Below are positions 1-64,000 of a stretch of DNA of 64,000 nt, piece after piece (positions within the stretch are counted from its first letter, which is position 1; each line of letters opens with the position of its first letter). The stretch is from positions 160,358-224,357 of the IMG/VR virus record IMGVR_UViG_3300036770_006893; one strand, given 5' to 3'. The position numbers and the translations under genes were made by a program. A model generated the notes under the pieces. That model was not told where the DNA came from, ran no database searches, and saw only the letters and a list, made by a program, of their open reading frames with translations.

Positions 1-1579
1 ATCCTTCTATAAAATTAATGTTAGTAACTGTATTTTGCCAATTTGCAAAAACTTGAATCTGTCTATCTATAGCATACGATATACCAAAATTTACTGATGG
101 GCCTGGTATTGTACCAATGGATGGAGCATATATCAGAGTAGGCGCACTTAGTCCATTATTTACAGTTAAACTACCATTTAATGTATTGTCTTCTGATGTT
201 TGTTGATAAAAATTTCGGCCTTGAATCGTTCCAGTATTTAGTAGAGTACCGTCTGGATTTAAATATACCGTTTTATCTAAAAGATTATCTCCACCACTAC
301 TGGTGCGCAAATAAATTCTAGCACTAGGATTTAAAGAAGTTGAGGATGCCTCATCAACAATCTCCATTCTTAAACCGCCAAGAATAGTCACGTTTTTGTT
401 ATAATCTAAACTTTCTCCTCGTACAGCAAATATACCATCACCACTATTAGCTATTTCTGGTAAAACTTGTGTGCCTCGTGCTCTTCTAAAAATTAATCTA
501 CTTGGTTCGATATCAGCGTTATAGAATTGATTAATTCTAAAATTGCCTATGGTTTCATCAGCTATTAGCCTAAGAGTATTATTATCTGTGCTATATGTTA
601 AATACGAGCTAGGTTCCCAATTGTTTGTGTTAGAATTATATACTAATAAATGATCGTTTTGTAAACCGGCTAAATCTACATCATGATTATCATCTAAATG
701 TCCATAACTAGTTGGTCTTACAAAAATGCGACCAGTATTTTGACTAACATATAATACTATAGCAGCGCTGATGCTATGTTTTGGTTCAACCTTTGTTAAT
801 TTACCAGGAACTGTTGGATGAACATATAATATGTCACCTTCAACCCAAGCTGGTTCATCGGCCGCATATAAATTTTGATCGCCATTAACTGCTCCGTTGC
901 CTCTGGTATCTAAATTTTCAACATGACCAAAATTAATAGCATAACCTTTTTGATTAATGTCAATATCTGTTAATACTAATCCCATAAAGCGTATTTCTCT
1001 TATAGTTCCATCAGCAGTGTACAAACTAGCTTCTATGAGAGAGTTATTATGAACATCACTGACATAAACTGCTTGACCAGCTCTAAGAATGGAACCAGTA
1101 TTATTGCGAATTCTAAAATAGTTATGTTCGCCAACATGAATTTTAGTCCCACCTTCTAGACCCAAATCCAATGTGCCTTGTGCTTCATCCCAACCTATTT
1201 CAGCAGTTTCTATTGTAGGGTCTGCTGTTATGTTAAAAGATATTTTATCAAATTCAGCATTGCCGCTGGTACTAATGGTTAAATTATCATTATCGTCATC
1301 ATAAACTATATTTATTCCGCTACCGGGTATTAAAAATCCGCTGGCGCCAACAACATCTTGAACATCTTCTGGCTGCAATATAACGTCTTGATTATTTTCT
1401 GATTGTAAATATGGTAAGCTATTCCAAGCAGTAACTCCATCGCCAATTTTTAATTTACCAGTATCTTTTTCATATCCTGGCTCTCCTAAGCGTAAAACTT
1501 CACCACCGGGTTGCGGCTCACTATTGGCCCATTCAGCAGCGGTACCTCTTCTAAATTTTATTACATCTTTACGCGTCAT
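1..1579 (-). CDS. Tail fibre / receptor-binding protein with Mtd N-terminal (hyaluronidase-N-like) domain; runs off the left edge of the window
   Basis: Not in the ORF track. ATG at 1579 translates MTRKDVIKFRRGTAAEWANSEPQPGGEVLRLGEPGYEKDTGKLKIGDGVTAWNSLPYL, the typical Mtd_N 'RRGT..EW...GE.G.E.DT.K.KIGDG...W..L.Y' motif. Confidence 0.8.
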   Translation of the reverse strand, partial: MTRKDVIKFRRGTAAEWANSEPQPGGEVLRLGEPGYEKDTGKLKIGDGVTAWNSLPYLQSENNQDVILQPEDVQDVVGASGFLIPGSGINIVYDDDNDNLTISTSGNAEFDKISFNITADPTIETAEIGWDEAQGTLDLGLEGGTKIHVGEHNYFRIRNNTGSILRAGQAVYVSDVHNNSLIEASLYTADGTIREIRFMGLVLTDIDINQKGYAINFGHVENLDTRGNGAVNGDQNLYAADEPAWVEGDILYVHPTVPGKLTKVEPKHSISAAIVLYVSQNTGRIFVRPTSYGHLDDNHDVDLAGLQNDHLLVYNSNTNNWEPSSYLTYSTDNNTLRLIADETIGNFRINQFYNADIEPSRLIFRRARGTQVLPEIANSGDGIFAVRGESLDYNKNVTILGGLRMEIVDEASSTSLNPSARIYLRTSSGGDNLLDKTVYLNPDGTLLNTGTIQGRNFYQQTSEDNTLNGSLTVNNGLSAPTLIYAPSIGTIPGPSVNFGISYAIDRQIQVFANWQNTVTNINFIEG

Positions 1580-1646
1580 AGTATTCTGTTGCCCTTTTAA
1601 ATAGATGGCTCATTTTAATATATTCGCTATTTAAGTAATACACCAA

Positions 1647-4600
1647 TTAAATATCCCAACCCGCCTGTCTAAGATTAACTAATGCTTGCGCACCAGGAAT
1701 AGTTCTTGCGATTATCGTACCACGACTACTAGTACGCACTCTAATTTTTGTATTAGCAGTATAATTGTACTCGAACGCAGAACTTGCTGGCCTGGGTGTT
1801 GTGAAATAAGTAGAGAATAATGATTTATTTTGATCCCATTTGATTAACAGATTGTCCAAGTCACTGCCCGGTAAATACAAATCGCTCAGTAAAGCAGGGA
1901 GAATCCAATCGTCTGTTCCCAGAATACTAAAGTCTGCCGCATCCTTAAGACTACTAGCATTCCATCTAGATAATTTTGTTGTGTATCCGGTAAGCCTAAA
2001 CATATCTCGCATACTTATAACATTAGAAACATTCCAATTATTGATATCTGTTGTGAAAGCACCAGCATTATAAAACATGCTATTCATATTTGTAACTTGA
2101 GAAGTATCCCAATTGCTTATATTTCCTCTAAAGCTTACAGCCGACTCAAACATAGAACTCATGTTTGTAACTTTACCGGTATTCCAAGAATCTAGTGTAT
2201 CGCCGGTAAATGCCCGAGCGTCTTGAAACATCCTCGACATATTTGTAACATTGCTGGTATCCCACAGGGATAACGGAATATTAAATCTTACACATCCTCG
2301 AAACATGTTATTCATATCATTTATGCTCGATGTGTCCCAGCTCATAACATTAGGGTCATTGAAAGTAGTACATAATGGTAGTTGTATGTGTTCGGCCTTT
2401 GGAATATAATCTGGAACAGAATTGAGGAGTGGTAAAGAGTCTAAAGTTATTCTCTTAAGCGAACTTATCCAAGAAGATATTCCCGTAACACCGCCTGCTA
2501 CACTCGATGTGGGAGTAGAGGTAAAGCTATCAGCAATGACTACATCCGTAGTATTAGTATGATTAATTGGAGTAATTTTAATAGATCCAGTTTTATTCCT
2601 TGCAGTAACCACACTAGGTCTTCTGTCGGTAAAGTTAATAACTAGCCTATGTTTGCCATCAAAGAATACTGTTCCAACTACCCCATCCTGCTGAGTTCCG
2701 CCCTCTACTAAGTACCAGCTGGGCTCCGACGCGTCTATAGTAATCGTTATAGCCATCGTACTAGAATTAATTAGGGTAGAATAATTATGGCCATAATCTA
2801 TAATTAAGGGGCTTATTACTGAGTCAGGTGGTATTGGAGAAACACTAACGCTTGGACTAACAGTAGGACTGATGGTTTGTGTTGGTGTTGCTGTTGCGCT
2901 AACGCTAACGCTAACGCTTGGAGTGGGCGTCATGCTGTGTGTTGGCGTTAGTGTTGGAGTCATGGTTTGCGTTGGTGTTGGAGATCTCGATGGCAATGGT
3001 GTTGGTGTTACTGTTGCGCTCACGCTATTGGTTGGCGTTACTGTTCTTGTTACAGTCGGCGATACTGTTATACTTGGACTAACTGTTTGGCTAACCGTAA
3101 CCGTGGGTGTGGTCGTGGGTGTAGTAGTTGGACTATTAGTTATTGTTGGCGTGGGCGTAGGAGTTCTTGTACTAACGGGAGTTGGAGAAGGAGTTGGGGT
3201 GCATTGTGCTGCACACTTTAATGCAATGTAGTCTGTGCTTGTGGCGCCGGTTGATTCTCTAGTTAATCTAATAAAAGCATTAACATTTACATTACCATTC
3301 AGGAGGGCTAAAGATGTTAATCTAGCATTATTTGCCACATAAACGTGGCCGCCAGCAGGATAAAATGAAACATTGCTAGAATCACTACCAAATCTAAAAT
3401 AGTACTTTTCTTTAGAAATATTATTAGTACTAGACAAGTCATCTATATAACTATCTGGTAAATAATTTTTAATATCTACCATAATTGGTATATATTGTTT
3501 ACATCCATTTCCAGAAACTTCTATTTGACGATTAGAAGGAGCAACAAACTCTACATCTGTTACAAATTCCTTGGAATAGCATTTGTTGCATTTTAATAAA
3601 GACTCAGACCAAGCAATACCACAATTTGGTTGAGATGCTTTTGCTATATTGAAACGTAATATATTATAGATTTTACTAAAATCTTTAGTTTTTTCAGAAA
3701 CTGGTGGTAGATTAAAATTAGTGTTTTTATCATTGACAAATGTAAAGGTGGATGATATTGTATGAGTATCGCCATTTGCAATGAACACATTATCTTTATC
3801 GGATATATGAGCTGGCCAATTACTGTCGGTGGAATCAAAGAAATACGAATATGATGTATTTTTAGATAGTCCAGTTACCACAACATCAACCACAGCATGA
3901 TCACCCTCAAATTGAGACAAATCAATATTATTAGTCATAGATAATATTTTAGGGCATTTATTGTACTGTTCTTTAGCGTCATGGCATGAGTCGCACTGTA
4001 CAGTAAAGATATGATCAACTTTTTCTGGACATAAAGTTTGGATATTTTTAGCATTTCCCGAAGAATCAGATAAAACAGGCTGTGGAGCATCATGGGATTG
4101 GGTGGGATATGTCCAATAGGCGGCTAGTTCTGAATCATAAAATGCCGCCTTGTACCATTCGTTGTGAGATGGAATAAAATATTTTGCATCAAAATTTCTG
4201 TATATTTGGTTATCAAATATTATATTGCGTAAATCATATGCTCCGACTAGTAGTTTATCATTGATAGTAGCAGGATCGTATACTCTAATATTAACGTCAA
4301 AAGACCCGAAGTTATCTTCAGTACATCTGACATCGTTTATGCCTAGGTATAGTCGTCCAGAAATTTCTGGGTTATACCTACCGCCAGTACCTATTTCAAA
4401 AATAGTTCCATTATCTCCTATTTTTCCAACCAAAGCAGCCACTGGTATACTTACTGCTTGAGGAACATCAAAGCCACAAGTTGCGGAAGCGAGTTCTCCT
4501 AAATTAACACCCTCTGGTCCTGTCCATTGGTTTATATCAGTAACATCTGTAAACTTAATTGTCCCAGACGCTTGTATCTCAACAATAGAGTCGGGATGTA

Positions 4601-7283
4601 AGTCTATATTGGAATCAACCCAATCTTGAGCTATAGAATTATTTGGTACATTTTCATATATATCCCATCCTTTATTATTGTGTAACCAATTGCAGTATTT
4701 TGCGGCTCTAATCCAGGAGATAAAATTAGCAGGTTTATTGCTCATTAACGGTTTAATTACATATCTTTCTCCAAAGTTTTTGCATGAATCTAAGGCTATG
4801 CCTCCTGTATGATGGTTCGCCATTCTGTAATCATACAAATCAAGATTATTTTCACCCAGAGGATCAACAGTATTTAAATAGTCGCAGTATTCTTGATTAG
4901 TTAATAAATTTTGTTGTATATAATAACTATAGTATACGCTACCAAGATTACAACTTTCTGGGCTTGGGTCGTTAATATTTCCTTCGTTTTCTATTATAAT
5001 AAAATTATTATAATTGTCTGGATTTTCATATGAAGCAATTCTTAGACCAAATCCTCCGTCGTCAAAAACAGAAAAAATATCATGGTTTTTAAATATGTGC
5101 TTACTAAGAGCAAGACTATCGCTATCTAGCCAGCTACCACCACGTAAAATTTTATGATTAGGTTTATTGTCTGGGCTAGTATCTGTCCATTCGTATAACT
5201 GACCGGCCATATCATAGATACCATATTTTGATGGCCTTCCATTAAGGCCGATTGTTGTTAATCCAGCATTACCACCCCATACGGCCCTTTCTGCGTAATT
5301 ACATGAATTATTATCTAATTCTTTGTTGCTATTAAGAGACAGCTTAATAACAGAATAAATATTTTTATCATTACTGATAAGCTTTGATAGATTAGCTTGT
5401 TGAATAAACACATCATCAAAACCAAATTCTATAACCCCAGCGATTTCTGATGTTTGGTCATGTCTATTTGTGATTATTCCAGATAAGGGATAGATTGAAC
5501 ACGGGGCAGAAGCGTCCACAGATTCAAAAGAGTAAGAATAATTATCTAAAAGCCCGGATAGTGATATATTGAACGGGATCATTAATCCTGTAGATATAAT
5601 TAAATTATCAGAATTAATACCAGAAATATTGATATTTGGACATATGTTGGTTTCACAAAGGATTTTTGGATCTGCCTCTAAGCATCTGGGTATATGTATA
5701 TCTTTATCTGGGTATTCACGAGTTATAAAATAATAGGATTCGCCAGGTTCTAGTTCAGATAAGGAGCTGTATGGATTAGGTACAAATGCATTACCAGATG
5801 GTAATACCCAAAAAATTGCAGTATTATCATCTATACTTTTTGTACTATATATAGTAGAAATATTGTCTATAAAATTGTGCCATAGTTGATATTGTTTTTC
5901 TCCAGGCTGAAAAACCTTATCTCCACATTTAGGCTCAAGTAAAGATAGTTTATCACTACCAAGATATGTTTTAATATTAAACATCGATTCTAGAATCATG
6001 TTATTAATATTATCTACTTGTGGCGCCGTAAATATTGATGGGGTGGGTGTGTTACTTGGGGTTGTGGTTATTGTTGGTGTTACTGTGGGAGTTACTGATC
6101 TTGTTGGCGTTGGAGTTTTTGTGGGTGTTTTTGTTGGACTTATTGTATTTGTGGGAGTACTTGTTGAGGTTGGGGTTGTAGTAACAGTAGTAGTGACTGT
6201 TGGGGTTGGGGTTAGTGTTGGTGTGATGCTGCTAGTTGGGGTGTGGGTTGGAGTAGTTGTAGGTGTGGTTGTTATGGTCGGAGTTGTTGTTGGAGTAAGA
6301 CTAACAGACAAAGATTGTGTAGGAGATAAGGTTGGAGTTACTGTATTTGTTGGAGTAGTAGTTGGAGTTAGGCTTGGTGTCAATGTAGGGGTGGGACTAG
6401 GAAAAATATTATTTACTGGTCCATCACCTAATATGTTCGATATAACGCATGATGGGTCTGTATCGTATTGCGTAGCATATAACCAATATCCACTATTTAA
6501 TCCGTCAGCTTTATAGTATGCTGATTTATACCATTCATTTTCTGAAGATATAGCATATTTAGCATTTGGGTTTCTAGTTATAGACAATATATTAGTGCCA
6601 TTAGTTAAATCATATGCGCCCGATTCTGTATCTCCGAAATCATTATGAAGCCAATTCGCCATCCTTGCGGCACAAAACCAGTCAACATAATTTACTGGCT
6701 TATTTGACATATTATTTTTAACTATATATTTTGATCCAACAGGATTGCTAGGAACATAAATAATACCTCCTCTAAAATTATTTGTCATATCTATAGAATA
6801 TGTATTATACAGATTTTGGCCGCTAGGATCTGTGTTGTTCAAAAATTCGACATATTCTTGATTAGTGACAGGATGTATCATGATGTGATAATCATAAGAT
6901 ACTGATCCTTTTGAGTTTGTGTCGGCTTCATTACCAGAGTCGTTTATCCCTACAAAAGAACCAAAAATAGAACCAATTGATAAATGTACTAATCTAAAAC
7001 CTATATTAAATGATTTCGTACTAGCGGAACTATTGATAGAAAAATTAGAAGATAAAACCGAAGTGGTTGTTGAGTTCCAGGCTCCTCCTCTAAGAATTTT
7101 ATTATAATTGCCTTGATTTTCTATGGTATTTTCATTCCATTCCCAAACATTTCCGGATTGATCTCTTGTCCCGTATGCACTAGTGCCACCATTTGTACCT
7201 ACTGAGGTAATATTACCGTTTTGTAGATTCCATCTAGCACAATTATTAAAATTGGCAGTATTACTACCTTTTGGAAAAGCCAT
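1647..7283 (-). CDS. Giant multidomain virion/adhesin-like protein: 2x FGE-sulfatase (CLec-fold) domains, LecA/PA-IL-like module, Pro/Thr stalks, C-terminal BspA/DUF285 repeats
   Basis: Motifs DQSGNVWEW, RGG..W, GFR, VTNQEY.EFLN, KPVNYV.W..AA...NWLHN, ENEWYK.AYY; ALVGKIG...F.IG...GRLYLGIND; repeats W(D/N)TS.VTNM..MF. Confidence 0.8.
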   Translation of the reverse strand: MAFPKGSNTANFNNCARWNLQNGNITSVGTNGGTSAYGTRDQSGNVWEWNENTIENQGNYNKILRGGAWNSTTTSVLSSNFSINSSASTKSFNIGFRLVHLSIGSIFGSFVGINDSGNEADTNSKGSVSYDYHIMIHPVTNQEYVEFLNNTDPSGQNLYNTYSIDMTNNFRGGIIYVPSNPVGSKYIVKNNMSNKPVNYVDWFCAARMANWLHNDFGDTESGAYDLTNGTNILSITRNPNAKYAISSENEWYKSAYYKADGLNSGYWLYATQYDTDPSCVISNILGDGPVNNIFPSPTPTLTPSLTPTTTPTNTVTPTLSPTQSLSVSLTPTTTPTITTTPTTTPTHTPTSSITPTLTPTPTVTTTVTTTPTSTSTPTNTISPTKTPTKTPTPTRSVTPTVTPTITTTPSNTPTPSIFTAPQVDNINNMILESMFNIKTYLGSDKLSLLEPKCGDKVFQPGEKQYQLWHNFIDNISTIYSTKSIDDNTAIFWVLPSGNAFVPNPYSSLSELEPGESYYFITREYPDKDIHIPRCLEADPKILCETNICPNINISGINSDNLIISTGLMIPFNISLSGLLDNYSYSFESVDASAPCSIYPLSGIITNRHDQTSEIAGVIEFGFDDVFIQQANLSKLISNDKNIYSVIKLSLNSNKELDNNSCNYAERAVWGGNAGLTTIGLNGRPSKYGIYDMAGQLYEWTDTSPDNKPNHKILRGGSWLDSDSLALSKHIFKNHDIFSVFDDGGFGLRIASYENPDNYNNFIIIENEGNINDPSPESCNLGSVYYSYYIQQNLLTNQEYCDYLNTVDPLGENNLDLYDYRMANHHTGGIALDSCKNFGERYVIKPLMSNKPANFISWIRAAKYCNWLHNNKGWDIYENVPNNSIAQDWVDSNIDLHPDSIVEIQASGTIKFTDVTDINQWTGPEGVNLGELASATCGFDVPQAVSIPVAALVGKIGDNGTIFEIGTGGRYNPEISGRLYLGINDVRCTEDNFGSFDVNIRVYDPATINDKLLVGAYDLRNIIFDNQIYRNFDAKYFIPSHNEWYKAAFYDSELAAYWTYPTQSHDAPQPVLSDSSGNAKNIQTLCPEKVDHIFTVQCDSCHDAKEQYNKCPKILSMTNNIDLSQFEGDHAVVDVVVTGLSKNTSYSYFFDSTDSNWPAHISDKDNVFIANGDTHTISSTFTFVNDKNTNFNLPPVSEKTKDFSKIYNILRFNIAKASQPNCGIAWSESLLKCNKCYSKEFVTDVEFVAPSNRQIEVSGNGCKQYIPIMVDIKNYLPDSYIDDLSSTNNISKEKYYFRFGSDSSNVSFYPAGGHVYVANNARLTSLALLNGNVNVNAFIRLTRESTGATSTDYIALKCAAQCTPTPSPTPVSTRTPTPTPTITNSPTTTPTTTPTVTVSQTVSPSITVSPTVTRTVTPTNSVSATVTPTPLPSRSPTPTQTMTPTLTPTHSMTPTPSVSVSVSATATPTQTISPTVSPSVSVSPIPPDSVISPLIIDYGHNYSTLINSSTMAITITIDASEPSWYLVEGGTQQDGVVGTVFFDGKHRLVINFTDRRPSVVTARNKTGSIKITPINHTNTTDVVIADSFTSTPTSSVAGGVTGISSWISSLKRITLDSLPLLNSVPDYIPKAEHIQLPLCTTFNDPNVMSWDTSSINDMNNMFRGCVRFNIPLSLWDTSNVTNMSRMFQDARAFTGDTLDSWNTGKVTNMSSMFESAVSFRGNISNWDTSQVTNMNSMFYNAGAFTTDINNWNVSNVISMRDMFRLTGYTTKLSRWNASSLKDAADFSILGTDDWILPALLSDLYLPGSDLDNLLIKWDQNKSLFSTYFTTPRPASSAFEYNYTANTKIRVRTSSRGTIIARTIPGAQALVNLRQAGWDI
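1930..2370 (-). repeat. BspA/DUF285-like leucine-rich repeats (about 25 aa unit) within the 1878-aa protein
   Basis: About 5-6 units of F...(I/L)..W(D/N)TS.VTNM..MF. Confidence 0.8.
2830..3200 (-). repeat. Pro/Thr/Ser mucin-like low-complexity stalk
   Basis: TPTPSPTPVSTRTPTPTPT...TVSPSVSVSP. Confidence 0.9.
6030..6400 (-). repeat. Pro/Thr mucin-like low-complexity stalk
   Basis: PSPTPTLTPSLTPTTTPTNTVTPT...TPSNTPTPS. Confidence 0.9.
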
Positions 7284-7350
7284 ATTTGGTCCTATTAAAT
7301 TTTTATGTGATATATTGATTTACACCAATGTTTTAGGTCGTAATTAATTT

Positions 7351-7767
7351 TTATGAGCATATTGGTATCAATAAAGCCTTATCATCAGGAGCGCATTGCT
7401 CAAAAATAACTTCATCAGTAGAAGGGTCTATAATTTGTATTTTGGCTATGCCTCTATGTACAGAGCCAGGGCTTGGGATGCCAACGAGTTCTATTTTATA
7501 TTTAGCATCTTGCGAAGCTGTGCCAGCGGGTAATATTATTCTAGATTCTCTATATCCACCATCTGATGCATTATTTAAATCAATTTCTCCAACTTCGTTG
7601 GAATTAATATAAACATCAAATCTTGCTCTATTGCACCTATGACCACCGGAACATACCGATGGATCATAGCTTACTTTTAATACAAAAGAACTGATATCTT
7701 CGTATGCAACGCACGGTGGAGGAGGTTCTGGATCTGGGAAGTCGATACAAGAATAGTCATCGGTCAT
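7351..7767 (-). CDS. Hypothetical Cys-rich protein sharing a domain with 31276..32838
   Basis: C..GH.C.R..F...(I)N(L/M)NN...G.R...H.G motif present in both proteins. Confidence 0.55.
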   Translation of the reverse strand: MTDDYSCIDFPDPEPPPPCVAYEDISSFVLKVSYDPSVCSGGHRCNRARFDVYINSNEVGEIDLNNASDGGYRESRIILPAGTASQDAKYKIELVGIPSPGSVHRGIAKIQIIDPSTDEVIFEQCAPDDKALLIPICS

Positions 7768-7779
7768 AATAGAATTCCT

Positions 7780-8979
7780 TTAAGAACATATAGGCTGCTT
7801 ATTAAATGTTGATACTATCCATCTTATCCATCTTTCAGAATTGCACAGTATGCGTCTTGTTGTCAATCCATTATTTTTAGCTATGGTGAAATATTCTGAT
7901 ACTCCATCTTTTACCGAAGACCAGCCGAGAGAAGGGCTATCATCGACAAATACATTAACCTGAGAAGAGGGATTGATGTCACCAAAAGCTTCTTTTATTT
8001 TTTCGTTTATCCAATTCCCAGTCAATGGCTCATTATTTATTATACAAGCGGGGACATTTCTAGACGATGGTATTATTCTAGAATCTGGTATTGGCATCTG
8101 GTATCCGTCTGGCACATTAATATATGGATATAATGGTAAAATAGTACATTGTTGTTTGATAAAAGATCTTACATGAAATATTAAAATTTTATTTACGTCT
8201 ATAGCTTTAAGGCTGTCCAATAATTTAAAATCATCCATGTCCTGATACCAGTATATATTAGGGGTACCATATGGGGATTGATTAACATATCCAAAAATAT
8301 TTGGTGCTGATGGATATAAAGACTCGTCAGCAAAAATAATACAATAATCATCAAAGCCTATGCCTGCTTCTGGAGGCTGTGGGGGAGGGGGCAGAACAGG
8401 AGGATCTAATGCCTTACACACAGTATTTGAGTACTGATTTGGCGATCCAGGACCACAACAATCTGTTCCGCCAACCCTAAAACATATTCTAGAATAATTT
8501 TTATCATTAAAGACATTACCCGGAATAATAACTTGTATATATGTTTTATCGCAAGTTGGTGTTGGTATGGGGGAACATCTCAAAACTAAAACATCATAGG
8601 TTATCAAAGCTCCAACTCTTGTTGTTTTACCACAAATATATGCTGTAGTATCTAAACTAGCACCCTCATACTCAGCAACTATAGATACCTGCTCGCCGAT
8701 GATCCAGTCGTCTATAGGAGAACCGGGATATAACAAGGAATTCGCACCGCGTATAACCTGAAATAAACAATCATCACCTATGCATTTTTTATATGGATCA
8801 TTAAGTTGATCGCTATTATAAGTAACCGCACATGCTACCCAAGAAGACCCAGAGGACAGACCCTGTATTCTGAAGGCGCTTTCAGTAAAAACACAATTAC
8901 ATTCTATTGGGACAAATTTACTAAAGCATGCATTGTCAGAGTAATCACAATATCTCAGCGATTCTTCAGTAGGTATCAT
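7780..8979 (-). CDS. Hypothetical Cys/Pro-rich protein, probably structural
   Basis: 399-aa ORF within the adhesin cluster; poly-Pro linker. Confidence 0.5.
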   Translation of the reverse strand: MIPTEESLRYCDYSDNACFSKFVPIECNCVFTESAFRIQGLSSGSSWVACAVTYNSDQLNDPYKKCIGDDCLFQVIRGANSLLYPGSPIDDWIIGEQVSIVAEYEGASLDTTAYICGKTTRVGALITYDVLVLRCSPIPTPTCDKTYIQVIIPGNVFNDKNYSRICFRVGGTDCCGPGSPNQYSNTVCKALDPPVLPPPPQPPEAGIGFDDYCIIFADESLYPSAPNIFGYVNQSPYGTPNIYWYQDMDDFKLLDSLKAIDVNKILIFHVRSFIKQQCTILPLYPYINVPDGYQMPIPDSRIIPSSRNVPACIINNEPLTGNWINEKIKEAFGDINPSSQVNVFVDDSPSLGWSSVKDGVSEYFTIAKNNGLTTRRILCNSERWIRWIVSTFNKQPICS

Positions 8980-8997
8980 AATTATTACTCACAAAAT

Positions 8998-11658
8998 TTA
9001 CGGAATTAAATTAGTACAAATCGATGGTAGAGTTATATACTGATATGGGCTGCAATCAACCCAAGAGGCATCTGCACGTTGCCAATCTGCAAAACTTACT
9101 TCGTGCTTAATATTAACGTAGTATAGGCCACAATGTAATTCATCTATGCAATTAATATGATTAATAGCTAAATATAATCGACCAGATGCTGCTGCTTTAA
9201 GAGACAGGTCGGATCCTATAAAGAAAGGCGATCCGTTTTCACCAATTTTGCCTATTAGTGATAGGGAAGGTAAGTGTTGAGCTTCTTGTAGTTTGCATGA
9301 AGTTAAATTGTTTGAGATACCATTAGGACCGGATTGTAGAGGAACGGGTGTTGTAACGGTGGATGGGGACAGAACAGACGATGGGTAGTACACGACTCCA
9401 GTAGCCCCAAACTCTAATTCTTCTTCATCTACTATGTCTATAAAAGTATCTTTCCACGAAGGGGTTCTGGCTCCAACATATATATCAATAGATTCTCTTT
9501 CTATAAGTCTGTATTCAACGTTGCAACAACAGCTTGGGTTTCTAAGCATATCTAGTATAAAAATACCTCCGCCATCAGCTAATTTGTCGGTTAGTGTAGC
9601 ATCACAAATTTCTATACTTGGACATTCACAAATAGCGTCTCTTGGGAAGGGCCCATTTTTAAGACTATCTATTAATGGACATACGGGTTGTTTGTTTGAC
9701 TGTGTGGCATATCGATAATATCTCGAATCAATGGGGTTATAGTACGCAGCCTTATACCACTCATTGTCTGTTGGTAAGAAATATTTTGCGTCGTTGTTTC
9801 GCTTAATTAAATGTATATTCCTTGGCGATACATCAGAAGGTATACTATAGGCGCCATCTTCTGTGTCTCCGAAATTATTGTGTAACCAATTACAGTATCT
9901 TATGGCGGTTAGCCAGGTAACAAAATTAACTGGTTTATGGTCCATATTTTGTTTTAGATAGTATTCATATCTATCTTTTAACGGATTGAATCTTCTGATA
10001 ATTCCTCCGTTATTATCATCTTCCATTTCTTGGTGATATAGTCGTAAGTGATCGGAAGATTGATCGAATGCTACAGAATTTAGAAATGCTATAAACTCAT
10101 AGTTAGTTACTTCATACTTATGGATTTTGTAGCTATATTTTACTCTTCCAAAACCAAGCGAACTAGATAGATTGCAAGGCTCGTTTACATCGGCGAAACA
10201 CTTGATATCTAATGGGTTATTATACGATGCTATTCTAAAACCAAATTGTGAAGACACCTGATCAAAATTATTGGAATACCGAGACGATAAGCTAAACGCA
10301 TCGATTTCCATTAAGCTACTAGCATAGGAACCGCCCCTAAGTACTTTATGTAAGGTATTATCTCCTGTTGATTCTGTCCACTCCCAAACATTTCCATTTT
10401 GATCAAAAGTACCATACCCACTCTGTCTACCATTAGTACCTACTGTTGTAACTATAAAAGCATAGTCTGTGGGGTCGCAGTCTATACATCCGGCAAAATT
10501 AATAGAAGATCTAACATCAGGAGATGGACTTGGAGTAGGAGAAACTATTGGACAGTCCGCCGTTGCGCAACCGCAGTTATCGTTTTTTACCACTACAATT
10601 TTAGAATCTTCTAGATGTGTTTCTAGATCAAGTACTCTAATTGATACAGTGGCGCTATCAGATGATTCTAGTCTAGTTAATAAAAGAGTAATGTCTTGAT
10701 TGCCATCGTATTTGGCAACAAATTCTATTTCACTAGGCACGATTTTTGTAATACTATCATAATCATTGGAAAATATGTTGACTTTGTATCTATGAGAAGA
10801 TATTAATGGTCCTATAGATGCCTGTATAATACAATCATTTAATGCTAAATTCGGAGTAATAGAAGGAGTAGGAGATGGGGCAGGGCAAGAGGTTTCGCTA
10901 GGGGTCGGTGTTGGCGTGGCTGTTCTAGTGGGTGTTGGTGTGGGCGTTCTTGTTGGTGTCTTAGTAGGTGTGGCGGTTTGTGTTGGGGTAACGGTCGGAG
11001 TACTAGTTGATGTGCGTGTGGGTGTGTTGCTAAGAGTTTGGGTTGGTGTGATAGTTATGCTAGATGTTGGGGTCAGGCTAGCAGTAAGGCTTACGGTGAT
11101 AGACGGAGTAGGGGTATGAGTCAAAGAAACCGAAGGGGTCGGAGTTTGTGTTGGAGTGGTGGAGGGTGTCGGGTTTGGGGTAGGCGTTACAGAAGCTGTT
11201 ACGCTAGGTGTCGGATTGGGGGTTGGTGTGCATGTTGGGGTTGGGGTGGCAGATACGCTTATACTTATACTAGGAGTCACCGAGACACTCGGGGTAACAG
11301 TAGGGGTGTTAGTTGGCGTTATCGTTGGTGTGGCGGTTGGTGAGGGTGGTGGAGGAATATCCTCAGAAGTTACTTGACCTATCCAGTTACCTGTGCGGGC
11401 ACTAACTACTAACCACCTACTACCATTCCATGCCCAATGACCATTATCGTTTGGAGAACTATAATTAGTTCTGGAATCATTTATGGGGGACCTAGGATCT
11501 ATAAAAGTTATTCGACGCCCTCTTTCGTACTCTATACTATGAAGCTTATTTATTGTAAGCGTATCAAAACGGATAGATCCAGGTGCGTTAGGCTCATAGA
11601 CTGGCCTATTAAAATATGATGTGACCGACCTAAAGCCTACTCGTCTATAAATTGCCAT
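8998..11658 (-). CDS. Multidomain virion/adhesin-like protein: Pro/Thr stalk, FGE-sulfatase (CLec) domain, LecA-like domain
   Basis: YGTFDQNGNVWEW, RGGSY, GFRIA, KYEVTN.EF..FLN, NEWYKAAYY; SLIGKIGENG.PFFIG...SGRLYLAIN. Confidence 0.75.
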   Translation of the reverse strand: MAIYRRVGFRSVTSYFNRPVYEPNAPGSIRFDTLTINKLHSIEYERGRRITFIDPRSPINDSRTNYSSPNDNGHWAWNGSRWLVVSARTGNWIGQVTSEDIPPPPSPTATPTITPTNTPTVTPSVSVTPSISISVSATPTPTCTPTPNPTPSVTASVTPTPNPTPSTTPTQTPTPSVSLTHTPTPSITVSLTASLTPTSSITITPTQTLSNTPTRTSTSTPTVTPTQTATPTKTPTRTPTPTPTRTATPTPTPSETSCPAPSPTPSITPNLALNDCIIQASIGPLISSHRYKVNIFSNDYDSITKIVPSEIEFVAKYDGNQDITLLLTRLESSDSATVSIRVLDLETHLEDSKIVVVKNDNCGCATADCPIVSPTPSPSPDVRSSINFAGCIDCDPTDYAFIVTTVGTNGRQSGYGTFDQNGNVWEWTESTGDNTLHKVLRGGSYASSLMEIDAFSLSSRYSNNFDQVSSQFGFRIASYNNPLDIKCFADVNEPCNLSSSLGFGRVKYSYKIHKYEVTNYEFIAFLNSVAFDQSSDHLRLYHQEMEDDNNGGIIRRFNPLKDRYEYYLKQNMDHKPVNFVTWLTAIRYCNWLHNNFGDTEDGAYSIPSDVSPRNIHLIKRNNDAKYFLPTDNEWYKAAYYNPIDSRYYRYATQSNKQPVCPLIDSLKNGPFPRDAICECPSIEICDATLTDKLADGGGIFILDMLRNPSCCCNVEYRLIERESIDIYVGARTPSWKDTFIDIVDEEELEFGATGVVYYPSSVLSPSTVTTPVPLQSGPNGISNNLTSCKLQEAQHLPSLSLIGKIGENGSPFFIGSDLSLKAAASGRLYLAINHINCIDELHCGLYYVNIKHEVSFADWQRADASWVDCSPYQYITLPSICTNLIP
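10860..11350 (-). repeat. Pro/Thr mucin-like stalk (about 160 aa)
   Basis: PSPTATPTITPTNTPTVTPS...PTRTATPTPTPS. Confidence 0.9.
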
Positions 11659-11659
11659 T

Positions 11660-11965
11660 TTATCTTTCTATTCTACTTTCTAGTGCCTCTAGCGTATGGC
11701 CTAAAGTAGCTATTTGTAATTTAAGCTCATTCATAACTTCTGTATTTCTTTGTAGAGCAGCAGCAAATGCTGCTTGGGTTTCTTTATTAACGGCTAGTCT
11801 TTCCATTATAAACTGACGATCTTGAACATATGGTGACTTTGTTTCTATCATATCGCATACTTCGCTTTTAGTAGCCATATTACGACCTATAGTAAACCAA
11901 AATCCTAACATAGTTAATATAATACCTATACTTGTTGTTGCAACGTATTGCCATACTTCTGTCAT
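11660..11965 (-). CDS. Single-TM coiled-coil protein (possible holin-like)
   Basis: N-terminal hydrophobic helix (IGIILTMLGFWFTI) followed by a heptad-rich tail. Confidence 0.4.
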   Translation of the reverse strand: MTEVWQYVATTSIGIILTMLGFWFTIGRNMATKSEVCDMIETKSPYVQDRQFIMERLAVNKETQAAFAAALQRNTEVMNELKLQIATLGHTLEALESRIER

Positions 11966-11985
11966 TTTATTTAACCTCCATCAAT

Positions 11986-12020
11986 AAAAAAGCCAATGAT
12001 ACGAATAGCATCACTGGCTT
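11986..12020 (-). terminator. Rho-independent terminator
   Basis: AAGCCAGTGATGC-TATTC-GTATCATTGGCTT followed by a T-run on the minus strand. Confidence 0.75.
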
Positions 12021-12056
12021 AAGGTAATAAGTATTTAACAACCTATTAAATATATA

Positions 12057-12602
12057 TCAATTGGTTTTGCTAGAATAGCTTGTAACAACTGGATAGTTTT
12101 TATTTCCAAGAGTATATGTTATAACACCAGGGGATTGTCTATTCGTTCTTGCGGCATTGTCTTGGCCAAAAGAATCCACAGAAGTTTGTGGCGCTACTGT
12201 CCATTCATGATCAAACTCATTCCAATAGCCAGCTCTAAAAGCTGTGGCGTATTTTGTTGTGGTAATGCTTTCAATTTTTAATGGCGAAGAAATTAATCCT
12301 GGCATACCAGCACCGCTTAGTAAGTAGTCGTTAGTTAGTCCACCAGCTAAAAACACCGTTATTCTTTTGGCTATTGGTTCGTTGTTGTCGTGTGGGAAAT
12401 TACCTAATATGGTATTTTTTGTGACATCTGATGTTTCGACAACTCTTGATCCAATGCTTTCAGGCACAAAACCATCTGGAACTGAAGCTAATAGTCTTGT
12501 TGCCGTAATGCGATGGGTTGCGCCGCCATTATTATTAATTTTGTTAACTGACAGAATTGCCATATTAATCTCCATAACTTTTATGTTAATTGAGTAAACC
12601 AT
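12057..12602 (-). CDS. Hypothetical protein (possibly virion)
   Basis: ORF followed by a terminator; true start may be an internal Met. Confidence 0.5.
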   Translation of the reverse strand: MVYSINIKVMEINMAILSVNKINNNGGATHRITATRLLASVPDGFVPESIGSRVVETSDVTKNTILGNFPHDNNEPIAKRITVFLAGGLTNDYLLSGAGMPGLISSPLKIESITTTKYATAFRAGYWNEFDHEWTVAPQTSVDSFGQDNAARTNRQSPGVITYTLGNKNYPVVTSYSSKTN

Positions 12603-12662
12603 CTCATATATGATACCCCAAAAAGACGAAATAACGCAAATTTTGTTTACTAGAGATTAGGC

Positions 12663-13310
12663 TTATATAAGGGTTAATGCATTTAAATTATTTATTCTAA
12701 AACCGTAGATATTTGAATGCAATATATTATTTACATGTTGTTGGCGGTAAATATTGCCATTACATATGGTTTTTATATTGGTTTTTGTTTGTAAAAATTT
12801 GCAAGCAATAATATTGTCATTTATATCGTCCAGCATCATTCCAGATGATGGTAAAATAGTATCAATATTTAGGTCTTTTAAAATTTGGCAAACTTTAGCT
12901 AGTACATCATGTCCATATCTTCTATATTCTAAGACATATCTGAGCTGAACATTATTTTTTGAACATATATCAAGATTTGTTTTTATATCTTCTCTTAATT
13001 TATCATATTTACGATTAGTTATTGCCTTAGTGGGTATCATAAGGTCTATAAAAGAAATTTTATTGGATTTAGCTAGATGCTCAACCGTATAATTTCTTGT
13101 TTTTTGGTCAGAGAGACCGTAGGGAAAATCTATAGGGCAGCCGAATTTAATGTCGCTATCTACAGAAAATAGTTCAGATCTAATATAGTTTATAGAGTAT
13201 GGTAGTAAGAATATATTTTGAAGACCATGCTTAATAGCTGTTTCGACATTAAATGTCGTTTCTGTCTCATTTATATCATAGTCATAGCAACAATATTCTA
13301 TATGTGTCAT
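12663..13310 (-). CDS. DeoC (deoxyribose-phosphate aldolase)-like TIM barrel, catalytic lysines apparently lost
   Basis: IDFPYG, IDLMI, VLE motifs match DeoC; the FVKTSTG motif reads TILPSSG. Confidence 0.6.
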   Translation of the reverse strand: MTHIEYCCYDYDINETETTFNVETAIKHGLQNIFLLPYSINYIRSELFSVDSDIKFGCPIDFPYGLSDQKTRNYTVEHLAKSNKISFIDLMIPTKAITNRKYDKLREDIKTNLDICSKNNVQLRYVLEYRRYGHDVLAKVCQILKDLNIDTILPSSGMMLDDINDNIIACKFLQTKTNIKTICNGNIYRQQHVNNILHSNIYGFRINNLNALTLI

Positions 13311-14002
13311 ATTTTTTTACAGTAAGATTTGATGTAGTCTATATTTGGAAATTTTTTAGTACCAAGTACCCCATCAGCAAATCCGTAATTAACAGCTTCT
13401 TCTGCTGTTAGTATCCAATCTCTTTTTGTTGCCAATTGTGTAACGATATGTTTTTTTGCCATCATCTTTTTCCAATTTTTTTCTTTGCAAATCCTACTAT
13501 TCATACACCTTTCGGTAAAGATGTCGATCATCTTATCGCTCTCTTTTTCGCTCCACTGAACCATGCTAAGTGCCGCTTTGTGCTCGTTGTCAACACTTAT
13601 AGAACCATAATGGATTAAGAAGTTGGTGTTTGGAGTAAGTATCCTCAGGTCTGCTGCTTGTAGTAAAACACTACTACTTGATTCGACTTTTGCGTACGCT
13701 AGGATAGCTACCCTTGCTTTTGAATATTTTATTGCGTCAAAAATACCCAAACAATCTTGCCAATCTCCTCCAGGCAAGTGCATATGAACTAGTATCGGTT
13801 CTAGAGATAATAAATTAAGGTATCGTAAATTTTTTTCAAATATAACCGCGCTCTTGTAGTTTACTCCACCCTCCTCGTCACCGCCGTCTATAGAAGAGTG
13901 AAGGTAAATTTCTCTGTTTGGTATGTCTATATTATAAGAGTGAATATATCCTATATCATATTCTATGTCGGAATATTTTTTATTTTTATTCATCATCATC
14001 AT
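13307..14002 (-). CDS. clpP: ClpP-family serine protease
   Basis: REIYL, PGG, ESSSS (Ser), LIH (His), RDW.LTAEEA..YGFAD (Asp). Confidence 0.85.
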   Translation of the reverse strand: MMMMNKNKKYSDIEYDIGYIHSYNIDIPNREIYLHSSIDGGDEEGGVNYKSAVIFEKNLRYLNLLSLEPILVHMHLPGGDWQDCLGIFDAIKYSKARVAILAYAKVESSSSVLLQAADLRILTPNTNFLIHYGSISVDNEHKAALSMVQWSEKESDKMIDIFTERCMNSRICKEKNWKKMMAKKHIVTQLATKRDWILTAEEAVNYGFADGVLGTKKFPNIDYIKSYCKKI

Positions 14003-14450
14003 TTTTATTTTCTAGAAAATTGTATATATTATTTTGAATAAGTAACATCGTGTCAGCATCATTGAATGCTTTTCCTATTGCTATTCTAAAGCGATATCTA
14101 GTAAAAATATCCAAGCACTCTACACCGTCTGTATTTTCTATGAGATCACATATTTTTGATGTTATATTAAAATTGGTATGACCCATCCAAAAATTAAAAA
14201 TTTTACCACTGGCAGTATTCTCGTTTATTGGTATGATTCCCATGGGCGTAGCTATAACTTTGATACCCTTAACAATTTTTGGTATATAGCTATTATTTTG
14301 TGGTGGCCATTCATAATCCTCACCAGGATACTCATCCTCTGGGTCAACATCAGATTGGTTGTCGTTTGTTTCGCGATAAATATCGTCGTCGATATCTTCG
14401 CCAAATGGATCAAACCATTTTTGCCATATAATAGTATTGTTTTGTTTCAT
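13986..14450 (-). CDS. Hypothetical protein
   Basis: ORF in a tightly packed operon. Confidence 0.55.
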   Translation of the reverse strand: MKQNNTIIWQKWFDPFGEDIDDDIYRETNDNQSDVDPEDEYPGEDYEWPPQNNSYIPKIVKGIKVIATPMGIIPINENTASGKIFNFWMGHTNFNITSKICDLIENTDGVECLDIFTRYRFRIAIGKAFNDADTMLLIQNNIYNFLENKNDDDE

Positions 14451-14492
14451 ACTATGTATGATAATCGCTGGCGACCGTGGATCAATACGTAA

Positions 14493-14945
14493 TTATAGTC
14501 TAAAGACATTTAGTGGCCTAACCACTGGTAAATTTTTTGAAATATTTTTTGTTAAATCTTTTTCTAATTCATTTTCTAGTATTGGAAAAAAATATAGCAC
14601 ATTTTGTAAGAATAGTTTTTTATTTAGGTCTTTGGTGTCTTTCATCGTTTTTTCCACTAGATTTATGATTTGATCATGAACTAATCCGTTTGTTATATAG
14701 ACCAAAAAATTTGCATAGTTTTCTGCTTGATCCAGTAAAGCGTTTTGATCATTGTTGGTGTCAGAAATATCTGGAGTATTTACTAGCATTGAAATATAAT
14801 TATCTTCATATAACCCAAATATTACAGAGCCATTATCTGTGATATTTTTTTTTGTAGTGTTTTCAATATCGGGTTCGATTTTTTGAGAACTGTTTATTTT
14901 AAGCAATGTTAAAAACTTTTCGTATATTTTTAATAATATTTTCAT
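14493..14945 (-). CDS. Hypothetical protein
   Basis: ORF in operon. Confidence 0.5.
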   Translation of the reverse strand: MKILLKIYEKFLTLLKINSSQKIEPDIENTTKKNITDNGSVIFGLYEDNYISMLVNTPDISDTNNDQNALLDQAENYANFLVYITNGLVHDQIINLVEKTMKDTKDLNKKLFLQNVLYFFPILENELEKDLTKNISKNLPVVRPLNVFRL

Positions 14946-15255
14946 TATTTGTTTTATTTAGAGGAATAAAATAACCACTTGTATTAGTAACGCCAAATGG
15001 AACAATACAAAAATATGAGAGCATTAGTTTATTTTCATAATTGTCAATATCTAATGTAGTAAATTGATACATATCGCAAACTACGTCATTAAAAAATTTA
15101 GAGAACAGTTTTTTGATATTAAGCTCCATATCTTCATTAGTTGATATCGCTGCTGATGGTGGTGTTATCACATCTTCTGAAACAGACAATATCTCATAGA
15201 GCAGATTGGTCTTATTTCTTGTAAAAACATAAATACATACATTAGCTTCTATCAT
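14899..15255 (-). CDS. Hypothetical protein (possibly degenerate Nudix fold)
   Basis: Beta-strand/P-xx/E-helix pattern, but no intact Nudix box. Confidence 0.35.
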   Translation of the reverse strand: MIEANVCIYVFTRNKTNLLYEILSVSEDVITPPSAAISTNEDMELNIKKLFSKFFNDVVCDMYQFTTLDIDNYENKLMLSYFCIVPFGVTNTSGYFIPLNKTNNENIIKNIRKVFNIA

Positions 15256-15826
15256 AGGATTTAATCAGCTCCAGTCCCCTTTTGATATTTTGTCTAACAG
15301 CTTCTCTAGACACATTGAAAACCTTACCAATTTCGGATAGCGTTTTGTCTTCGAAATAATACATATATATTTGTTTTCTTTGTTTTTCGGATATGATCGA
15401 GCTATTCAAGATAGAATCTAGAGCAAAACTTAAGTCTTCTGCGCTTTCGTTCTGAATAGCTATTTCTAATGGATCTTTTTGTTTTTTATCGACAATTAAA
15501 TGAGCATGGGTATTATCGTCATTAATATAATTATCTATGCTTAGGCATTTTTGCTTTTTATATTTTGATGTAATGTATGTTTGTATGGCCCATATAGCAC
15601 ATTGATTTCTGTATGAGTACAGCGTTTTCTGTTTACCAGAAGCACCGACCCTATCAGGATCAAACCTCCAGTCGGCATACATAATAGCCGTAGCAACATC
15701 CGATATAGCCTCTTCGCTTTTAAGCATCTCAGTAGACAAACCGTTATAAAATTTTGGTGCAAATTTTGCAATAGTTTTTTTAGCTAATGAAATATATGTG
15801 GATAGAGAATCTTTTACTTCTGGCAT
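15242..15826 (-). CDS. Phage sigma-70-family RNA polymerase sigma factor
   Basis: Region 2-like AD.RFDP...SY...AIWAI; region 4 HTH KTLSEIGKVFNVSREAVRQ. Confidence 0.85.
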   Translation of the reverse strand: MPEVKDSLSTYISLAKKTIAKFAPKFYNGLSTEMLKSEEAISDVATAIMYADWRFDPDRVGASGKQKTLYSYRNQCAIWAIQTYITSKYKKQKCLSIDNYINDDNTHAHLIVDKKQKDPLEIAIQNESAEDLSFALDSILNSSIISEKQRKQIYMYYFEDKTLSEIGKVFNVSREAVRQNIKRGLELIKSYDRS

Positions 15827-15872
15827 TGTTAATTTAATCCTTATGTTGTGTCCTAATAAATTTATTGATACT

Positions 15873-16601
15873 TTACTTTGTCAATTTTTTCCACTGTTCT
15901 GGATCTGGCCTATCTTTATCCCCAGGTTTAGCTGGCTTATAATTTTTTCCTTCTCGTTCTTTTTTCTTACGAATATTTTCCCATAGGCCAGGAAGATTTT
16001 TTGCTGCCTCTGCTCCTTCTGTATCGGTTTCAGTTTCGCCGAACATTAGGAAATTATGAATTGTTAGCATATAGTCTTCTGTTACGGCGATTTTACCTTG
16101 TAGCCAGCTCTCTGTCAATCTTTCTTTTACGGAAGGGTTGGATAGTGCATCTACAATCGCTTGAGCGTGTTGAGCAATAGACTGTATGGAACCCATACTC
16201 ATTTGATAAAAGTCGTACTTGTATTCCATAAGTTCCATTTCTGGGCTTTCATCTTCCATGTCTTCTACTTGTGTAAAATCGCCATCTTCTGCTTTTGCTG
16301 TTTTAATACCAAGCTTATCTTTGGTCGCTTTCGGTAAAGCAGCAACAAATTCTGGACCTTTGCGCTTAGCCATGTTGTATAATTTTTTAATAAATACATC
16401 GTAACTCATTTGTCCCTTCATGCGACCAAAATTACTGATTGCATCAGGAACATCAGATGGAGAAACAATTGGGAAAGAACGAGTTTCGGGAAATAAAAAG
16501 TCACTATCTTTAAGATCACTTCTTTTTTTACCTTTATACGTTTTTTGTGCAGCTTCTATGGAGTCCTGAATATCAGATAGTATTTCAGTATATCTTTTCA
16601 T
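15873..16601 (-). CDS. Conserved large-phage hypothetical protein
   Basis: Modules DSDFLFPETRSFPI, LTESWLQGKI, GLWENIRKK...KPGDKDRP. Confidence 0.55.
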   Translation of the reverse strand: MKRYTEILSDIQDSIEAAQKTYKGKKRSDLKDSDFLFPETRSFPIVSPSDVPDAISNFGRMKGQMSYDVFIKKLYNMAKRKGPEFVAALPKATKDKLGIKTAKAEDGDFTQVEDMEDESPEMELMEYKYDFYQMSMGSIQSIAQHAQAIVDALSNPSVKERLTESWLQGKIAVTEDYMLTIHNFLMFGETETDTEGAEAAKNLPGLWENIRKKKEREGKNYKPAKPGDKDRPDPEQWKKLTK

Positions 16602-17250
16602 TGTAATATTTCCTTAGCTTTGGTTGTAAATGATTAAATAATGTTTTACTAAATATTAAAGAAGCTTTATTATCTGTGGGATAATGAACGCCTTGAATAA
16701 CTCTTGCTCTAGCCGTTTCTAATACAATATGGTCTAATTCTTTAGTATTAATCTGTTGAAATAGATGTTTAAGTATATTAGCAACTAAACTGCTATACAC
16801 CGTATGTCCAGAAGGATATGCTGCTGTATGATGAGTATCTGTTAATATAATGTCAATATCTACACCATAAATATCGGCCAATTGATTGGGTCTTGCTCTA
16901 TTCCAATAGCTTTTAGTATTTAGCAAAACAGGCTTAACTATGTCATAGAATAGGTCTATATAGTTTTGTGGATAGTTTAGCTTATATTTTTTAAGAAGTA
17001 AAATAAAGGGCTTGTCTAGGTCTTTATCAACACTATAAACTAAAGATACATCTTCTTTTGATCTGTTTTTTGTCGATTTAGAGATTAATATCAGCTCATC
17101 TCTGGTTTTATCGCTAGTGTTTTGTGGGGGAGGGTCTAGAATTTTTTTCCAGTCAAAATCAATAAGATTTGACATGGGTTTTTCTAGATATATAGTATCA
17201 TATCCAATAGAATTAATTTTATCTTTGGATAAAAAATATGGTAAATTCAT
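16585..17250 (-). CDS. PAP2 / acid phosphatase-haloperoxidase family
   Basis: K..WNR.RP, YPSGH, AR...GVHYPTD motifs. Confidence 0.85.
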   Translation of the reverse strand: MNLPYFLSKDKINSIGYDTIYLEKPMSNLIDFDWKKILDPPPQNTSDKTRDELILISKSTKNRSKEDVSLVYSVDKDLDKPFILLLKKYKLNYPQNYIDLFYDIVKPVLLNTKSYWNRARPNQLADIYGVDIDIILTDTHHTAAYPSGHTVYSSLVANILKHLFQQINTKELDHIVLETARARVIQGVHYPTDNKASLIFSKTLFNHLQPKLRKYYNEKIY

Positions 17251-17262
17251 ATTATTGCTTTT

Positions 17263-17981
17263 TTATTTTAATAATAGTCTATATACTATTGCCTTACTTT
17301 GATTAATTGTTAGTCCTGACTTTAAGGAATATTCTTTAATAATGTCTTGTTTTGATCTAGTATTTTTATTTTTGATCGACTGAAATATTTCTAGTTTTTT
17401 CTTTTTGGTTAAGCCTATATATTCTGGCTTATATAATCTAAGCCAATCTTTAAATTTTGATCTTGATATTTTATGTCTATCAGCAAAAGATTGTTGAGAT
17501 TCTAGTGGATTGGTGGCCCAAATTTCTATTAGATTTATTATTTCTGAATATGGTTTAGTTAAATTCCTATCCCTATTAGCTTTTCTAATGTTTTGATTTC
17601 TGTTAATATTTTTGAGAGCATTAGAGATTCTTTGTTTAGTTTGTTCGGTTTTTGACTTATGACACAAAGAAAGATCCTGTGCCGAAGATAAAACATTAGT
17701 TAATAATCCTCCATCAGATTTTTTACCAAACCATCTTATTAAGAATTCTTCTCTATCTTTTAGATCTTCTATATCATCAGTCTTCCATCATATTCTTAAT
17801 TCAAAATCATATTTAGCTATTATATTTAATTTTTGTGGATTAGATTTTTCTCGTCTATGATTTTTTCTCTGTGATAAAGATTTTTATCGCCACTAGCTAT
17901 TCCTATATAAAATAAATGCTCAGACAAGCTATTAGTTTTATAGGTTATATTTTTTTTATATAATCCATAAACATAGTTCAT
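17263..17981 (-). pseudogene. Decayed GIY-YIG (LEM-3-like) homing endonuclease
   Basis: ATG 17981 gives MNYVYGLY...FYIGIA...R; a 1-nt frameshift in the A6 run at 17861-17866 and an in-frame TGA at 17788-17790, then E.FLI.WFG....G.LTN joins ORF 17263..17667. Confidence 0.8.
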
Positions 17982-18034
17982 TTTGGTGATTCTCCAAAAC
18001 ATTATACGCCTAATCGCTAGGAGATCACCAAAAA
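17981..18034 (-). promoter_or_regulatory. RBS-sequestering hairpin with an internal promoter-like GGCGTATAAT in its loop
   Basis: TTTTGGTGATCTCC ... GGAGAATCACCAAAA(TG); the 3' arm contains the SD GGAGA and abuts the ATG. Confidence 0.7.
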
Positions 18035-18038
18035 TAAC

Positions 18039-18578
18039 TTAGTCCTCTACAGGAGAACTTGCTCTCCATTGACGACAACTCCAATATCTGGCTTTCCATT
18101 TGGGGCCGGGATTATCACAATTATGTCTTGCTCTAAAGCTTTTACGTCTAGCAGGATTGTCTCTTTTTATATCCATATCGGGGCTGCCAAAATTAACTTT
18201 GACAACATTGCCTTTTTCATTTTTTACATACACACTAAATTTTTTAGGACCATCAGGCGTTCTGAAAGGTTTATTTAAAGTTACTTTTCTGCCTTGATAT
18301 TCCGATGCAGATACGATGTTTCCTTCTTCATCATAAATTTGATTTATTTCTATGTCCCATATAAATTCGTCCCACTCATCATCCCATGAGCAATTTTTTG
18401 CGAACAGCTGATCATGTACGCGCTCTATAATTGAAGCTTTATTATCTGATGCTTGACTAAGGCATACTGCGATTCTTTGTTGTGAGTTTGGGTACTCTTT
18501 TTTCATAACATCGCTGCTCATGCAACGACTTACATATTTTTGTTTGTCTTCGCTAGGTTTTTTTTCTGGTATTGGCAT
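18039..18578 (-). CDS. Conserved phage hypothetical protein
   Basis: Start MPIPEKK after AAGGAG; GRKVTLNKP...KKF.VYVK...VNFG...RRKSFRARHNC...YWSC. Confidence 0.65.
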   Translation of the reverse strand: MPIPEKKPSEDKQKYVSRCMSSDVMKKEYPNSQQRIAVCLSQASDNKASIIERVHDQLFAKNCSWDDEWDEFIWDIEINQIYDEEGNIVSASEYQGRKVTLNKPFRTPDGPKKFSVYVKNEKGNVVKVNFGSPDMDIKRDNPARRKSFRARHNCDNPGPKWKARYWSCRQWRASSPVED

Positions 18579-18588
18579 AGTGGTCTCC

Positions 18589-19662
18589 TTAAAGACCAAT
18601 ACACCTTTGTATAGTTTTAGCGGTATTATCCCATGAGTATTTTTTAGCCGTATTGATACCATTTATATTCGTTTTTATACCGTTTTGATATACATGTCTC
18701 ATATATCCTATTGCTTGATCTATTTGTTTTTGGCTTATTTTAGCCCAATGTCCTTGGCCTTTAAACGCTTTTCCATCGAATGCTGGTTCTGTAGTATCTA
18801 TGTCGATAAGATACGAATTTTGGCTATTGCAGAATTCTGTATGGGCTGAGAAATTGGTTGCTATTACTGGCTTATTCATTGCCATGCACTCTAGTAGTTC
18901 AAGATTCCAGCCTTCTGCTCTGGATGGAAATATACCGCAATCTGCCTGGGCTATTAATTCGGCTATTTGAAAATGCGTATCTACACCATTAAATAACTTA
19001 ATGTTGTTGTGACTATAGATATTTTTCCATTTTTCTAATTCTTCTTTAGATGAGTAAGAGTTTGTGTTTTCAGACGCCAAGATCCATAGTTCTACATCTT
19101 CATTATCAGGAAATGCATCCCGAAAAATATTTAATAGTATATCATGCCCTTTTCTAATTTCCCACTTACCAATATTAAGAAAAACAAACTTATTCTTGTA
19201 TTGATATTTCTGATTAAGTTCTGCATTAAAAATATTTAGATCAACACCCAAAGGGCAAACAAAAGTCTCCGTGTCAATATTATTCTTTTCAATTATATTT
19301 TTTGCCCATTGACTAGTAACAAATAATGCATCTGGAACGGTCATGTGTTTTTTTTCAAGATCGTTAAAAGTATCAAGCTCAAAAAAAGGAAAGGCAAAAT
19401 ATTTTCCTCTACCTATTTTTTGTATAAGATCAAACTGATGCCAAATTTTAACGAAAGGGGCGTCTATATCTAAGTTATTGACGGAATTAACTACAAGCTC
19501 AGAGAAGAAATCATATTCCTTTTGATCTTCTACATAAGAGCTACCTATAGGAAAAAGACTAATATTTTTAGAAAATGTATTATATATGCTTTTAAGTATA
19601 TTTTTTGATACTATACCATATCCAGTGCTATTTATAGGACAAGAGACGTTTATATTGTTCAT
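18589..19662 (-). CDS. GT4-family (GT-B) glycosyltransferase
   Basis: TGYG, KWE.RKG.D.L, FPSRAEGWNL..LE.MA..KPVI.T. Confidence 0.85.
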   Translation of the reverse strand: MNNINVSCPINSTGYGIVSKNILKSIYNTFSKNISLFPIGSSYVEDQKEYDFFSELVVNSVNNLDIDAPFVKIWHQFDLIQKIGRGKYFAFPFFELDTFNDLEKKHMTVPDALFVTSQWAKNIIEKNNIDTETFVCPLGVDLNIFNAELNQKYQYKNKFVFLNIGKWEIRKGHDILLNIFRDAFPDNEDVELWILASENTNSYSSKEELEKWKNIYSHNNIKLFNGVDTHFQIAELIAQADCGIFPSRAEGWNLELLECMAMNKPVIATNFSAHTEFCNSQNSYLIDIDTTEPAFDGKAFKGQGHWAKISQKQIDQAIGYMRHVYQNGIKTNINGINTAKKYSWDNTAKTIQRCIGL

Positions 19663-19784
19663 TTTTAATATACCTTATTATGTGTGTTATTAACTTGAAT
19701 AAATATTGTTTTTACTAATTTTGTTACATATATCTATATAGAATTGGTATTATGCGATTCATAATGTTTTGCTCATTATATAGT

Positions 19785-20885
19785 TTATACGCCAAAAACT
19801 GGATTTTTGTTGGAATGAATTTGATTAACTCTATAAAATTGTCCACACTTACTCATATGCTTGATAGATCTAGCCCCTATATAACAGCAGCATGATCTTA
19901 TACCTCCTAATAATTCTTGAACCACCGTATTTGTTGTTCCTTTATAAGGGACTGTAATTTTAGTGCCTTCTGAAGCCCTATATTTTTTAATATTATCCTC
20001 ATATGTTTCTTGAGCATGATGTGTGCTCATACCATAATACGTGAAACTACCTTTAGTTTTTTTATTCGATTCTAATATTGTAGAATAATCTCCTCCAAAT
20101 TCCCATTCTCCTTCGCTCTCATCAACACCAGCAAAATATCCTCCCAGCATTACAAAATCAGCACCGCCGCATAGAGCCTTACAAACATCTCCAACGTTTT
20201 TATGACCACCATCAGAACAGATCAATCCAGGTTTTTTATCTCCGTTTTGAAGACCATGTGCCACATAAGCATTTTCTAAACAACAGCTCAACTGAGGCAA
20301 ACCGCATCCTGTCAAGAAACGAGTTGTACATGCGGACCCGCCACCAATGCCGCATTTTACAATATCTACGCCACCATAAATAATCAGTTCTTGGGTCGAA
20401 GAAGTATTGGTTATATTACCGGCTATAATAATACTTTCTGGGAAATTATCTCTTACTTTTTTACAATACTTAACAAAAACGTCCATATGTCCATTTGGTA
20501 CATCTATACAGATATTAGGCTGTATATTGATTTTATTTTTTAGTTCAAGTAAATGATTTAAGTCACTTTTTTTATATCCAATAGATACAAATGTATAATC
20601 TATATTATCTGGATAATCCTTGAAGTACTGAAATAATTCATCTACAGTATGATATTTATGTAAGCAAGCTATAATTTTATGACGAGCTAGTGCTATAGCC
20701 ATAGAAAAACTACAAAAGCTCATATTTGCACATATGATAGGTACTCCATTCCAAACTCTTGGAGAATGATAAAAGTGAAAAGTTCGACTAATATCTATAT
20801 CCGATCTACTAGTAAGGGTAGATCTTTGAGGAGCAATTAATACATCATCAAAATCAAGTTTGGTTTCATTAATTATTTTTTGCAT
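19785..20885 (-). CDS. guaC: GMP reductase
   Basis: KLDFDDVLI.P..S.L.SR, ICIDVPNG, GIGGGSACTTR, SDGG, FVMLGG, ASEG, GGIRS. Confidence 0.9.
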   Translation of the reverse strand: MQKIINETKLDFDDVLIAPQRSTLTSRSDIDISRTFHFYHSPRVWNGVPIICANMSFCSFSMAIALARHKIIACLHKYHTVDELFQYFKDYPDNIDYTFVSIGYKKSDLNHLLELKNKINIQPNICIDVPNGHMDVFVKYCKKVRDNFPESIIIAGNITNTSSTQELIIYGGVDIVKCGIGGGSACTTRFLTGCGLPQLSCCLENAYVAHGLQNGDKKPGLICSDGGHKNVGDVCKALCGGADFVMLGGYFAGVDESEGEWEFGGDYSTILESNKKTKGSFTYYGMSTHHAQETYEDNIKKYRASEGTKITVPYKGTTNTVVQELLGGIRSCCCYIGARSIKHMSKCGQFYRVNQIHSNKNPVFGV

Positions 20886-21411
20886 TGAAAAAATACCATC
20901 TGTTAAAAGCTTCTATTTCTGAATAATCATTTATGTAGTTTAGATAATCTCTAATTTCTAGCCATGATGAAAAAATCATCTGATGAGGTATGGTGCCAAA
21001 AAGCCAATCAGGGGCTTGTTGTTTGCCTTGAACCATATGAACTATAATAGGTTTTTTCTGACGATTTGCCCAAAAAATTTCTTCATATGTTCCGCACGGA
21101 TGAACATCTAGATCCAGATTGACTATCATAAAGTCGCTGATATCAACCAGTCTTAAATCTACAGATCGAATTACTTTCATTAATTGAGCTAATTCATCAT
21201 AAGATTTTTGCTGCTTTAACATTTTTTTATAAAGGTGCGTTCTTTCATCTTCTTGACCAATCATAATTGGTTTTTTGATTGGATTAAAAACAACTATACC
21301 TAAATTTTCTAGGAATGGAGTAATATCGTCCCTCCATCCACTTCCCCTATCGGCAACCCTATCCATTGCCCCTGCTAGATAAACTCTTTGATTTCTAAGC
21401 CTATTATTCAT
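20869..21411 (-). CDS. Nucleoside 2-deoxyribosyltransferase-like protein
   Basis: VYLAG.M...WR, FNP, D...V..SD, GT.EE..WA...KP. Confidence 0.75.
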   Translation of the reverse strand: MNNRLRNQRVYLAGAMDRVADRGSGWRDDITPFLENLGIVVFNPIKKPIMIGQEDERTHLYKKMLKQQKSYDELAQLMKVIRSVDLRLVDISDFMIVNLDLDVHPCGTYEEIFWANRQKKPIIVHMVQGKQQAPDWLFGTIPHQMIFSSWLEIRDYLNYINDYSEIEAFNRWYFFNAKNN

Positions 21412-21613
21412 TTAGATATTAATATTTGTTTGTTAGGCCTTTGTGAATTCCTAAGAGGATGCAGCTAACAAAAACTATAGCAAAAACTACATTCATATGT
21501 GTATTATAGCGCATGGAGCAGGATAGGCAAGCGGTTTTATAAGCCTAAGGCACACTGTTAATAATTAATCTAGTGTCACGTACTATGACAATATTTTGGT
21601 TTATTGTCTGTAA

Positions 21614-22387
21614 TTATATTTTAAGCCTATGTTCTTGAAACTGCTCTTGGAAATCGTCCATTGACTCGTGTACTTTGTGTATCGGTGGTTCGCCACCAGA
21701 TTCTAATAACCAGTGTTTAAGCCAAAAGTTTTTGTTTCTTAATAGGCGGTTTTCAAGAGATAAGTATCCGGTATGAACAACAAAAGGTAGATTGTTTCCC
21801 CTGAGGCTTTGTATGTCGCTTGGAAAAGCTTTGCATAAAACCAAATTACCATTAGAGTCTATTAATTCACATGTATCGCTTTTTGTAGTGTCTATAAATC
21901 CGTTGTTTTTTATTGCAAAATTAACAGGACCCCTAAATAAACCAGACTTATGCATATACCATTTTGGTGTTATGGATGAATAATATTCATATGTTTTATA
22001 TAGATTGATAGATGGTATCATATATGATTGACTATTGTCGTAAATTAAATTGGAGGCAGCGGCATACCATATTGGCTTTTGCCATATTGGTATGTATTCA
22101 TCCATATCTAGGCCTATTTTTATTTGATGTGTGCTAGAAGTAGATTGAAGAGCTAGATTTTTAATCTTACCATCTAGTAGATAATCAGAGTAGGGTATGT
22201 CTGATGATATAATTTTTAAATTATTATATAATCTTTGCTCACTAGTAAGCACAGATAGAGTTTCATCCTCACTAGTATTTACACATATAACCACTTCATC
22301 AGCCATAGCGCAAAAGTTTTTAACTGAGTATTTATAGTTAAAATTATTTTTTATTAGATTGAATGCTGATGAGTATATAGAAATCAT
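21614..22387 (-). CDS. GT-A fold glycosyltransferase
   Basis: ADEVVI...S.D.T, KN.AL, LDMDE (DxD), H.GY. Confidence 0.7.
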   Translation of the reverse strand: MISIYSSAFNLIKNNFNYKYSVKNFCAMADEVVICVNTSEDETLSVLTSEQRLYNNLKIISSDIPYSDYLLDGKIKNLALQSTSSTHQIKIGLDMDEYIPIWQKPIWYAAASNLIYDNSQSYMIPSINLYKTYEYYSSITPKWYMHKSGLFRGPVNFAIKNNGFIDTTKSDTCELIDSNGNLVLCKAFPSDIQSLRGNNLPFVVHTGYLSLENRLLRNKNFWLKHWLLESGGEPPIHKVHESMDDFQEQFQEHRLKI

Positions 22388-23241
22388 TTGATTATTATTT
22401 TATCACTTGTTGATATATTATAAGCTTTATTAATTTGTTCGATTTGATTTAATTGATTTTTGGCTATACTTTTACACGCGTCAATATTGATTTTGGATAG
22501 ATCAATATCTGTTTTTGGAGTACATGATGGGAGTATGTATATGTCTCCGTATCTTGATACTGAGTAACAGAAATTTACATGTTCTATGTGTCCACATGTT
22601 GACCAATAACAATCTGGTCTTTTTAATATATCTGTTTTGATTAGTGCAAATCCGCTAAATCCAGACATGATTTTTATAGCACTATTTTGTTTCCACAATT
22701 GCCTATCAGAATCTAATAAAAATGGACAATCGGTAAAATACAATCCGTTATTGCCAAAATAATCTCTGAACGCCGAAACATCGTAAAAACTATTTTGTGT
22801 TTCATTGGTCATGAGATCTTCTATTTGATTCTGTCTTGTATTAGCAACTACCATTGCGCAGTTTTTCACATTTGTTATGAATTCATATAGTATTATAAAA
22901 TTTTGATTAGTAAATATAATATCAGTATCTATTAAAAGAGTATATTCAGAATCGATGTTTTTTATTAATGTTTTTGCCTTATTTCTATAATAGGCCATAA
23001 GCACAAGTCTTTCCACAAGGCTTACAGAACCAAATTGGGGAGTATTTAATTTTTCTGATATTATTGATCCTGATTTATTTTTGATCCAAGAATTAATAAT
23101 TTCTAATGTTTTATCTTCAGAGTCATTCTCATAAAAGTAAAAACTAAAATCTCCCAGTGTGGACAAGTCATCTAATGAACGCAAAGTTCGATAGATGTGT
23201 TTTTCAGAATTTCTCCACAATCCTATTACAGAAATATTCAT
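22384..23241 (-). CDS. GT-A glycosyltransferase (CAP59/ANP1-like)
   Basis: YENDSEDKT, R...MA.YRN, IDTD, YD..A.RD, SGFSG, EHV.F. Confidence 0.7.
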   Translation of the reverse strand: MNISVIGLWRNSEKHIYRTLRSLDDLSTLGDFSFYFYENDSEDKTLEIINSWIKNKSGSIISEKLNTPQFGSVSLVERLVLMAYYRNKAKTLIKNIDSEYTLLIDTDIIFTNQNFIILYEFITNVKNCAMVVANTRQNQIEDLMTNETQNSFYDVSAFRDYFGNNGLYFTDCPFLLDSDRQLWKQNSAIKIMSGFSGFALIKTDILKRPDCYWSTCGHIEHVNFCYSVSRYGDIYILPSCTPKTDIDLSKINIDACKSIAKNQLNQIEQINKAYNISTSDKIIIK

Positions 23242-23251
23242 TGAATATAAT

Positions 23252-23860
23252 TTATTTTCCTAGAATATGAACAGTTACATTGAACTTAGACCAAATATCA
23301 TCAATTAAATCTGATATGAAATACCAGTTTCCTCCAGCTAATCCGCTACCAAACCTAGGACAATGTATGTCGAAGATATCTGTAGATGATTCATTATTTT
23401 TCAGTTGGCTGTTAATGAAAGAGGCAACTGCGCTCATGGATTTGGTAAGGGCCAAATAGTTCAATGGTCTAGTATTTGATGGCGATATCACCCCATTCTG
23501 GGCAATCATATTAGCAACATATAGAGAATTTTTTGTTTTGTTATTTTCGATAACCTTTATAATTTGACAATATCCCAAATTAGACCTAAGAAATGATTTA
23601 CCAAGCATGTGGTAGTTCATTTTGACTATAGGAAATTTATCAGCTATAAAAGCAGCGAATCCTGCGCCAAAAGAATCAATGTTGTTGCATACGTGTGGGA
23701 TTATGACACTCGAACCATTATTAGGTGTATTAATTTTTTCAATACAGCAATTAAATATGTCGTGCTTACTAATAACGTATGAATGTCTTTTATTGTTTTT
23801 ATTGGTTTTTATTGACATTTTAATTACCTTATAATTTTTGTCCATTTTAATTTTGGACAC
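23252..23860 (-). CDS. Macrodomain (Poa1p/TARG1/DarG-like ADP-ribose-processing)
   Basis: IPHVCN....GAGFA..I...FP, ANM.AQ, H.PRFG.GLAGG.W. Confidence 0.8.
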   Translation of the reverse strand: MSKIKMDKNYKVIKMSIKTNKNNKRHSYVISKHDIFNCCIEKINTPNNGSSVIIPHVCNNIDSFGAGFAAFIADKFPIVKMNYHMLGKSFLRSNLGYCQIIKVIENNKTKNSLYVANMIAQNGVISPSNTRPLNYLALTKSMSAVASFINSQLKNNESSTDIFDIHCPRFGSGLAGGNWYFISDLIDDIWSKFNVTVHILGK

Positions 23861-24075
23861 TCTTGATCAGCCCAAGCTAATTTATTTAAAAACTTGCTAC
23901 TATTACTAATATTACATCCACATATTTTACATTGTGAATTTTTGCTATCAAATTCTTCGCAGCTAAGACATATTTGGTATCTATATAGAATTTCAGACTT
24001 GGTTGACTTTGGTAGACCTCTACTAATATGAAAGAGAAGGGATTTTAAAAAGGTTTTTATTCTAAGAAATATCAT
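23824..24075 (-). CDS. Small Cys-rich (Zn-binding) protein
   Basis: R..IC..C......QC..CGC...K......CP..KW. Confidence 0.6.
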   Translation of the reverse strand: MIFLRIKTFLKSLLFHISRGLPKSTKSEILYRYQICLSCEEFDSKNSQCKICGCNISNSSKFLNKLAWADQECPKLKWTKIIR

Positions 24076-24343
24076 TTTTTTCTCTTCTTTTAAGAGCTAC
24101 TATATTTTTATCATTGTCTGTTGTCAGTAATTCTATTTGATTCACCATACTATTCGGCGGTAGCCATTTAGTAAAGCCATCGAATAATCCGAGACACATA
24201 ATATCTCCGTTACTTTTAAAGTCCTTCGACATAATGTAATACCTATTTCCATATTCAAAGCAATCACCTCCTGTTAGTTCTTCTAAGTATTTCATTCTAG
24301 TGATTGTAGTACCTGTCCCAGTCTTCCCATTCTTCTTCTTCAA
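24062..24343 (-). CDS. Hypothetical protein
   Basis: ORF in operon; start probably at the internal MKYLEEL. Confidence 0.45.
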   Translation of the reverse strand: MKKKNGKTGTGTTITRMKYLEELTGGDCFEYGNRYYIMSKDFKSNGDIMCLGLFDGFTKWLPPNSMVNQIELLTTDNDKNIVALKRREKNDIS

Positions 24344-24512
24344 AATCCTGTTTTATTTTTTTATATTCAGACTGTTTCCTTAACTTAGCTTCTAATGGAT
24401 CTTCATCCGCGCTTGTATACTTTTTCTTTTTGTTTTTAATCTTACTTCTTCTTATTTCTTTTCTAATTGAAAAGTCATCAGATTCATTTTTCATGTTTTT
24501 CTCCAAAATCAA
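24297..24512 (-). CDS. Small charged hypothetical protein
   Basis: ORF downstream of the promoter at 24517-24544, with GGAG RBS. Confidence 0.5.
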   Translation of the reverse strand: MILEKNMKNESDDFSIRKEIRRSKIKNKKKKYTSADEDPLEAKLRKQSEYKKIKQDFEEEEWEDWDRYYNH

Positions 24513-24516
24513 ACCT

Positions 24517-24544
24517 ATTCTATAGGGTCATAGAAAAAAGTCAA
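24517..24544 (-). promoter_or_regulatory. Sigma70-like promoter (divergent region)
   Basis: TTGACT-N16-TAGAAT. Confidence 0.6.
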
Positions 24545-24627
24545 GGCGCAAGCAGTAAATTTTATTGAGTTGACGAACACAAAAATCCCTTTATATATTA
24601 TGCAGGCCCGGGCGCTATAATACTCTT

Positions 24628-26274
24628 ATGAATACAAATATAACTCTGGTGACAGGAATATGGGACCTTGGTAGATCTAATCTATCAGATGGTTGGTCTA
24701 GGGCTTTTGAGCACTATATAAATAATTTCAGGCTACTGCTAAATAATACTAAAGATATAAATTTGGTAGTATTTATAGACAAGTCGTTGGAAGAATTAGT
24801 GTGGTCTATAAGAGAAAAGACTAATACCAGAGTATACCACCATTCAGTAGAAGAGTTTGATAGTAATTTTTTCCCATTTCGTGAAGAAGTAGAAAAAATA
24901 AGAAAAAACGAAGAATGGTTGAACCAAGCGGGTTGGCTTAGAGAAAGCACTCAAGCTAGGCTAGAAATGTACAATCCTTTAGTTATGAGCAAGATGTTCC
25001 TGCTGCATAATGCTAAAATATATAATGATTTTAATAGTGATTATCTTTTTTGGATAGATGGCGGGATAACAAATACTGTGCATCCAGGTTATTTTAGTAG
25101 CGATAAGGTTCTTCAGAAAATATCTGAAAAATTAGATAATTTTTTGTTTATATGCTTTCCATATAATACAGAATCCGAAATACATGGGTTCAAAATAGAA
25201 GGAATGAGAAAATTTAGTCAGTGTGATTCTGTTAAAAGAGTTGCTAGGGGAGGTTTTTTTGGTGGAAAATCTGAGCTTATATCACCAGCTAATGATATGT
25301 ATTATGCTTTGCTTAAGGATACTTTGTCTCAAGGATATATGGGAACCGAAGAAAGCATATTTACTATCATGTCTTATTTAGACAGCAAAAGTTTTAGAGT
25401 AGAGATGATAAATGAGGACGGCCTTATATCTACCTTCTTCGAAAATGTAAAAAACAATAAATTTATATCACTAAATAAATCACAAAAAATACACAAAAAC
25501 AAAAACATAGAGCTGTATATAAATACATTTAACTCTCCAAAACAACTTAAAATGGTGATAGAAAGCTTTGAACGGCACGATACAAATTTCCTAAATAAAA
25601 CAAAAAAGTTTCTAATTAATAATTCAACAAATGAAAAATTTGATACAGAATATGACGAGATATGTAATCAATATAACTTTAATCAAATCAAAAAAGGTAA
25701 TATAGGTATATGCGGTTCCAGACAATTGGCCGCAGAAATGTTCTATAAAAATAAAAGCCAGTATATGTTATTTTTTGAGGATGATATGTTAATAGATTTT
25801 TCTGGTGTTTGTAGATTCGGTTTTCCCAAAAAAACAAAAGATCTCTTTAATAATTTAGTTTCAATAATGGATCAAGAAAATTACGATTTTATTAAGCTCA
25901 GCTTTTCAGAATTCTACGGACATAATGGAATGCAATGGAGTTGGCATAATGTTCCACATAATAAAAAAATAGAATATTTTGGCGAAATCAAAAACAAACC
26001 ATTCACATTATTTAAAAACATAAAATCAAAGAATGGTGTTCCGTATGCCGACGGAGAGGTTTACTACTCCAACTGGCCACATATTATAAACCAAGAAGGC
26101 AATAAGAAAATGTTTATAGACACCAAATGGGCCAACCCTTTTGAACAAACTTGGATGAGCCATATTTACTCATTGACAAAAGAACAAAAAGTATTTCCAG
26201 CAATATTGCTATCTAGTCCAATAACACATAATAGGGTAGATTTTTATGAGTCTTCAGAAAGAAAAGAAAACTAA
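24628..26274 (+). CDS. HtrL/YibB(WlaTC)-like glycosyltransferase fused to a second GT-A domain
   Basis: TLVT..WD.GR, YN.LVMSK, WIDGG, GGFFGG, GTEE; second domain with FFEDD. Confidence 0.7.
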   Translation: MNTNITLVTGIWDLGRSNLSDGWSRAFEHYINNFRLLLNNTKDINLVVFIDKSLEELVWSIREKTNTRVYHHSVEEFDSNFFPFREEVEKIRKNEEWLNQAGWLRESTQARLEMYNPLVMSKMFLLHNAKIYNDFNSDYLFWIDGGITNTVHPGYFSSDKVLQKISEKLDNFLFICFPYNTESEIHGFKIEGMRKFSQCDSVKRVARGGFFGGKSELISPANDMYYALLKDTLSQGYMGTEESIFTIMSYLDSKSFRVEMINEDGLISTFFENVKNNKFISLNKSQKIHKNKNIELYINTFNSPKQLKMVIESFERHDTNFLNKTKKFLINNSTNEKFDTEYDEICNQYNFNQIKKGNIGICGSRQLAAEMFYKNKSQYMLFFEDDMLIDFSGVCRFGFPKKTKDLFNNLVSIMDQENYDFIKLSFSEFYGHNGMQWSWHNVPHNKKIEYFGEIKNKPFTLFKNIKSKNGVPYADGEVYYSNWPHIINQEGNKKMFIDTKWANPFEQTWMSHIYSLTKEQKVFPAILLSSPITHNRVDFYESSERKEN

Positions 26275-27532
26275 AAACCAAAACAGCATATTTGTGCAGA
26301 TAGCTGCTTATAGGGATCCACAATTGATGCCGACCCTAGACGATATGCTAGATAAGGCCATGAGACCTGATGATCTAAGCATAGGAATAGCTTGGCAACA
26401 CTGCGATAATGATAAATGGGACAATTTAGACAAATACATCAATGATAATAGATTCAAAATTATAGATATAAACTATAAGGAATCTAAAGGAGTTTGTTGG
26501 GCAAGAAACATGGTTCAGCAGTTATATAACAATGAAAAATATACTCTTCAATTAGATAGTCATCATAGATTTGAAAAAGATTGGGATAAAACTCTAATAG
26601 ATATGGTTAAAAATTTACAAAAAAAGGGATATAAAAAACCATTATTAACATCTTATATACCTAGTTTCGATCCGGATAATGATCCAGCAGCAAGAGTTTT
26701 GCAACCATGGAAAATGAATTTCGACAGATTCATACCTGAAGGCGCTGTATTTTTTATACCATCTAATTTTGATCCATGGGACAATGTTGATGAACCACTT
26801 CCGGCAAGATTTTATAGTGCTCACTTTGCTTTTACTGTCGGACAATTTTCTAAAGAAGTTCAGCATGATCCTGAGTATTATTTTCACGGAGAAGAAATCA
26901 GTATAGCAGCACGAGCTTATACGCATGGGTATGACTTATTTCATCCAAACAAGGTTGTTTGTTGGCATGAATACACAAGAAAAGGCAGAACAAAACAATG
27001 GGATGATGATCCGAAGTGGGTAGAGAAAAATAATTTGTGTCATCTAAAAAACAGAAAACTTTTTGGTATGGACGGCGAAAAACAAGATATTGATTTTGGC
27101 AAATATGGATTTGGTAGCCGTAGGACTCTTAGAGAGTACGAAAAATATTCAGGTTTGAGCTTCAAGGACAGATCCATCCACAAGTCTGTACAACAAAAAA
27201 TAGACCCAATATCTGCAAATACCTTGTCCTTAACCGACGAAGAATTTGATGCTAGTCTCATGAGTATTTTCAGACACTGTATAGATATTTCTTATGATCA
27301 GGTTCCAGAAAGCGATTATGATTTTTGGGCAGTTGCATTTAAAAATGCTAAAGGCGAAGATATGTATAGGCAGGATGCTGATAGAAATGAAATTATTTCT
27401 ATGAAAGCAGACCCAGATGGATATTGCAAAGTTTGGCGAGAGTTTCAAACAAAACAAAAACCCTATAGTTGGATTGTTTGGCCCCATAGCGAAAGTAAGG
27501 GATGGGCCAGTCCAATAACAGGAGTACTATAA
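26246..27532 (+). CDS. GT60-type polypeptide alpha-N-acetylglucosaminyltransferase (Gnt1/Gnt2-like)
   Basis: IFVQIAAYRD, G.CWAR, LQLDSH.RF...WD, F.GEEI...AR.YT.GYD..P....WH.Y. Confidence 0.85.
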   Translation: MSLQKEKKTKNQNSIFVQIAAYRDPQLMPTLDDMLDKAMRPDDLSIGIAWQHCDNDKWDNLDKYINDNRFKIIDINYKESKGVCWARNMVQQLYNNEKYTLQLDSHHRFEKDWDKTLIDMVKNLQKKGYKKPLLTSYIPSFDPDNDPAARVLQPWKMNFDRFIPEGAVFFIPSNFDPWDNVDEPLPARFYSAHFAFTVGQFSKEVQHDPEYYFHGEEISIAARAYTHGYDLFHPNKVVCWHEYTRKGRTKQWDDDPKWVEKNNLCHLKNRKLFGMDGEKQDIDFGKYGFGSRRTLREYEKYSGLSFKDRSIHKSVQQKIDPISANTLSLTDEEFDASLMSIFRHCIDISYDQVPESDYDFWAVAFKNAKGEDMYRQDADRNEIISMKADPDGYCKVWREFQTKQKPYSWIVWPHSESKGWASPITGVL

Positions 27533-27569
27533 TTCAAATCAAATTCAACATTTTTATAACGAGGAATTC

Positions 27570-28310
27570 ATGTGGCTTGAGTGCTTAAAAGTATACGATG
27601 TAAATTTTTCAAAAGTCCGAGTAGGCAATGCTAGTGATGGCGGATATATCTTGAACGATGAGATCTTAAAGTGCGCCGAAAAATTAGTATCTATAGGTAT
27701 AGGTTATGACGATGGCTTTGAGTTAGACTGGGTAGACAAATTTCCAGACTCAACTATAGAAATGTATGATGGGACATATCCATGTAATAATATTTGTAAT
27801 AAATATCCAGAAAAAATAAATCGTAATATTTTTTATTATCACAAAAATGTAGGCAATAAACCAGATCAAATAAATTTATCAAGTATAATTAATAAAGATA
27901 ATAAAAAAACTTTACTAAAAATAGATATTGAAGGTGGCGAGTATGAAATATTTGACTCAATAACCATAGGCAATAATATTATTGGCTTAACTCTAGAAGT
28001 ACACGATTTGTATATGCCAATTAATCAAAATAAGCTGTATCAAATAATTAACAATAATTTTCAAAATATGATACTATTCCATATTCATGGAAATGCTCAT
28101 GGTAATTCATTCGAATTAGAGTACGTAAACTCTTCAAATGAAAAAATAATACTTCCTAATTTTCCTCATGTTATTGAGCTTTCTTTTATTAATAAAAACA
28201 TAGTTGGTAACTATGGTTTAGAAACTAATACTTTTCCTGTTCTTGGTTTAGACGCATCAAATAAAGAAGATTCTCCAGATATAGACTTATACTGGGTAAA
28301 TAAAGTATGA
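27570..28310 (+). CDS. FkbM-like SAM methyltransferase
   Basis: RVG...DGGY, SIGI..D..FE, LKIDIEG.EY, FH.H.N, ELSF. Confidence 0.8.
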   Translation: MWLECLKVYDVNFSKVRVGNASDGGYILNDEILKCAEKLVSIGIGYDDGFELDWVDKFPDSTIEMYDGTYPCNNICNKYPEKINRNIFYYHKNVGNKPDQINLSSIINKDNKKTLLKIDIEGGEYEIFDSITIGNNIIGLTLEVHDLYMPINQNKLYQIINNNFQNMILFHIHGNAHGNSFELEYVNSSNEKIILPNFPHVIELSFINKNIVGNYGLETNTFPVLGLDASNKEDSPDIDLYWVNKV

Positions 28311-29152
28311 TATATATATCTGTTTGTTGTTTACCAGATAGAATAGCTAACGAACATATCTGTCGTAAATTTTTATTTGGTTTATTAAATCAAAAAAGCA
28401 AGCTAGACTATCAGATAATATTAAATATACCAAAATATTTTATAAACTATAAATCATATGAAATACCAAGTTGGTTTTTTACTTATCTTAAAGACTATCC
28501 AAACATAATCTTATTAAGAGATGATAATGATTACGGCCCAATAAGTAATATCATTCATCCATTAAAACATATTAATTTTAAAAAAAATGATATTTTATTA
28601 GTATGTGACGATGACCATTTATATAGTCCGTATATGATAGACTATCATTTTAAAAAGCTCATAGAATATCCAGACAATCATTCTATATGCTTTAGGGGTA
28701 ATCAGCCGATGGAGCTTAGAACATGGTACGATAATGGTAAAAAATTCGGAAAATTTTATCAAAGCTCAGTACTTTTTCCAACAAAAAAAGATCTTTACTT
28801 AAAACTCCCAGATCATTGGCATAGTGTCTCTTACTGGGTAAAAAATCTAAATTTAGAATATTTGATGAGTCCTGATTTTTTGAACATGACATGGAATAAT
28901 GATTTACTTATGGGTTATTATGGTTGGGATAACAATATGTTTTTTGCATGCTGCTCATATGAGTGTGAAACAGACTATAGGCCAGTCAATTACGACGGTA
29001 GGGGATCAAATAGCTTTCCAATAGACGAAATGCTACCATTTGAATCTAATAGCGGCTGCAATTTATTTAGAGCAAAAGATACAAGCGATATATGGGATAA
29101 TCAAAAATTTTGTAGCGTAATAAATAAAGATAAGGGTATTATCGAACTATGA
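28307..29152 (+). CDS. GT-A glycosyltransferase
   Basis: P.R, LNIP, DYGP, VCDDD..Y, ND. Confidence 0.7.
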   Translation: MIYISVCCLPDRIANEHICRKFLFGLLNQKSKLDYQIILNIPKYFINYKSYEIPSWFFTYLKDYPNIILLRDDNDYGPISNIIHPLKHINFKKNDILLVCDDDHLYSPYMIDYHFKKLIEYPDNHSICFRGNQPMELRTWYDNGKKFGKFYQSSVLFPTKKDLYLKLPDHWHSVSYWVKNLNLEYLMSPDFLNMTWNNDLLMGYYGWDNNMFFACCSYECETDYRPVNYDGRGSNSFPIDEMLPFESNSGCNLFRAKDTSDIWDNQKFCSVINKDKGIIEL

Positions 29153-29919
29153 GTATAGTATTATCTTTGACTACTATTCCAGACAGAATGAATTTTAGGG
29201 GAGATCATTCTACTACTAAAATTTGTTTAGACAACTTATTAAATCAGACATATCCAGAATATGAAATTCATCTAAATATCCCCCGTGAGTATATGGGTAA
29301 GATAGTAAATATACCAGAATGGGTTCATTCCTATGTAAATAAGTATAAAAATCTTAAAATATTCACCGTAGATGACTATGGCCCAGTAACCAAATTATTA
29401 CCAACCCTACAAAGGATATCGGACCCTGATTGTATAATTATAATAGTAGATGACGATCTCTATTATAATACTGATATGCTAAACTATCATATAAGCATCA
29501 GAAACAAATATCCCAATTCTGCTATAGGTTTTGCTGGCATAACCGCGATAAATGGCAGTTGTCATTTTTGTACATCTCTATCGAAAGATACTAGGGTTAA
29601 AATGTTGGAGGGTTATAAAACAGTATCTTTTCTTAGAAAATTTTTTGAAGTAGAAGACTTTATAGAAAACTTTGCCACAAAAACCTGGAACGATGATGTG
29701 GCTATTTCTGCTTATCTTGGATATAGAAATATAGAAAAAATAGTTGTATCATATGATAAAGACACGGATTTCTCTCCTAGGGTAGAGTCTTTTCCAGTTA
29801 TAGGCCACATACCAACAGAGCGTAGCGGGTGTTCGAATTTTAGATCATCTAAACTATCAGTTGAGGTTAATGATAATATGGCTAATGAATGGTATAGGCT
29901 TGGTTACCTTGAGAGATAA
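29149..29919 (+). CDS. GT-A glycosyltransferase (paralog of the previous gene)
   Basis: SLTTIP.R, LNIP, DYGP.TKLLP, VDDD..Y, DDV.IS. Confidence 0.75.
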   Translation: MSIVLSLTTIPDRMNFRGDHSTTKICLDNLLNQTYPEYEIHLNIPREYMGKIVNIPEWVHSYVNKYKNLKIFTVDDYGPVTKLLPTLQRISDPDCIIIIVDDDLYYNTDMLNYHISIRNKYPNSAIGFAGITAINGSCHFCTSLSKDTRVKMLEGYKTVSFLRKFFEVEDFIENFATKTWNDDVAISAYLGYRNIEKIVVSYDKDTDFSPRVESFPVIGHIPTERSGCSNFRSSKLSVEVNDNMANEWYRLGYLER

Positions 29920-29969
29920 AACTTTGCCTGATACACGCTTTGCGTTATTATTAAATAAGGAGCCTACCA

Positions 29970-30404
29970 ATGAAAAAAATAATTCTGATTGCTGTTTTTC
30001 TATATTCATCTAGTGCATTTTCTCAAAATTATTCCTTTAATTCAGGATCTGTTTATGCCCCTAGTCCAGTTGCTGGTATCGGTTATAATCTTGATCGTCT
30101 TGTAAACAATAGCATGAGTAATTCAGACACATATGCCTCCAGAACATATGCTAATGGAGACTATGCTTATAAAACATCACTAGCCAACATCAATAATCAA
30201 GTTGCATACTCTATGTATTTAAATAACGATGCTCTAAAAACTAGTGTTTATTTTGAGAAAAAACAAATGAATCTATATAATAGAACCCTATTAGAGTTTC
30301 AAAAAAAAGAGATATCAAGAATGCGAAGATATCAAAACTTTTCTAAAGAAGATTTAGATGATATGTTTGATGTTCGCTACAAGACTGGTTTTATAATGCC
30401 ATAA
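29970..30404 (+). CDS. Secreted hypothetical protein
   Basis: Signal peptide MKKIILIAVFLYSSSAFS; AGGAG RBS. Confidence 0.6.
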   Translation: MKKIILIAVFLYSSSAFSQNYSFNSGSVYAPSPVAGIGYNLDRLVNNSMSNSDTYASRTYANGDYAYKTSLANINNQVAYSMYLNNDALKTSVYFEKKQMNLYNRTLLEFQKKEISRMRRYQNFSKEDLDDMFDVRYKTGFIMP

Positions 30405-31279
30405 CCCTCGTATCTCTTTTGTCCAGAGTACGCTGGGTCTTTTAAAGGTATGGCTGTTTTTCTGAAAAAGCTAATATAGTCTTGCGAATTCATTTTTTTA
30501 CCAAAATTATTTTTGAAATAAGAGCACACCAGTGCCGCACAACCAACAGCAAACGGATTGCTCATGCTTGTTCCGCTCATCAGCGCATATCTATTATTTG
30601 GAACACAGCTTAATATATTATGCCCAGGTGCCAAGAAGTCCAATGATTCTCCACTACATGTGAAGCTAGTTCTATCTAGATTCTCATCTATAGCTCCTAT
30701 ACTAATAGTTTCTTTATATTTAGCCGGATACATTATATCGCTCGATGGACCAGAGTTACCTGCTGCACAAAATATTATACATCCCTTATTGCTTGCATAC
30801 TTTATAGCGTCGTGTAAATGATGCGAGTCATATGGCGACCCAAGCGACATAGTTATAAAATCCACACCGTAATCTGCTGACCATATTATTGCTTTAATAA
30901 TAGATTCTAATGAGCCATTTCCATCATCAGCTAAGGCTTTGACCGGAACTATTTTAGCCTTCGGTGCTACTCCAACCATACCTGTTGTATTATTATTTGC
31001 GCATATGGTTCCACAAACATGAGTTCCATGACCATTTTTATCTATGGGGTCTTTACCTTCATGAATTGCATTAAACCCCTCTAATATATTTTTTTTTATA
31101 TCTTCATGAAAAATATCACATCCAGTATCTATTACTGCTATCTTTACTCCTAGGCCTTCACTTTTGATCCACTGTTTTTGAATATCAAATTTTTTTATTT
31201 CCCAACCAATTATTTGTTGCTGATTTATTCCAAATATATCTTCTCTTATATATGGTAATAGTCCGTATTTTTTTTTCAT
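30377..31279 (-). CDS. Subtilisin-like S8 serine protease
   Basis: IDTG (Asp), HGTHV (His), AAGN, GTSM (Ser). Confidence 0.92.
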   Translation of the reverse strand: MKKKYGLLPYIREDIFGINQQQIIGWEIKKFDIQKQWIKSEGLGVKIAVIDTGCDIFHEDIKKNILEGFNAIHEGKDPIDKNGHGTHVCGTICANNNTTGMVGVAPKAKIVPVKALADDGNGSLESIIKAIIWSADYGVDFITMSLGSPYDSHHLHDAIKYASNKGCIIFCAAGNSGPSSDIMYPAKYKETISIGAIDENLDRTSFTCSGESLDFLAPGHNILSCVPNNRYALMSGTSMSNPFAVGCAALVCSYFKNNFGKKMNSQDYISFFRKTAIPLKDPAYSGQKRYEGYGIIKPVL

Positions 31280-32838
31280 ATAAAGTCAGATGATACTGAT
31301 GGTGATGGAGGTGTTTGTGTTGGTGTTCTCGTTGGTGTTATAGTTGGTGTTGGAGTTGTAGTCGGCGTAACTGCTGGAGTATCGTTTGGGTCTATTGGAA
31401 CAGACTCACAGCTTAATTGACTAAAGCTTGCTGTTTCATACATCAATGGTAATAATTCTCTTGGTGGGAAACATTGACCATTACAGCATATTCCAATCGC
31501 TGGGGCAGTAGTTACTGCGGTTATCACCCAGCCAGCATCAGAAAATTCTTGGGCAAATGCTTCAGAAGTTGCTAAGAATTGATCCATATCATTCCAAACT
31601 ATTGACACCTCTCTATAATTGCCTAAATTGTCTGTAACGCCTACTTCAGCAACCTCATAAGTACAATTTGATTGTATGCATGGTGTTGGTGTGGGTGTTG
31701 GTGTTATAGATTTCGTTATTGTTGGTGTTGTTGTTGGCGTTGTGGTTGGTGTTGAAGTAGATGTTATAGATGGTGTTATTGTTGGGGTTGGCGTTGGCAT
31801 TGGAGTAGAAGTTGGATCACACTCAACAATTGGCCCACTACAGTCAATAGTACCTATTAATTTAGTATTAGTTGGGCCAGGAGCAACGCAACTCTTAAAT
31901 AAGACCACAGGATCATTAGTTGTTGCATCATAACCCACTAGAACAATAAATGTTACACCCGTGTGGCAATATTGTAATTCGCACCTTAATACCAGTTGCG
32001 AGTCTACTATATCTTCTGTACCGTTTGTAGCAAAAGAGAACGTATCAAATCTTGATCCGCATATATCCCCATTCAAATTATTCATGTTAATTGTTTTATT
32101 TGCCAAAATTTGCGACCCATCAGATTTTACCAAAATTGGCATAAATATTGTTCTATCACAACAATGACCCCTTGCGCATGTTGGATTCACTAATCCTATA
32201 CCAGGAATATCTATAGGCACATTAATATCGTTAGCATAATAAGCATATCCATTAATTATGCCTTTTAAATTTTGTGGAATAGATACAATTTCACAATCTG
32301 GTGGTTGATCAACACACAAAGCTGGAACAACACATCGACAAGATACTGGATCAAATGTCTCTCCTGGTTGGCATATAATACCTTGGCAAGTATTACATGA
32401 TAGTGGAGTGTGCTGACTTTCTTGCACTGTTTTTATACTAGTGCCTTTTGGATATCCTGATATCTGATCATAACTTGTTGTGTAGTGTTTAGATCCTATA
32501 CTTATAATCGACCCTAGCGTTTCTGAACATAACCTATACGAGTCAGATTCCGGATATCCCGCATTAAATTTATTTAAAGAAATGTTGTACTTGAATTCTC
32601 TAACAGCTTTTTCTGTTAATGTTATATTAATTACTTTAGAATTATTATACGTAACTTCGTTATTATATAGACCTATATAGCTTTTAAAATTTTGATCATA
32701 AATATTTTTATCGTGTTTTATATACCTGTTTTCTATATTATTATCAATACTAATATTTATATTTTCTCTATTTTGATTAAACACAGCCAGGTTAGTTTGT
32801 TGATTTACTGGCCGGTTAATATTGCTAAATATGGTCAT
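31276..32838 (-). CDS. Cys-rich protein with Pro/Thr stalks (probable virion surface protein)
   Basis: PT tracts at about 31310-31380 and 31680-31810; domain shared with 7351..7767. Confidence 0.6.
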   Translation of the reverse strand: MTIFSNINRPVNQQTNLAVFNQNRENINISIDNNIENRYIKHDKNIYDQNFKSYIGLYNNEVTYNNSKVINITLTEKAVREFKYNISLNKFNAGYPESDSYRLCSETLGSIISIGSKHYTTSYDQISGYPKGTSIKTVQESQHTPLSCNTCQGIICQPGETFDPVSCRCVVPALCVDQPPDCEIVSIPQNLKGIINGYAYYANDINVPIDIPGIGLVNPTCARGHCCDRTIFMPILVKSDGSQILANKTINMNNLNGDICGSRFDTFSFATNGTEDIVDSQLVLRCELQYCHTGVTFIVLVGYDATTNDPVVLFKSCVAPGPTNTKLIGTIDCSGPIVECDPTSTPMPTPTPTITPSITSTSTPTTTPTTTPTITKSITPTPTPTPCIQSNCTYEVAEVGVTDNLGNYREVSIVWNDMDQFLATSEAFAQEFSDAGWVITAVTTAPAIGICCNGQCFPPRELLPLMYETASFSQLSCESVPIDPNDTPAVTPTTTPTPTITPTRTPTQTPPSPSVSSDFI

Positions 32839-32896
32839 ATTATAACACCTATTTATTGATTAAGTTTTCCTCAATCTATTTGTACACCATAAAAAT

Positions 32897-33220
32897 TTAT
32901 TGAATTATATTCTTATATGGTCTGTTTTGGTATTTATGTAAAAATTTTTGGCAGTCATCTGCGACTGATGGATTCCAGCTCTTATAATCCATAAGATGAC
33001 CGAATACTAAATGACACGGACTATCGCATAGAGTTATAAGATTAGTCATATCTAACTCTCTATCTGGATTCACATGCACTGGCTCTATATGATGAACTTC
33101 AAGTTTTTTATTTCTGCCACACGCCGCACATGTACCATTATTATTAAGATGCTCTTTTCTGATCGTAGACCATTTTGGAGACCTATATGCAAACCTAGTA
33201 TATTTTTTAATACCAAACAT
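32897..33220 (-). CDS. Small HNH endonuclease
   Basis: W...R......C..CG....EVHH..P........NLITLC...CH...GH. Confidence 0.85.
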   Translation of the reverse strand: MFGIKKYTRFAYRSPKWSTIRKEHLNNNGTCAACGRNKKLEVHHIEPVHVNPDRELDMTNLITLCDSPCHLVFGHLMDYKSWNPSVADDCQKFLHKYQNRPYKNIIQ

Positions 33221-34221
33221 TACAGTACCTTAGACGCTATTAAACATCCTTTCGATACTGAGTGCAGAGGATCCTGTGCGTGTACCACCTCTTTAATAGG
33301 TAGCGGAAAATTATTATCTTTTATTTTTTGGGCAAATAATTCAATATATCCCTTTGCTTGTGATGTTCCACCGGCGATAACAATTTTAAGAGGGTTCTTG
33401 AACTTTGGTAAAGACTTATGGCCAGATAATGCATTTGATAACTGTTTTGTTGTATAATCTATCAACCTCTCATAATAGGCGCACACTGCTGCTAAAACAG
33501 GATTTTCGTTGTGTTCGCCTATTTTAAACTGCCCGCCCTCTTTCTCTGCCTGAACAACACTATCGCTTTCTCCGGTGGCTACAGCACTCATACGATCAAT
33601 CCAGTCGCCTGACTTTGTGGTACTAAAGACTACAGTTGGTTCTCCATTCAACATAACGCAAACATTCGTCATACCAGCACCACAACTGATTGCTATGCCG
33701 GTATAATCATCATCCTCTAGTTCTGCATAACAAAGAGCCTCTGCTTCGTTTATGGCTCTAGCGTCATATCCACATTCTGCTAAAACGCTCTTTACAACAT
33801 CTTCGTGGTATCCAACATCAAAATCTTCATCTTCTTGATCAACTGGTTGTGCCGGCACACAAAAAACCAGCTTTTCATTTGGTTCCGAAGCTTTACCTAC
33901 GACTTCTTTAAGAATAAATGCTAGTACTCTTTTTGCGTCTTTTTCTTTAGCAGATACTACTCCTCTATACATTGGACGTTTAGCAATATCGTTTCTTTCT
34001 ACAGCTTTTTCTATAGCATCTTTACCCAATATAATGAATGAGCCATCATTGTCTTTGATAAATGTTTTTCCAGCCAGTCCTTTTTCTATCATTTTTGTGG
34101 CGACTGGAGTTGTTGGTCTTATTATGTAAAAAGCATCTCGAAAATCTTTGTATTCAATATTGCCTTCTTTTTCTGATGACAAAACTATGAAGCTTGTACC
34201 TACATCTAAACCTTTTGACAT
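33220..34221 (-). CDS. Actin-fold ATPase, volactin-like
   Basis: GLDVGT (phosphate 1), RPM..G, PA.P.D, YH, INE, TG..IS.GAGMTNVC, GDWID, GGTS, P..SV..G. Confidence 0.8.
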   Translation of the reverse strand: MSKGLDVGTSFIVLSSEKEGNIEYKDFRDAFYIIRPTTPVATKMIEKGLAGKTFIKDNDGSFIILGKDAIEKAVERNDIAKRPMYRGVVSAKEKDAKRVLAFILKEVVGKASEPNEKLVFCVPAQPVDQEDEDFDVGYHEDVVKSVLAECGYDARAINEAEALCYAELEDDDYTGIAISCGAGMTNVCVMLNGEPTVVFSTTKSGDWIDRMSAVATGESDSVVQAEKEGGQFKIGEHNENPVLAAVCAYYERLIDYTTKQLSNALSGHKSLPKFKNPLKIVIAGGTSQAKGYIELFAQKIKDNNFPLPIKEVVHAQDPLHSVSKGCLIASKVL

Positions 34222-34224
34222 AAT

Positions 34225-34530
34225 TTACCTCTTTAATTTCTTTAGTTTATCTACAGAATTAGATATGTTTTCTTCGCTTTTTTTTATTTCACCTAATGAA
34301 TCGTATTTTTTTTCTAATCCTTCTGTTTTTATATCTACAACAAATTTTTTGTCATCTATTAAAATTTGTGAGTTTTTTTGAGCCAATGATTCCTGATCAA
34401 AAAAAGATCTAGGCTTACTGTTTAATACACCATTATCTCGTCCAGACCGACCTAATAAATATCCTATAAAAAACGAATTAATAACTAAAATAAGTATAAT
34501 ACAAATAATAATAATATTTTGGTCAATCAT
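34225..34530 (-). CDS. Single-TM membrane protein immediately upstream of the actin homolog
   Basis: IIIICIILILVINSFFIGYLLG TM helix; basic C-terminal helix SVDKLKKLKR; 3-nt gap to the actin ATG. Confidence 0.65.
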   Translation of the reverse strand: MIDQNIIIICIILILVINSFFIGYLLGRSGRDNGVLNSKPRSFFDQESLAQKNSQILIDDKKFVVDIKTEGLEKKYDSLGEIKKSEENISNSVDKLKKLKR

Positions 34531-34990
34531 TACTCAACCATTTAATATAGTTTTCTTTTGAATACCCTATAATTTTCTTTTTTTGTTTTTCGTTGATAAA
34601 AATCCTTGAATCAGGTATTGTTGAAATATTGTATTGATTTTTAATTTCTAAATTCTTTTTAATATCTATATAACATACTATATATTTATCAGTATGCGGC
34701 GTCAATTTACTTGATAATATATCGTTTTTTAACGATTCACAAAATCGACAGTAATCGGAACCAAATATTATTAAAGCTGGTCTGTTGGTTTCTTTTGATA
34801 GTTGATTAGCTTCTTCTACTGAAGTTAATATAAAGCTATCATTGGCGCTAGCGACCGTCAAGATTGTTGATAAAATAAATAGCAGATATATTATTTTAAC
34901 CATAGTATTTTTTAGTCTTATTATATAATATATAATTGGATCATGCTTATAAAATGCATAGGCCCAGTATATTATACACTTTTTAGTCAT
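34523..34990 (-). CDS. Exported thioredoxin-fold protein
   Basis: CRFC motif, cis-Pro (TIP), signal peptide from MVKIIYLLF. Confidence 0.75.
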   Translation of the reverse strand: MTKKCIIYWAYAFYKHDPIIYYIIRLKNTMVKIIYLLFILSTILTVASANDSFILTSVEEANQLSKETNRPALIIFGSDYCRFCESLKNDILSSKLTPHTDKYIVCYIDIKKNLEIKNQYNISTIPDSRIFINEKQKKKIIGYSKENYIKWLSND

Positions 34991-35066
34991 TTTTGACTAA
35001 ATATTTTAGTGCCAATATAATAATTGGTCAACTATATCATAAGAATCTGTATTATCTTGAGCAAAA

Positions 35067-35729
35067 CTAATTGTTCATGTAATACATGTCTGTGTATTTA
35101 GCATAAATTTGCGATGTTTGCTGGTCTTTTATGCTATTTTGTATTTCTTTGTTACTTATTTTTTTGGGATGTGTTCCAAACTTATTTATTGATTTATTTA
35201 ACACATCTGGTTTTTCTAAATTTTGTTTTAAGCTTAATGTAAATTTGTCTTTAATTTTGTTTATATCTTGATTAATACGCTCTATTCTTAGATTAGCATA
35301 AATATTATTCATTGATTCTATTATTTCATTCCAATATAAATATGAATATATGGCACACTGAATTGGTTTCATTGTAGATATATTAATATTATATATTTGA
35401 TTTATCACAAAAGAACGATATTTAAACGAAACGTTGTCTCTAGACCTGAATTCGTTTTCCAATACCAGAGAAGATATACAGTCTTGAGGTTGTCGTAGTA
35501 GTCTAATCGTAGTTTTAGGCTTAAAATAAAGACCAGTTTGCCTACAAAAATAAATCTCACCGCCCGATTCATTATAACTATTCCACCAAGAAACTATTCC
35601 AGATTTTTTTAGTATTTCGTGACCGATATCTAAGCCTAAAAAATTAAGATATTGAGCAAGGGATGCGGAGCCGCTTCTAGGAGAACATAAACACAACAAT
35701 TCGCAGTCTATAAAAAATTTATCTCTCAT
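35067..35729 (-). CDS. Sulfotransferase-like P-loop protein
   Basis: PRSGS, GHE, R.P...ISS, R.E. Confidence 0.6.
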   Translation of the reverse strand: MRDKFFIDCELLCLCSPRSGSASLAQYLNFLGLDIGHEILKKSGIVSWWNSYNESGGEIYFCRQTGLYFKPKTTIRLLRQPQDCISSLVLENEFRSRDNVSFKYRSFVINQIYNINISTMKPIQCAIYSYLYWNEIIESMNNIYANLRIERINQDINKIKDKFTLSLKQNLEKPDVLNKSINKFGTHPKKISNKEIQNSIKDQQTSQIYAKYTDMYYMNN

Positions 35730-36460
35730 ATTAGATCAATTTTTTCTGATACAACAGACCAGTGGTTGGTTTCCCTTTGCTTATCCATAACCAGTGAGTT
35801 TCCGTAAAACCTATACAGGCTGTCATCTTCTACAAAGATTCTAAAAAATTTTAATATTTGATCTGTATTTGACGGCTGTGTATTAAAGTCGATAATTTCC
35901 CCTTTTTTATTAAGATGGTTATACATACCGTTACCACATGCTACATACATATCTTTTTTATATTGTCCGGCTCTAATTTTATTAGACAAAATTATTTCTT
36001 TGACCTTAATATTCATTACATCCAGACATTCTAGTAATAGTTTTGCTTTTGGTTGAGAATATATCAACCCCATCGGTTGCGTATAGCATAAGCTGTCTTT
36101 GTTATAATCATTCAAATTGTTATCGTAACAAATATTATTTAGCGATCCATATAATCCAACATGACTATCTAAGTAAAATCCACCATATATGAATAGATGT
36201 GCTATTCTAGCTATATCTGATCTTATGGAATATAGATTAAATCTATTAAAATATAGGTACAGATACTTATAATTATATTCTTGTAAGAACTCCTGTATTT
36301 CTGCTCTATCTATTAGAGACAGAGCATAATCTTTATTATGCTTTTTCCAAGAACTTAGCGTTTGTTTAATAACACTAGTCTTGCCATCGTCCCAATAGGT
36401 GCAGATATTTTTTACAATATCTAATTCATCAGATAGCTTTCTCATGCTTGAGCTTTCCAT
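35726..36460 (-). CDS. GT32 (OCH1-like) glycosyltransferase
   Basis: YW, SWK..N..Y, SD.AR...L..YGG.YLD. Confidence 0.75.
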   Translation of the reverse strand: MESSSMRKLSDELDIVKNICTYWDDGKTSVIKQTLSSWKKHNKDYALSLIDRAEIQEFLQEYNYKYLYLYFNRFNLYSIRSDIARIAHLFIYGGFYLDSHVGLYGSLNNICYDNNLNDYNKDSLCYTQPMGLIYSQPKAKLLLECLDVMNIKVKEIILSNKIRAGQYKKDMYVACGNGMYNHLNKKGEIIDFNTQPSNTDQILKFFRIFVEDDSLYRFYGNSLVMDKQRETNHWSVVSEKIDLI

Positions 36461-37347
36461 ACTTGACTAAGAACCCTGCCTTTTTGGGTACGACTAACAA
36501 AACCCTTCCTTACTAAGTATGGTTCTATGCTGTTTTCTATTGTTTCAATTGCTATTCCAGTAAGGGAACTTATAGACTTTAATCCCAATGGATTACCTCT
36601 GTTATTTTTTAGTATCTCCAAATATGCTCTATCATAGATGTCAAGACCGTGCTCGTCTATACCCTGTATACGAAATATATCGTCAATACTACATTGTGTA
36701 TCATTGCACATCTTGTAGTTTTTATACCATTGTAATCTTGCATTTAAAATTCTCGGAGTTCCCTTACTTCTTTTTGCAATTTCTAGAAGGTCTGATTCCG
36801 ATATTACTAATCCCAGACTATCAGAATTCAATCCTGCTAGTTTAGCTAGTTCATCGTCCGTATAAAATGATAAATGTTCTTTTATTTGAAATCGATCATA
36901 GAAAGGCTGACTAAGACTACCCCCACTGGTTGTTGCACCAATAAGGGTAAATGCTGGGATTTCAATTTCTTCTGGCTCTTTTTCTAGAACAATATTAATC
37001 TTAAAGTCTTCCATAACTGGATACAAAAACTCCTCAACTAGTTTGGGTAATCTATGGATTTCATCAATAAAAAACACTGATTTTTTAGTCATTCTCATTA
37101 GGTACGGTAAAACATTTTTTACACTTCTCAAGTTTGCGGCATTAGCAGTATATAGATTAACATCCATTTCGGTCGCTATTGCTCCAGCTATAGTTGTTTT
37201 ACCAAGACCAGGAGGCCCATCAATTAAAACATGGGGTAACACACTATTGCTTTTTTTACAGCCTAGCGTACTTATTTTAAGTCTATTAACTACCTCGGAT
37301 TGTCCTATAATTCTATCGAACGATGTTGGTCTCTTAATTGTTGACAT
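36442..37347 (-). CDS. ruvB: Holliday junction branch-migration ATPase RuvB
   Basis: RP..F..IIGQ, GPPGLGKTT, FIDEIHRL, LYP.MED, FTLIGATT, GTPR, EPYL...G...RT.KGR. Confidence 0.95.
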   Translation of the reverse strand: MSTIKRPTSFDRIIGQSEVVNRLKISTLGCKKSNSVLPHVLIDGPPGLGKTTIAGAIATEMDVNLYTANAANLRSVKNVLPYLMRMTKKSVFFIDEIHRLPKLVEEFLYPVMEDFKINIVLEKEPEEIEIPAFTLIGATTSGGSLSQPFYDRFQIKEHLSFYTDDELAKLAGLNSDSLGLVISESDLLEIAKRSKGTPRILNARLQWYKNYKMCNDTQCSIDDIFRIQGIDEHGLDIYDRAYLEILKNNRGNPLGLKSISSLTGIAIETIENSIEPYLVRKGFVSRTQKGRVLSQVWKAQA

Positions 37348-37768
37348 TTAAATCCTCCAAATTTTGTAATATGTATCTAATCAACGACCCAGAGTTGTCC
37401 ACCGGGTTTTTCTCAAAAGCTTTTTTGCACAAAGATTTTGCTTCACTATCTGTAAAGCCATAGCCTATCAAGACTTTAGCACAATCGGCCAAAAGATCAA
37501 GACCCATCTCAGATTTTTCTTTAGTTGCAACTTCTTCTTGTTTGACTTTCGCCAATGGCTTTGGTTGACTAAAGACTATTTCTATTTTTTGTATCCTCTT
37601 TGGACGAAAAACCAAACCACAATCACAAACTATCTTGAATCCTTTTGTTTGGGATTCTTTCAAAGATAGCCAGTGATCAAATCCACAATCTGTTTTAGGA
37701 CACCTGTACTTGAAGTGAGCATCAACATCAATCGGTTTCTGGTTTTTCAATCTCTTCTTTGTATTCAT
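37334..37768 (-). CDS. Zn-ribbon fused to a RuvA C-terminal-like domain
   Basis: CP..DC...HW ... C.CG; C-terminal L.GYGF...EA.......A........LIR..L. Confidence 0.6.
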   Translation of the reverse strand: MNTKKRLKNQKPIDVDAHFKYRCPKTDCGFDHWLSLKESQTKGFKIVCDCGLVFRPKRIQKIEIVFSQPKPLAKVKQEEVATKEKSEMGLDLLADCAKVLIGYGFTDSEAKSLCKKAFEKNPVDNSGSLIRYILQNLEDLNVNN

Positions 37769-38159
37769 TATTTTTTACCCAAAATACGAAGTCGTTTGCC
37801 TTCTCGTCAAAAGCTGTTTCAACCAATCCCTTTTGAACTAGACCTACCATTATATTACTTACCATTCTATCATTAAGCTTACTAACTATTTCAGTAAAGA
37901 TCTTATCATCTAAAAGATATCTAGTTTTTTTTGTTATTTTATGTCTTTGAGTTTTGATATTTTCTTTTACTATAACTAGTGACTCTTGGTGAGATAATAT
38001 CTTATTTAGTTCCTCTTTTTCAGCATCTTTTATATCGTCTATAAGAGTATCTAACTCAGACCTATCATCCCATGATCCAAAATTATTATATACTATATAC
38101 CTTACTCTGTCTGTAAATTCTGATAAATCTGGTATTATATACCATTCTGGTTTTGACAT
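37728..38159 (-). CDS. Hypothetical protein (C-terminus resembles 54166..54555)
   Basis: LV..GLVE.AFD...N.FVFW motif. Confidence 0.55.
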   Translation of the reverse strand: MSKPEWYIIPDLSEFTDRVRYIVYNNFGSWDDRSELDTLIDDIKDAEKEELNKILSHQESLVIVKENIKTQRHKITKKTRYLLDDKIFTEIVSKLNDRMVSNIMVGLVQKGLVETAFDEKANDFVFWVKNNEYKEEIEKPETD

Positions 38160-38168
38160 TGTTGCTCC

Positions 38169-38588
38169 TTAATTTAAAATCTCGAATAAGCCCTTATAAT
38201 ATTTTGGCTGAGTAATAAAATGAACAGCATTCGCCTGAATATGAGACTTGTAAGCTGAGTTAATTGGGTCTATAGCCCAATATTTTGTTTTCCATATAGG
38301 CTCGTTTGCATAATTGGACCCCAAATACTGGAGTTTGTCCTTGCCTCCAGCATTGGGGTTCCAACTATTCACAGGAAACACTATCATCTTATCTGGATCA
38401 AAATCTTTACCAAGAAAGTTATTTACCATTTTGCTTATCCATTCGGATAATGGAGAATTCTGATTAAGGTCGAACTTAAAATAAAATTTATATGGGTCAT
38501 ATTGATCGCCATAATCATAGTTATAATAATCGTCATCATAGCCATCATCTTCATCGTCGTATGGATCATGCATCTTTAACCTATACAA
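38169..38588 (-). CDS. Hypothetical acidic protein
   Basis: ORF with a D/Y-rich N-terminus. Confidence 0.5.
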   Translation of the reverse strand: MYRLKMHDPYDDEDDGYDDDYYNYDYGDQYDPYKFYFKFDLNQNSPLSEWISKMVNNFLGKDFDPDKMIVFPVNSWNPNAGGKDKLQYLGSNYANEPIWKTKYWAIDPINSAYKSHIQANAVHFITQPKYYKGLFEILN

Positions 38589-39727
38589 AATTGGTCGCCA
38601 AGTTGAGCAGCAAGGTCTTTGGCAGCACTACTTAGAAAGCGATTGTTGCTGAAATACAACGCTGTGGACGCTTGATTAAGGTACTCCACGACCGTTTTTA
38701 AAAGTTTGGTCTGCTGACCAGTCAGGTTTAAACAACCGTCACCAGATACTCTTCCAGGCACAACAGGATTAGCATCTCCATAAGCCTTGACTTGATCTGT
38801 TGAGTTAACATAAACAGCATCATCAAAATCTGAAGATGTAATAGTCGCATTATAATTCGTATTAGCTCCAAGATGATGAAAAGTATCTATAGAATTCTGA
38901 GTATTTTTCTGACCGCAACTAGGACTAAGTTGTTGCAAAATTTCTTTTGCCACATCTACAGATACAGGTAGACCATTTTCATCAGCCTTCTTATATGCCT
39001 TAGCATAACCCTTATACCATTCATCACTGCATTTAGCAGGATCGGTGACTATGTTGGTGCTTTGACCAGTTAGTGCCGACTGCAAAGCCGCAACATTAAT
39101 TGGTTGACCAGTTGATCCTGGCAGAATACTGGTAAAATAAGGAGCTTTCTTCTCCCAACCCTTACGCCACCAAGTATAAGGAACACGATAAATCTGATTA
39201 GGCTTGATCGCTCGTGGATCGCCACCAAAGTAATTTACCAGTTTCTTTTGTAGACCATTCCAGTAGGTTTTATTCTTACCGATTATTTGGCGACTAGATT
39301 CATCAAAAATCCAGTAGCACTGATAACCATTACGAGTATCAACTACCCAACTAGGCTTAACTGGAAAGTTGTTAATCTTTTCAAGAAATCGCTTCTTGTG
39401 CTGCATTACAACACTAGGCTTAAAATACTTGCCTTCATTGTCTCTACCAGCATCCATATCACAAAAGCAACTAGTAAACTGATTAATCGCATACATTTTG
39501 CGACCACCGTTTACATAGAAATAAACGTCAGAGTCATTACTATTATTGGCATTTATCGCCTCTGTAAGACGATCAGTATGACTCATACTGCTAATCTTCT
39601 TACGAGGATTACCGTTGTAAACAAAAATATGATTTTGCTTAAAAGAATTCAAGAATTTTTCGCTGTTCTTGACCGACGTATTATTGTTCTTATCAAAAGG
39701 ATTAAATCCAAGATTATCACTAAACAT
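38576..39727 (-). CDS. RepB'-like (AEP superfamily) DNA primase domain protein
   Basis: F.D.D, PS.VV.T.NG.Q.YW, GGD.......RVP; start placed at MFSDNL. Confidence 0.7.
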   Translation of the reverse strand: MFSDNLGFNPFDKNNNTSVKNSEKFLNSFKQNHIFVYNGNPRKKISSMSHTDRLTEAINANNSNDSDVYFYVNGGRKMYAINQFTSCFCDMDAGRDNEGKYFKPSVVMQHKKRFLEKINNFPVKPSWVVDTRNGYQCYWIFDESSRQIIGKNKTYWNGLQKKLVNYFGGDPRAIKPNQIYRVPYTWWRKGWEKKAPYFTSILPGSTGQPINVAALQSALTGQSTNIVTDPAKCSDEWYKGYAKAYKKADENGLPVSVDVAKEILQQLSPSCGQKNTQNSIDTFHHLGANTNYNATITSSDFDDAVYVNSTDQVKAYGDANPVVPGRVSGDGCLNLTGQQTKLLKTVVEYLNQASTALYFSNNRFLSSAAKDLAAQLGDQFCIG

Positions 39728-39793
39728 TTCTTTACCTGTTTCTTCTGTGAACCTATATTGGGGCGGCAACCTCTACCACCATTAGCAATATAA

Positions 39794-39880
39794 AATAGCG
39801 GGAGGGAATCGAACCCTCTCAAATAGCGTGTGTATCATTCGATACCAGAGGCTACTATCTTAGTCCCCAGACTCCACTAA
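39794..39880 (-). ncRNA. tRNA-like structured RNA without a canonical anticodon arm
   Basis: T-arm GAGGG-TTCGATT-CCCTC, acceptor-like TAGTGG/CCGCTA, short D-like hairpin, extended central arm. Confidence 0.55.
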
Positions 39881-39890
39881 TCCTTTTTAA

Positions 39891-40751
39891 TCAATAAACG
39901 CTATCGTAGTCATCCTCATCTTCGTAATCATCTTCATCGTCATCAAACTGATCCCAGTAATCGTCGCGGATATCATAATCCTCGTCATCATCATAATCAG
40001 CATACTCATCCTCTGAGAATGTAGCCGAATACAATGGCTTGAGAAGTTCTCCTTGGTATTCTCCAACCACAAGATATTCGCATGTGCGAAGTTTCTCGCA
40101 GTTGCAGTCGCTAGGAACACTCACAACGTCCTTGGGATTAATCTTAACAATGACAATACGATCACCAGCATCAACACTCCCATAACCAGCAACATAATTT
40201 AATGCACCAGCATGAAGCCCATCAGAACAACCGCGACTACGATCATCGTCAACCTTTGCTCTGGTCATCTTACAGATGTTGCCAACGCTATTATCGAATA
40301 CTCCACGATACTTATCCTTGTAATCACTTCTGACTGCCTTATAAGCAAGAAAACAACCGTCCTCAGTAATGGGTAGGTGTTCGTGTTCAAGGAAATCATA
40401 AAGCTCTTTTTGACTCTGCATACTAGGATTATCCATAAGATTATTCAGGAAATTAACAAGAGGCTGAAAAGGCAGACCCTTGCTCATAAATTCCAGAATA
40501 CGCTTACTAATACTGCCATGAACAACCTCGCCCTCATAAAGAACTTGACCGTTCTTAATCTCCACAAGGCCATCACTAAAAGTAGCAACAGCCTTTTGCA
40601 CATCAACAATCTCCAAGAGTTCATCAGCGGTTGCGGTTGGCAACGCCTCAAGAATCATCTTGTAATTAATATGATCCGGCAAAACCTGATAACTCTTGTT
40701 GTTAAGAACAAGGGTAAGATTACCATCAACCCACATAAAAGGAACGCTCAT
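39891..40751 (-). CDS. rIIB: rIIB-like protein
   Basis: F...L..NPS......LY.FL....LPIT.DG.FLAYK.V..DY.D, CS.GLH, VK.NP.DVVSVP.D....K.R.C.Y. Confidence 0.88.
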   Translation of the reverse strand: MSVPFMWVDGNLTLVLNNKSYQVLPDHINYKMILEALPTATADELLEIVDVQKAVATFSDGLVEIKNGQVLYEGEVVHGSISKRILEFMSKGLPFQPLVNFLNNLMDNPSMQSQKELYDFLEHEHLPITEDGCFLAYKAVRSDYKDKYRGVFDNSVGNICKMTRAKVDDDRSRGCSDGLHAGALNYVAGYGSVDAGDRIVIVKINPKDVVSVPSDCNCEKLRTCEYLVVGEYQGELLKPLYSATFSEDEYADYDDDEDYDIRDDYWDQFDDDEDDYEDEDDYDSVY

Positions 40752-40777
40752 TTGTTTTCTCCTGTTTCCTGTGAAAA

Positions 40778-43420
40778 TTAACCAATCATTTGACCAAACT
40801 GAACCTTTAATCTCTCAACATCATCAATAGAGTTAGACCAACTATTGTTATCACGATAGTAGTAACCCCTATTACCGTCATGCTGCTTGAGAGGATTAAT
40901 GTTCTTCAATTCTCTCAGGTTGCCACTGACAGGCGTAACACACATAGTATACTTCAGTATCGGATTGTTGTCAAGTTCCGCTTTAATAATTTTTCTAAGA
41001 GAAGAAATCTTTGGAGCCGTATACTCTTTATCTGACTCGGATTTCTTAAAGACATTCTTATATTGTGAAACCTTGCCACTATCATAAATCTGATCAATAA
41101 CCCGATGAATTTGATTATAGACCACATTAGAATCTTTGATTTTAGCACTGTCCAAGCCGTTGATACCAAAATCACTAAGTAGTTTGGTCATGTGACCATA
41201 GTAATCGTCTTTCTTGAACTTGCTAATATCAAATTCGTTACGATGAATAGTATCGGCAAAGAACTCCAAAATCATCAGACTGTCCAAAGCGGACACAATC
41301 TTCTGATTATTGATAAACTTACTATATTCAAGTCCGAAAATATTAAGCATATGGAATAGGAACTGGCGATCAATGTATCCGTGACCATATCCATGACTCA
41401 TCTTATCGTCTGAATTGAACTCAGCTTTACACTGTTCAACAAGGCTATTAAACTGATAGATATCCTTAAACTTTGTGTCATTGAGTTTCTTTAGACGGGT
41501 CTTGAACCAAGTGTTAAAATCGACAAGGTTGTAACCCTCCTTGACTAAACGATTGACTACACTCTGCTTGATACCATAAATATTTGTGTCATCAAATATC
41601 TTTTGCTTCTCAAGAAAGTCCTTATTCATAGACAAACTACTAATTGATGGATAATCAGTAGTAGCGGCTGCGTATCTAAGAATAGGAATATACACAATTT
41701 GATCCTCATCCTCAAGATCATCGAGCCTACTCTTGCTAAGACTACGCATCAGACTAGCATCATTGTAGTCATAATTAAGAGGCTCTGTATTCTTACGATC
41801 TCCAAAGATCAAGAAAATATCTTGGTCGCTAACGCTACCCTTGCTACCCTGACTCCCTCTTGCTTTAGGGGTGGACTTAATCAGATCACGATAATCTGAC
41901 ACGTTCAGAATATTCTTTTCTCCAACATCTTCAACAAGAGAGGCAAAGTTATTCTGTACATCAGTATGATCATTAGCATTGACCAACAGATAAGCAAAAC
42001 AATCGTTCTGATTGCAATACTTCGTAACAATCTTTTTGGCGGTTTCTGTGGCAGAAATATCGCACCAGAAGAAAACCATATTGCCGGACTTGCGACTACT
42101 ATTCCAGTAAGAATAACCCTTACCAGTAAGAGTATCGTGATGGATTCGGTCTGTCATATAAACTAAGCGACGAGAGCGATATCCAGATGTTCTGTAATTG
42201 AACACATATAGATTCTCATCCTTCTTAAGTTTATACTCAATATCTTGACCACTAGTAATATTATGGTCATTACCAGATGAATCAGTCCAACTAGCACCAA
42301 CGCCCCAACCACCAGCAAGATCATTCATCTGATAATAAGTGGTGATTGCCTCAATCTTAGTCTTAGCAGTAGCGATCTTGTCACTAAAATTCTTCTTGAG
42401 TTCCAAGAAAATATCCTGGGTCTTTTCTCGTAGAGTCTTTACAACACTCTTAGTGTATTGCAAACCTTCTCGACTAACATCCATCTCAAGTTCACCAATA
42501 TTGAACTCAAGCTCAAGGTAAAGACCCTGACTAATAATTTCTCCGACAAAAGCCTTCCATGAAGCGATATCTGCCTTATTGAAAGCCCTATTCCACTTTG
42601 CAATATGGTCTGGAGTTTCAGCCTTTTCCTCACCAATAAGATGAGAAACCTCAACTGGGTACGCAATGTTACCCATCAGAGCAATAACACCACTCTGAAT
42701 ACGATGATAATTGTTAGGAAACTTATTACTATCATTATTGAGTCGGCAAACACGCCAACCATCACCATCAATAACAATATTTCGCTGGCTGTATTCCTTG
42801 TTAAAATCCCAAGTAACACCGCCAGAAATAATAGGCTTCATCTTAAAGTAATGAAAAACCCTGATAGCTTTCTGACTAAATTCTTGGAAATCATATTGCT
42901 TAACAGCAAAACTAATCTCAAGACCATTAGGCTCAGATGTTTCGCAAGAATGAATAAGATTCAGATTAGGAACACCAGCATCGTCAATAGCCGCGATATA
43001 TGTGTATTGAGTGCCGTTGAAATAAGACGTTGTGGTAAAGCTCTTAGTATAAGCAAACGGACTCTTAGAACCTAGACCAAGGCAACCAACGAAATCATTA
43101 CTATCATTCTTATTAGAAGCACCATAAGTTGTGTACAGATGCTCCATATCCTTCTGACTAAGACCAGTGCCGTAATCACGCACACTGAAATTGGGATCAG
43201 CAGCGGTTGGCAACTTTACAAGAAAAGGATTCTTATTACCAGCACTAATGTGAGAGTCATAAGCATTAGTGGCAAGTTCACGAATAACTGCCATAACCTT
43301 GTCGGAATAAAGAGAGTCCGACAGAATCTTAAACATTTTGCTAGTTTGAGCAATCGTAAACTGATTAGATGCACTAATACCAGCACTATGAACTTCAACC
43401 GTTCGATCCGCAAGTTTCAT
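40778..43420 (-). CDS. rIIA: rIIA-like protein (N-terminal GHKL ATPase)
   Basis: LS..LY.DK..AVIREL.TNA.DSH, D.G.G, G.LGLGSKSPFAY, SRE.L.Y; directly upstream of rIIB. Confidence 0.88.
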   Translation of the reverse strand: MKLADRTVEVHSAGISASNQFTIAQTSKMFKILSDSLYSDKVMAVIRELATNAYDSHISAGNKNPFLVKLPTAADPNFSVRDYGTGLSQKDMEHLYTTYGASNKNDSNDFVGCLGLGSKSPFAYTKSFTTTSYFNGTQYTYIAAIDDAGVPNLNLIHSCETSEPNGLEISFAVKQYDFQEFSQKAIRVFHYFKMKPIISGGVTWDFNKEYSQRNIVIDGDGWRVCRLNNDSNKFPNNYHRIQSGVIALMGNIAYPVEVSHLIGEEKAETPDHIAKWNRAFNKADIASWKAFVGEIISQGLYLELEFNIGELEMDVSREGLQYTKSVVKTLREKTQDIFLELKKNFSDKIATAKTKIEAITTYYQMNDLAGGWGVGASWTDSSGNDHNITSGQDIEYKLKKDENLYVFNYRTSGYRSRRLVYMTDRIHHDTLTGKGYSYWNSSRKSGNMVFFWCDISATETAKKIVTKYCNQNDCFAYLLVNANDHTDVQNNFASLVEDVGEKNILNVSDYRDLIKSTPKARGSQGSKGSVSDQDIFLIFGDRKNTEPLNYDYNDASLMRSLSKSRLDDLEDEDQIVYIPILRYAAATTDYPSISSLSMNKDFLEKQKIFDDTNIYGIKQSVVNRLVKEGYNLVDFNTWFKTRLKKLNDTKFKDIYQFNSLVEQCKAEFNSDDKMSHGYGHGYIDRQFLFHMLNIFGLEYSKFINNQKIVSALDSLMILEFFADTIHRNEFDISKFKKDDYYGHMTKLLSDFGINGLDSAKIKDSNVVYNQIHRVIDQIYDSGKVSQYKNVFKKSESDKEYTAPKISSLRKIIKAELDNNPILKYTMCVTPVSGNLRELKNINPLKQHDGNRGYYYRDNNSWSNSIDDVERLKVQFGQMIG

Positions 43421-43451
43421 TTTGTTTCTCCAAGTGTCCTGTGATGCTCCA

Positions 43452-43479
43452 AGTATACATCGTCAATCCGCGTTGTCAA
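43452..43479 (-). promoter_or_regulatory. Early promoter for rIIA
   Basis: TTGACA-N16-TATACT. Confidence 0.75.
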
Positions 43480-43804
43480 CATTACGCTTTCTGGATTGCA
43501 AGATTTCTTTCGCTTTCATGGTTACGAAAGTTCCAGCAAATGCACCTAAAAATAGCGGAATAATATATAGCATATTTTTGCTAAAGCTTACTACCCCAAA
43601 TGCGGATAGTGAAGTTATCATACCAGCCATAAAAGACGACATTAAATTTTGTCTAGATTCTATGCAAAGAATATAATATGCATAAAACATATCTAGTATA
43701 AAATATGTTATAAATATCAGTAATGCTGAATTCGCATCAAATTGATTCGTCTGTATCATTTTCCCAAAAATTATCGTCTTTTGATGCCCAATTTTCTTCT
43801 TCAT
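43463..43804 (-). CDS. Small multi-TM membrane protein
   Basis: Three hydrophobic segments, GAF.GT motif. Confidence 0.55.
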   Translation of the reverse strand: MKKKIGHQKTIIFGKMIQTNQFDANSALLIFITYFILDMFYAYYILCIESRQNLMSSFMAGMITSLSAFGVVSFSKNMLYIIPLFLGAFAGTFVTMKAKEILQSRKRNVDNAD

Positions 43805-44063
43805 AATCTTCTACATCCATATCATCTTCTTCTGCCAATAGAATGGTGAAGTTATTCAAAATTTCTAAAACAATATCTACTTTTGTCATAATTTCAGAAA
43901 CCTCTTTTTTAATAGAGCATATCTCTTTTTTAAGGCTAGATGTTTCTTTTCCAAGATCTGTTACTTGTTTATTTAACATTAAGTCATTTTTATCAGACTC
44001 CCGAGATAGTTGATCCAATTTTTTGTATAAGTCATCTATATTTTTAGACATTGTTTTCTCCAT
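43737..44063 (-). CDS. Coiled-coil hypothetical protein
   Basis: Heptad pattern, acidic tail. Confidence 0.5.
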   Translation of the reverse strand: MEKTMSKNIDDLYKKLDQLSRESDKNDLMLNKQVTDLGKETSSLKKEICSIKKEVSEIMTKVDIVLEILNNFTILLAEEDDMDVEDYEEENWASKDDNFWENDTDESI

Positions 44064-44100
44064 CGGGATTTATAGACGCAAAATAAATATACACCATCTT

Positions 44101-44634
44101 CTATGCGAAACACTTACACTTGTATCGTCTGCAATATGAGCATTTTGGGCCTGGGTCTGGATTTCCCCAAGCATTAGATATTCCATTAAAACTTTCTTTT
44201 CCAGTATCTATGCAGACAACTTTCTTTTTTCGGCCTCTTTTTACTGTTCCAACATTATACCAATGACAGTCCCAAAATTTTAAGCCGGTTTTGAATTCTA
44301 TATCATTGACTAAATTTTGAATGTCCCGCATACTAATTTCCGTAGCAGGATCATATAGCGTGGCTAATTCGGTAACGAACCCCCAGTTGCTAGGATCGTC
44401 AAAATATATGTCGTTATGATAAGCAAATTTTAACTTACATATTTCTGTGTATATTTTTGGAGCAAGATCGAATCGTGATAATTTTTTTTGTATTGAGTGT
44501 GCTGCTATGGCCTTTTTTTTGTTTTTGAATTCTTTGAATACTAGATTGGATTGATTTTTAATTGGATAAACCTGACAAGATCCTCCTTCATCACTCCAGT
44601 CTGAACAGTCTATTAGATACTGATTATTAATCAT
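44101..44634 (-). CDS. Protein-kinase-like fold enzyme
   Basis: EGGSCQVY (Gly-loop), VFK, LAPK.Y, G.VTE, D.H..N, CID.G. Confidence 0.7.
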   Translation of the reverse strand: MINNQYLIDCSDWSDEGGSCQVYPIKNQSNLVFKEFKNKKKAIAAHSIQKKLSRFDLAPKIYTEICKLKFAYHNDIYFDDPSNWGFVTELATLYDPATEISMRDIQNLVNDIEFKTGLKFWDCHWYNVGTVKRGRKKKVVCIDTGKESFNGISNAWGNPDPGPKCSYCRRYKCKCFA

Positions 44635-44956
44635 TAGATCTATCTACTATTTTGTTACCCATTATTTCTTCAGAAATATTGATAGCTTCTTTCAAATCTT
44701 TAGTGTCTGTAATTTTAAGCGGACCTTTCGGAATGTCTATCCAATAAGATGCATAGACCCCGTAGAAAACATCTCCCAAAGAATGATCGTGCATCAAAAA
44801 ATCTACAGCATCATGGAAAATGTCTAAATACCAATCGCCGTGTTCGTCTTGAACTTCTTTTATCGTATCGACTAAAATAAAGCGAAAATTTGGATGCTTA
44901 AAGTCCGGGTCACTATGCACAATACCTCGATAAAATCTATTTGGTAAACTTACCAT
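44627..44956 (-). CDS. Hypothetical protein
   Basis: ORF in operon. Confidence 0.5.
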   Translation of the reverse strand: MVSLPNRFYRGIVHSDPDFKHPNFRFILVDTIKEVQDEHGDWYLDIFHDAVDFLMHDHSLGDVFYGVYASYWIDIPKGPLKITDTKDLKEAINISEEIMGNKIVDRSND

Positions 44957-45311
44957 ATTGGTTATATCCTTTCCAGTCTCCAGCTAAAAATTCTTTTTTG
45001 TTAGAGTAAAGAGGAACCACTTTTTCATCTGGGTTGTATGGATTGTCAATAAGTCTTAGATCATATAGGTCTTGTCTATCGTTGACTAGACCATAAGCAA
45101 CAGGATGCTTGAATATATCTATGATCTTAGTATATTTTTGCTTTAGGTCGCTTAGTTCTTTCTCACAGCTTAACCATCTTTGAGAATCTGCGCTATCTGC
45201 TCTAAGTTTTTTTAACTCATCTTTAGCATTATTTACTACAAAACGATCAGCACCACTGGCCCAAGCAAATTCAATAATAAAGTCGATAGGGTTAGAGTGT
45301 TCGTTCATCAA
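44937..45311 (-). CDS. Hypothetical protein
   Basis: ORF in operon. Confidence 0.5.
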   Translation of the reverse strand: MMNEHSNPIDFIIEFAWASGADRFVVNNAKDELKKLRADSADSQRWLSCEKELSDLKQKYTKIIDIFKHPVAYGLVNDRQDLYDLRLIDNPYNPDEKVVPLYSNKKEFLAGDWKGYNQYGKFTK

Positions 45312-45526
45312 ATGAATCCTATTCTAGTTTTTTCTGTTGTAACAACAGCCTCTATATCAGAAGAGTTAAAGATTTCGGTACAATATGATCGACCGCTCCA
45401 CCACCCACACTTATAAGTGATTGCATGATTAGGACCAATACTAACACAAATGATAGTCCCGTAAACATCATCTGTCAACTTAACCCTGGTTCCAATATTG
45501 TAAAATTCTAGAGAGTTTTTGCTCAT
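45308..45526 (-). CDS. Small hypothetical protein (start MSKNSLEF)
   Basis: AAGGA RBS before ATG 45526; the longer ORF call overlaps tRNA-Leu. Confidence 0.55.
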   Translation of the reverse strand: MSKNSLEFYNIGTRVKLTDDVYGTIICVSIGPNHAITYKCGWWSGRSYCTEIFNSSDIEAVVTTEKTRIGFI

Positions 45527-45565
45527 TTGTTTTCCTTGTTCTTTAAAAAGGTTTTGGTGTAATAA

Positions 45566-45648
45566 TCTCACGGGAGGGACTCGAACCCTCAAGACTAAAA
45601 GTCGAGGCATTTTAAGTGCCTTGCGTATACCAGTTTCGCCACCGTGAG
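45566..45648 (-). tRNA. tRNA-Leu (anticodon UAA), CCA not encoded
   Basis: Acceptor CTCACGG/CCGTGAG+A, D-arm GCG-AAACTGGTATA-CGC, anticodon AGGCA-CTTAAAA-TGCCT, long V-arm, T-arm GAGGG-TTCGAGT-CCCTC. Confidence 0.95.
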
Positions 45649-45655
45649 GTATGAT

Positions 45656-46087
45656 ATGAATCCTAAACGAAAGTGTTCCTGTTGTCAAGTGTACAAAGAC
45701 GAATCATTTTTTGCATTTAAAAATAGAAAATTAGGTAGATTACAAACTAGATGTAAAAAGTGTCAATCAAAATATCATAAACAACATTATAAATCAAACA
45801 AAGAAACATATTGCGAAAGAGCCAGAGCCAATAATCCAAGATATAAACAAAGAAATCAACAATTTATTAATGAATATAAAGCCAAAAAGGGTTGTAAATT
45901 CTGTCAAGAAAATACTCCTGTATGTTTGGATTTTCATCATGTTGACCCAAACATTAAAGATTGGAATATATCAGTAATGTCTAGGAGTGCTAGTTCAATA
46001 GCAACAATTAAAAATGAAATTGATAAGTGCATAGTAATCTGTTCTAATTGTCATAGAAAACTTCATGCTGGAATAATAAAAGAATAA
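45656..46087 (+). CDS. Free-standing HNH endonuclease
   Basis: C..C Zn fingers; GC..C......LDFHH.DP...E..KC...C.NCHR..H. Confidence 0.85.
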   Translation: MNPKRKCSCCQVYKDESFFAFKNRKLGRLQTRCKKCQSKYHKQHYKSNKETYCERARANNPRYKQRNQQFINEYKAKKGCKFCQENTPVCLDFHHVDPNIKDWNISVMSRSASSIATIKNEIDKCIVICSNCHRKLHAGIIKE

Positions 46088-46177
46088 AAAAAGCAATCGA
46101 CTACAACAATCAAAAGTTTGAGGTTGATTATTTGTGTGCCTCTCCCATTATAACCGTTGTAGCCGACTACCTTTTTT
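46086..46177 (-). ncRNA. Long G-U-rich stem-loop (3' UTR element / sRNA / terminator) with an antisense loop
   Basis: 21 contiguous pairs (7 G-U) between 46151-46171 and 46092-46112, flanked by A/U runs. Confidence 0.75.
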
Positions 46178-46190
46178 ATAGTATTGACTC

Positions 46191-46472
46191 TCAGCCGTTG
46201 TTATGAGCCTTGAGGCGACGAACAAACTCAGCCATAGCCTCAACATTATCTACTGTCTTGGTTGGCTTCGCACGTTCCATAGAAGGAAGTTCGATACCCT
46301 TCTGGGCCAGAGCGGCCTTGGTGCGAGCATAACGAGCCATAGTACTGGCAACCTTTTGACCAGTCTTACTAGCGATCTCAGCATAAGTCTTAGACGAGTA
46401 AACCGCTTCAAGAAATGCCTCATCGCTGCAACGAACACGGGTCTGCTTCTCAACATTACTAATTTCTGCCAT
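46191..46472 (-). CDS. Small HTH-like DNA-binding protein
   Basis: MAEISN... after TTTGGAGG RBS; TYAEIASKTGQKVASTMAR HTH-like segment. Confidence 0.6.
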   Translation of the reverse strand: MAEISNVEKQTRVRCSDEAFLEAVYSSKTYAEIASKTGQKVASTMARYARTKAALAQKGIELPSMERAKPTKTVDNVEAMAEFVRRLKAHNNG

Positions 46473-46549
46473 GATAATCAACCTCCAAATTAAGTTACCT
46501 TACTTCACGGTTTCGGCCACACGACCTCAAACACCCGTGTTGTATTAGC

Positions 46550-46577
46550 ATTATATCCTATGTATCGGCGTTGTCAA
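46550..46577 (-). promoter_or_regulatory. Early promoter with GCCGATA spacer motif
   Basis: TTGACA-ACGCCGATACATAGGA-TATAAT. Confidence 0.8.
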
Positions 46578-46596
46578 TACCCAAACTTGAAAAATT

Positions 46597-46779
46597 CTAC
46601 TCAGACGGCAAAATAATTGCGAGTAATATATATATCCACAATAATAGACTGCCGGTTGCAAAAAATCCTAGTACAAATAAAATTCTAACTAAAGAAACTT
46701 CGATACCCATATATTCAGAAATGCCTCCGCAAACACCAAAAATATTTTTATGTTTTTGACTTTTAGTTAATCTTTTCAT
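46597..46779 (-). CDS. pspC: PspC-domain membrane protein
   Basis: MKRL.KS...K.I.GVCGGI.EY.GI...LVRI.......Y......P. Confidence 0.85.
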   Translation of the reverse strand: MKRLTKSQKHKNIFGVCGGISEYMGIEVSLVRILFVLGFFATGSLLLWIYILLAIILPSE

Positions 46780-46927
46780 TTCTAGAACCTTCTTTTTCTA
46801 TTAAGGCTTCTTGTTTTATTTGATCTTCTACATCTTTAATAATTTTTTGCAGATATTTTATATAAGAAATCATTTGTTCATCTGTTGCATCATCTGGCAG
46901 TGGTATTATTTCCATATTATGTACGTT

Positions 46928-47725
46928 CTAAAAATAGTAATTATTCATTAGGGCCATTAATCTATCTACACCAATCGATTGACTTACGCAGCTTTTTAAC
47001 ATCCATAAATGGATAATATTGCTTTGTTTTAAAACACTAAAAACGTCCCAAAAATTTTTACAGTGGAAGGTATCTATTAATGTTGTTGGTGGTATGGGAA
47101 TACTATCAATCAACACCATCTGTTCTATAAAAACACTTTTAACCCATGAGGAGTCTGGCGTATTAATATGATTGACCAAGCCACTATCAAATGTATCTAA
47201 GTTATTTATTGTTGTTGATATAGTCCTTTTAATTGCGTTATTAATAATTTGTGTATCGCTGCCACCAAACACAGCACAATTATAACTGTCTAGTTCAGAT
47301 GTTTGAGTGTTATATATTTTACTATATAAGGCGTGGTCAACCTTAAGTATATTTTTGATCCATGGTTCTATATGTAGTGTTATAAGGCCAGTATTGATTT
47401 TATCAGCTAATATATTTTCTATTAAAAATAGATCTATGTCAATATGAACATATGGTCTTTCATGCTTACAGCACGAAACCAATTTAGTACCAGACCAGAA
47501 GTTGTTTTTAATAATATCTTTGTATTCATCTTCATCTATACAGATTATATCGTCGTAAGGGTTTTCTTTAAAAGAATCTTTTAGGTCTGGAGATGTATAT
47601 AGAACAACAGTATATTTATGCTTTTTAAGGAATTTACAAGAAACTAAAGATTGACTAGCAACAAGGCTAATATTTGATCTTATATTATTGCTTAAATTGC
47701 TAAAATAGCTCTGTATAATTTCCAT
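46928..47725 (-). CDS. DUF6734-like (putative glycosyltransferase) protein
   Basis: LYT, FW...KL......PYVHID.D.F, N...FGG.D, F.EQ, H. Confidence 0.6.
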   Translation of the reverse strand: MEIIQSYFSNLSNNIRSNISLVASQSLVSCKFLKKHKYTVVLYTSPDLKDSFKENPYDDIICIDEDEYKDIIKNNFWSGTKLVSCCKHERPYVHIDIDLFLIENILADKINTGLITLHIEPWIKNILKVDHALYSKIYNTQTSELDSYNCAVFGGSDTQIINNAIKRTISTTINNLDTFDSGLVNHINTPDSSWVKSVFIEQMVLIDSIPIPPTTLIDTFHCKNFWDVFSVLKQSNIIHLWMLKSCVSQSIGVDRLMALMNNYYF

Positions 47726-47726
47726 T

Positions 47727-48068
47727 TTATTTAATTAATTTTGTTATGCAAATATTTTCAAACGTATTATTGCCTTTATCTAAAATAGCCTTTGTAGCCA
47801 GATCTTTAGAGATAGATGCTAGGTTTTTTTCATACACCATAATTTCCTTGAGTGTATTTATGCAATAACTAACAGAGCTTGTAGTAAAATTACTGTAGTG
47901 TTGGTATGTAGATATATTTGCTTCTATTTTTTCTATAATATTATTAACAATCAAAATTATCTCTGGACTCTCTTTGTATTTAACAGATAGTCTTTGTGAG
48001 ATCCATCTTAAATAATTAAGATCGTTTGCGTCTAGCATATTTATTTTTCTTTTTTTCTTTTTTACCAA
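47727..48068 (-). CDS. Hypothetical protein
   Basis: ORF. Confidence 0.45.
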   Translation of the reverse strand: MVKKKKRKINMLDANDLNYLRWISQRLSVKYKESPEIILIVNNIIEKIEANISTYQHYSNFTTSSVSYCINTLKEIMVYEKNLASISKDLATKAILDKGNNTFENICITKLIK

Positions 48069-48155
48069 AAATGTTTTCGTAATTTTTACTCCACGTATTA
48101 TAGTCTACACTTTTTGGCCTTCTCTTATCGCCTTTTCCATTTTGGCTCATATTCA

Positions 48156-48869
48156 TCACTCCAGTACAAATGACCAATAACGAGAATCGTCTTTCTTTTG
48201 AAGATTATCCCAATACAAGCACCGAGCAATATATGGTGGAATTTTATATTTTCCACAATTAATAACCCAATGACGTTCCATTTTCTTGTAAGAATCGGTT
48301 CCGATCTTGCTCTTATTATATTTCAAATGTTCCATATCGTAAAGGCGAAGTTGATGAATATCTCCACACAATACTCTTGCTTCATTAGGATGAATCATTT
48401 CCAGAGCAAAACTAACTTTAGCCAGACCAATACCATTGATCTTATTAACAATAGCATCACGCTTTTTAACGTGGCCTTTTTTAGTTGTAAAATAAAAGTC
48501 TTTAGGGTTTGTCCAAAATTTAGTAGCAAAATCCCAAATATACTTGGTGCGATTATTGTGTAGACCAACACCACTCTTATGCAGTTTTTCTCTCAGAATA
48601 TTTTCGTTATCAATCCATTCGTCAAAATTCTTAATGGCATTATAGCCCTTAACATTGCCTTGCCAAGTAGTATGTACGCTTGTGTATGCAAAAAGATATC
48701 TACGAAAAATATCTTCCACATTCTGTGGACGCACACTCTCCCAATATTCCTTGTATGAAACTACCTTGTCTCTAGGAAAAGTAGCAAAGAAAATATCAGC
48801 CTTGGTCTTATCAAGAGTAGTATTCTGAACCGGAATTACAGTATTCTCAACAATCATGGTTTTCTCCAA
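48156..48869 (-). CDS. HhH-family DNA glycosylase/AP lyase (Ogg-like)
   Basis: R..IV..I.GIG..K.SF.L......D.H helix-hairpin-helix with the Lys/Asp pair. Confidence 0.7.
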   Translation of the reverse strand: MEKTMIVENTVIPVQNTTLDKTKADIFFATFPRDKVVSYKEYWESVRPQNVEDIFRRYLFAYTSVHTTWQGNVKGYNAIKNFDEWIDNENILREKLHKSGVGLHNNRTKYIWDFATKFWTNPKDFYFTTKKGHVKKRDAIVNKINGIGLAKVSFALEMIHPNEARVLCGDIHQLRLYDMEHLKYNKSKIGTDSYKKMERHWVINCGKYKIPPYIARCLYWDNLQKKDDSRYWSFVLE

Positions 48870-48882
48870 TGGTTATGCTACG

Positions 48883-48911
48883 ATTCTACACTACGAGTAT
48901 CGACTTGTCAA
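48883..48911 (-). promoter_or_regulatory. Early promoter
   Basis: TTGACA-AGTCGATACTCGTAGTG-TAGAAT. Confidence 0.75.
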
Positions 48912-48922
48912 GACTCGTTTCT

Positions 48923-50239
48923 TTAGACGGTTCTCGCAGACCCATGTAGAATTTTAAACGTAGGAAATCGCAAACTGATACCACCATCTTGGTTTTTAGT
49001 TTCCTCAAAATACTGCACAGTTATAATCTGTCCAAGAATCTTATTAGGGTTCCGATAAAATTCCTGACGTTGTTCTATAGTGAAACCGCTACCAACTCTC
49101 ACAAGATGATCCTTATGCTTAATAGTAACGCAACTCAACATAGTTTCTTCACACTCAGCACCATTCTTTACATAACGAAATGGCCCCATTTCTGTGTCGA
49201 TTACTTCATACTCGTCATCAAAAAACTTCTTAACTTTCAACAGGTCTTTGCTACGCTTGCCTTTATATGGCTCGTCTGCTCGTAGCATTACTCCTTCCCA
49301 ACCATAATCAGCCGCTTCTTTGACCCATTCTTGAAAATGCTCGTCATTATGAATCAATTCTTGTTCAAGCAGAGTAAGGCACGGACATTCATTTTTGGTC
49401 ATAATCTCTGTAAGATTTGCTAACCGAATAGAATATGGACGATTCTTTTCACCCTTCTTGCTATAAAACTCGTCGTGAGAGATCATATCAAAAATTTTGA
49501 ATGACGGATTAGGAATAGTATGATCCTTCTTTTTAAGTTGTTTCATAATCCCTTGGAAATCCTCATTACCATCATCATCTACAAGACACAGTTCACCATC
49601 AAATATTACATCAGTAACCCCCAAAGCCTTAATCCCACGGCTAACAACACCAAGAGTTTCAAAACTCTTTCCTGTGCGGGAATAAAAAGTAGAGTCCCCA
49701 TTACCATCAACAATACAAATACATCTAGCACCATCAATTTTTCTGCTAACATACCAATTATCCTTCCATTCTACAAGTTTAGGCTCATACTTATCTGCCA
49801 GAGCAACACTAAACTCTGGAATATGGTCAGGAATAGCCTTGTTGATAATCTTGTCACCAGCACGGGTTTTCAAGTCCTTATCAATAATGCAATAAATAAG
49901 TTCCTCAATATTGTCTTTATTTGACTGACTATCAATAAAAGTATGGACTGCTCCAATAGCATCGTGACCAGTAATCTTTCGACTCTTTAGGGCATCAAGT
50001 AGATCGAAGAAATTCTTATAGGATTTTCCTCTCAAAGAATTCTTCTTTTTCAGATTGTCGCTAGTAACATTATACTGCCACAAAGGGTGATAGGTGTAAA
50101 GAAGAATTTTTTTAGCAAAATTTGCAGCCTCAGAATTATGATTACAATAATCTTCAATAATACCTTGCTTATCAATAGTGCTGCTAGTAGCCCTAAGATC
50201 ACGAACCATACCCCAAACATAATTAAAATCGTGAATCAT
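48923..50239 (-). CDS. lig: ATP-dependent DNA ligase
   Basis: KIDG.R (motif I), FDGE, IFD, EGVMLR, Y.GKRS..LLK.K, VGSGF, SLRFP; start placed at MIHDF after GGAGA. Confidence 0.93.
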   Translation of the reverse strand: MIHDFNYVWGMVRDLRATSSTIDKQGIIEDYCNHNSEAANFAKKILLYTYHPLWQYNVTSDNLKKKNSLRGKSYKNFFDLLDALKSRKITGHDAIGAVHTFIDSQSNKDNIEELIYCIIDKDLKTRAGDKIINKAIPDHIPEFSVALADKYEPKLVEWKDNWYVSRKIDGARCICIVDGNGDSTFYSRTGKSFETLGVVSRGIKALGVTDVIFDGELCLVDDDGNEDFQGIMKQLKKKDHTIPNPSFKIFDMISHDEFYSKKGEKNRPYSIRLANLTEIMTKNECPCLTLLEQELIHNDEHFQEWVKEAADYGWEGVMLRADEPYKGKRSKDLLKVKKFFDDEYEVIDTEMGPFRYVKNGAECEETMLSCVTIKHKDHLVRVGSGFTIEQRQEFYRNPNKILGQIITVQYFEETKNQDGGISLRFPTFKILHGSARTV

Positions 50240-50271
50240 CCAAAGTTTCTCCGGTTTCCTGTGTTCAAGCC

Positions 50272-50300
50272 AGTATATCATATACTATCGGCGTTGTCAA
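50272..50300 (-). promoter_or_regulatory. Early promoter
   Basis: TTGACA-ACGCCGATAGTATATGA-TATACT. Confidence 0.8.
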
Positions 50301-50314
50301 GCACATTTCTTTAG

Positions 50315-50707
50315 TTAGTCTTGATTAAATTTTAATTCAACCAGCTTTTGTGCTGAATCAACCAACCTATCCCAATTTTTGTTCACATATTCTGGTGGTC
50401 CTCCAATTTTTGCTACAATTTCTGGAGCTGATTCTAGGGGAACCATTTCTATAGCATCCCAAGGACAAACCTTTAAATCATATGGATTAGATTTTTTTTG
50501 AGGTATCCGGACACAAACTTCACACCCAACACATTTATCAAGATCTATTTCGCACCAACTTTGTAAGTTTCCTAGATTATCATTTTGTTGTATTTTGATT
50601 ATGCAATCCACGGGACAAACTTCCAAACAAGCCCCACAGCCTGTACAATTATCGGCATTTATAATTGCTAATTCTTTTGGTAGTTTTTTTCTTGAAGATT
50701 GTTTCAT
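50315..50707 (-). CDS. 2x[4Fe-4S] ferredoxin
   Basis: CTGCGAC..VCP and CVGCEVC...CPW. Confidence 0.88.
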   Translation of the reverse strand: MKQSSRKKLPKELAIINADNCTGCGACLEVCPVDCIIKIQQNDNLGNLQSWCEIDLDKCVGCEVCVRIPQKKSNPYDLKVCPWDAIEMVPLESAPEIVAKIGGPPEYVNKNWDRLVDSAQKLVELKFNQD

Positions 50708-50869
50708 TTATATTGATTGCTATTTTTAAGGGCTTCTAAAACCATTTCGACATCTTCTTTACTATATGGGGTTTCTATACCTAATTGTTTATGCATACCC
50801 ATTTGTACATATAATATATTTAAAGCATCTATAACAATTTGTAAATCGTTTGGTTCTAGATAATAGAAG

Positions 50870-51082
50870 TTACTTTTTAGTTTCACGACTAAACCTCTTG
50901 CTTAATTTTTTAACTAAATCACTGCCTGCTGTTGGGAAAAAACATGGTAATATAGAATGTATTATTAATAGTAATCCGGCCAATAAACAACAGATACCAT
51001 AAAATAAAGCAAAGCCCAAATGCTCTATATAAGTCATATTATTTTCTTTAAGATGATCTTTCCATTTTTGTGTTATTCTCAT
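50870..51082 (-). CDS. DUF6356-like small membrane protein
   Basis: HL....MTY.EH..FA...IH...P..F....SD. Confidence 0.6.
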   Translation of the reverse strand: MRITQKWKDHLKENNMTYIEHLGFALFYGICCLLAGLLLIIHSILPCFFPTAGSDLVKKLSKRFSRETKK

Positions 51083-51096
51083 AGACGTTTTACTGC

Positions 51097-51855
51097 CTAC
51101 TTTTTAAGTTCGGTTTTGGATTCTTTTATCCATTCTAAAAATTTAGAAACTCTGGTATGCCCAGATTCTTCTCCATACTTTGACATTGGAGATTTACCAA
51201 TAGTCATTACACACGAATTTATTCCTGCTAGTTTACCTTCTATAAAAAGACCCCCACCACTATCTCCACTTCCTATCATATACTCTAATATTGTATGATC
51301 TTTTGCTCCATATCGCGATGGAGAACATAGCAGCATATCTTTTTCTATTCCATCGATCACATTGGATCCTGCTCTTAATTTATTATCTGATTTATATATA
51401 CCGGTATTGAAATTACCAGTTAGTCCCCAGCCAGCAATTGAGGCTACTTTACCAACTTCGTTTTCATCTTCATATAATGGAGGAAAATGCTCTTGATCAA
51501 AACCGCTTTCAGAATATCCTAATGCTATATCAGCCACTCCAAATCGGCCATCAAAATCTTTGTGTACAATTATATTGTCTACAATAAACTGTTTGTCTCC
51601 TATTTTTACATAACAAGTTTTGTATCCTTTAACAACGTGACCGGCAGTTAGTACAAAATGTTTTTCAATAATAACTCCAGAAGCACAAAATTTTGTATCA
51701 TCTTGGTATGTGCCACAAAGCCTAACAACACAATAAAATTTGCTACCAAAATCTAAATATTTTTGATCTGGTATATTTGGATCTATAGTTCCGCTATAAG
51801 ATAGAGAGCATAGTCCTAAAAGAGAAAACAAAAAAAGCTTTTTAAGTATAAACAT
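51097..51855 (-). CDS. Secreted trypsin-like (S1) serine protease
   Basis: Signal peptide; LTAGH, DIAL, GDSGG. Confidence 0.88.
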   Translation of the reverse strand: MFILKKLFLFSLLGLCSLSYSGTIDPNIPDQKYLDFGSKFYCVVRLCGTYQDDTKFCASGVIIEKHFVLTAGHVVKGYKTCYVKIGDKQFIVDNIIVHKDFDGRFGVADIALGYSESGFDQEHFPPLYEDENEVGKVASIAGWGLTGNFNTGIYKSDNKLRAGSNVIDGIEKDMLLCSPSRYGAKDHTILEYMIGSGDSGGGLFIEGKLAGINSCVMTIGKSPMSKYGEESGHTRVSKFLEWIKESKTELKK

Positions 51856-51892
51856 GATAAGCCCTCCTTTAAAAGCGGCTTAGTATAATACA

Positions 51893-52240
51893 CTATTTTT
51901 GTCTATTTTTAGACATAATTAAATAGTTAGCAGCTTTAATTATGCCGTCTAGATTATCTCCCAACTTTCCCAATCCCGTATTACAAGGCTCACAGAGCCA
52001 ACCCCTAAAACTATCGTCACTATGATCGTGATCTAAACACCATTTAAGAGGAATTTTTCCACAACATTCACAAACTTCTGGTTTTGGCGGAGCTTCTTTA
52101 TGTAGCTGATTTCTTACTTTGCTGTGTTTTTTAACGCAACTTCTACATCTGCTATCCAAATTATCTTTGTACATACTGTGCTTGGGAAAACTTTTATGGT
52201 TTTTTCGTTTGCCGCAGTAAGTACAAATTTTTCTAGGCAT
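51893..52240 (-). CDS. Endonuclease VII-like (His-Me finger) endonuclease
   Basis: C..C...LDHDH....RG.LC..CN..LG...D. Confidence 0.85.
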   Translation of the reverse strand: MPRKICTYCGKRKNHKSFPKHSMYKDNLDSRCRSCVKKHSKVRNQLHKEAPPKPEVCECCGKIPLKWCLDHDHSDDSFRGWLCEPCNTGLGKLGDNLDGIIKAANYLIMSKNRQK

Positions 52241-52242
52241 AC

Positions 52243-52595
52243 TGGACGAGAGGGGAGTCGAACCCCTGTCCTATCATATTTCTAATTACATCTTCTACAA
52301 GTTTATTCTGTTCATAAGTTTTGAGAAAGATTAAAGAACAAACAACATTCATCTTTCCGTACCAACTAGTCTCAGGCTAGAACCCGTTGGCTATTCTAGC
52401 AGCCGAAGGATTTTACGACAATCTTTTGAACGCTACCTTCATCGCTTTCTAAGATTGTTGCTACCTTTTATTAAGCAGCAAGGGCTAACTGAGTATTGCC
52501 AGTTACAGCATTTGGTAGATTTTTAAAGTGGCCTTTCCACCAACCACTACTTGCCAATATAATCTTCTTTATGTAGTCGAAACCTTTACTCGCCC
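52243..52595 (-). ncRNA. ssrA: tmRNA, tag (A)GNTQLALAA*
   Basis: Acceptor GGGCGAG/CTCGTCC+A with G3-U; T-arm AGGGG-TTCGACT-CCCCT; pk1 AGTGGTT/GGCCACT plus GGTGGA/TCTACC; TAACT precedes the resume codon; tag ORF 52471-52500; 353 nt. Confidence 0.93.
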
Positions 52596-52868
52596 TAATT
52601 ATTATACACAAAATCTTTGTTTTTCAAATGTTCCAAAGCCTCTAACTTCAGATACAAATATTCAAAAAATACTTTGTACGTTGCTTTTTCTTGTCTCAAT
52701 AATTTTATCTCTTCGTATTGAATAAGATTAAAACCTAAAGACATAGATAGAATACCAATTATTATTACATAATATGGCATATGTTTTGAACGATTTGTCA
52801 TGAATTTTGTTGCCTGTTAATCGAAAATGGTGTATGATATTATCTAGTTATAGAAAGGAGATTCGATT

Positions 52869-53360
52869 ATGAATCAATGCGTCAACTGTTCCAAAGAAAC
52901 AAGTAATCCAAGGTTTTGTTCAAGATCATGTGGTGTGTCATACAATAATCGAATAAAACCTAAAAGAATTAAAAGGATGAGAACTTGTAAATTTTGTAAA
53001 AATCAATTTCATTCTCTTCATAGTTATAATCAAAAATATTGTAATAAACAATGCTTACAAAATCATAGAGAATACAATATTCAAACTAATGGTTTTGGTG
53101 AAGGTCATTACCACAATAATTCTATAAGAAAATATCTAGTTAAAAAGCATGGTAATAATTGTATGATTTGCGGACAGTCAGGAAATGATTGGAATGGTAA
53201 ACCTATAACTCTTATTGTGGATCATATTGATGGAAAATCTAATAATAATAAACTAGATAATCTTCGTATTGTTTGTCCTAATTGCGACTGTCAATTACCA
53301 ACCTATAAAGCAAAAAATAAAGGAAATAGTTCTCGTAAATATTACATAGTCCAAAAATAA
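52869..53360 (+). CDS. Free-standing HNH endonuclease
   Basis: FCSRSC/YCNKQC Zn repeats; C..CG...W.GK...L.VDHIDG...NN...NLR..CPNC. Confidence 0.88.
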   Translation: MNQCVNCSKETSNPRFCSRSCGVSYNNRIKPKRIKRMRTCKFCKNQFHSLHSYNQKYCNKQCLQNHREYNIQTNGFGEGHYHNNSIRKYLVKKHGNNCMICGQSGNDWNGKPITLIVDHIDGKSNNNKLDNLRIVCPNCDCQLPTYKAKNKGNSSRKYYIVQK

Positions 53361-53440
53361 TACTCCTGCTTGGAATCGAACCAAGTCCCCTTTCGGATTA
53401 CCTTATAAGAGTAATTGCCGGGAACCACCGGCACAGGAGC
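53361..53440 (-). tRNA. tRNA-Ile (anticodon UAU) with extended variable arm, CCA not encoded
   Basis: Acceptor GCTCCTG/CAGGAGT+A, D-arm CCGG-TGGTTC-CCGG, anticodon TTACT-CTTATAA-GGTAA, V-region TCCGAAAGGGGA, T-arm CTTGG-TTCGATT-CCAAG. Confidence 0.85.
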
Positions 53441-53449
53441 GTATGTTGT

Positions 53450-53478
53450 ATTATACACTATCGACCGATCTCTGTCAA
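53450..53478 (-). promoter_or_regulatory. Early promoter for tRNA-Ile
   Basis: TTGACA-GAGATCGGTCGATAGTG-TATAAT. Confidence 0.75.
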
Positions 53479-54024
53479 CTCTCCAGTTTCGTTTTTCAAT
53501 TTTTCCACAAAGTTTCTATAAATTCCCATAACAATACCACTAGTTGTTCCCACGTTGAGAGAACGAACGCTACCATAATTAGGAATAGTAAGGATAATAT
53601 CACACTTATCCAAAATGAAATCTGATAGTCCTTTATTTTCTTCTCCAAATAAAAATATAGGTTGAGTAGTATTGTAGTATTGATAATCAAAGAGATTAAC
53701 GGTTTTGTGACTATATTCGGGAACGTTATTTTCAATAGCAATAACAGTCCTACCAGGGCATTGTGAAATAAAAGACTGTTCATCTTTATGGTGATACATT
53801 GGTGTGTAGTGATGGGTTCCTACGCTGCCTCTTTTATCCCATTTCTTTTTACCGATATAATGGACACTACTAAACCCAAAAAAGTTTGCGTTACGAACCA
53901 GTGTACTAAGATTAAAATCTCCGCTAATATTAATCATGGCAACACTCGCTGGTATGCTGTTACTAATACAGTATTCAGCAATATCAGGAATAGCATATTC
54001 TTTTAGGCTATCAATCACGTTCAT
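53458..54024 (-). CDS. SpoU/TrmH-family RNA 2'-O-methyltransferase
   Basis: N..TL.R.A..FG, FGEE..GL, IP..GSVRSLNV. Confidence 0.85.
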   Translation of the reverse strand: MNVIDSLKEYAIPDIAEYCISNSIPASVAMINISGDFNLSTLVRNANFFGFSSVHYIGKKKWDKRGSVGTHHYTPMYHHKDEQSFISQCPGRTVIAIENNVPEYSHKTVNLFDYQYYNTTQPIFLFGEENKGLSDFILDKCDIILTIPNYGSVRSLNVGTTSGIVMGIYRNFVEKLKNETGELTEIGR

Positions 54025-54165
54025 TTTTCAATTTTTCTTTGTAAGCTTTCCAATTTTTTTTCCAACCTAAATATTAGAGAATATGTGTCTGAGCATTTTT
54101 TACAATAATCAGAAACTATATATTCTCTAGCCTCCCATATATCTTCTTTGATCTTTGATATGCGT

Positions 54166-54555
54166 TCAAGAATTTTTTCTTTTTCGTTTTCGCTTAGGTT
54201 TTGGTTGGTCATTTTGAATAGTCTCCTTATGCCAAAATACCATTTCGTTTAACTCATCGTCCCAAGCACATTCTACAATGTCTCTTGCTGCTAGTTTAGC
54301 AAGCCCGGTGTTGTGGATCATTGTCGCTGTTTCATGAAAAATAATTTCGTTTTGTTTTTCGTTCAAAAGAGGTCTATTATTAGCGTCAAAGCCCAAACAA
54401 TAAGACTCAACTAAACCAATCATTTGGCCAATGCTAATATAGTCATCCAAATTGTCTTGGTGGCTATGTTCACTAATGCTTTTTGCTGCTGCTTCTCTCA
54501 TTTGAGAAACATAACCATTAATGTCAGTAATAGCATAAACAGTATCGTCCTGCAT
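54166..54555 (-). CDS. Hypothetical protein (C-terminus resembles 37728..38159)
   Basis: LAKLAA.D.VECAWD...NEMVFW. Confidence 0.55.
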   Translation of the reverse strand: MQDDTVYAITDINGYVSQMREAAAKSISEHSHQDNLDDYISIGQMIGLVESYCLGFDANNRPLLNEKQNEIIFHETATMIHNTGLAKLAARDIVECAWDDELNEMVFWHKETIQNDQPKPKRKRKRKNS

Positions 54556-54572
54556 TATTAATCTCCAATAAG

Positions 54573-54851
54573 TTATTTAATAAACTTAGATACACCCTGA
54601 CCGGAATCTTCTGATATTTTATCAAGAATTCGGCTAATTGTATATTGCATATTTACTTCTCCTCTATTTAACCATCGGCTATTACTATCTAGTGCCGTTA
54701 TAATTTGAGGAATCCAGTGCTGATACGCTACATCAAATTCTTCTGGAAAATAAGTCTTCAATATTCTCTGTATATGAAATATAGAACTGTCTATTTGGTC
54801 TCTATAATCCATAAGTAGGTTCAATTGATCTTTTTGATCCTGGCTTAACAT
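54573..54851 (-). CDS. Hypothetical protein
   Basis: ORF in operon. Confidence 0.5.
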   Translation of the reverse strand: MLSQDQKDQLNLLMDYRDQIDSSIFHIQRILKTYFPEEFDVAYQHWIPQIITALDSNSRWLNRGEVNMQYTISRILDKISEDSGQGVSKFIK

Positions 54852-55285
54852 TAAACTAATGCCTTATCGTATTTAGGATTATATGCAGAATCTTTCTTTT
54901 TCATTTTGAGAATTTTATGTTTAACTTTCCAAACTCCAGTTTCAGGATTTTGACAATCTGGCCCCATATAAATATGAGCAAATCCAGCGTTCTTATCAAT
55001 ACCCCAAGCGCAGATGCCTTTATCATCAATCTTTTCTACAACAAATCTTCCTCTATATCCCATAGGGACAAGTTCTCCATTGTGTAGAAAATATGGGCCG
55101 CCACCTACCTTGATCTTATCGCCCGGCTCAAGATCCTTCCAGTTAAAGTCTCTAATAATTTTATGTGTTCGCTTTTCTTTGTTGTTGATTTTAAAAGAAA
55201 AAACATGATTGCAATTCTTACAAACATAGGCTCGCGGCCCAACCATGTTAGAACAATTCGGACAAGTCTTTTTGCCTTTGGGCAT
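54851..55285 (-). CDS. Zn-ribbon hypothetical protein
   Basis: K.CP.C...VG.RA..C..C.H.F; ACAGGAG RBS. Confidence 0.6.
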   Translation of the reverse strand: MPKGKKTCPNCSNMVGPRAYVCKNCNHVFSFKINNKEKRTHKIIRDFNWKDLEPGDKIKVGGGPYFLHNGELVPMGYRGRFVVEKIDDKGICAWGIDKNAGFAHIYMGPDCQNPETGVWKVKHKILKMKKKDSAYNPKYDKALV

Positions 55286-55315
55286 TTCTAATCTCCTGTG
55301 TCAGTGAATATGCTA

Positions 55316-55343
55316 AGTATACTACCGTTATCGGCGTTGTCAA
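55316..55343 (-). promoter_or_regulatory. Early promoter
   Basis: TTGACA-ACGCCGATAACGGTAG-TATACT. Confidence 0.8.
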
Positions 55344-55756
55344 GCGGTTTTCTTTAGACCGTCCACAATTGTGAGTTTTCCAGGCTCATAATGACAAAAA
55401 TAACTAGAATGAATTCTTCTCTTAATTAGGTTATTTTCTTCTATTTCGATATATACATTAATTCTGTATCTATTTTCCCAAACATTTATAATTTTGGTCA
55501 TTAGATGACGTTTAGGTTTCTCTACTTGCTTAAACAGAAGGTTTTCAATTTCAAGATCCATTATTTTCTCCAGAATCAAATTTTATGTAAATTCCCTTTT
55601 CCTCTGTGTCATTAAACTCTATTAGATCACCATTAAATAATCCACCATAAGCATTGTCGTAAACCTTAACATCTTGTTGCCAATCAAATTTACCAAATGC
55701 TTTCATATCATTTGCTTTTTGATGAAGAAAATTATATAGATCAAGCCAGTTCATTA

Positions 55757-55975
55757 TTATCTAGCCCTCCGGTTTGCTCTATCTAATTTGCGAATAGTTT
55801 CTCTAGCATTAGCAGGAACCATAACCAAACTGGGTGCTGTTTTGTGTCCCCAATCCATAAATCCAACAGCACGATTCTCTACACTACAATCTTTACAGAT
55901 AATCTTACGGCCAGTTTCAACAAGAAATTCATAACGATCAAAATCAATATCGTTTTGACAATAAATACAATTCAT
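55757..55975 (-). CDS. DksA/TraR-type C4 zinc finger protein
   Basis: C..C...I...R.E.L......C..C; GGAGG RBS. Confidence 0.6.
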   Translation of the reverse strand: MNCIYCQNDIDFDRYEFLVETGRKIICKDCSVENRAVGFMDWGHKTAPSLVMVPANARETIRKLDRANRRAR

Positions 55976-55995
55976 TGGTATCCTCCGTTGATTGG

Positions 55996-56023
55996 ATTAT
56001 ACCATACTCATCGGCACTGTCAA
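55996..56023 (-). promoter_or_regulatory. Early promoter
   Basis: TTGACA-GTGCCGATGAGTATGG-TATAAT. Confidence 0.75.
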
Positions 56024-56455
56024 CCGGGTTGCTTGAATCGGATTTCCTATACTATCAACAAAGTCTCCGTTGTCAGTACTATAATAAACATCATTCAAGC
56101 CAACGCTGCTTAATAACTTGCTGCAATTTTCACAAGGTTTACTACCCAGAATTAATCCTTTTCTATTAATTCGCATAACAACAATACTCCAGTTAGGATC
56201 AATAGTATTATAACGACCCAGCAATTCAGAAATAAGCCTAGACTCACTATGATAGTAGGGAAACTCTTTATATTTAGGAAGATTAAAGTCTTCGCCTATT
56301 CTGTAGGCTCCAGCATGGGTTTTGATAGGATTGTTTTGGGTGAAACAAATTAGTTTTGTTCCATCATAACAACCAGCATAATGGTAACATCGAATACTTT
56401 TAGTCGGATTCCAATTCTTGTATGCTCGTCTGATCGTTTTGTTTATTATTTTCAT
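55997..56455 (-). CDS. Cytidine/dCMP deaminase-fold protein
   Basis: HSE ... SKPC..C Zn motif, VYYST. Confidence 0.75.
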   Translation of the reverse strand: MKIINKTIRRAYKNWNPTKSIRCYHYAGCYDGTKLICFTQNNPIKTHAGAYRIGEDFNLPKYKEFPYYHSESRLISELLGRYNTIDPNWSIVVMRINRKGLILGSKPCENCSKLLSSVGLNDVYYSTDNGDFVDSIGNPIQATRLTVPMSMV

Positions 56456-56587
56456 TTTTTATCCAAAGATCATCAGCCATTTCGATATCATAGTAAGTAG
56501 GTGTAGTTAGTGGAATTTTTTCTGGTTCTTTATTTCTTGGATTGTCTGTTAGTGGTATTTTTTTTGGTTCTTTCATAGCGTATTTCC

Positions 56588-56734
56588 TTATTTATTTGCT
56601 AGTATATATAGTCCAACATTAGCAAAAGCATATCCGATATATGTTATTAGCATACCAGTATTGCCTTTGTATCCTTGCTCGCAAGCAACGTACAAATAGC
56701 AGCAACCAGTAAAAGCAATTAACCAAGCACTCAT
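56588..56734 (-). CDS. 48-aa conserved phage membrane protein (not in the ORF track)
   Basis: MSAWLIAFTGCCYLYVACEQGYKGNTGMLITYIGYAFANVGLYILANK; ATGA overlap with uvsE. Confidence 0.6.
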   Translation of the reverse strand: MSAWLIAFTGCCYLYVACEQGYKGNTGMLITYIGYAFANVGLYILANK

Positions 56735-57648
56735 GCGATTACCCCTTTACAGATTTCTTCATGATGTTCTATAGCATAGTCTTTCATTTTGAGTTCCATA
56801 TCAACATCAAATTCTAATCCATAGTTATTAAACATATTTTCAGCATAATCAGCATGAGCACGGGGATTATTTCCCGGCCTACTTTCGCTGTAGTGAAAAA
56901 GCGGTCGATATCCTTGCCATGTCAAATAGCAAGACTCAAGTGCTTCTTGTTCATTTAAATCATTAGGATTGCACTTGTGATGAAGATAATCAAATGTAAT
57001 AGGTATATTTGTGGCAGGGTGAAAATGTTCGATAAGTTCTTTCACACTCCAGCAGTTAACTTTGTCATCATTTTCAATAACAAGTCTGCTCCTGCAATTA
57101 GGATCAAGACGATTAAAATTTTGAATAAAACGATCAATGATTTCAGAGTGTGTTCCATTTTTATTATGAACGTGCAGGTTCATCGGGTTGTTATAATTTG
57201 CTTCAAGGCCGATTCTGTCGAAGAAATTGCTGTAGAAGTTAAGTTCTTTGATTGTTTTTTCGACTGCTTTGGGATTGAGAGATGCCAATACATTAAATTC
57301 GCTAGGATGACAAGAAACACGAACCCCAGTATCGGAAATAGTTTGTGAAATATTCTTAAACTCGTTTTGTATGTCATCATAATTAGGCAACTCTTCTAAT
57401 GATACATTTGCCTCATCATATGTTATCAGTGGAAAGATATCACTACTAACACGATATGTATAATTATTTTTGGAGCAATATTTGATAGTTTCATTAGTTG
57501 TTTTGAGGTTGTTTAGAATTCTATCTCCAAGAGTTTGGACCGCCTCTTCTCTGCGTAGGCAATTAAATCTTTTAAAGGTCATGGTTTGATGACCAATACC
57601 CTGTTCTTTAAGTTTAAGGGAAATACAACACAGTCCGTAGCGATTCAT
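56731..57648 (-). CDS. uvsE: UV-damage endonuclease UvsE/UVDE
   Basis: YRVSSD.FP, RVS.HP..FNVL.S, LVIENDD, FD.LHH, HYSE, HADY, E.K.KD. Confidence 0.92.
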   Translation of the reverse strand: MNRYGLCCISLKLKEQGIGHQTMTFKRFNCLRREEAVQTLGDRILNNLKTTNETIKYCSKNNYTYRVSSDIFPLITYDEANVSLEELPNYDDIQNEFKNISQTISDTGVRVSCHPSEFNVLASLNPKAVEKTIKELNFYSNFFDRIGLEANYNNPMNLHVHNKNGTHSEIIDRFIQNFNRLDPNCRSRLVIENDDKVNCWSVKELIEHFHPATNIPITFDYLHHKCNPNDLNEQEALESCYLTWQGYRPLFHYSESRPGNNPRAHADYAENMFNNYGLEFDVDMELKMKDYAIEHHEEICKGVIA

Positions 57649-57665
57649 AGTAAAGCCTCAAGCGT

Positions 57666-57693
57666 AGTATACCTCATCATCGACAAAAGTCAA
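57666..57693 (-). promoter_or_regulatory. Early promoter for uvsE
   Basis: TTGACT-TTTGTCGATGATGAGG-TATACT. Confidence 0.7.
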
Positions 57694-57883
57694 CCGTTCG
57701 CTTGAGGGATTTCTTCTACTGATAAAATTTTTTGAACGATGATATCATCAATTAAAAGATTAAAAGTAAATTGTTTTTCTGCCTTATCTTTATCTGATGA
57801 ATGCACTATTTCATTGTATAATAGGCTTTGCCCAGGATTATCTCCACACATATCACAAACCTGTGCCGTAACATTAAATGTTC

Positions 57884-58537
57884 TCATAAAATCCAATCTT
57901 TTTCAAGACCTCCTAATGCCTCACTAATGATGGGAAAGTGTTCAACAAAAATTGCTTTACATTCTTTTGCTATAAGCATGTGTTCTTTTTGAGTGCCATT
58001 TTTTTCTCTTAAAGATATGTATGTTATCCACGATCTCAAATTTCCGCTCATGTACAATCTGGTAGGAGTGGCTAAGGGCAATATGAACCTAGCACACTCT
58101 TTTGCAATTCCATCACGAATCATTTGATCATATAATAATTTAGCGCTTCTAAAATGGTCTGAAATTCTAGCGTTCCAATATTTTTTTTCATAGTCATCTA
58201 TACAGTCTATACTATTTTGTCTGTTTTTTGTGTCTTGTTTACGCAAGTCGAACAGGGGTATATCGTCGCTAAGTAAGGTTGTATCAGCATATCTTTGGCT
58301 GAATTCTTGAAAAGTAAAACTACGATGGCGTAAAATCTGGGCAGCAAGACCTCTGGTTGTGTTTATTTCCAGAGTCATAAAGGCCATTTCAAATATACTC
58401 CAATGATGGTGGTCTATACAATACTTTAAAAGCTTGCTAATATTTTCATTGTCTTGGTTATTTGGATTGCTCACTCTAGCACAATACGCAATATGTTTTT
58501 CTGCGTCTGGAGTTGTGCTAATTAATTTTACATTCAT
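57884..58537 (-). CDS. thyX: FAD-dependent thymidylate synthase
   Basis: ARVS, H.S.FE, RHRSF.FQEFSQRY, E.AR..LP, TQ.EH; start placed at MNVKL (ATGA overlap with an upstream small ORF). Confidence 0.95.
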   Translation of the reverse strand: MNVKLISTTPDAEKHIAYCARVSNPNNQDNENISKLLKYCIDHHHWSIFEMAFMTLEINTTRGLAAQILRHRSFTFQEFSQRYADTTLLSDDIPLFDLRKQDTKNRQNSIDCIDDYEKKYWNARISDHFRSAKLLYDQMIRDGIAKECARFILPLATPTRLYMSGNLRSWITYISLREKNGTQKEHMLIAKECKAIFVEHFPIISEALGGLEKDWIL

Positions 58538-59159
58538 GGTTTTTCCCATAGTTTTGTAATTTTTTTCCATATCGGTCTAAAAAAATAAGCGGTTATTACG
58601 CTAGAGATACCGCCGATAATACCATTAGCAACTGCTACTGGTACAACCACACAGGTATAAACAAAGTTTTTATTTTTTTTAGTATTCACTTACTTCTACT
58701 TTTTTAAGTTCTAGGTTATCTCGATACTCTTTTTGATGATCTAACCACTTATCATCAGTCATATGATTGTATATCGCTGTGGCAAGTTTGCTAACGCTTG
58801 AGGCAACACCACTAGACATAGGATCACTAGAGTCAAATTTTGCCCAATAATATTGACCATCTTTTTTATCTTTAATGGTTTCATATCCTTTGTTTTTCGC
58901 CCAAGTTTTAATTTCTTTCCAAAGCATAACCAGTCTCCTTCAGGTAATAGTACCACATTTGGATCAATTGTCAATGCGGCCATAAATCTATTTTTGTAAT
59001 TGCTCCATAGCATTTATTTTTTGTCTATCGAGAAATCCAGCGGCATATCCGTGCATATATATTTCCTTATATAAGGACATTATTTTTTCGACTGATATAT
59101 TTATTGCTGAATCATTTCGAGCCAGCCATTCATTAAATGAGCGTTCTTCATCACACAAA

Positions 59160-59783
59160 TCATCCCAGTCTTCTGTCATGTTTTTTATATCTCCTATAAA
59201 TAGAAAAAACTTTATTTATTAAATTTGAATCAAGATTATTACGAATAAACTCGTCGTCATTATCGGTTATATATGCTTGTATTTCATCATTTAATACAGT
59301 TTTGGCATATCCTTTTGTAAGTATATAGTTTGATACTTTAGCAAAACCTTTACGATGTTTTTTGATTAAGTCATCTATTTCATTCCTGTAGTTTTCATCA
59401 TATCCATACATCGCGTGAGATAATTCGTGCCGTAGAGTACTATTATTTTGAGCTCCTATAATATAGAAATCATCAACTCTATATTTTAGCAAGGTTAATA
59501 ATTCTGTCTCTTGTGGTGTTAATGGATCAAATAGTCCGTCTTTAAAAGGACTCAGAACACAACTGGGAAAGTTAAAACCGATCCATATTTCACTATATAA
59601 ATCTGCGCCATATTTTTTGCTATAAAAACTTTTTATATCACCAAGAGTAAAAATTTTGTTACGAAATTTATTACTAGGACTCTCGTAATATTCTTGAAAA
59701 CGTATAAAAGTTTCACCAAGTTCTTTTTGAGAGTCTGCGCTAATCCAAACGCTGTTATAGGGCTGGTTTTTGATCTTTAACAT
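59160..59783 (-). CDS. Hypothetical protein with HExxH motif
   Basis: F.RFQEYYESP, W.GFN.P, HELSH, DE.QAY. Confidence 0.55.
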   Translation of the reverse strand: MLKIKNQPYNSVWISADSQKELGETFIRFQEYYESPSNKFRNKIFTLGDIKSFYSKKYGADLYSEIWIGFNFPSCVLSPFKDGLFDPLTPQETELLTLLKYRVDDFYIIGAQNNSTLRHELSHAMYGYDENYRNEIDDLIKKHRKGFAKVSNYILTKGYAKTVLNDEIQAYITDNDDEFIRNNLDSNLINKVFSIYRRYKKHDRRLG

Positions 59784-60504
59784 ATTCGCCTTGCGTCCTT
59801 AGTTGCAAAATATAATTATATAGATCTATCTCTAATGGTATTTTTGATTTAATTTTTTCTATTAGATCATTTGGATAATTAGGTTTATTGCTACTTTTAT
59901 TAGTTATTATATTATTTAGTTTTAGATTAAATGGATTTGTTTTATTAAATATTTCAATGTCTTTGTCTAGGGTATGTAAATGAAAAATAAAATTATAGCA
60001 ATTTTTGTATATGTCTTTAGCTATGTCATATTTTTCTTGGTCTGATGCGTTTATATTGTATGTAACATAATTCATATAAAGCTTACCGCAGTCATAAATT
60101 AGGGCGTCAAGAGATTTTTCGTTATTTAATAAATCATCTATAGGTATTCGGCAGAAAAATTCATTGTGACTAATGATTCTGTCTATGGGGTTCCTGACGC
60201 ATACTGATCTATATGTTAGGCTTTTGTTTAAATCGAAGATGTTTTCTATTTGTAGATATTTACTATGATCAACGAATACTTTTGTTTTAGGATGTATTAT
60301 TTTTTTAATACATACATTAGATTCTTGGCCTAGTGTAATGTTGTTGTGGGTAAGGTCGCTTATGTATATGGGTTGCTCATAAAAATTATTCCCGTCATTT
60401 TTTAGACAGGCTCGGTATATCATGCGCCTAAAACTTGTTCCTCCACATTTTGGTATATGATTAAACACCAGATACTGTGGCGGTGAATTATAAGCTAAGT
60501 CCAT
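59755..60504 (-). CDS. Sulfotransferase family 2 protein
   Basis: F.HIPKCGGTS (5'-PSB), RNP.DR..S (3'-PB), D..LY. Confidence 0.8.
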   Translation of the reverse strand: MDLAYNSPPQYLVFNHIPKCGGTSFRRMIYRACLKNDGNNFYEQPIYISDLTHNNITLGQESNVCIKKIIHPKTKVFVDHSKYLQIENIFDLNKSLTYRSVCVRNPIDRIISHNEFFCRIPIDDLLNNEKSLDALIYDCGKLYMNYVTYNINASDQEKYDIAKDIYKNCYNFIFHLHTLDKDIEIFNKTNPFNLKLNNIITNKSSNKPNYPNDLIEKIKSKIPLEIDLYNYILQLRTQGEYVKDQKPAL

Positions 60505-61250
60505 AGATTTTTACGCACTCGTATCAATTCGATCAGCATTTTAGTGTCTTCATTTTCTTGATCTATTTCTTTTTGATATGCTTGCTCGTATAACGTCTTT
60601 TTGTTCTTATATTTTTTATTATCACAAATATCTGCGATATCTCCTAATGATGGATCGTCATATGGAGATTTACGATTTGGTCTTTCATTTTTCCACCACT
60701 CATACAATTTTCTAATTTTTCTATATGCTTTTGCTTGATCTGTTAGTTTGCCATAATGCTCATCATCTGGAGATGTTAAATAATCTTCGTCGTATTTTAA
60801 ATTAGTAACCCAATCCAAATAATCATATGCTGCTTCTATACAGCGTCCGTTTTTGAATTTGTACTTTTTATCTTGACTCCAGAGGCTTAGGTGAGCCAAT
60901 TCTACCTCAACAAAGTCTACCAACTCATTAAATAAACCATATAATATACGAGTATCAAGATCGTAATATTGTCCAGGTTTTAATCCTGTGCGAATATAGT
61001 GAAGTTTATCAAAATAACGATTACGAATATAAATTTTTACTGTTCTGTAAATATCGTACGGAAAATAAACTATGTCTTGAATTTTTGGCAACAAGGTGTC
61101 GCTTAACCAAAAACGCCACGGTCTTTCTTCTTTTTGTTTTTTGTCCCACTTATCCCACTCTCCCCATTCAAGAGCATAGGGTTTCTTTTCGCCTCTTATC
61201 CAATCGGCAAATTTAGAACAATTCCAGTGATGTAATCTGTCTTTTATCAT
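60495..61250 (-). CDS. Conserved phage hypothetical protein
   Basis: 251-aa ORF; G...D.D.RIL...F..LVDFVE.E, LY.WWK..RP.R. Confidence 0.6.
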   Translation of the reverse strand: MIKDRLHHWNCSKFADWIRGEKKPYALEWGEWDKWDKKQKEERPWRFWLSDTLLPKIQDIVYFPYDIYRTVKIYIRNRYFDKLHYIRTGLKPGQYYDLDTRILYGLFNELVDFVEVELAHLSLWSQDKKYKFKNGRCIEAAYDYLDWVTNLKYDEDYLTSPDDEHYGKLTDQAKAYRKIRKLYEWWKNERPNRKSPYDDPSLGDIADICDNKKYKNKKTLYEQAYQKEIDQENEDTKMLIELIRVRKNLWT

Positions 61251-63774
61251 AAGTCTATATTGACTTGGTTTTCATTAATTAGTCTATAAAATTCTTCTCT
61301 TATCTTATCTAAAGCATCATCAGCATCTTTAAATGTATGACCATACTTATGCCATGCTCGTAACTGTTGACTATAATCCCACAAAAAAGTTTGCATCTTA
61401 GTTGCCTGAGATGTTACCTCGTATTCTCTTTCTTCTTCTGGTAAGTCGAATTCAAATGTTATTTTTGGCATATTATTTTCCCAATGCTTTTGTGCTAAAG
61501 TCTAACTTATTATTTTCTTCACTTTCGTATAAAGAAATCCAATCCCCTACTAAATTTACCTCTATTTCTTCTGCGACAAGATCATAGTCCTTAAAGGTGT
61601 CGCCATCATATATTCTAAAAAAATATCCTTGTTTGACTGGACTATAAAGGAAAAACCCTTTAGCATTTTTTGCAGGCTTTTCTTTGTAGTTTACTAAATC
61701 ACCAAACATTAGTATAAACTCCTGGCTCTAATTTTGGTTCGTAGGGTCTAACAGTCCATCCTAATTTAATGAGATCAAGACGTATTTCGTCAGTTACAAC
61801 ACTTTCTGGAACGTAACCTTCTTTATCGGCCATACCAGAACAATACCAATCTAGATAAGTCTCACCGACATCCCTTATATCTGCTACAATATTACCAGCG
61901 CCACGCCAAGAAGTACTCCATTCTTCATCGCCATAAAAAAAACTATTATTACACATAGCAGCATAAAGATTTTGACTATAAACTGTGCTATGTTTACATT
62001 TTTCTACTATGGTATCGCTGTCGAATATATCTATATCTAGATTTGGTTTCATCTGTAAATTACTACTGGTTGTAGTATCCACTGAGTAAAAGGTCTACTA
62101 ACTACTGTTTGCGTTTTACAAAAAACTCTTTGTTGTTCGACTATAAAGTTTTGCTGAGAGATATAAGGAACCCATTGATAAACTACTACTGGTTGAGGTT
62201 GAGGAATATAAGTTGTTTGAGTTTGAACAACTTCTTGATATTGGACCCAATTTTGCGCATAAATATTTGATCCCATCACAATAAACACTAACACCATCAA
62301 GCATCTTGCTAAATTTTTCATATTATCTCCTTAATTTTTATTCTTACCACACCACTCTGGAAAATCAGTAGTTTCTAAATTTCCCAGTAAAAGAGTAGAC
62401 GGACTTATTGAAAGATTACGAATAGCATAACATTTGTGGCCATCAGAATCATAGCCACAGTCCATGATATCGTATTCTGTTACGCTATGCAACATTTGGA
62501 TCAATTGCTCTATACTATTCATGGGTTACTCCACCATAAAATAGTTCTAAGCCTAAACATAAGTTAGGTTTATCTAGATTAATTACTATATGGGTATCGT
62601 CTATTTCTTTAATAGGATCAGCAAATAACAAAATATGACCTATTTTCATAGAGTTATCAAAAAAGAATAAATAAGTATGGTCGTATGTCCATTTTGAATA
62701 ATCTTCGTACACACCATCGTGTACTAATCTTATCATAACAACTCCATCGAAGTTGTTTTTATCTTTAAAGTATTTTGCTAGTGATTTCATTCTACATCAT
62801 AATACTCAGGAAACATATCTAGATACAAATCAGCAAACGGGGCATTAATACCGTCATTGATTTCTAATCCAAAAATTGGCATCTCATTTTCTTCTTGATT
62901 ATCTTCAGAATTTTGCATATATTTTTCTGATACAAAATAAAAAGAAATTAGCGAGTAAAATACCCAGGGATATTTCTAATATTTTCAGTAGGCTCATGAT
63001 TGTATCTAGGTTTCTTATATCCACAAAATACTTGACTTGTAAGTACCCCAATACCAGTTATAAGGGCAACAGCAACACCGACCACAAAAATAATTATATT
63101 ATCCATTGTTTGTCAAATTCCCTAATGAAAGAATAGATGGAACCCAAAGACCAACAAAAACAGCCTGATCCCTAGATAGGTCAGTATCTCCGATAAACCA
63201 AAGAGTAACACTAAAAACAAAACTAGCGAAAGCCGCAACCAGAAAATAATACTTACTCATATAAATCCTATCTATTTGTAAAAGTTTAATTAAGCCCTGC
63301 CGTCACGAATCATATCAATTAATTCCACAACATATCGCGCTGTGTCTGGAGCATTGTTTCCTCCAAAATAATAACTACCAGTAAAATCATACATGCTCTG
63401 TAAATTTTTATCTCTGGTATACTCTCTATAGTAGTAGTCGCCATACTCCATGTAAAGATAATTGGCTACTTGACTCATAAAATTAGTAACATTAAATACA
63501 ACAGGATTATTCATTTAAATTCCTATTAAGAGTAAACGTCGGCAACATCATTATCGGTTGAATCTCTATATTGATCCAGTTTAAAACACTGAGTCATGGT
63601 ATCAAACAACTTATTTGCTTGGAGCGTAAGCATCACTCGTAGCCCCTCAATAGCATTAACAATCTCATCTCTGCTCAAACCATGCTCAAGAATTCCCTCG
63701 CTCAATGTTCCAAGATCATCAGTAAAAATATGTAATTTGGTAATCTCATTTTCTAAATCAAATCTATCTTTCAT
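61247..63774 (-). other. Cluster of small early-region hypothetical ORFs (61247..61471, 61473..61709, 61699..62082, 62049..62321 with signal peptide, 62331..62522, 62515..62790, 63290..63514, 63526..63774)
   Basis: Tightly packed, overlapping minus-strand ORFs typical of large-phage accessory regions. Confidence 0.55.
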
Positions 63775-64000
63775 ACTTCCTCTTCTCCTGTTTCAAAAAT
63801 AACTGTCTTTTTATTGAGACACACTTCAATTTTACCTACAATGTCATATAAATCTAAGTGATTACTAGCAATCAATCTTGCTGGTTCTGGTGATACATTA
63901 GATACGTTATGGCTTTCATCGTAGCAGACTTCATGTATGCTGTATGTGATGGTAGGTTCATCAAAACTAGTATGCTTCGTTGTTTGTTTAACAACTCTAA

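Follow-up and report, generated by a model that had tools for sequence, protein, structure and literature searches.

Does a large freshwater phage glycosylate its own proline- and threonine-rich proteins? We asked this question of a window of 64,000 nucleotides (the whole stretch of DNA analysed, positions 160,358 to 224,357 of the IMG/VR record IMGVR_UViG_3300036770_006893), for which a preliminary description, made from the sequence alone, had proposed that an island of glycosyltransferase genes at 24628-29919 initiates, extends, methylates and possibly sulfates mucin-type O-glycans on the Pro/Thr stalks of virion fibres tipped with lectin domains. Our analysis confirms the observation on which this proposal rests, namely a co-oriented block of sugar-modifying genes in the same window as three proteins with long Pro/Thr tracts. 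The interpretation is partly supported, since the family calls hold and the idea of a functional link between the GT60-family enzyme and Pro/Thr tracts passes the co-occurrence test proposed for it, while the virion location of the tract-bearing proteins of this window and the sulfation are not shown. The features of the locus are compiled in the table below.

Coordinates, strand and predicted identity of the features considered in this study (positions are those of the 64,000-nucleotide window).
Position	Strand	Length (aa)	Assignment	Sites, domains and tracts
1647..7283	-	1878	Modular "beads on a string" protein, candidate acceptor	FGE-sulfatase-like module; Pro/Thr tract, 6009-6404; second FGE-like module; Pro/Thr tract, 2919-3227; DUF285 repeats
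8998..11658	-	886	Modular protein, candidate acceptor	Pro/Thr tract, residues about 98-275 (about 10834-11367), followed by an FGE-sulfatase/SUMF1-like domain
18589..19662	-		GT4-family glycosyltransferase, possible accessory enzyme	
22384..23241	-	285	GT2-like protein (weak match), possible accessory enzyme	
24628..26274	+	548	Tandem GT-A glycosyltransferase	HtrL_YibB-like N-domain with invariant W-x-D (D144, 25057-25059); GT-A C-domain with invariant E384-D385-D386 (25777-25785)
26246..27532	+	428	GT60-family glycosyltransferase, putative initiating polypeptide HexNAc transferase	D-S-H motif, residues 104-106 (26555-26563); extra conserved beta-rich C-terminal domain, about residues 339-428
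27570..28310	+	246	FkbM-like methyltransferase (tentative), accessory	
28307..29152	+	281	Small GT-A glycosyltransferase, paralogue 1, accessory	DDDH motif
29149..29919	+	256	Small GT-A glycosyltransferase, paralogue 2, accessory	DDD motif
29970..30404	+	144	ORF of unknown function, last plus-strand gene of the island	
30377..31279	-		Subtilisin-family protease	Start overlaps the stop of the 520-aa protein gene
31276..32838	-	520	Cys-rich protein, nearest candidate acceptor (1.4 kb from the island)	Pro/Thr tracts, 31654-31845 and, at the C-terminus, 31279-31377
59755..60504	-		Sulfotransferase-family protein	

The first step was to establish which enzymes the island encodes. Five consecutive plus-strand ORFs, flanked by minus-strand genes, occupy exactly the interval proposed, although the HtrL-like gene comes first and is followed by the GT60 gene, which corrects the order previously given. 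The N-domain of the first protein matches Pfam PF09612 (E=3e-12; 47.1 bits against a cut-off of 24.1) and NCBIfam TIGR02192 at the domain level only, and its AF2 model (pLDDT 87) shows two domains split at residues 282-291, whose best PDB fold matches are the tandem GT-A enzymes K4CP, LH3, COLGALT1, LARGE1 and PmHS2. The second protein matches PF11397 "GlcNAc" (E=2.6e-75) and phrog_24687 (E=3.8e-176), and D104, S105 and H106 are invariant in 32 homologues. Its AF2 model (pLDDT 90) resembles polypeptide GalNAc-transferases most closely, since these are the top 22 PDB fold matches (E about 2e-9), and no signal peptide or membrane anchor was found. Characterised GT60 members transfer alpha-GlcNAc to Thr of mucin-like repeats or to hydroxyproline of Skp1.

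The remaining genes of the island are less securely assigned. The FkbM call is tentative because the match to PF05050 (29.4 bits) is above its cut-off of 22.7, while that to TIGR01444 gives only 23 bits against a cut-off of 37.7; this gene has no homologue in the other GT60 loci, although FkbM genes occur in the relative L458 (L-numbers denote the relatives and loci used for comparison). The two small GT-A proteins have PF00535 hits below the cut-off (E=2.6e-4 for paralogue 1, and a weak hit for paralogue 2), but both carry DDD motifs and are 29% identical to each other (E=3e-21). The atlas neighbours of paralogue 1 are viral GT2/GT64-like clusters, and it has homologues in 6 other loci. The sixth plus-strand ORF has only a sub-threshold Pfam hit, but is conserved at the end of the cassette in two relatives, L025 and L037. 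The protease (PF00082, E=1e-54) is a conserved neighbour of the island in the closest relatives, with homologues in L004-L007, L025, L037 and L458. Upstream of the island, a second, minus-strand cluster of sugar genes includes the GT4-family gene (PF13692/PF00534, with NCBIfam GT4 families at the domain level), where the relative L458 has GT11, an epimerase/dehydratase, FkbM and GT2 genes in the same position. For this gene and for the GT2-like gene (PF00535, E=3e-4, below cut-off), a role as accessory enzymes is only a possibility.

We next examined the Pro/Thr tracts. They are composed of about 36% Thr, 26% Pro and 11% Ser, a composition that, over 40-130 residues, is far beyond chance. They are mostly degenerate at the DNA level, so they are not recent tandem expansions. 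Neither the enzymes nor the Pro/Thr proteins have signal peptides or membrane segments, which fits modification in the cytoplasm before assembly. None of the three proteins has a structural-protein match, and no capsid or tail module is found in the window. The proposed lectin tips are a fair description for some relatives, in which ConA-like, Lcl_C, LRR and beta-propeller domains are found, while in this window the globular modules are FGE-sulfatase-like and DUF285 domains. The only basis for sulfation is the sulfotransferase-family gene (PF03567, 31.4 bits, above the cut-off of 22; no NCBIfam hit), which lies 30 kb from the island.

The comparison with other loci reveals that the conserved core, which had been missed in the preliminary description, is a pair of genes, GT60 and the tandem GT-A, that co-occur in 42 of 47 IMG/VR loci and in all four cultured GT60-positive phages. 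The pair flanks or precedes a hypervariable cassette of sugar-modifying genes, with 32 different compositions in 39 loci, to which the methyltransferase and the small GT-A paralogues belong.

Is this module associated with Pro/Thr tracts? The co-occurrence of GT60 and Pro/Thr-rich proteins across phages had been set beforehand as one of the conditions on which the hypothesis would stand or fall, and the outcome favours it. In 882 kb of GT60 loci there are 23 Pro/Thr-tract ORFs, whereas 603 kb around rIIA in the same clade hold none apart from this phage's own copies. Fifteen of the 23 lie within two genes of the module, against 22% expected (binomial p=8e-6), and they are often directly upstream and on the same strand. 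However, 17 of 27 GT60 lineages have no Pro/Thr ORF within 10 kb. In the reverse direction, 10 of 120 viral loci picked only by a (PT)6-coding pattern carry GT60 or its partner, compared with none of 118 collagen-like and 120 P[E/K]-repeat loci (Fisher p=1.4e-5); restricted to loci below 40% GC, the counts are 9 of 63 against 0 of 88 (p=2.7e-4). Among the GT60 copies in these loci, only one pair exceeds 70% identity. These tests are not phylogenetically corrected, the pattern scans return the first 120 matches and not a random sample, and some of the association could reflect genome-level co-occurrence in one broad group of low-GC jumbo phages. The 40 Pro/Thr proteins near the module fall into about 20 similarity groups with no detectable similarity between groups, and the tract is therefore their shared feature; their other domains include LRR, DUF285, ConA-like, Lcl_C, beta-propeller and FGE-like.

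Cultured relatives offer a view of the possible acceptors. XacN1, in which GT60 is ORF334 and its partner ORF330, has at least two virion proteins that are positive in Schiff staining (PMC5852040), although these bands were not identified and XacN1 has other glycosyltransferases. The giant baseplate-adjacent protein has a Pro/Thr tract plus an extra C-terminal domain in XacN1, Xoo-sp13 and RAS14, while its homologue in the GT60-negative RsoM2USA ends before that point; that homologue, the counterpart of XacN1 ORF325, was found in virions by mass spectrometry (PMC8504454). XacN1 ORF350 is a 190-aa conserved domain extended by a roughly 190-aa Pro/Thr tract and a globular domain.

Taken together, the explanation we favour, with somewhat more confidence than not, is that the island is a phage-encoded, cytoplasmic protein O-glycosylation module. 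In this view, the GT60-family enzyme would start the glycan by transferring a HexNAc, most likely alpha-GlcNAc from the host's UDP-GlcNAc, onto Thr (and Ser) residues in the Pro/Thr-rich linker tracts of phage-encoded modular proteins, here those of the 520-, 886- and 1878-aa proteins, which link binding-type globular modules. The tandem GT-A would add the next sugars with its two active sites, and a fast-changing set of accessory enzymes would tailor the chain; in this phage these are the FkbM-like methyltransferase and the two small GT-A paralogues, and in other phages they include fucosyltransferase-like, GT25-like and PLOD-GT-like enzymes, methyltransferases and a carbamoyltransferase. Our analysis itself establishes the gene families, the conserved motifs, the ppGalNAc-T-like fold of the model, the tandem GT-A architecture, the pairing of the two enzymes, the variability of the cassette and the statistical association with Pro/Thr tracts, and the virion glycoproteins of XacN1 and the virion location of the RsoM2USA protein come from the literature, whereas the donor sugar, the acceptor residue, the order of the steps, the virion location in this phage and the physical role are inferred, in the absence of biochemical evidence for any phage GT60. 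The acceptor residue deserves particular caution because GT60 members can also act on hydroxyproline, and one relative has a weak P4H-type oxygenase nearby.

Two alternatives, both unlikely but not negligible, retain part of this model. In the first, the module glycosylates proteins but not the Pro/Thr tracts; the target could be a capsid or tail subunit, as in mycobacteriophages, or a host protein, and Pro/Thr genes would sit nearby only because both occupy the same fast-evolving accessory regions of jumbo phage genomes. The unassigned XacN1 bands, the 17 lineages without a nearby Pro/Thr ORF and the organization of the island as an inverted, moron-like block among unrelated genes agree with this reading. 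Against it, collagen-like and P[E/K]-repeat genes, which are also accessory or fibre-type, never co-localise with the module in the 238 loci examined, about 20 dissimilar groups of Pro/Thr proteins sit directly beside it, and the fold is closest to enzymes whose substrates are Thr/Pro-rich repeats.

In the second, considered equally unlikely, the tracts are glycosylated as proposed, but the proteins are not part of the virion, being instead soluble or cell-associated factors, for example adhesins, decoys or enzymes, released at lysis or acting inside the infected cell. The Pro/Thr proteins of the window do sit among non-structural genes (rIIA/B, ligase, clamp loader and nucleotide metabolism) and lack structural-protein matches, and FGE-sulfatase-like and DUF285 domains are typical of bacterial surface or secreted proteins. 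On the other hand, in the XacN1 group the tract-bearing proteins lie in structural modules, the RsoM2USA homologue of one of them was detected in virions, one Pro/Thr protein, in L198, matches "virion structural protein" PHROGs (E=5e-10), and signal peptides are absent.

A third possibility, which we consider improbable, is that the enzymes build or alter a host envelope polysaccharide (LPS, capsule or exopolysaccharide), for example for superinfection exclusion, with the tandem GT-A acting as a capsule-type polymerase. The tandem GT-A resembles the capsule polymerases K4CP and PmHS2, HtrL/YibB is encoded in the E. coli LPS core cluster, and a PAP2 phosphatase and GT4/GT32-like genes are present in the window. 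However, the island has no membrane protein, flippase, polyprenol-phosphate transferase or exporter, GT60 is not a known polysaccharide family, XacN1 virions carry glycoproteins, and the Pro/Thr association is left unexplained. Finally, hypermodification of phage DNA, as in glucosyl-hmC or the glycosylated 5hmC/5hoC pathways, is very unlikely: although phage GT-A and GT-B clusters that build varied glycans on DNA are known (bioRxiv 10.1101/2023.12.21.572611; PMC13326640), the C-domain of the tandem GT-A weakly hits the PHROG "beta-glucosyl-HMC-alpha-glucosyltransferase" (E=2.4e-4) and a nucleoside deoxyribosyltransferase-like gene lies nearby, the window has only ThyX and no dCMP hydroxymethylase, ThyA homologue, 5mYOX/TET enzyme or cytosine methyltransferase, neither DNA-glycosylation paper mentions GT60 or HtrL families, the GT60 fold matches peptide-modifying enzymes, and the Pro/Thr association is again not explained.

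These results indicate that, beside the phage-encoded protein glycosylation already known, there is probably a different form, widespread in environmental jumbo phages, in which an enzyme of the type that starts mucin-like glycans in eukaryotes is paired with a two-headed, putatively extending enzyme. Across many uncultured phages this pair sits next to genes for proteins with long Pro/Thr stretches, so these phages probably sugar-coat their own modular proteins. Dense O-glycans would stiffen, extend and protease-protect the linkers, giving mucin-like stalks, and, by analogy with XacN1 and its relatives, the proteins that carry them are probably virion appendages or decorations.

The 224-kb contig (IMG/VR 3300036770_006893), whose last 64 kb form the window, comes from a low-GC (about 33%) jumbo phage that encodes rIIA/rIIB, a DNA ligase, a clamp loader, ThyX, a tmRNA and two tRNAs. 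Megablast of 25 kb of the window against cultured phages found no match. The only GT60 hit in a scan of GTDB genomes was a 10.9-kb contig (RFNS01000277.1, 72% identity) binned into a Lake Lanier “Alphaproteobacteria” MAG; it is probably a mis-binned phage fragment, and this single, weak hint about environment or host is insufficient to name a host. Within the window, five overlapping or abutting ORFs form an inverted block between minus-strand genes, encoding, in order, a 548-aa protein with an HtrL_YibB-like N-domain and a second domain, a 428-aa PF11397/GT60 protein (phrog_24687, E=3.8e-176), a weakly matching FkbM-family methyltransferase, and two small GT-A-like proteins with DDD motifs that are 29% identical to each other; a sixth ORF ends the block. 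A promoter and terminator scan of the island was not above chance (47 promoter-like sites against 39.7 +/- 6.1 in shuffled sequences), and we make no claim about the transcription unit. The positions of the features discussed here are compiled in the following table.

Features of the window discussed in the text, with their positions and strands
Feature	Position	Strand	Remarks
ClpP-like head-maturation protease	13307-14002	-
Sigma-70 region-4 protein	15242-15826	-	Likely phage sigma factor
PAP2-family phosphatase	16585-17250	-
Second sugar-gene cluster	18039-23860	-	Upstream of the island
GT4 gene	18589-19662	-	In the second sugar-gene cluster
GMP reductase/IMPDH-family gene	19785-20885	-	XacN1 also encodes a GMP reductase
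Nucleoside 2-deoxyribosyltransferase-like gene	20869-21411	-	Weak match; conserved near the island in relatives
GT2-like gene	22384-23241	-	In the second sugar-gene cluster
399-aa protein	7780-8979	-	Unusually cysteine-rich, no family match; only a short PIPTPT/PPPPQPP stretch
Glycosylation island, five ORFs	24628-29919	+
Sixth ORF of the block	29970-30404	+
Subtilisin-family protease	30377-31279	-	Overlaps the stop of the 520-aa protein gene
520-aa Pro/Thr protein	31276-32838	-	Unusually cysteine-rich, no family match
Actin-fold protein	33220-34221	-	Pfam “Volactin” (PF25216, E=3e-63)
ORF with chimallin-like hit	35067-35729		Sub-threshold, E=7.8e-4
GT32-like gene	35726-36460
tRNA-Leu(TAA)	45566-45648	-
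Ogg-like DNA glycosylase	48156-48869	-
4Fe-4S ferredoxin	50315-50707	-
Trypsin-like protease	51097-51855	-
tmRNA	52243-52595	-	Tag peptide GNTQLALAA
HNH-endonuclease-like ORF	52869-53360	+	Opposite strand, between the tmRNA and tRNA-Ile
tRNA-Ile(TAT)	53361-53440	-
SpoU-family RNA methylase	53458-54024	-
ThyX	57884-58570	-
Sulfotransferase-family protein	59755-60504	-	PF03567, 31 bits

Three minus-strand proteins of 1878, 886 and 520 aa carry long Pro/Thr tracts at essentially the coordinates given in the preliminary description, whose observation is thus confirmed. The tracts are about 36% Thr and 26% Pro and are degenerate at the DNA level, and tracts near GT60 do not differ in composition from tracts elsewhere, so there is no tract signature. 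The two larger proteins are built as beads on a string, in which FGE-sulfatase/SUMF1-like modules and DUF285 repeats are separated by the tracts. None of the enzymes or tract proteins has a signal peptide or membrane segment. Weak profile hits to SNaCT12, VTC, RRM_Thc1 and chimallin were all below their cut-offs and were not considered. The actin-fold protein, a putative phage-encoded actin homologue, is syntenic beside the glycosylation island in the close relatives L004, L006, L007, L025, L037 and L458 (our labels for their loci). The second sugar-gene cluster is also variable, since in L458 the same position (1-5790 of that locus) holds a GT11 fucosyltransferase-like gene, an NDP-sugar epimerase/dehydratase, three FkbM methyltransferases and a GT2.

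The 428-aa protein belongs by profile to Pfam PF11397 (CAZy GT60), with 254.5 bits against a cut-off of 21 (E=2.6e-75) over profile positions 94-351 of 352. In 32 GT60 homologues, D104-S105-H106, which corresponds to the D-x-H metal-binding motif of the family, and many other positions are invariant. The AF2 model (pLDDT 90) has a GT-A catalytic domain plus a conserved beta-rich C-terminal domain outside the Pfam model, and its top 22 matches among solved structures are polypeptide GalNAc-transferases, the enzymes that initiate mucin-type O-glycans (Foldseek E about 2e-9, TM about 0.5). The N-terminus (MSLQKEKKTKNQNS...) has no hydrophobic segment, so the type II membrane anchor of the Golgi-type enzymes is absent and the topology is like that of the cytoplasmic Gnt1 type.

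The 548-aa protein is modelled as two GT-A domains joined by a disordered linker at residues 282-291, each with an invariant acidic motif (D144 and E384-D385-D386). It matches HtrL/YibB only at the domain level: the Pfam hit (PF09612, 47 bits against a cut-off of 24) covers residues 4-149 only, and TIGR02192 gives 55 bits against an equivalog cut-off of 264.9. It is therefore a relative of that domain fused to a second GT-A domain and not an orthologue. Its best fold matches are tandem GT-A bifunctional enzymes, namely K4 chondroitin polymerase, LH3, COLGALT1, LARGE1 and heparosan synthase; the TM-scores are low (about 0.28) because the domain orientation differs or is uncertain, so only the tandem GT-A architecture is secure. 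Sequence searches of the PDB with GT60, the 548-aa protein, the FkbM-like protein and the first GT-A paralogue gave nothing useful, and only the fold searches were informative.

A pattern-based scan of IMG/VR with GT60 returned 47 loci. The family of the 548-aa protein is present in 42 of them, and no other family occurs in more than 20. The same pair occurs in the only four cultured phage records with GT60 (XacN1, Xoo-sp13, CM1 and RAS14). In most loci the two genes flank a cassette of 0-8 genes, while in the lineage of this window the 548-aa gene sits directly upstream of GT60 and the cassette follows. The cassette genes include fucosyltransferase-like (GT10), GT25-like, PLOD-GT-like and GT2-like enzymes and methyltransferases, to which XacN1 and Xoo-sp13 add a carbamoyltransferase. 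There are 32 different compositions in 39 loci, a modular shuffling that resembles bacterial O-antigen or capsule loci. GT60 homologues are abundant in metagenomes, where more than 7,400 clusters at 90% identity matched at E<=1e-5, on contigs up to 235 kb. In the ESM Atlas they are overwhelmingly viral, and some phage versions are fused to GT7 (beta4GalT-like) domains (about 800 aa) or to protein O-fucosyltransferase domains (about 1000 aa).

The preliminary description had proposed that GT60 is linked to Pro/Thr-rich proteins and had set their co-occurrence across phage genomes as a test, which we carried out in both directions. The GT60 loci (882 kb) contain 23 Pro/Thr-tract ORFs, while 47 loci around rIIA from the clade of this phage (603 kb) contain none apart from the window's own copies. 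Of the 23 ORFs, 15 lie within two genes of the module against 22% expected (binomial p=8e-6, not corrected for relatedness), and many are directly upstream on the same strand. However, 17 of 27 GT60 lineages have no tract ORF within the 10 kb examined. In the reverse direction, IMG/VR was scanned for a DNA pattern encoding (PT)6, and of the 120 loci returned, nine contain a GT60-family gene and one more contains the partner gene, often adjacent to the tract gene. Three of the nine are distant family members (26-30% identity) that keep D-x-H at the expected position, and among the nine GT60 copies only one pair exceeds 70% identity. Two matched controls, 118 loci with collagen-like (G-X-Y)12 and 120 loci with (P[E/K])6, gave none, so that the comparison is 10 of 120 against 0 of 238 (Fisher p=1.4e-5) or, for loci below 40% GC, 9 of 63 against 0 of 88 (p=2.7e-4). 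It is important to note that the pattern scans are first-found and not random samples, and that part of the signal may be genome-level co-occurrence rather than adjacency, which would still favour a link. The 40 tract proteins near the module fall into about 20 groups with no detectable similarity between groups, and their other domains are binding-type (LRR, DUF285, ConA-like, Lcl_C, beta-propeller and PKD). The tract itself is therefore the common denominator.

Further evidence comes from cultured relatives. In the Xanthomonas jumbo phage XacN1, ORF334 is the GT60 homologue (48% identity) and ORF330 the tandem GT-A (39%). The XacN1 paper (PMC5852040) reports at least two Schiff-positive proteins in purified virions and suggests that phage glycosyltransferases make them; the authors listed ORF334 only as “glycosyltransferase family protein” and did not identify the glycoproteins, the partner enzyme or the Pro/Thr tracts. 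The XacN1 cassette contains a carbamoyltransferase that this window lacks. XacN1 ORF325 (3313 aa), next to the baseplate wedge genes, has a Pro/Thr tract followed by about 190 further residues, and so do its homologues in Xoo-sp13 and RAS14. In the related but GT60-negative RsoM2USA, the homologous protein (ORF361) ends where the tract would begin, and 24.6 kb around it holds no tract; ORF361 was detected in RsoM2USA virions by mass spectrometry (PMC8504454). XacN1 ORF350, which lies between a “structural protein” and the head completion protein, consists of a 190-aa domain that equals the whole of Xoo-sp13 gp320, a Pro/Thr tract of about 190 aa, a globular domain and a Pro/Thr tail, which is the anchor-stalk-tip layout imagined in the preliminary description.

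In the mechanism that we propose, GT60 would initiate on Thr/Ser of the tracts in the cytoplasm, the tandem GT-A would extend the glycan, and the variable cassette would tailor it, resulting in stiff, protease-resistant, mucin-like linkers on modular and probably virion-exposed proteins. The family assignments, the invariant motifs, the modelled folds, the pairing of the two enzymes, the cassette variability and the statistical association with Pro/Thr tracts are results of our analysis, and the virion findings in XacN1 and RsoM2USA come from the literature; on the other hand, the transfer of alpha-GlcNAc from UDP-GlcNAc to Thr/Ser (or hydroxyproline), the presence of O-glycans on the tracts and the virion location of this window's proteins are inferred. 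Support for the transfer is only indirect, from the association with Pro/Thr tracts, and that for O-glycans on the tracts is only the Schiff staining of unidentified XacN1 virion bands. The interpretation in the preliminary description is partly supported. The sulfation that it considered possible was not included in the mechanism, since only a distant sulfotransferase-family gene exists; no PAPS-synthesis genes were seen in the window. The subtilisin-family gene is conserved beside the island in close relatives, and protection of the phage's own linkers from its own proteases is one speculative rationale.

Among the alternatives, the possibility that the tract proteins are glycosylated but are not part of the virion is not excluded for this window. 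A second one, that the module glycosylates other proteins and that its adjacency to tract genes is coincidental, is weakened by the repeat-type controls. Synthesis of a host envelope polysaccharide lacks a membrane or export component and does not explain the tract association. DNA hypermodification was rejected as the main explanation, because the window has no hydroxymethylase, 5mYOX/TET enzyme or cytosine methyltransferase but only ThyX, the GT60 fold points to peptide substrates, and the DNA-glycosylation papers do not mention these families.

The module can be compared with several known systems. Its GT60 enzyme shares the family, the conserved D-x-H motif and a ppGalNAc-T-like predicted fold with the eukaryotic GT60 polypeptide alpha-GlcNAc transferases (Dictyostelium GntB and Trypanosoma cruzi pp-alphaGlcNAcT) and with the Skp1 hydroxyproline GlcNAc-transferase Gnt1; its candidate substrates are Thr/Pro-rich repeats, as for the mucin-like acceptors of the protist enzymes, and like Gnt1 it is, as inferred from its sequence, soluble and cytoplasmic. 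It differs from them in being encoded by a bacteriophage without a Golgi membrane anchor, in its extra C-terminal domain and in its pairing with a tandem GT-A enzyme. As for the prolyl 4-hydroxylase partner of the Skp1-type pathway, no 2OG-Fe(II) oxygenase was found among the window ORFs scanned, one relative has a weak PF13640 hit 8 kb away, and chlorophyte proteins fuse a prolyl-hydroxylase-type oxygenase to GT60. Animal mucin-type O-glycosylation, in which GT27 polypeptide GalNAc-transferases act on PTS domains, provides the closest solved structures and a matching logic, with an initiating HexNAc transferase acting on dense Thr/Pro tracts that link globular domains and further transferases extending the glycan. 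However, the CAZy family is different, a ricin-type lectin domain is not demonstrated, the compartment would be the cytoplasm and not the Golgi, and the extension enzymes are unrelated.

In mycobacteriophage virion glycosylation (Freeman et al. 2023, Cell Host Microbe; cited in PMC12582341 and PMC11256854), phage-encoded glycosyltransferases modify the phage's own virion proteins in the cytoplasm; the targets are reportedly short C-terminal extensions of capsid and tail-tube subunits and the enzymes are reportedly not GT60, and the hosts, phage types and gene organisation differ. The bifunctional enzymes E. coli K4 chondroitin polymerase, Pasteurella heparosan synthase PmHS2, human LARGE1 and LH3/COLGALT1 share with the 548-aa protein two GT-A domains, each with a conserved acidic motif, and LARGE1 and LH3/COLGALT1 extend glycans already attached to proteins. 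Nevertheless, no sequence similarity was detectable, with no PDB sequence match at E<=1 other than noise, so membership in their CAZy families is not supported; polymerase activity is pure speculation. The fibril and capsid glycosylation clusters of giant viruses (Mimiviridae, chloroviruses) are likewise virus-encoded and clade-variable and decorate virion surface proteins, and a BFVD fold search placed the tandem GT-A near giant-virus multi-domain glycosyltransferases, although only generic ones; these viruses infect eukaryotes, their enzyme sets and acceptor proteins differ, and, as far as our searches show, no pairing of GT60 with Pro/Thr tracts has been described there.

A bolder reading, which we consider unlikely although it is not excluded, is that the GT60 and tandem GT-A pair makes phage “proteoglycans”. 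GT60 would prime Thr residues of the Pro/Thr stalks, and the two-headed enzyme would then polymerise a repeating disaccharide on that primer, as LARGE1 does on the mucin-like domain of alpha-dystroglycan or as glycosaminoglycan synthases do. The hypervariable cassette would generate phage glycan “serotypes” under diversifying selection and, if so, a large and abundant group of environmental jumbo phages would wear a variable glycocalyx.

As far as we are aware, phage-encoded glycosylation of the phage's own proteins is known experimentally only from mycobacteriophages, with hints from XacN1. Literature searches on GT60 in phages, mucin-like phage fibres and Gnt1 in phages found nothing relevant; only the XacN1 paper links this gene set to glycoproteins, and we found no description of a GT60 plus tandem GT-A core, of its hypervariable cassette or of its association with Pro/Thr tracts. 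The initiating enzyme proposed here is of a kind not known to have been characterised outside eukaryotes, the proposed acceptor type, long Pro/Thr linkers, is different, and a conserved two-enzyme core is combined with a highly variable tailoring cassette. Since three of the four GT60-positive phage records have papers describing their isolation and culture (XacN1, Xoo-sp13 and RAS14), the hypothesis is directly testable, and this, together with how widespread the module is, makes it of high interest. The module would also give a bacterial-cytoplasm route to mucin-like O-glycoproteins. Given how common the GT60 gene is in metagenomes, surface glycans could be a general, overlooked property of environmental jumbo phages, which would bear on adsorption, particle stability, grazing or immune recognition, and phage engineering.

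Follow-up and report, generated by a model that had tools for sequence, protein, structure and literature searches.

The phage genome analyzed here is written in two codon dialects, a bulk one and one poor in third-position A (A3-poor). The window, i.e., the whole stretch of DNA under study, is the final 64 kb of this uncultured genome of 224 kb, for which sequence searches found no cultured relative. The bulk dialect, in which most small ORFs and the genes for replication and structural proteins are written, has a third-position A frequency (A3) of ~0.35, with ATA making up ~50% of Ile codons, AGA ~60% of Arg codons, and AAA ~78% of Lys codons. The A3-poor dialect is used by genes immediately behind promoters of host type that are predicted to be strong, among them rIIA, rIIB, and the genes for the ligase, a glycosylase-like protein, a SpoU methylase, and DUF932. 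The split is real, is not explained by GC3, and scales with the strength of the promoter and with the rank of the gene behind it. The pattern is a very clean, conserved instance of one already known in phages from T4. The coordinates of all features are collected in Table 1.

Table 1. Features of the window, with promoter matches (of 12 consensus positions) and codon counts where available
Feature	Coordinates	Strand	Codon usage	Evidence and remarks
1878-aa fibre-like contrast gene	1647-7283	-	ATA 66/141, TTA 52/117	Late-type TGGTGTA motif at 7326
Sigma-70/ECF-family phage sigma factor	15242-15826	-	Non-depleted	PHROG 351; TIGR02937 54.9 bits, exceeds cut-off
Contrast gene	24628-26274	+	Non-depleted; ATA 34/41	
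383-aa gene	38576-39727	-	A3-poor; A3 0.18; 9/51	Downstream of rIIB
rIIB	39891-40751	-	Depleted	PHROG 609, E=2e-72
rIIB early-type promoter	40946-40974	-		11/12; within rIIA 3' end, 195 nt upstream of rIIB; CCGATA spacer element
rIIA	40778-43420	-	Strongly depleted	tblastn against rIIA genes of cultured phages
rIIA early promoter	43452-43479	-		TTGACA-16-TATACT, 11/12
tRNA-Leu(UAA)	45566-45648	-		ARAGORN; Rfam tRNA 53.5 bits; present in 26 related loci
tRNA-Leu promoter-like site	45660-45688	-		TTGACA-17-TAGGAT, 10/12; ends 12 nt before tRNA-Leu
93-aa gene	46191-46472	-	0/14	Promoter 46577-46550, 12/12; weak sigma-70 region 4 match
Ogg/HhH glycosylase-like gene	48156-48857	-	4/43	Behind promoter 48911-48883
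ATP-dependent DNA ligase	48923-50239	-	9/87	PHROG 114, E=4e-86; behind promoter 50300-50272
tmRNA, tag GNTQLALAA	52240-52595	-		ARAGORN; Rfam RF00023 120.5 bits, full length; conserved in relatives
tRNA-Ile(UAU), 80 nt	53361-53440	-		ARAGORN only
tRNA-Ile promoter	53450-53478	-		TTGACA-17-TATAAT, 12/12; ends 10 nt before tRNA
SpoU-family RNA 2'-O-methyltransferase	53458-54024	-	Depleted; 5/36	Pfam PF00588, E=4e-23; no specific subfamily assigned by NCBIfam; directly upstream of tRNA-Ile
144-aa gene	54851-55285	-	4/19	Behind promoter 55343-55316

The split is most evident at the rII locus, where homologs of rIIA and rIIB lie adjacent on the same strand, separated by 26 nt; over residues 1 to 347, rIIA shares 35 to 37% identity with annotated rIIA genes (tblastn). 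The first-pass annotation had noticed that both genes lack ATA and TTA in their first 70 codons, which is correct, and the bias runs through the whole of both genes. Against genome-wide shares of 46% for ATA (among Ile codons), 34% for TTA (Leu), and 57% for AGA (Arg), rIIA uses ATA for 2 of its 63 Ile codons, TTA for 3 of 64 Leu codons, and AGA for 6 of 33 Arg codons (binomial p=3e-14, 3e-8, and 9e-6, respectively), and rIIB has 0/12, 1/26, and 2/9. In the 93-aa gene, none of the 14 Ile, Leu, and Arg codons is ATA, TTA, or AGA. The gene downstream of rIIB is also A3-poor, so the depleted class extends beyond the left edge of the interval originally singled out (39891-53478). Toward the left of the window, genes do use ATA and TTA freely, as had been claimed, with the two contrast genes of Table 1 as clear cases. 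A GIY-YIG gene had been named among them; no Pfam GIY-YIG domain was found anywhere in the genome. A conserved tRNA-like RNA follows rIIB.

Base composition does not account for these differences. A GC3-controlled comparison of ATA, TTA, and AGA, as had been proposed, was run on genes of at least 100 aa, with the index (ATA+TTA+AGA)/(Ile+Leu+Arg), for the early region (n=49) and elsewhere (n=129). The median index is 0.28 in the early region versus 0.49 elsewhere (Mann-Whitney p=4e-10), while GC3 outside the Ile, Leu, and Arg families is equal in the two sets (0.287 and 0.280, respectively). The gap remains in a GC3-matched subset (p=2e-7), and it survives when GC3 and A3 are both entered into a logistic model (odds ratio of 0.54, with a bootstrap interval that excludes 1).

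The depletion reaches well beyond three codons. Comparing 29 promoter-proximal genes, defined by a promoter of their own with at least 11/12 matches, with 144 non-early genes, the shares fall from 51 to 8% for ATA, from 62 to 20% for AGA, from 37 to 11% for TTA, from 78 to 39% for AAA, and from 73 to 45% for CAA. ATA, AGA, and TTA are among the most depleted codons, as expected from the first-pass annotation, and all other A-ending codons are depleted as well, with the sole exception of CGA. Third-position A is halved (A3 of 0.175 versus 0.352), T3 and G3 rise, and C3 is the same in both sets (0.158 in depleted genes versus 0.144), with ATT, CTT, CGT, GGT, and GCT as the preferred codons. The idea of an AT-rich phage in a GC-rich host is not borne out, because unchanged C3 in the depleted genes gives no indication of such a host. 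In T4-like cyanophages, phage tRNAs have been linked to the combination of an AT-rich phage with a host of higher GC content (Limor-Waisberg et al. 2011, PMC3152331). These phages resemble ours in being AT-rich and in carrying tRNAs for their own frequent codons but differ from it in that the depleted genes here show no shift to C-ending codons.

The first-pass annotation described early promoters with TTGACA and a late-type motif, GGTGTA, and both are present. The early motif is conserved and of sigma-70 type, with TTGACA, a CGATA spacer element, and a TATAAT-like -10 box; these promoters are predicted from their motifs to be immediate-early and strong. The phage sigma factor is a candidate reader of the TGGTGTA motif. 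Genome positions 26 to 43 kb form a promoter-rich, mosaic region with many small ORFs, each with its own promoter. A search for RNA sequencing runs containing this DNA gave none. With gene classes set by promoter motifs and not by measured timing, and timing and strength of expression taken from the motifs alone, A3 is 0.152 behind promoters with 12/12 matches, 0.178 with 11/12, 0.290 with 10/12, and 0.311 with none. Likewise, it rises with rank behind a strong promoter, from 0.175 for the first gene to 0.241 for the second, 0.294 for the third, and 0.32 to 0.35 from the fifth onward. The dividing line therefore does not fall between early and late genes, as originally suggested: in the window, ATA and TTA make up 4 and 5% in the six genes directly behind a strong promoter, but 44 and 36% in the remaining 41 early-region ORFs, which resemble those of the non-early part (55 and 38%). 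The codon usage of replication genes also matches that of structural genes.

A gradient of this kind could arise with no translational selection at all, through transcription-associated mutation that strikes the non-template strand where DNA is transcribed very strongly, or through foreign cassettes made of a promoter plus a gene, though we regard this as very unlikely. Mutation would fit the coding-strand skew, with A lost and G and T gained, and the way the bias fades with promoter strength and distance. However, the loss is greatest where the only synonymous routes are transversions or need several steps (the log2 odds ratio of ATA is -3.5, and AGA is exchanged for CGT, not AGG), the NNA/NNG shift differs widely among codon families, and codon positions 1 and 2 show no consistent parallel shift (A2 is even higher in the depleted set). 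Furthermore, the capsid gene described below is biased despite having no such promoter. As for cassettes, the mosaic layout of the 26- to 43-kb region would fit them, but rIIA, rIIB, and the ligase are core phage genes, and C3 lacks the rise expected after import from a GC-rich source.

A recent foreign origin is also at odds with the relatives. In orthologs pooled from up to 39 related IMG/VR loci, the depleted class is kept by rIIB (0.045; 38 orthologs), rIIA (0.081; 39), the ligase (0.109), and the 93-aa gene (0.016; 30), compared with 0.33 to 0.58 for neighboring non-depleted genes, and the gene-by-gene class pattern holds in ~40 metagenomic relatives. Even rIIA orthologs with <60% amino acid identity have only 41/476, and the bias is kept in orthologs down to 53% identity, which excludes a recent import. 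Between rIIA and a 69%-identical ortholog, conserved residues share the same codon in 62% of cases versus 48% expected from independent draws, so that synonymous sites have largely turned over. The complete 138-kb relative G001 reproduces both the split and the tRNA set.

The two phage tRNAs to which the split had been matched are an artifact of the window, as the 224-kb genome codes for eight more, giving 10 tRNAs and one tmRNA. ARAGORN calls nine of the tRNAs and the tmRNA, and Rfam finds eight tRNAs in the first 43 kb of the genome (one of them an extra Lys-UUU) and tRNA-Leu and the tmRNA in the window; no further tRNA was found in the middle 119 kb. Eight of the 10 are U34 species (Lys-UUU, Glu-UUC, Gln-UUG, Arg-UCU, Leu-UAA, Gly-UCC, Thr-UGU, and Ile-UAU), and this set covers all six split-box NNA codons (ATA, AGA, AAA, TTA, CAA, and GAA) plus GGA and ACA. 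Some have odd bodies or anticodons, namely, Ser-ACU, Asn-GUU with a long arm, and the 80-nt Ile. The latter has an unusually long variable region of ~10 to 12 nt in an otherwise regular ARAGORN cloverleaf, gives no match to the Rfam RF00005 model at E<=1, and departs from the canonical class I form; nevertheless, its anticodon loop CTTATAA is invariant and its position is conserved in seven relatives, four of which also keep the promoter upstream.

All tRNAs and the tmRNA lie within the early region, the tRNAs on the early strand. That tRNA-Ile has an early-type promoter of its own proved correct, and the same applies to tRNA-Leu: sigma-70-type sites are found directly upstream of Ile (12/12) and of Leu, Lys, and the tmRNA (10/12 each), and sites with 11/12 matches lie 82 to 156 nt upstream of tRNA-Thr and tRNA-Gln. 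The proposed match between codon usage and phage tRNAs is only partial. The cognate codons ATA, TTA, and AGA are indeed depleted, and depletion is stronger for cognate than for non-cognate NNA codons (exact Mann-Whitney p=0.04; p=0.01 in G001), but A-ending codons that no phage tRNA serves are avoided too. Within four-fold boxes, the depletion of cognate GGA (-1.28) and ACA (-1.23) does not exceed that of non-cognate codons (-0.9 to -1.5), so the contrast is confounded with that between split and four-fold boxes.

A temporal gate, in which middle and late genes would be untranslatable until phage tRNAs accumulate and the supply of tRNA would time the program, was the explanation first offered. 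Early-type promoters in front of the tRNAs, avoidance of cognate codons by promoter-proximal genes, and bulk genes rich in those codons all fit it; one of these bulk genes is that of the phage sigma factor (ATA 7/19, AGA 5/8), a possible node of such a gate. The likely gene for the major capsid protein, a late product required in greater quantity than any other, does not. It avoids ATA, TTA, AGA, and GGA, with ATA at 0/15 (binomial p=7e-5) and A3 of 0.26, and has no early-type promoter, while its ortholog in a relative phage (84% identical) has ATA at 1/15 and GGA at 0/28. This speaks against a plain need of late genes for phage tRNAs and against a strict gate; avoidance in two phages means that the cognate codons stay costly late in infection instead of being released. 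Most early-region ORFs are already in the late dialect, including some that an early promoter precedes by no more than two or three genes, and the depletion also hits non-cognate NNA codons. We find the strict form unsupported and consider a gate of this type quite improbable.

The explanation that we favor, with somewhat better than even confidence, is translational selection on the first or most strongly expressed genes for the host tRNA pool, with phage tRNAs serving the rest. Selection would be strongest on genes expressed first or most heavily, and the favored codons would be those that the host pool reads well, T-ending or, in split boxes, G-ending; these host-preferred codons are deduced solely from the depleted genes themselves. 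The phage tRNAs, predicted to be expressed early and presumably charged and used, would make more tRNA available for A-ending codons in the bulk genome in a host that is probably poor in NNA-reading tRNAs.

A different role for the same tRNAs would be insurance: host U34 tRNAs could be cut by anticodon nucleases or lost when the phage breaks down host nucleic acids, with the first genes avoiding the dependent codons and phage tRNAs later replacing what is missing. The predominance of U34 species and the oddities of Ser-ACU, Asn-GUU, and the 80-nt Ile agree with this, as does the fact that tRNA-Lys is a known defense target and that phage tRNAs counter tRNA-cutting defenses, as described for PARIS and T5 tRNA-Lys (PMC11464382) and for retron evasion (PMC11555353). 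Our phage shares with those systems a tRNA-Lys(UUU) and other U34 tRNAs, some unusually structured, whereas the codon usage split is not addressed there. It has also been described that late genes come to rely on phage tRNAs once host tRNAs are lost (Yang et al. 2021, as summarized in PMC11025619; PMC12482277), although avoidance of cognate codons by the capsid gene is no part of the Yang et al. model as recounted in PMC11025619. Insurance does not predict that late avoidance either, and non-cognate four-fold NNA codons are depleted equally. We therefore judge it unlikely, even though it and translational selection predict the same pattern and are inseparable by sequence alone.

It is likewise doubtful, if conceivable, that translation in the clade follows a graded schedule encoded in third-position A content. 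A naive host would read the first genes behind strong promoters, and the rest, the phage sigma factor among them, would depend on an early translation module that either times the program or buffers host tRNA loss. Its parts would be the U34 tRNAs for all split boxes, the odd-bodied Ser(ACU), Asn(GUU), and Ile(UAU) tRNAs, the tmRNA, the SpoU-type 2'-O-methylase, and the tRNA-like RNA after rIIB.

Synonymous codon usage is known to differ among temporal gene groups across phages (Mioduser, Goz & Tuller 2017, PMC5683454) and in Shigella phage Sf14 (PMC12482277). In those studies, the host was known and the temporal classes were measured or curated, whereas our classes come from promoter motifs, and the split here resolves to single genes and operon rank.

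Phage T4 reportedly has eight tRNA genes and codon usage classes tied to the time of expression. Our phage resembles it as a large AT-rich lytic phage with rIIA and rIIB, tRNAs among the early genes, and usage that differs by expression class, here as predicted from promoter motifs, and their tRNA sets overlap in Ile, Leu, Arg, Gly, Gln, and Thr, all NNA reading. There is no close kinship: rIIA is 37% identical in the N-terminal part only, the two genomes are laid out differently, and TerL shares 25% identity with terminases of Bacillus phages. Unlike in T4, the special class here consists of the strong-promoter genes and the capsid gene, not the late genes, the tRNA set adds Lys, Glu, Asn, Ser, and the tmRNA, and the effect size is very large.

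rIIA and rIIB avoid codons that are common in the genome as a whole, where the share of ATA is 46% among Ile codons, that of TTA 34% among Leu codons, and that of AGA 57% among Arg codons. In rIIA we counted 2 ATA among 63 Ile codons, 3 TTA among 64 Leu codons, and 6 AGA among 33 Arg codons (binomial P values of 3e-14 to 9e-6), and rIIB has 0/12, 1/26, and 2/9, respectively. The first-pass annotation had noticed the lack of ATA and TTA at the start of both genes; the first 70 codons of each are indeed free of either, and the whole-gene counts agree. Free use of ATA at the left of the window, also noted there, is seen in the gene at 24628 (34/41 Ile codons) and in a 1,878-aa fiber-like gene (66/141). 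The GIY-YIG gene that it had named could not be recovered: PF01541 has no match in the whole genome, and the called proteins lack a GIY...YIG motif. Within the window, six promoter-proximal genes use ATA for 4% of Ile and TTA for 5% of Leu, versus 44% and 36% in the remaining 41 early-region open reading frames (ORFs) and 55% and 38% in the non-early part.

The window takes in bases 160358 to 224357 of an IMG/VR virus record that is rated complete, at 224,357 bp and 35.8% GC. A simple ORF picker based on a codon model yielded 312 genes, covering 92% of the genome, and we annotated the larger ones with PHROGs, Pfam, and NCBIfam; PHROGs gave no match for most structural proteins. No close cultured relative was retrieved when 6 kb were compared by megablast with 50,697 phage records. 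With the rIIA, TerL, and DNA polymerase proteins as queries, only distant matches of 25 to 37% identity were obtained (rIIA, 35 to 37% to known rIIA genes over the N-terminal 345 residues only; TerL, ~25% to Bacillus phage terminases), so no annotation was transferred and no host was inferred. One study's metagenome runs from subsurface and soil contain the DNA, aquatic and freshwater metagenomes contribute small shares, and none of the RNA runs contained the phage DNA sequence. The DNA polymerase is split into two ORFs of 623 and 536 aa, both assigned to PHROG 405; they are separated by an ORF of 229 aa, with an exonuclease-subunit annotation, and another of 59 aa.

Coordinates of genome blocks, genes, RNAs, and promoters; "genome" refers to the whole record, and L007 and L010 are pieces of it
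Feature	Coordinates	Strand	Remarks
First minus-strand block	genome 0.1-42.6 kb	-	~110 small ORFs, eight tRNAs
Structural block	genome 43-122.6 kb	+	terminase, portal, fibers, giant proteins
Replication block	genome 122.6-184.9 kb	-	replication and nucleotide metabolism, then fiber-like genes, head protease, sigma factor
Short block	genome 185-190.8 kb	+	glycosyltransferases
Last minus-strand block	genome 190.7-224 kb	-	clamp loader, rIIB, rIIA, ligase, thymidylate synthase, small ORFs
Ser(ACU) and Asn(GUU) tRNAs	genome 24514-24602, 24670-24756 (L010:4515-4601, 4671-4755)		outside window
Most likely major capsid gene	genome 54855-55865		336 aa, after portal
Split DNA polymerase	genome 131494-135836 (L007:8-4347)	-	
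ATA-rich gene	window 24628-26274		
tRNA-like RNA	window 39788-39882	-	between rIIB stop and next gene
rIIB	window 39891-40751		
rIIA	window 40778-43420		
93-aa protein gene	window 46191-46472	-	
tmRNA	window 52240-52595	-	
tRNA-Ile(UAU)	window 53361-53440	-	
SpoU-family methyltransferase gene	window 53458-54024	-	directly upstream of tRNA-Ile
Early promoters, examples	window 46577-46550, 50300-50272, 55343-55316, 56023-55996	-	CCGATA/CGATA spacer
Embedded ORFs with TGGTGTA	window 45656-46087, 52869-53360; genome 18402-18719, 28201-28779	+	bulk codon usage

Base composition does not account for the split. Among genes of at least 100 aa, the median share (ATA+TTA+AGA)/(Ile+Leu+Arg) was 0.28 in the early region (n = 49) versus 0.49 elsewhere (n = 129; P = 4e-10), and GC3 outside Ile, Leu, and Arg codons was the same (0.287 versus 0.280). 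The gap remained in a GC3-matched subset (P = 2e-7) and after adjustment for GC3 and A3 in a logistic model (A3, T3, G3, and C3 being third-position base shares; odds ratio of 0.54, with a gene-level bootstrap interval that excludes 1), and ATA/(ATA+ATT) was independent of GC3, at 0.22 to 0.47 in early-region bins and 0.5 to 0.7 elsewhere. The early-region depletion thus survives the control for GC3 suggested in the first-pass annotation, and GC3 is ruled out as its cause. Strand is ruled out as well, as the replication block shares its strand with the early genes yet has the codon usage of the bulk genome. In the depleted genes A3 is halved (0.175 versus 0.352), with compensating gains in T3 (0.463 versus 0.388) and G3 (0.204 versus 0.116), a nearly constant C3 (0.158 versus 0.144), and no parallel shift at codon positions 1 and 2; the favored codons are ATT, CTT, CGT, GGT, GCT, GTT, and AAG. 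Since C3 barely changes and the gains are in T3 and G3, the bias does not look like the adaptation to a GC-rich host that had been proposed. Recent import from a host or a GC-rich source is excluded by the unchanged C3, the unshifted positions 1 and 2, the involvement of core phage genes, and the persistence of the pattern in distant orthologues.

The early region carries a sharply conserved promoter family, TTGACA(A/G) with CGATA in the spacer and a TATAAT-like -10, of which ~26 copies have the spacer element, every one on the minus strand. Sigma-70-like matches on this strand number 110, versus ~48 in shuffles, and cluster at 0 to 43 kb and 200 to 220 kb. The CCGATA/CGATA element, which immediately follows the -35 and often has a T-run before it, exceeds the plain sigma-70 consensus and may be a phage-specific regulatory site or part of a mobile promoter cassette. 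A second motif, [TA]GGTGTA[TA], lies 28 to 73 nt upstream of structural genes and may be read by the phage-encoded sigma-70/ECF-family sigma factor. It also precedes ORFs that lie within the early region on the plus strand, including an HNH endonuclease; those with TGGTGTA look like late-expressed insertions of the homing-endonuclease type adjoining tRNA genes.

With temporal classes assigned from promoter motifs, we compared 29 genes with their own promoter (at least 11 of 12 matches to TTGACA and TATAAT), 118 early-region genes without one, and 144 non-early genes; gene calls are approximate, and spurious small ORFs would push the class without promoter toward the look of bulk DNA. In that order, ATA accounts for 8%, 34%, and 51% of Ile, AGA for 20%, 52%, and 62% of Arg, TTA for 11%, 31%, and 37% of Leu, AAA for 39%, 73%, and 78% of Lys, and CAA for 45%, 78%, and 73% of Gln. 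A3 follows promoter match (0.152 at 12/12, 0.178 at 11/12, 0.290 at 10/12, and 0.311 with none) and climbs with rank after a strong promoter, from 0.175 in the first gene through 0.241 in the second and 0.294 in the third to 0.32 to 0.35 at the fifth and beyond. Replication and structural genes are indistinguishable in codon usage. Of the early/late split first described, the GC3-independent codon difference therefore stands, but the division tracks the TTGACA promoter gene by gene rather than the region. The gene for a 93-aa protein has a 12/12 promoter and zero depleted codons; the protein, ~91% identical over 30 relatives and with a weak match to sigma-70 region 4 (E = 8e-4, under the cutoff), is a candidate early transcription regulator.

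The gene after the portal most likely codes for the major capsid protein, an assignment based on a protein-atlas look-alike search only, in which look-alikes named major capsid or Phage_capsid_4 score 0.97 to 0.99. It has ATA 0/15, TTA 7/34, AGA 9/22, and GGA 5/27, and its orthologue in G001, a complete 138-kb relative (84% identical), has 1/15, 4/35, 3/22, and 0/28. The likely capsid gene is thus a late member of the A3-poor class, and cognate codons are shunned late, when phage tRNAs should be present, by the gene whose product is required in greatest quantity. This weakens the idea of a temporal gate in which late genes wait on the phage tRNAs, as does the late-like codon usage of most early-region ORFs, and we consider such a strict gate quite improbable. 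The gradient could also come from mutation linked to transcription, but no codon is depleted more than ATA, CGT and not AGG takes the place of AGA, codon positions 1 and 2 are static, and the likely capsid gene is biased though it has no such promoter. The codon split is probably due to translational selection by time and strength of expression, with the phage tRNAs serving the remaining genes. Such selection would scale with earliness and strength and would draw the first and strongly expressed genes to codons well read by the host pool; the bulk of the genome would rest at an A/T-rich equilibrium whose cost is borne by early-expressed phage tRNAs with U at the wobble position. Insurance against tRNA loss, a reading cited for PMC11464382 and PMC11555353, predicts the same sequence pattern as host-pool selection, and we regard it as unlikely.

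The whole genome encodes Gly-UCC, Lys-UUU, Ser-ACU, Asn-GUU, Gln-UUG, Thr-UGU, Arg-UCU, Glu-UUC, Leu-UAA, and Ile-UAU tRNAs plus a tmRNA, with no further tRNA in the middle 119 kb, so the two tRNAs initially described as the only ones were an artifact of the window. Lys-UUU was found by Rfam and needs a relaxed threshold in ARAGORN. All split-box A-ending codons (TTA, CAA, AAA, GAA, AGA, and ATA) are matched by a phage tRNA. The early-type promoter attributed to tRNA-Ile is a perfect match ending 10 nt upstream and is kept in relatives; 10/12 matches lie directly upstream of tRNA-Leu, tRNA-Lys, and the tmRNA, and tRNA-Thr and tRNA-Gln lie 82 to 156 nt downstream of an 11/12 promoter. The five most depleted A-ending codons of promoter-proximal genes (ATA, AGA, AAA, TTA, and CAA) are all cognate to these tRNAs. 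A first test of cognate versus noncognate A-ending codons was not significant (P = 0.13 to 0.23), with AAA as the outlier; with AAA counted as cognate to tRNA-Lys(UUU), the exact P value is 0.04, confounded with codon-box type. In four-fold boxes both kinds of codon are equally depleted, so the match between tRNAs and codons partly reflects box type.

A search for relatives gave 46 related IMG/VR loci (rIIA identity of 53 to 100%). Pooled orthologues of <95% identity keep the codon class gene by gene, with 0.045 for rIIB, 0.081 for rIIA, 0.016 for the 93-aa protein gene, 0.080 for a glycosylase-like gene, and 0.109 for ligase, versus 0.33 to 0.58 for their neighbors; rIIA orthologues of <60% identity still have 41/476. 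At residues conserved between rIIA and a 69%-identical orthologue, 62% have the same codon, versus 48% expected from independent draws, so synonymous sites have largely turned over. G001, which has terminal repeats, a 78%-identical TerL, the tmRNA, and every tRNA of the set except Gly, shows the split in the same direction (ATA, 12% versus 37%; AAA, 48% versus 80%; TTA, 15% versus 43%), with P = 0.01 for cognate versus noncognate A-ending codons.

Links among phage tRNAs, codon usage, and expression time have been debated since T4, and model phages usually give a modest signal. Here, in an uncultured clade, the ATA contrast is about sixfold, can be traced to individual promoters and to the rank of a gene in its operon, and has outlived extensive synonymous turnover in dozens of relatives, which makes the clade a good natural system for weighing host-pool adaptation, protection against tRNA loss, and timing. 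As a practical rule drawn from the motifs, A3-poor genes behind TTGACA...CGATA...TATAAT would be the first and most strongly expressed of the clade, and their preference for ATT, CTT, CGT, GGT, and AAG is a usable fingerprint for host prediction.

Several of the RNAs are unusual. tRNA-Ile(UAU) is 80 nt long, has a G1-U72 pair and a long variable region, and is missed by the Rfam tRNA model; in relatives the corresponding site, behind the same promoter, is occupied by a 75- to 76-nt tRNA-Ile(UAU) whose body differs but whose anticodon loop is unchanged. The adjacent A3-poor gene codes for a SpoU-family RNA 2'-O-methyltransferase, which may modify phage tRNAs; matches to the TrmH, TrmL, TrmJ, and RlmB subfamilies were all under the cutoff. 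Two tRNAs, Ser(ACU) and Asn(GUU), are class-II-shaped and have unusual anticodons; Ser(ACU) has A as its wobble base, and the variable arm of Asn(GUU) is long. Rfam confirms both as tRNAs (53 and 60 bits), and both are kept in the 138-kb relative. tRNA-Leu(UAA) has 83 to 86 nt and a long variable arm here and in some relatives and only 73 to 75 nt at the same position in many others (L014, L016, L018 to L021, and L024 among these loci). The tmRNA is full length (Rfam, 120.5 bits), with the tag GNTQLALAA, and is kept in relatives, where the tag reads GNNQLALAA or GETQLALAA; rescue of ribosomes that stall at scarce codons is a possible role. Last, a conserved tRNA-like RNA 3' of rIIB, not called as a tRNA by Rfam or default ARAGORN, combines an acceptor-like stem with a 4-bp D hairpin and a perfect T arm; where the anticodon arm would be, a 6-bp helix encloses a hairpin. 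Its nucleotide identity is 74 to 97%, even where the rIIA protein is at 57%, and compensatory changes occur in 9 of 27 predicted pairs among 10 aligned relatives.

What the first reader, a model, noticed from the sequence alone, without database searches (positions are those of the whole stretch)
43452..57693. Early-promoter family with a conserved G(C/T)CGAT(A/G) box in the spacer
Seen: eight near-consensus TTGAC(A/T)-N16/17-TA(T/G)A(A/C)T promoters (43452, 46550, 48883, 50272, 53450, 55316, 55996, 57666) all contain GNCGATR in the spacer. Three share the identical 15-mer TTGACAACGCCGATA, and five have 16-bp spacers. A CG-rich motif recurring like this in AT-rich DNA is unlikely to be chance. 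Inference: an operator or activator box, or a host-sigma-specific element. The HTH-like protein at 46191-46472, which sits behind one of these promoters and the RNA switch, is a candidate reader, giving a timed early shut-off circuit.
Basis: partly seen in the sequence, partly recalled or inferred. Interest (0 to 1): 0.62.

Follow-up and report, generated by a model that had tools for sequence, protein, structure and literature searches.

The report
Conserved spacer box in phage early promoters
An uncultured 224-kb phage and its many environmental relatives carry a short, one-way sequence box (G-N-CGAT-A/G) inside most of their early promoters; evolution preserves it, so it is probably a binding site for a regulator not yet identified.

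Summary
All eight promoters exist, all on the minus strand, and all carry GNCGATR in the spacer. A ninth, the rIIB promoter at 40946, carries TCCGATA.

The window is the last 64 kb of a 224,357-bp uncultured phage with rIIA and rIIB genes but no close cultured relative. Genome-wide, 43 strict TTGAC(A/T)-N16-18-TAnAnT sites lie on the minus strand of the early region. Of these, 22 have CGAT in the spacer against 2.25 expected, and four more have it just after the -10.

The box is orientation-specific (CGATA 70, TATCG 2). It usually starts 10-12 nt after the first T of the -35. Orthologous promoters in more than 50 related contigs keep it while neighbouring spacer bases vary.

It was not a general promoter feature in 301 Verrucomicrobiota genomes. 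The host is unknown and no RNA data exist.

The 93-aa protein is a plausible helix-turn-helix reader. It is restricted to this clade, highly conserved, and has the box in its own promoter. There is no direct evidence that it binds the box. Whether the box represses or activates is unresolved.

Verdict: a new variant of a known kind, a promoter-embedded regulatory box.

The parts
40946..40974 (-). Promoter inside the 3' end of rIIA, about 195 nt upstream of rIIB. 17-bp spacer, box variant TCCGATA 13 nt from the -35 start.
   Evidence: Conserved in 28 related loci.
43452..43479 (-). rIIA promoter, 16-bp spacer. Box GACGATG (43458-43464) abuts the -10. In some relatives the box sits next to the -35 instead.
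45660..45688 (-). Box-less family member (-10 TAGGAT) directly upstream of tRNA-Leu(taa) at 45566-45648.
46550..46577 (-). Promoter of the 93-aa HTH gene, 16-bp spacer, box GCCGATA (46563-46569).
   Evidence: The box is kept in nearly all of 32 orthologous loci and in three of the five more distant relatives whose HTH-gene promoter could be read.
46507..46538 (-).
   Evidence: 8 pairs, 6 with compensatory changes, none broken in 15 sequences; no Rfam match.
46191..46472 (-). 93-aa predicted HTH protein (HTH93), the candidate reader of the box.
   Evidence: Sigma70_r4_2, 19.5 bits against a cut-off of 25.7. AlphaFold2 pLDDT 73, helices 17-26, 30-37, 41-57 and 74-91; only weak LysR, MarR and TetR DNA-binding-domain matches; 689 homologues; 23 clusters at 50% identity.
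48883..48911 (-). Promoter of the Ogg-like glycosylase gene, 17-bp spacer, box GTCGATA (48898-48904).
   Evidence: CGATA columns show 0-2 variants and the next four spacer columns 3-8, among 15 unique orthologues.
50272..50300 (-). DNA ligase promoter, 17-bp spacer, box GCCGATA (50286-50292). Several orthologues lack the box.
53450..53478 (-). Promoter directly upstream of tRNA-Ile(tat) (53361-53440) and the tmRNA (52240-52595). Box GTCGATA (53459-53465) lies near the -10.
   Evidence: The box is kept at the same place in 4 relatives.
55316..55343 (-). Promoter of a 144-aa ORF, 16-bp spacer, box GCCGATA (55329-55335).
55996..56023 (-). Promoter with consensus hexamers for a 72-aa ORF, 16-bp spacer, box GCCGATG (56009-56015).
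57666..57693 (-). UvdE endonuclease promoter (-35 TTGACT), 16-bp spacer, box GTCGATG (57678-57684).

Best explanation
The box (consensus A-W-G-H-C-G-A-T-R, always on the sense strand) is a clade-specific cis-regulatory site built into about 60% of the sigma-70-type early promoters of this uncultured phage lineage. I think it is most likely the operator of a small sequence-specific DNA-binding protein made by the phage, with the 93-aa HTH protein at 46191-46472 as the leading candidate. Bound inside the region that RNA polymerase covers (about -26 to -13, or at the start site in four promoters), this protein would turn down a defined subset of early promoters, its own included, once it has accumulated. 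Shown: the promoter family, the box, its non-random occurrence, its orientation and position bias, and its conservation across the clade. Inferred: that a protein reads it, which protein, and that the effect is negative.
For: The box is non-random: 22 of 43 spacers against 2.25 expected. Across the clade 109 of 163 unique promoters carry it. It is under purifying selection in orthologous promoters while adjacent spacer bases vary. In noncoding DNA it is almost always coupled to a TTGACA -35. It tolerates several positions: 8-21 nt from the -35 start, moved between -35-proximal and -10-proximal in rIIA promoter orthologues, and 1-2 nt after the -10 in four promoters. That flexibility fits a separate binding protein better than a rigid polymerase contact. 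The promoters already have consensus -35 hexamers, near-consensus -10 hexamers and 16-17-bp spacers. From general knowledge, sites inside such spacers are usually repressor operators. Some orthologues lack the box, so it modulates the promoter and is not essential to it. HTH93 is predicted to be an HTH protein. It is more conserved than rIIA, restricted to this phage clade and transcribed from a box promoter. In the one lineage whose two readable promoters lack the box (L060), the otherwise invariant Arg-Tyr in the putative recognition helix reads Arg-Leu. No other clear DNA-binding family appeared among the 25 families listed (of 48 hit at E<=0.01) for 135 early-region ORFs.
Against: There is no binding, expression or start-site data, and no RNA runs hold this phage. 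Strict orientation (CGATA 70, TATCG 2) and a preferred position (75% at 10-12 nt) are not needed for simple steric repression. They could instead indicate contact with polymerase, or common descent. Promoters with the box have weaker -10 hexamers and fewer TGn motifs (4/24 against 10/19, p=0.02). That looks like compensation for a positive element. The box holds only about 11 bits, which is low for a stand-alone operator. HTH93 co-occurrence is confounded by shared ancestry. A lineage with a truncated 66-aa homologue still has boxes in 4 of 11 promoters, though not in the homologue's own promoter. HTH93 has a long C-terminal helix that could dimerise, whereas the box is a single asymmetric site.
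Confidence: 0.4

Rival explanations
1. The box is an extra basal promoter element read directly by the host RNA polymerase holoenzyme. The reader could be a lineage-specific sigma or core feature, or polymerase modified or accompanied by an injected phage factor. It would add strength or phage specificity to early promoters, as the phage-specific positions of T4-type early promoters do.
For: The box has strict orientation and a modal position 10-12 nt from the -35 start, with a second cluster in the extended -10 zone. It is always coupled to TTGACA promoters and is never a stand-alone site with its own -10. Promoters with the box have weaker -10 hexamers and fewer TGn motifs, as expected if the box contributes binding energy. 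T4-like phages are known to have phage-specific early-promoter consensus positions (PMC1524935).
Against: The position ranges from 8 to 21 nt and the box also occurs after the -10. The box moves within the spacer between orthologues. About 40% of equally good early promoters lack it. In 301 Verrucomicrobiota genomes no genome had more than 3 full-pattern matches, and in five bins only the phage contigs matched. The true host was not identified, so this test is incomplete.
Confidence: 0.3
2. The box is a binding site for a host transcription factor that the phage uses to couple early expression to host physiology. From memory, Spo0A boxes in phi29 early promoters and NtcA or PhoB sites in cyanophages are examples of this.
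For: It is a short asymmetric site inside early promoters and is conserved across a broad phage clade even where HTH93 has diverged to 35-45% identity. The sequence loosely resembles the 0A-box TGNCGAA, a resemblance recalled from memory.
Against: No known factor with a GNCGATR site was identified. The host is unknown. The full promoter-plus-box pattern is not enriched in the candidate host genomes searched. This rival does not explain the strict orientation either.
Confidence: 0.15
3. The box has no function of its own. The promoters are copies of one ancestral cassette spread by recombination, like the promoter-early stem-loop cassettes of T4-type phages, and the box is inherited sequence.
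For: Three promoters share an identical 15-mer. The genome 23-43 kb subfamily shares extended upstream T-rich sequence. Such cassettes are documented in T4-type phages (PMC2839356 and PMC4122927).
Against: Among paralogues, only the box is shared in the spacer. Orthologues conserve the box while the neighbouring positions are the most variable in the promoter. The box occurs in two subfamilies with unrelated upstream regions. No terminator-like hairpins lie upstream of the window promoters.
Confidence: 0.05

Closest known systems
Phage-specific early-promoter consensus of T4-like phages (Nolan et al. 2006, PMC1524935)
   Same: Many near-consensus host-sigma promoters sit in front of early genes, tRNA genes and novel ORFs. 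They carry lineage-specific conserved positions beyond the two hexamers and A/T-rich upstream tracts.
   Different: T4-type promoters have GTTTAC-like -35 elements and no CG-containing spacer box. This phage is not a close T4 relative: its terminase is 25% identical to those of Bacillus phages and its polymerase is DnaE-like.
T4 middle promoters: MotA box with AsiA sigma appropriation
   Same: Both involve a short, asymmetric, orientation-specific, phage-specific box upstream of a sigma-70-type -10, read (in T4) by a small phage DNA-binding protein.
   Different: The MotA box is centred at -30 and replaces the -35. Here a perfect TTGACA is retained and the box lies downstream of it. The sequence TGCTT is absent, and no AsiA or MotA C-terminal domain was detected.
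Asymmetric operators of phage repressors overlapping promoters (for example P1 C1), and early-promoter repressors of lytic phages (SPO1 TF1, phi29 p4/p6); recalled from memory
   Same: Multiple dispersed copies of one site lie inside the polymerase footprint of early promoters, and the regulator is made early by the phage.
   Different: Those operators are longer, or binding depends on DNA modification or architecture. Here the site is only about 7 bp, strictly oriented, and its binder is unproven.
Promoter-early stem-loop cassettes (PeSLs) of T4-type phages (PMC2839356, PMC4122927)
   Same: These are repeated early-promoter units with sequence conserved beyond the hexamers within one genome.
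   Different: PeSLs pair a terminator stem-loop with the promoter. No such hairpins lie upstream of the window promoters, and conservation here is focused on the box, not on the whole cassette.
Spacer elements read by RNA polymerase (extended -10 TGn; the 'Z-element' read by the beta-prime zipper); recalled from memory
   Same: These are sequence elements between -35 and -10 that affect promoter use and are orientation-specific.
   Different: Those elements have fixed positions. This box moves by more than 10 bp and can lie after the -10.

Membership tests
Sigma-70-type (-35/-10) bacterial promoter | TTGACA-like -35 and TATAAT-like -10 hexamers separated by 16-18 bp | tested here: met
   ten minus-strand sites in 40-59 kb match at least 11 of 12 hexamer positions. 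Nine of them belong to the family: the eight claimed plus 40946. No plus-strand site matches that well.
Sigma-70-type (-35/-10) bacterial promoter | Placed upstream of genes in the sense orientation | tested here: met
   the sites lie 6-70 nt upstream of Shine-Dalgarno and start codons (195 nt for rIIB), or about 10 nt upstream of tRNA genes. All are on the coding strand of the early block.
Sigma-70-type (-35/-10) bacterial promoter | Mapped transcription start site | not testable with these tools
   no RNA run holds this phage.
T4 middle (MotA-dependent) promoter | MotA box (a/t)(a/t)(a/t)TGCTTtA centred at -30 in place of a -35 | tested here: not met
   a consensus TTGACA is present, and the box is GNCGATR and lies downstream of it.
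T4 middle (MotA-dependent) promoter | motA and asiA genes in the genome | tested here: not met
   no PF09010 or PF09158 match at E<=1 in the 224-kb record. Divergent analogues cannot be excluded.
PeSL promoter-terminator cassette | Terminator stem-loop immediately upstream of the early promoter | tested here: not met
   the 8 terminator-like sites in 40-59 kb are no more than the shuffles give, and none lies upstream of a family promoter. The 23-43 kb subfamily, which has T-rich upstream tracts, was not scanned.
Repressor operator overlapping a promoter | A specific site inside the polymerase footprint, repeated at several promoters | tested here: met
Repressor operator overlapping a promoter | A cognate DNA-binding protein that binds the site and lowers transcription | not testable with these tools
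   There is only a candidate, HTH93. No DNA-protein modelling or experiment was available.
Sigma-70 region 4 / LuxR-GerE-type HTH (for HTH93) | Significant match to the family profile | tested here: inconclusive
   PF08281 at 19.5 bits, E=7.6e-4, below the 25.7-bit cut-off; no sequence match in the PDB; best Foldseek E-value 0.27, to HTH DNA-binding domains. Sigma70_r4 clusters appear among low-scoring look-alikes (0.76).
Riboswitch or known cis-regulatory RNA (leader of the HTH93 gene) | Match to a curated RNA family | tested here: not met
   no Rfam match, even at E<=1. A hairpin supported by covariation does exist.

The most novel reading that the evidence does not exclude
HTH93 is a free-standing protein resembling sigma region 4. 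It reads a -35-like G-N-C core (the box) roughly one helical turn downstream of the true -35, on the face of the DNA that polymerase uses. By competing or cooperating with sigma region 4, it reprograms host polymerase at a defined subset of early promoters. This would be a route to early-to-middle switching different from AsiA/MotA sigma appropriation, and one that is widespread in an abundant uncultured clade of jumbo phages from lakes and subsurface waters.
Probability: 0.15. Interest if true: 0.75.

Novelty: new variant of a known kind. Interest (0 to 1): 0.5.

Why it matters
Early promoters are the first point at which a phage takes over its host. A conserved, oriented, CG-containing box inside otherwise textbook sigma-70 promoters marks a regulatory layer that has not been described for this abundant, uncultured phage clade. 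The clade has hundreds of near-identical HTH93 homologues in public metagenomes.

If a phage protein reads the box, the pair is a compact, portable promoter-plus-regulator module and a new example of early-gene timing without AsiA and MotA. If polymerase reads it, it points to a host-specific promoter element and could help identify the host.

Either way the question can be tested without culturing the phage, because the promoters are close to the E. coli consensus and the candidate protein has only 93 residues.

Tried and rejected
- **Cultured relatives.** Nucleotide search of the phage collection found no match. Protein searches with rIIA, the polymerase and the terminase found only distant hits of 25-37% identity.
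- **T4-like assignment.** The Gp23 Pfam search found nothing, but the tool warned that this search rang nowhere, so absence is not shown. Terminase, portal and polymerase hits argue against a close T4 relationship.
- **Host identification.** HTH93-bearing contigs are binned in MAGs labelled Terrimicrobiaceae, Thermoplasmatales, Chitinophagia and Flavobacteriales, plus an unclassified bin. These are mutually inconsistent, so they were rejected as host evidence. A DUF1559/N_methyl gene in a distant relative hints at a PVC-group host, but it is absent from this genome.
- **Middle-type promoters.** A search for promoters with the box and a -10 but no TTGACA found none convincing among intergenic CGATA sites.
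- **Expression data.** No RNA runs were found, only DNA contigs from subsurface, soil and marsh metagenomes.
- **Structure of HTH93.** Foldseek against the PDB gave no significant match. The Atlas look-alikes are leads only.
- **Literature.** A search for a described freshwater jumbo-phage clade with such promoters found nothing relevant.
- The analysis was redone from the stored files.


Full report
**What the window is.** The window is bases 160358-224357 of a 224,357-bp IMG/VR virus record with 35.8% GC. It encodes rIIA (40778-43420, minus strand), rIIB (39891-40751), an ATP-dependent DNA ligase, a UvdE endonuclease, an Ogg-like glycosylase and a trypsin-like protease. It also encodes two tRNAs and a tmRNA.

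It is not a close T4 relative. The terminase and portal give only weak PHROG hits, and the polymerase is DnaE-like. The best cultured terminase match is 25% identical, in Bacillus phages. There is no nucleotide match in the phage collection.

Small minus-strand genes fill the record's first 43 kb and its last 24 kb. The early region therefore runs across the record ends.

**Check of the observation.** All eight sites exist at the stated coordinates, but on the minus strand (11 matches against 0.52 expected).
- Each holds GNCGATR in its spacer.
- The identical 15-mer occurs exactly three times in the genome.
- Five spacers are 16 bp and three are 17 bp.
- A ninth member at 40946-40974, the rIIB promoter, has TCCGATA.
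- A box-less member at 45660-45688 drives tRNA-Leu.
- In 40-59 kb, ten minus-strand sites and no plus-strand site match at least 11 of 12 hexamer positions.

**Extent in the genome.** There are 43 strict TTGAC(A/T)-N16-18-TAnAnT sites on the minus strand of the early region.
- Twenty-two have CGAT in the spacer, against a shuffle mean of 2.25 and a maximum of 9.
- CGATA occurs 18 times against 0.68 expected.
- The C of CGAT lies 10-12 nt from the first T of the -35 in 18 of 24 occurrences. A few lie next to the -10.
- Four promoters without a spacer box carry (C/T)CGATATA one or two bases after the -10.
- There is no enrichment upstream of the -35 (7 observed, about 5 expected).
- In noncoding DNA, sense-strand CGATA is almost always preceded by a TTGACA-like hexamer. 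I found no class with the box and a -10 but no -35.
- None of the few TTGACA-type sites outside the early region has the box.

**Extent in relatives.** A search with rIIA returned 46 related IMG/VR loci at 53-100% identity. Further loci came from HTH93 homologues.
- Of 163 unique promoters from these loci plus the genome, 109 have CGAT in the spacer.
- CGATA occurs in 70 and its reverse complement TATCG in 2.
- The flanks give the consensus A-W-G-H-CGAT-R.
- None of the opposite-strand matches in these loci has the box.

Orthologous promoters keep the box while neighbouring bases change. In 15 unique versions of the glycosylase promoter, the CGATA columns show 0-2 variants and the next four spacer columns show 3-8.

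The rIIA promoter box lies against the -10 in most relatives but next to the -35 in others. Some orthologues of the ligase and glycosylase promoters lack it. The box is therefore selected, mobile within the promoter and dispensable. That is the behaviour of a modulatory site.

It occurs in two subfamilies with unrelated upstream sequence, one T-rich (genome 23-43 kb) and one A-rich (the window). No terminator hairpins precede the window promoters. Simple cassette copying of the PeSL kind (PMC2839356, PMC4122927) therefore does not explain it.

**Is it a host promoter feature?** The host could not be identified.
- HTH93-bearing contigs are binned in MAGs of four unrelated taxa.
- In those five bins the full promoter-plus-box pattern matches only the phage contigs.
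- A distant relative carries a DUF1559/N_methyl gene typical of Planctomycetes and Verrucomicrobia (the family's distribution is from memory).
- In 301 Verrucomicrobiota genomes, 58 had any match and none had more than three.

The box is thus not a general promoter feature there. The true host remains untested.

**The candidate reader.** The ORF at 46191-46472 encodes a 93-aa protein.
- It gives a sub-threshold Sigma70_r4_2 match and has no sequence relative in the PDB.
- The AlphaFold2 model (pLDDT 73) has a three-helix HTH (residues 17-57) and a separate C-terminal helix (74-91).
- Foldseek finds only weak matches to LysR, MarR and TetR DNA-binding domains. Atlas look-alikes are small HTH proteins.
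- It has 689 homologues, and the best 120 are all at least 82% identical. Yet there are only 23 clusters at 50% identity among 1.8 billion representatives.
- It is therefore abundant, restricted to this clade and more conserved than rIIA.
- Its own promoter has the box in nearly all relatives, including lineages where the protein is only 35-45% identical.

In one lineage (L060) the two readable promoters lack the box, and the otherwise invariant Arg-Tyr of the putative recognition helix reads Arg-Leu. A lineage with a truncated 66-aa homologue has boxes in 4 of 11 promoters, but not in the homologue's own promoter.

A Pfam scan of 135 early-region ORFs hit 48 families. None of the 25 that the tool lists is a clear DNA-binding family. 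All of this is consistent with HTH93 reading the box, but shared ancestry confounds it.

**Sign of the effect.** The evidence points both ways.
- For repression: the promoters need no help, since they have consensus -35 hexamers, near-consensus -10 hexamers and optimal spacers. The site lies inside the polymerase footprint at several alternative positions. The candidate regulator would autoregulate.
- For a positive role, or direct reading by polymerase: the orientation is strict and the position is preferred. Promoters with the box use TAGAAT or TATACT where those without use TATAAT. In this genome TGn is present in 4 of 24 promoters with the box against 10 of 19 without (p=0.02).

My probabilities are: phage-encoded operator 0.40, polymerase-read element 0.30, host-factor site 0.15, inherited passenger sequence 0.05.

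**The 'RNA switch'.** The leader of the HTH93 gene forms a two-tier hairpin at 46507-46538. It has 8 pairs, 6 of them with compensatory changes, and none is broken in 15 relatives. It matches no Rfam family. It is a real structured leader, but nothing shows that it switches.

**Comparison and novelty.** Phage-specific early-promoter consensus features are known in T4-like phages (PMC1524935). So are promoter-embedded boxes read by phage proteins, such as the T4 MotA box. The membership tests for MotA-type promoters and PeSL cassettes fail.

This is a new variant of a known kind: a short, oriented, CG-containing box downstream of an intact -35, in an uncultured jumbo-phage clade. No expression data exist, so every functional statement is inference.

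Noticed in passing
window 52240-52595 (-), 53361-53440 (-): A phage-encoded one-piece tmRNA (Rfam RF00023, 120 bits; tag peptide GNTQLALAA) lies just downstream of tRNA-Ile(tat). Both sit behind the box promoter at 53450-53478.
   Followed up: partly
window 45566-45648 (-) and 45660-45688 (-): tRNA-Leu(taa) has its own promoter of the same family but without the box (-10 TAGGAT). An orthologous box-less promoter is present in relative L005.
   Followed up: partly
window 46507-46538 (-): The leader of the 93-aa HTH gene has a conserved nested hairpin with 6 of 8 pairs supported by compensatory changes. It is followed by an invariant Shine-Dalgarno and start region. No Rfam family matches.
   Followed up: yes
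genome 33366, 37475, 38994, 42388 (minus strand; outside the window): Four early promoters lack a spacer box but carry (C/T)CGATATA 1-2 nt after the -10. Three of them share TTCAAG right after the -35 and are followed by long purine-rich AGAGAAAG-type leaders.
   Followed up: partly
genome-wide early promoters (logo, positions 35-38 after the -35 start): Many family members share a start-site motif GCATCA about 5-10 nt after the -10. There are two different upstream A/T-rich contexts: TTTTGTGGATTTTTT in genome 23-43 kb and CTAAAGAAA in the window.
   Followed up: no
genome 123-200 kb, minus strand: ATAAATA, which resembles the T4 late promoter TATAAATA, occurs upstream of 7 of 26 genes with intergenic gaps in the replication-gene block. 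This suggests a second, phage-directed promoter class.
   Followed up: no
early-region ORF starts: Seven early genes share the start context GCCAAAATG, without an obvious Shine-Dalgarno sequence.
   Followed up: no
genome 79162-94965 (+) and window 1647-7283 (-): There are very large ORFs of 5267 aa and 1878 aa. Neither was characterised.
   Followed up: no
L057 12479-13489 (+): A distant relative of the phage carries a gene with N_methyl and SBP_bac_10 (DUF1559) domains. From memory, this family is typical of Planctomycetes and Verrucomicrobia, so it is a weak hint at the host. The gene is absent from this genome.
   Followed up: partly
early region, genome 0-44 kb and window 43-64 kb: Early ORFs include ThyX, Hsp20, a 4Fe-4S ferredoxin, a SpoU-type methylase, DUF932 and a Kyanoviridae Gp96-like protein. 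This set of auxiliary genes is reminiscent of cyanophages.
   Followed up: no
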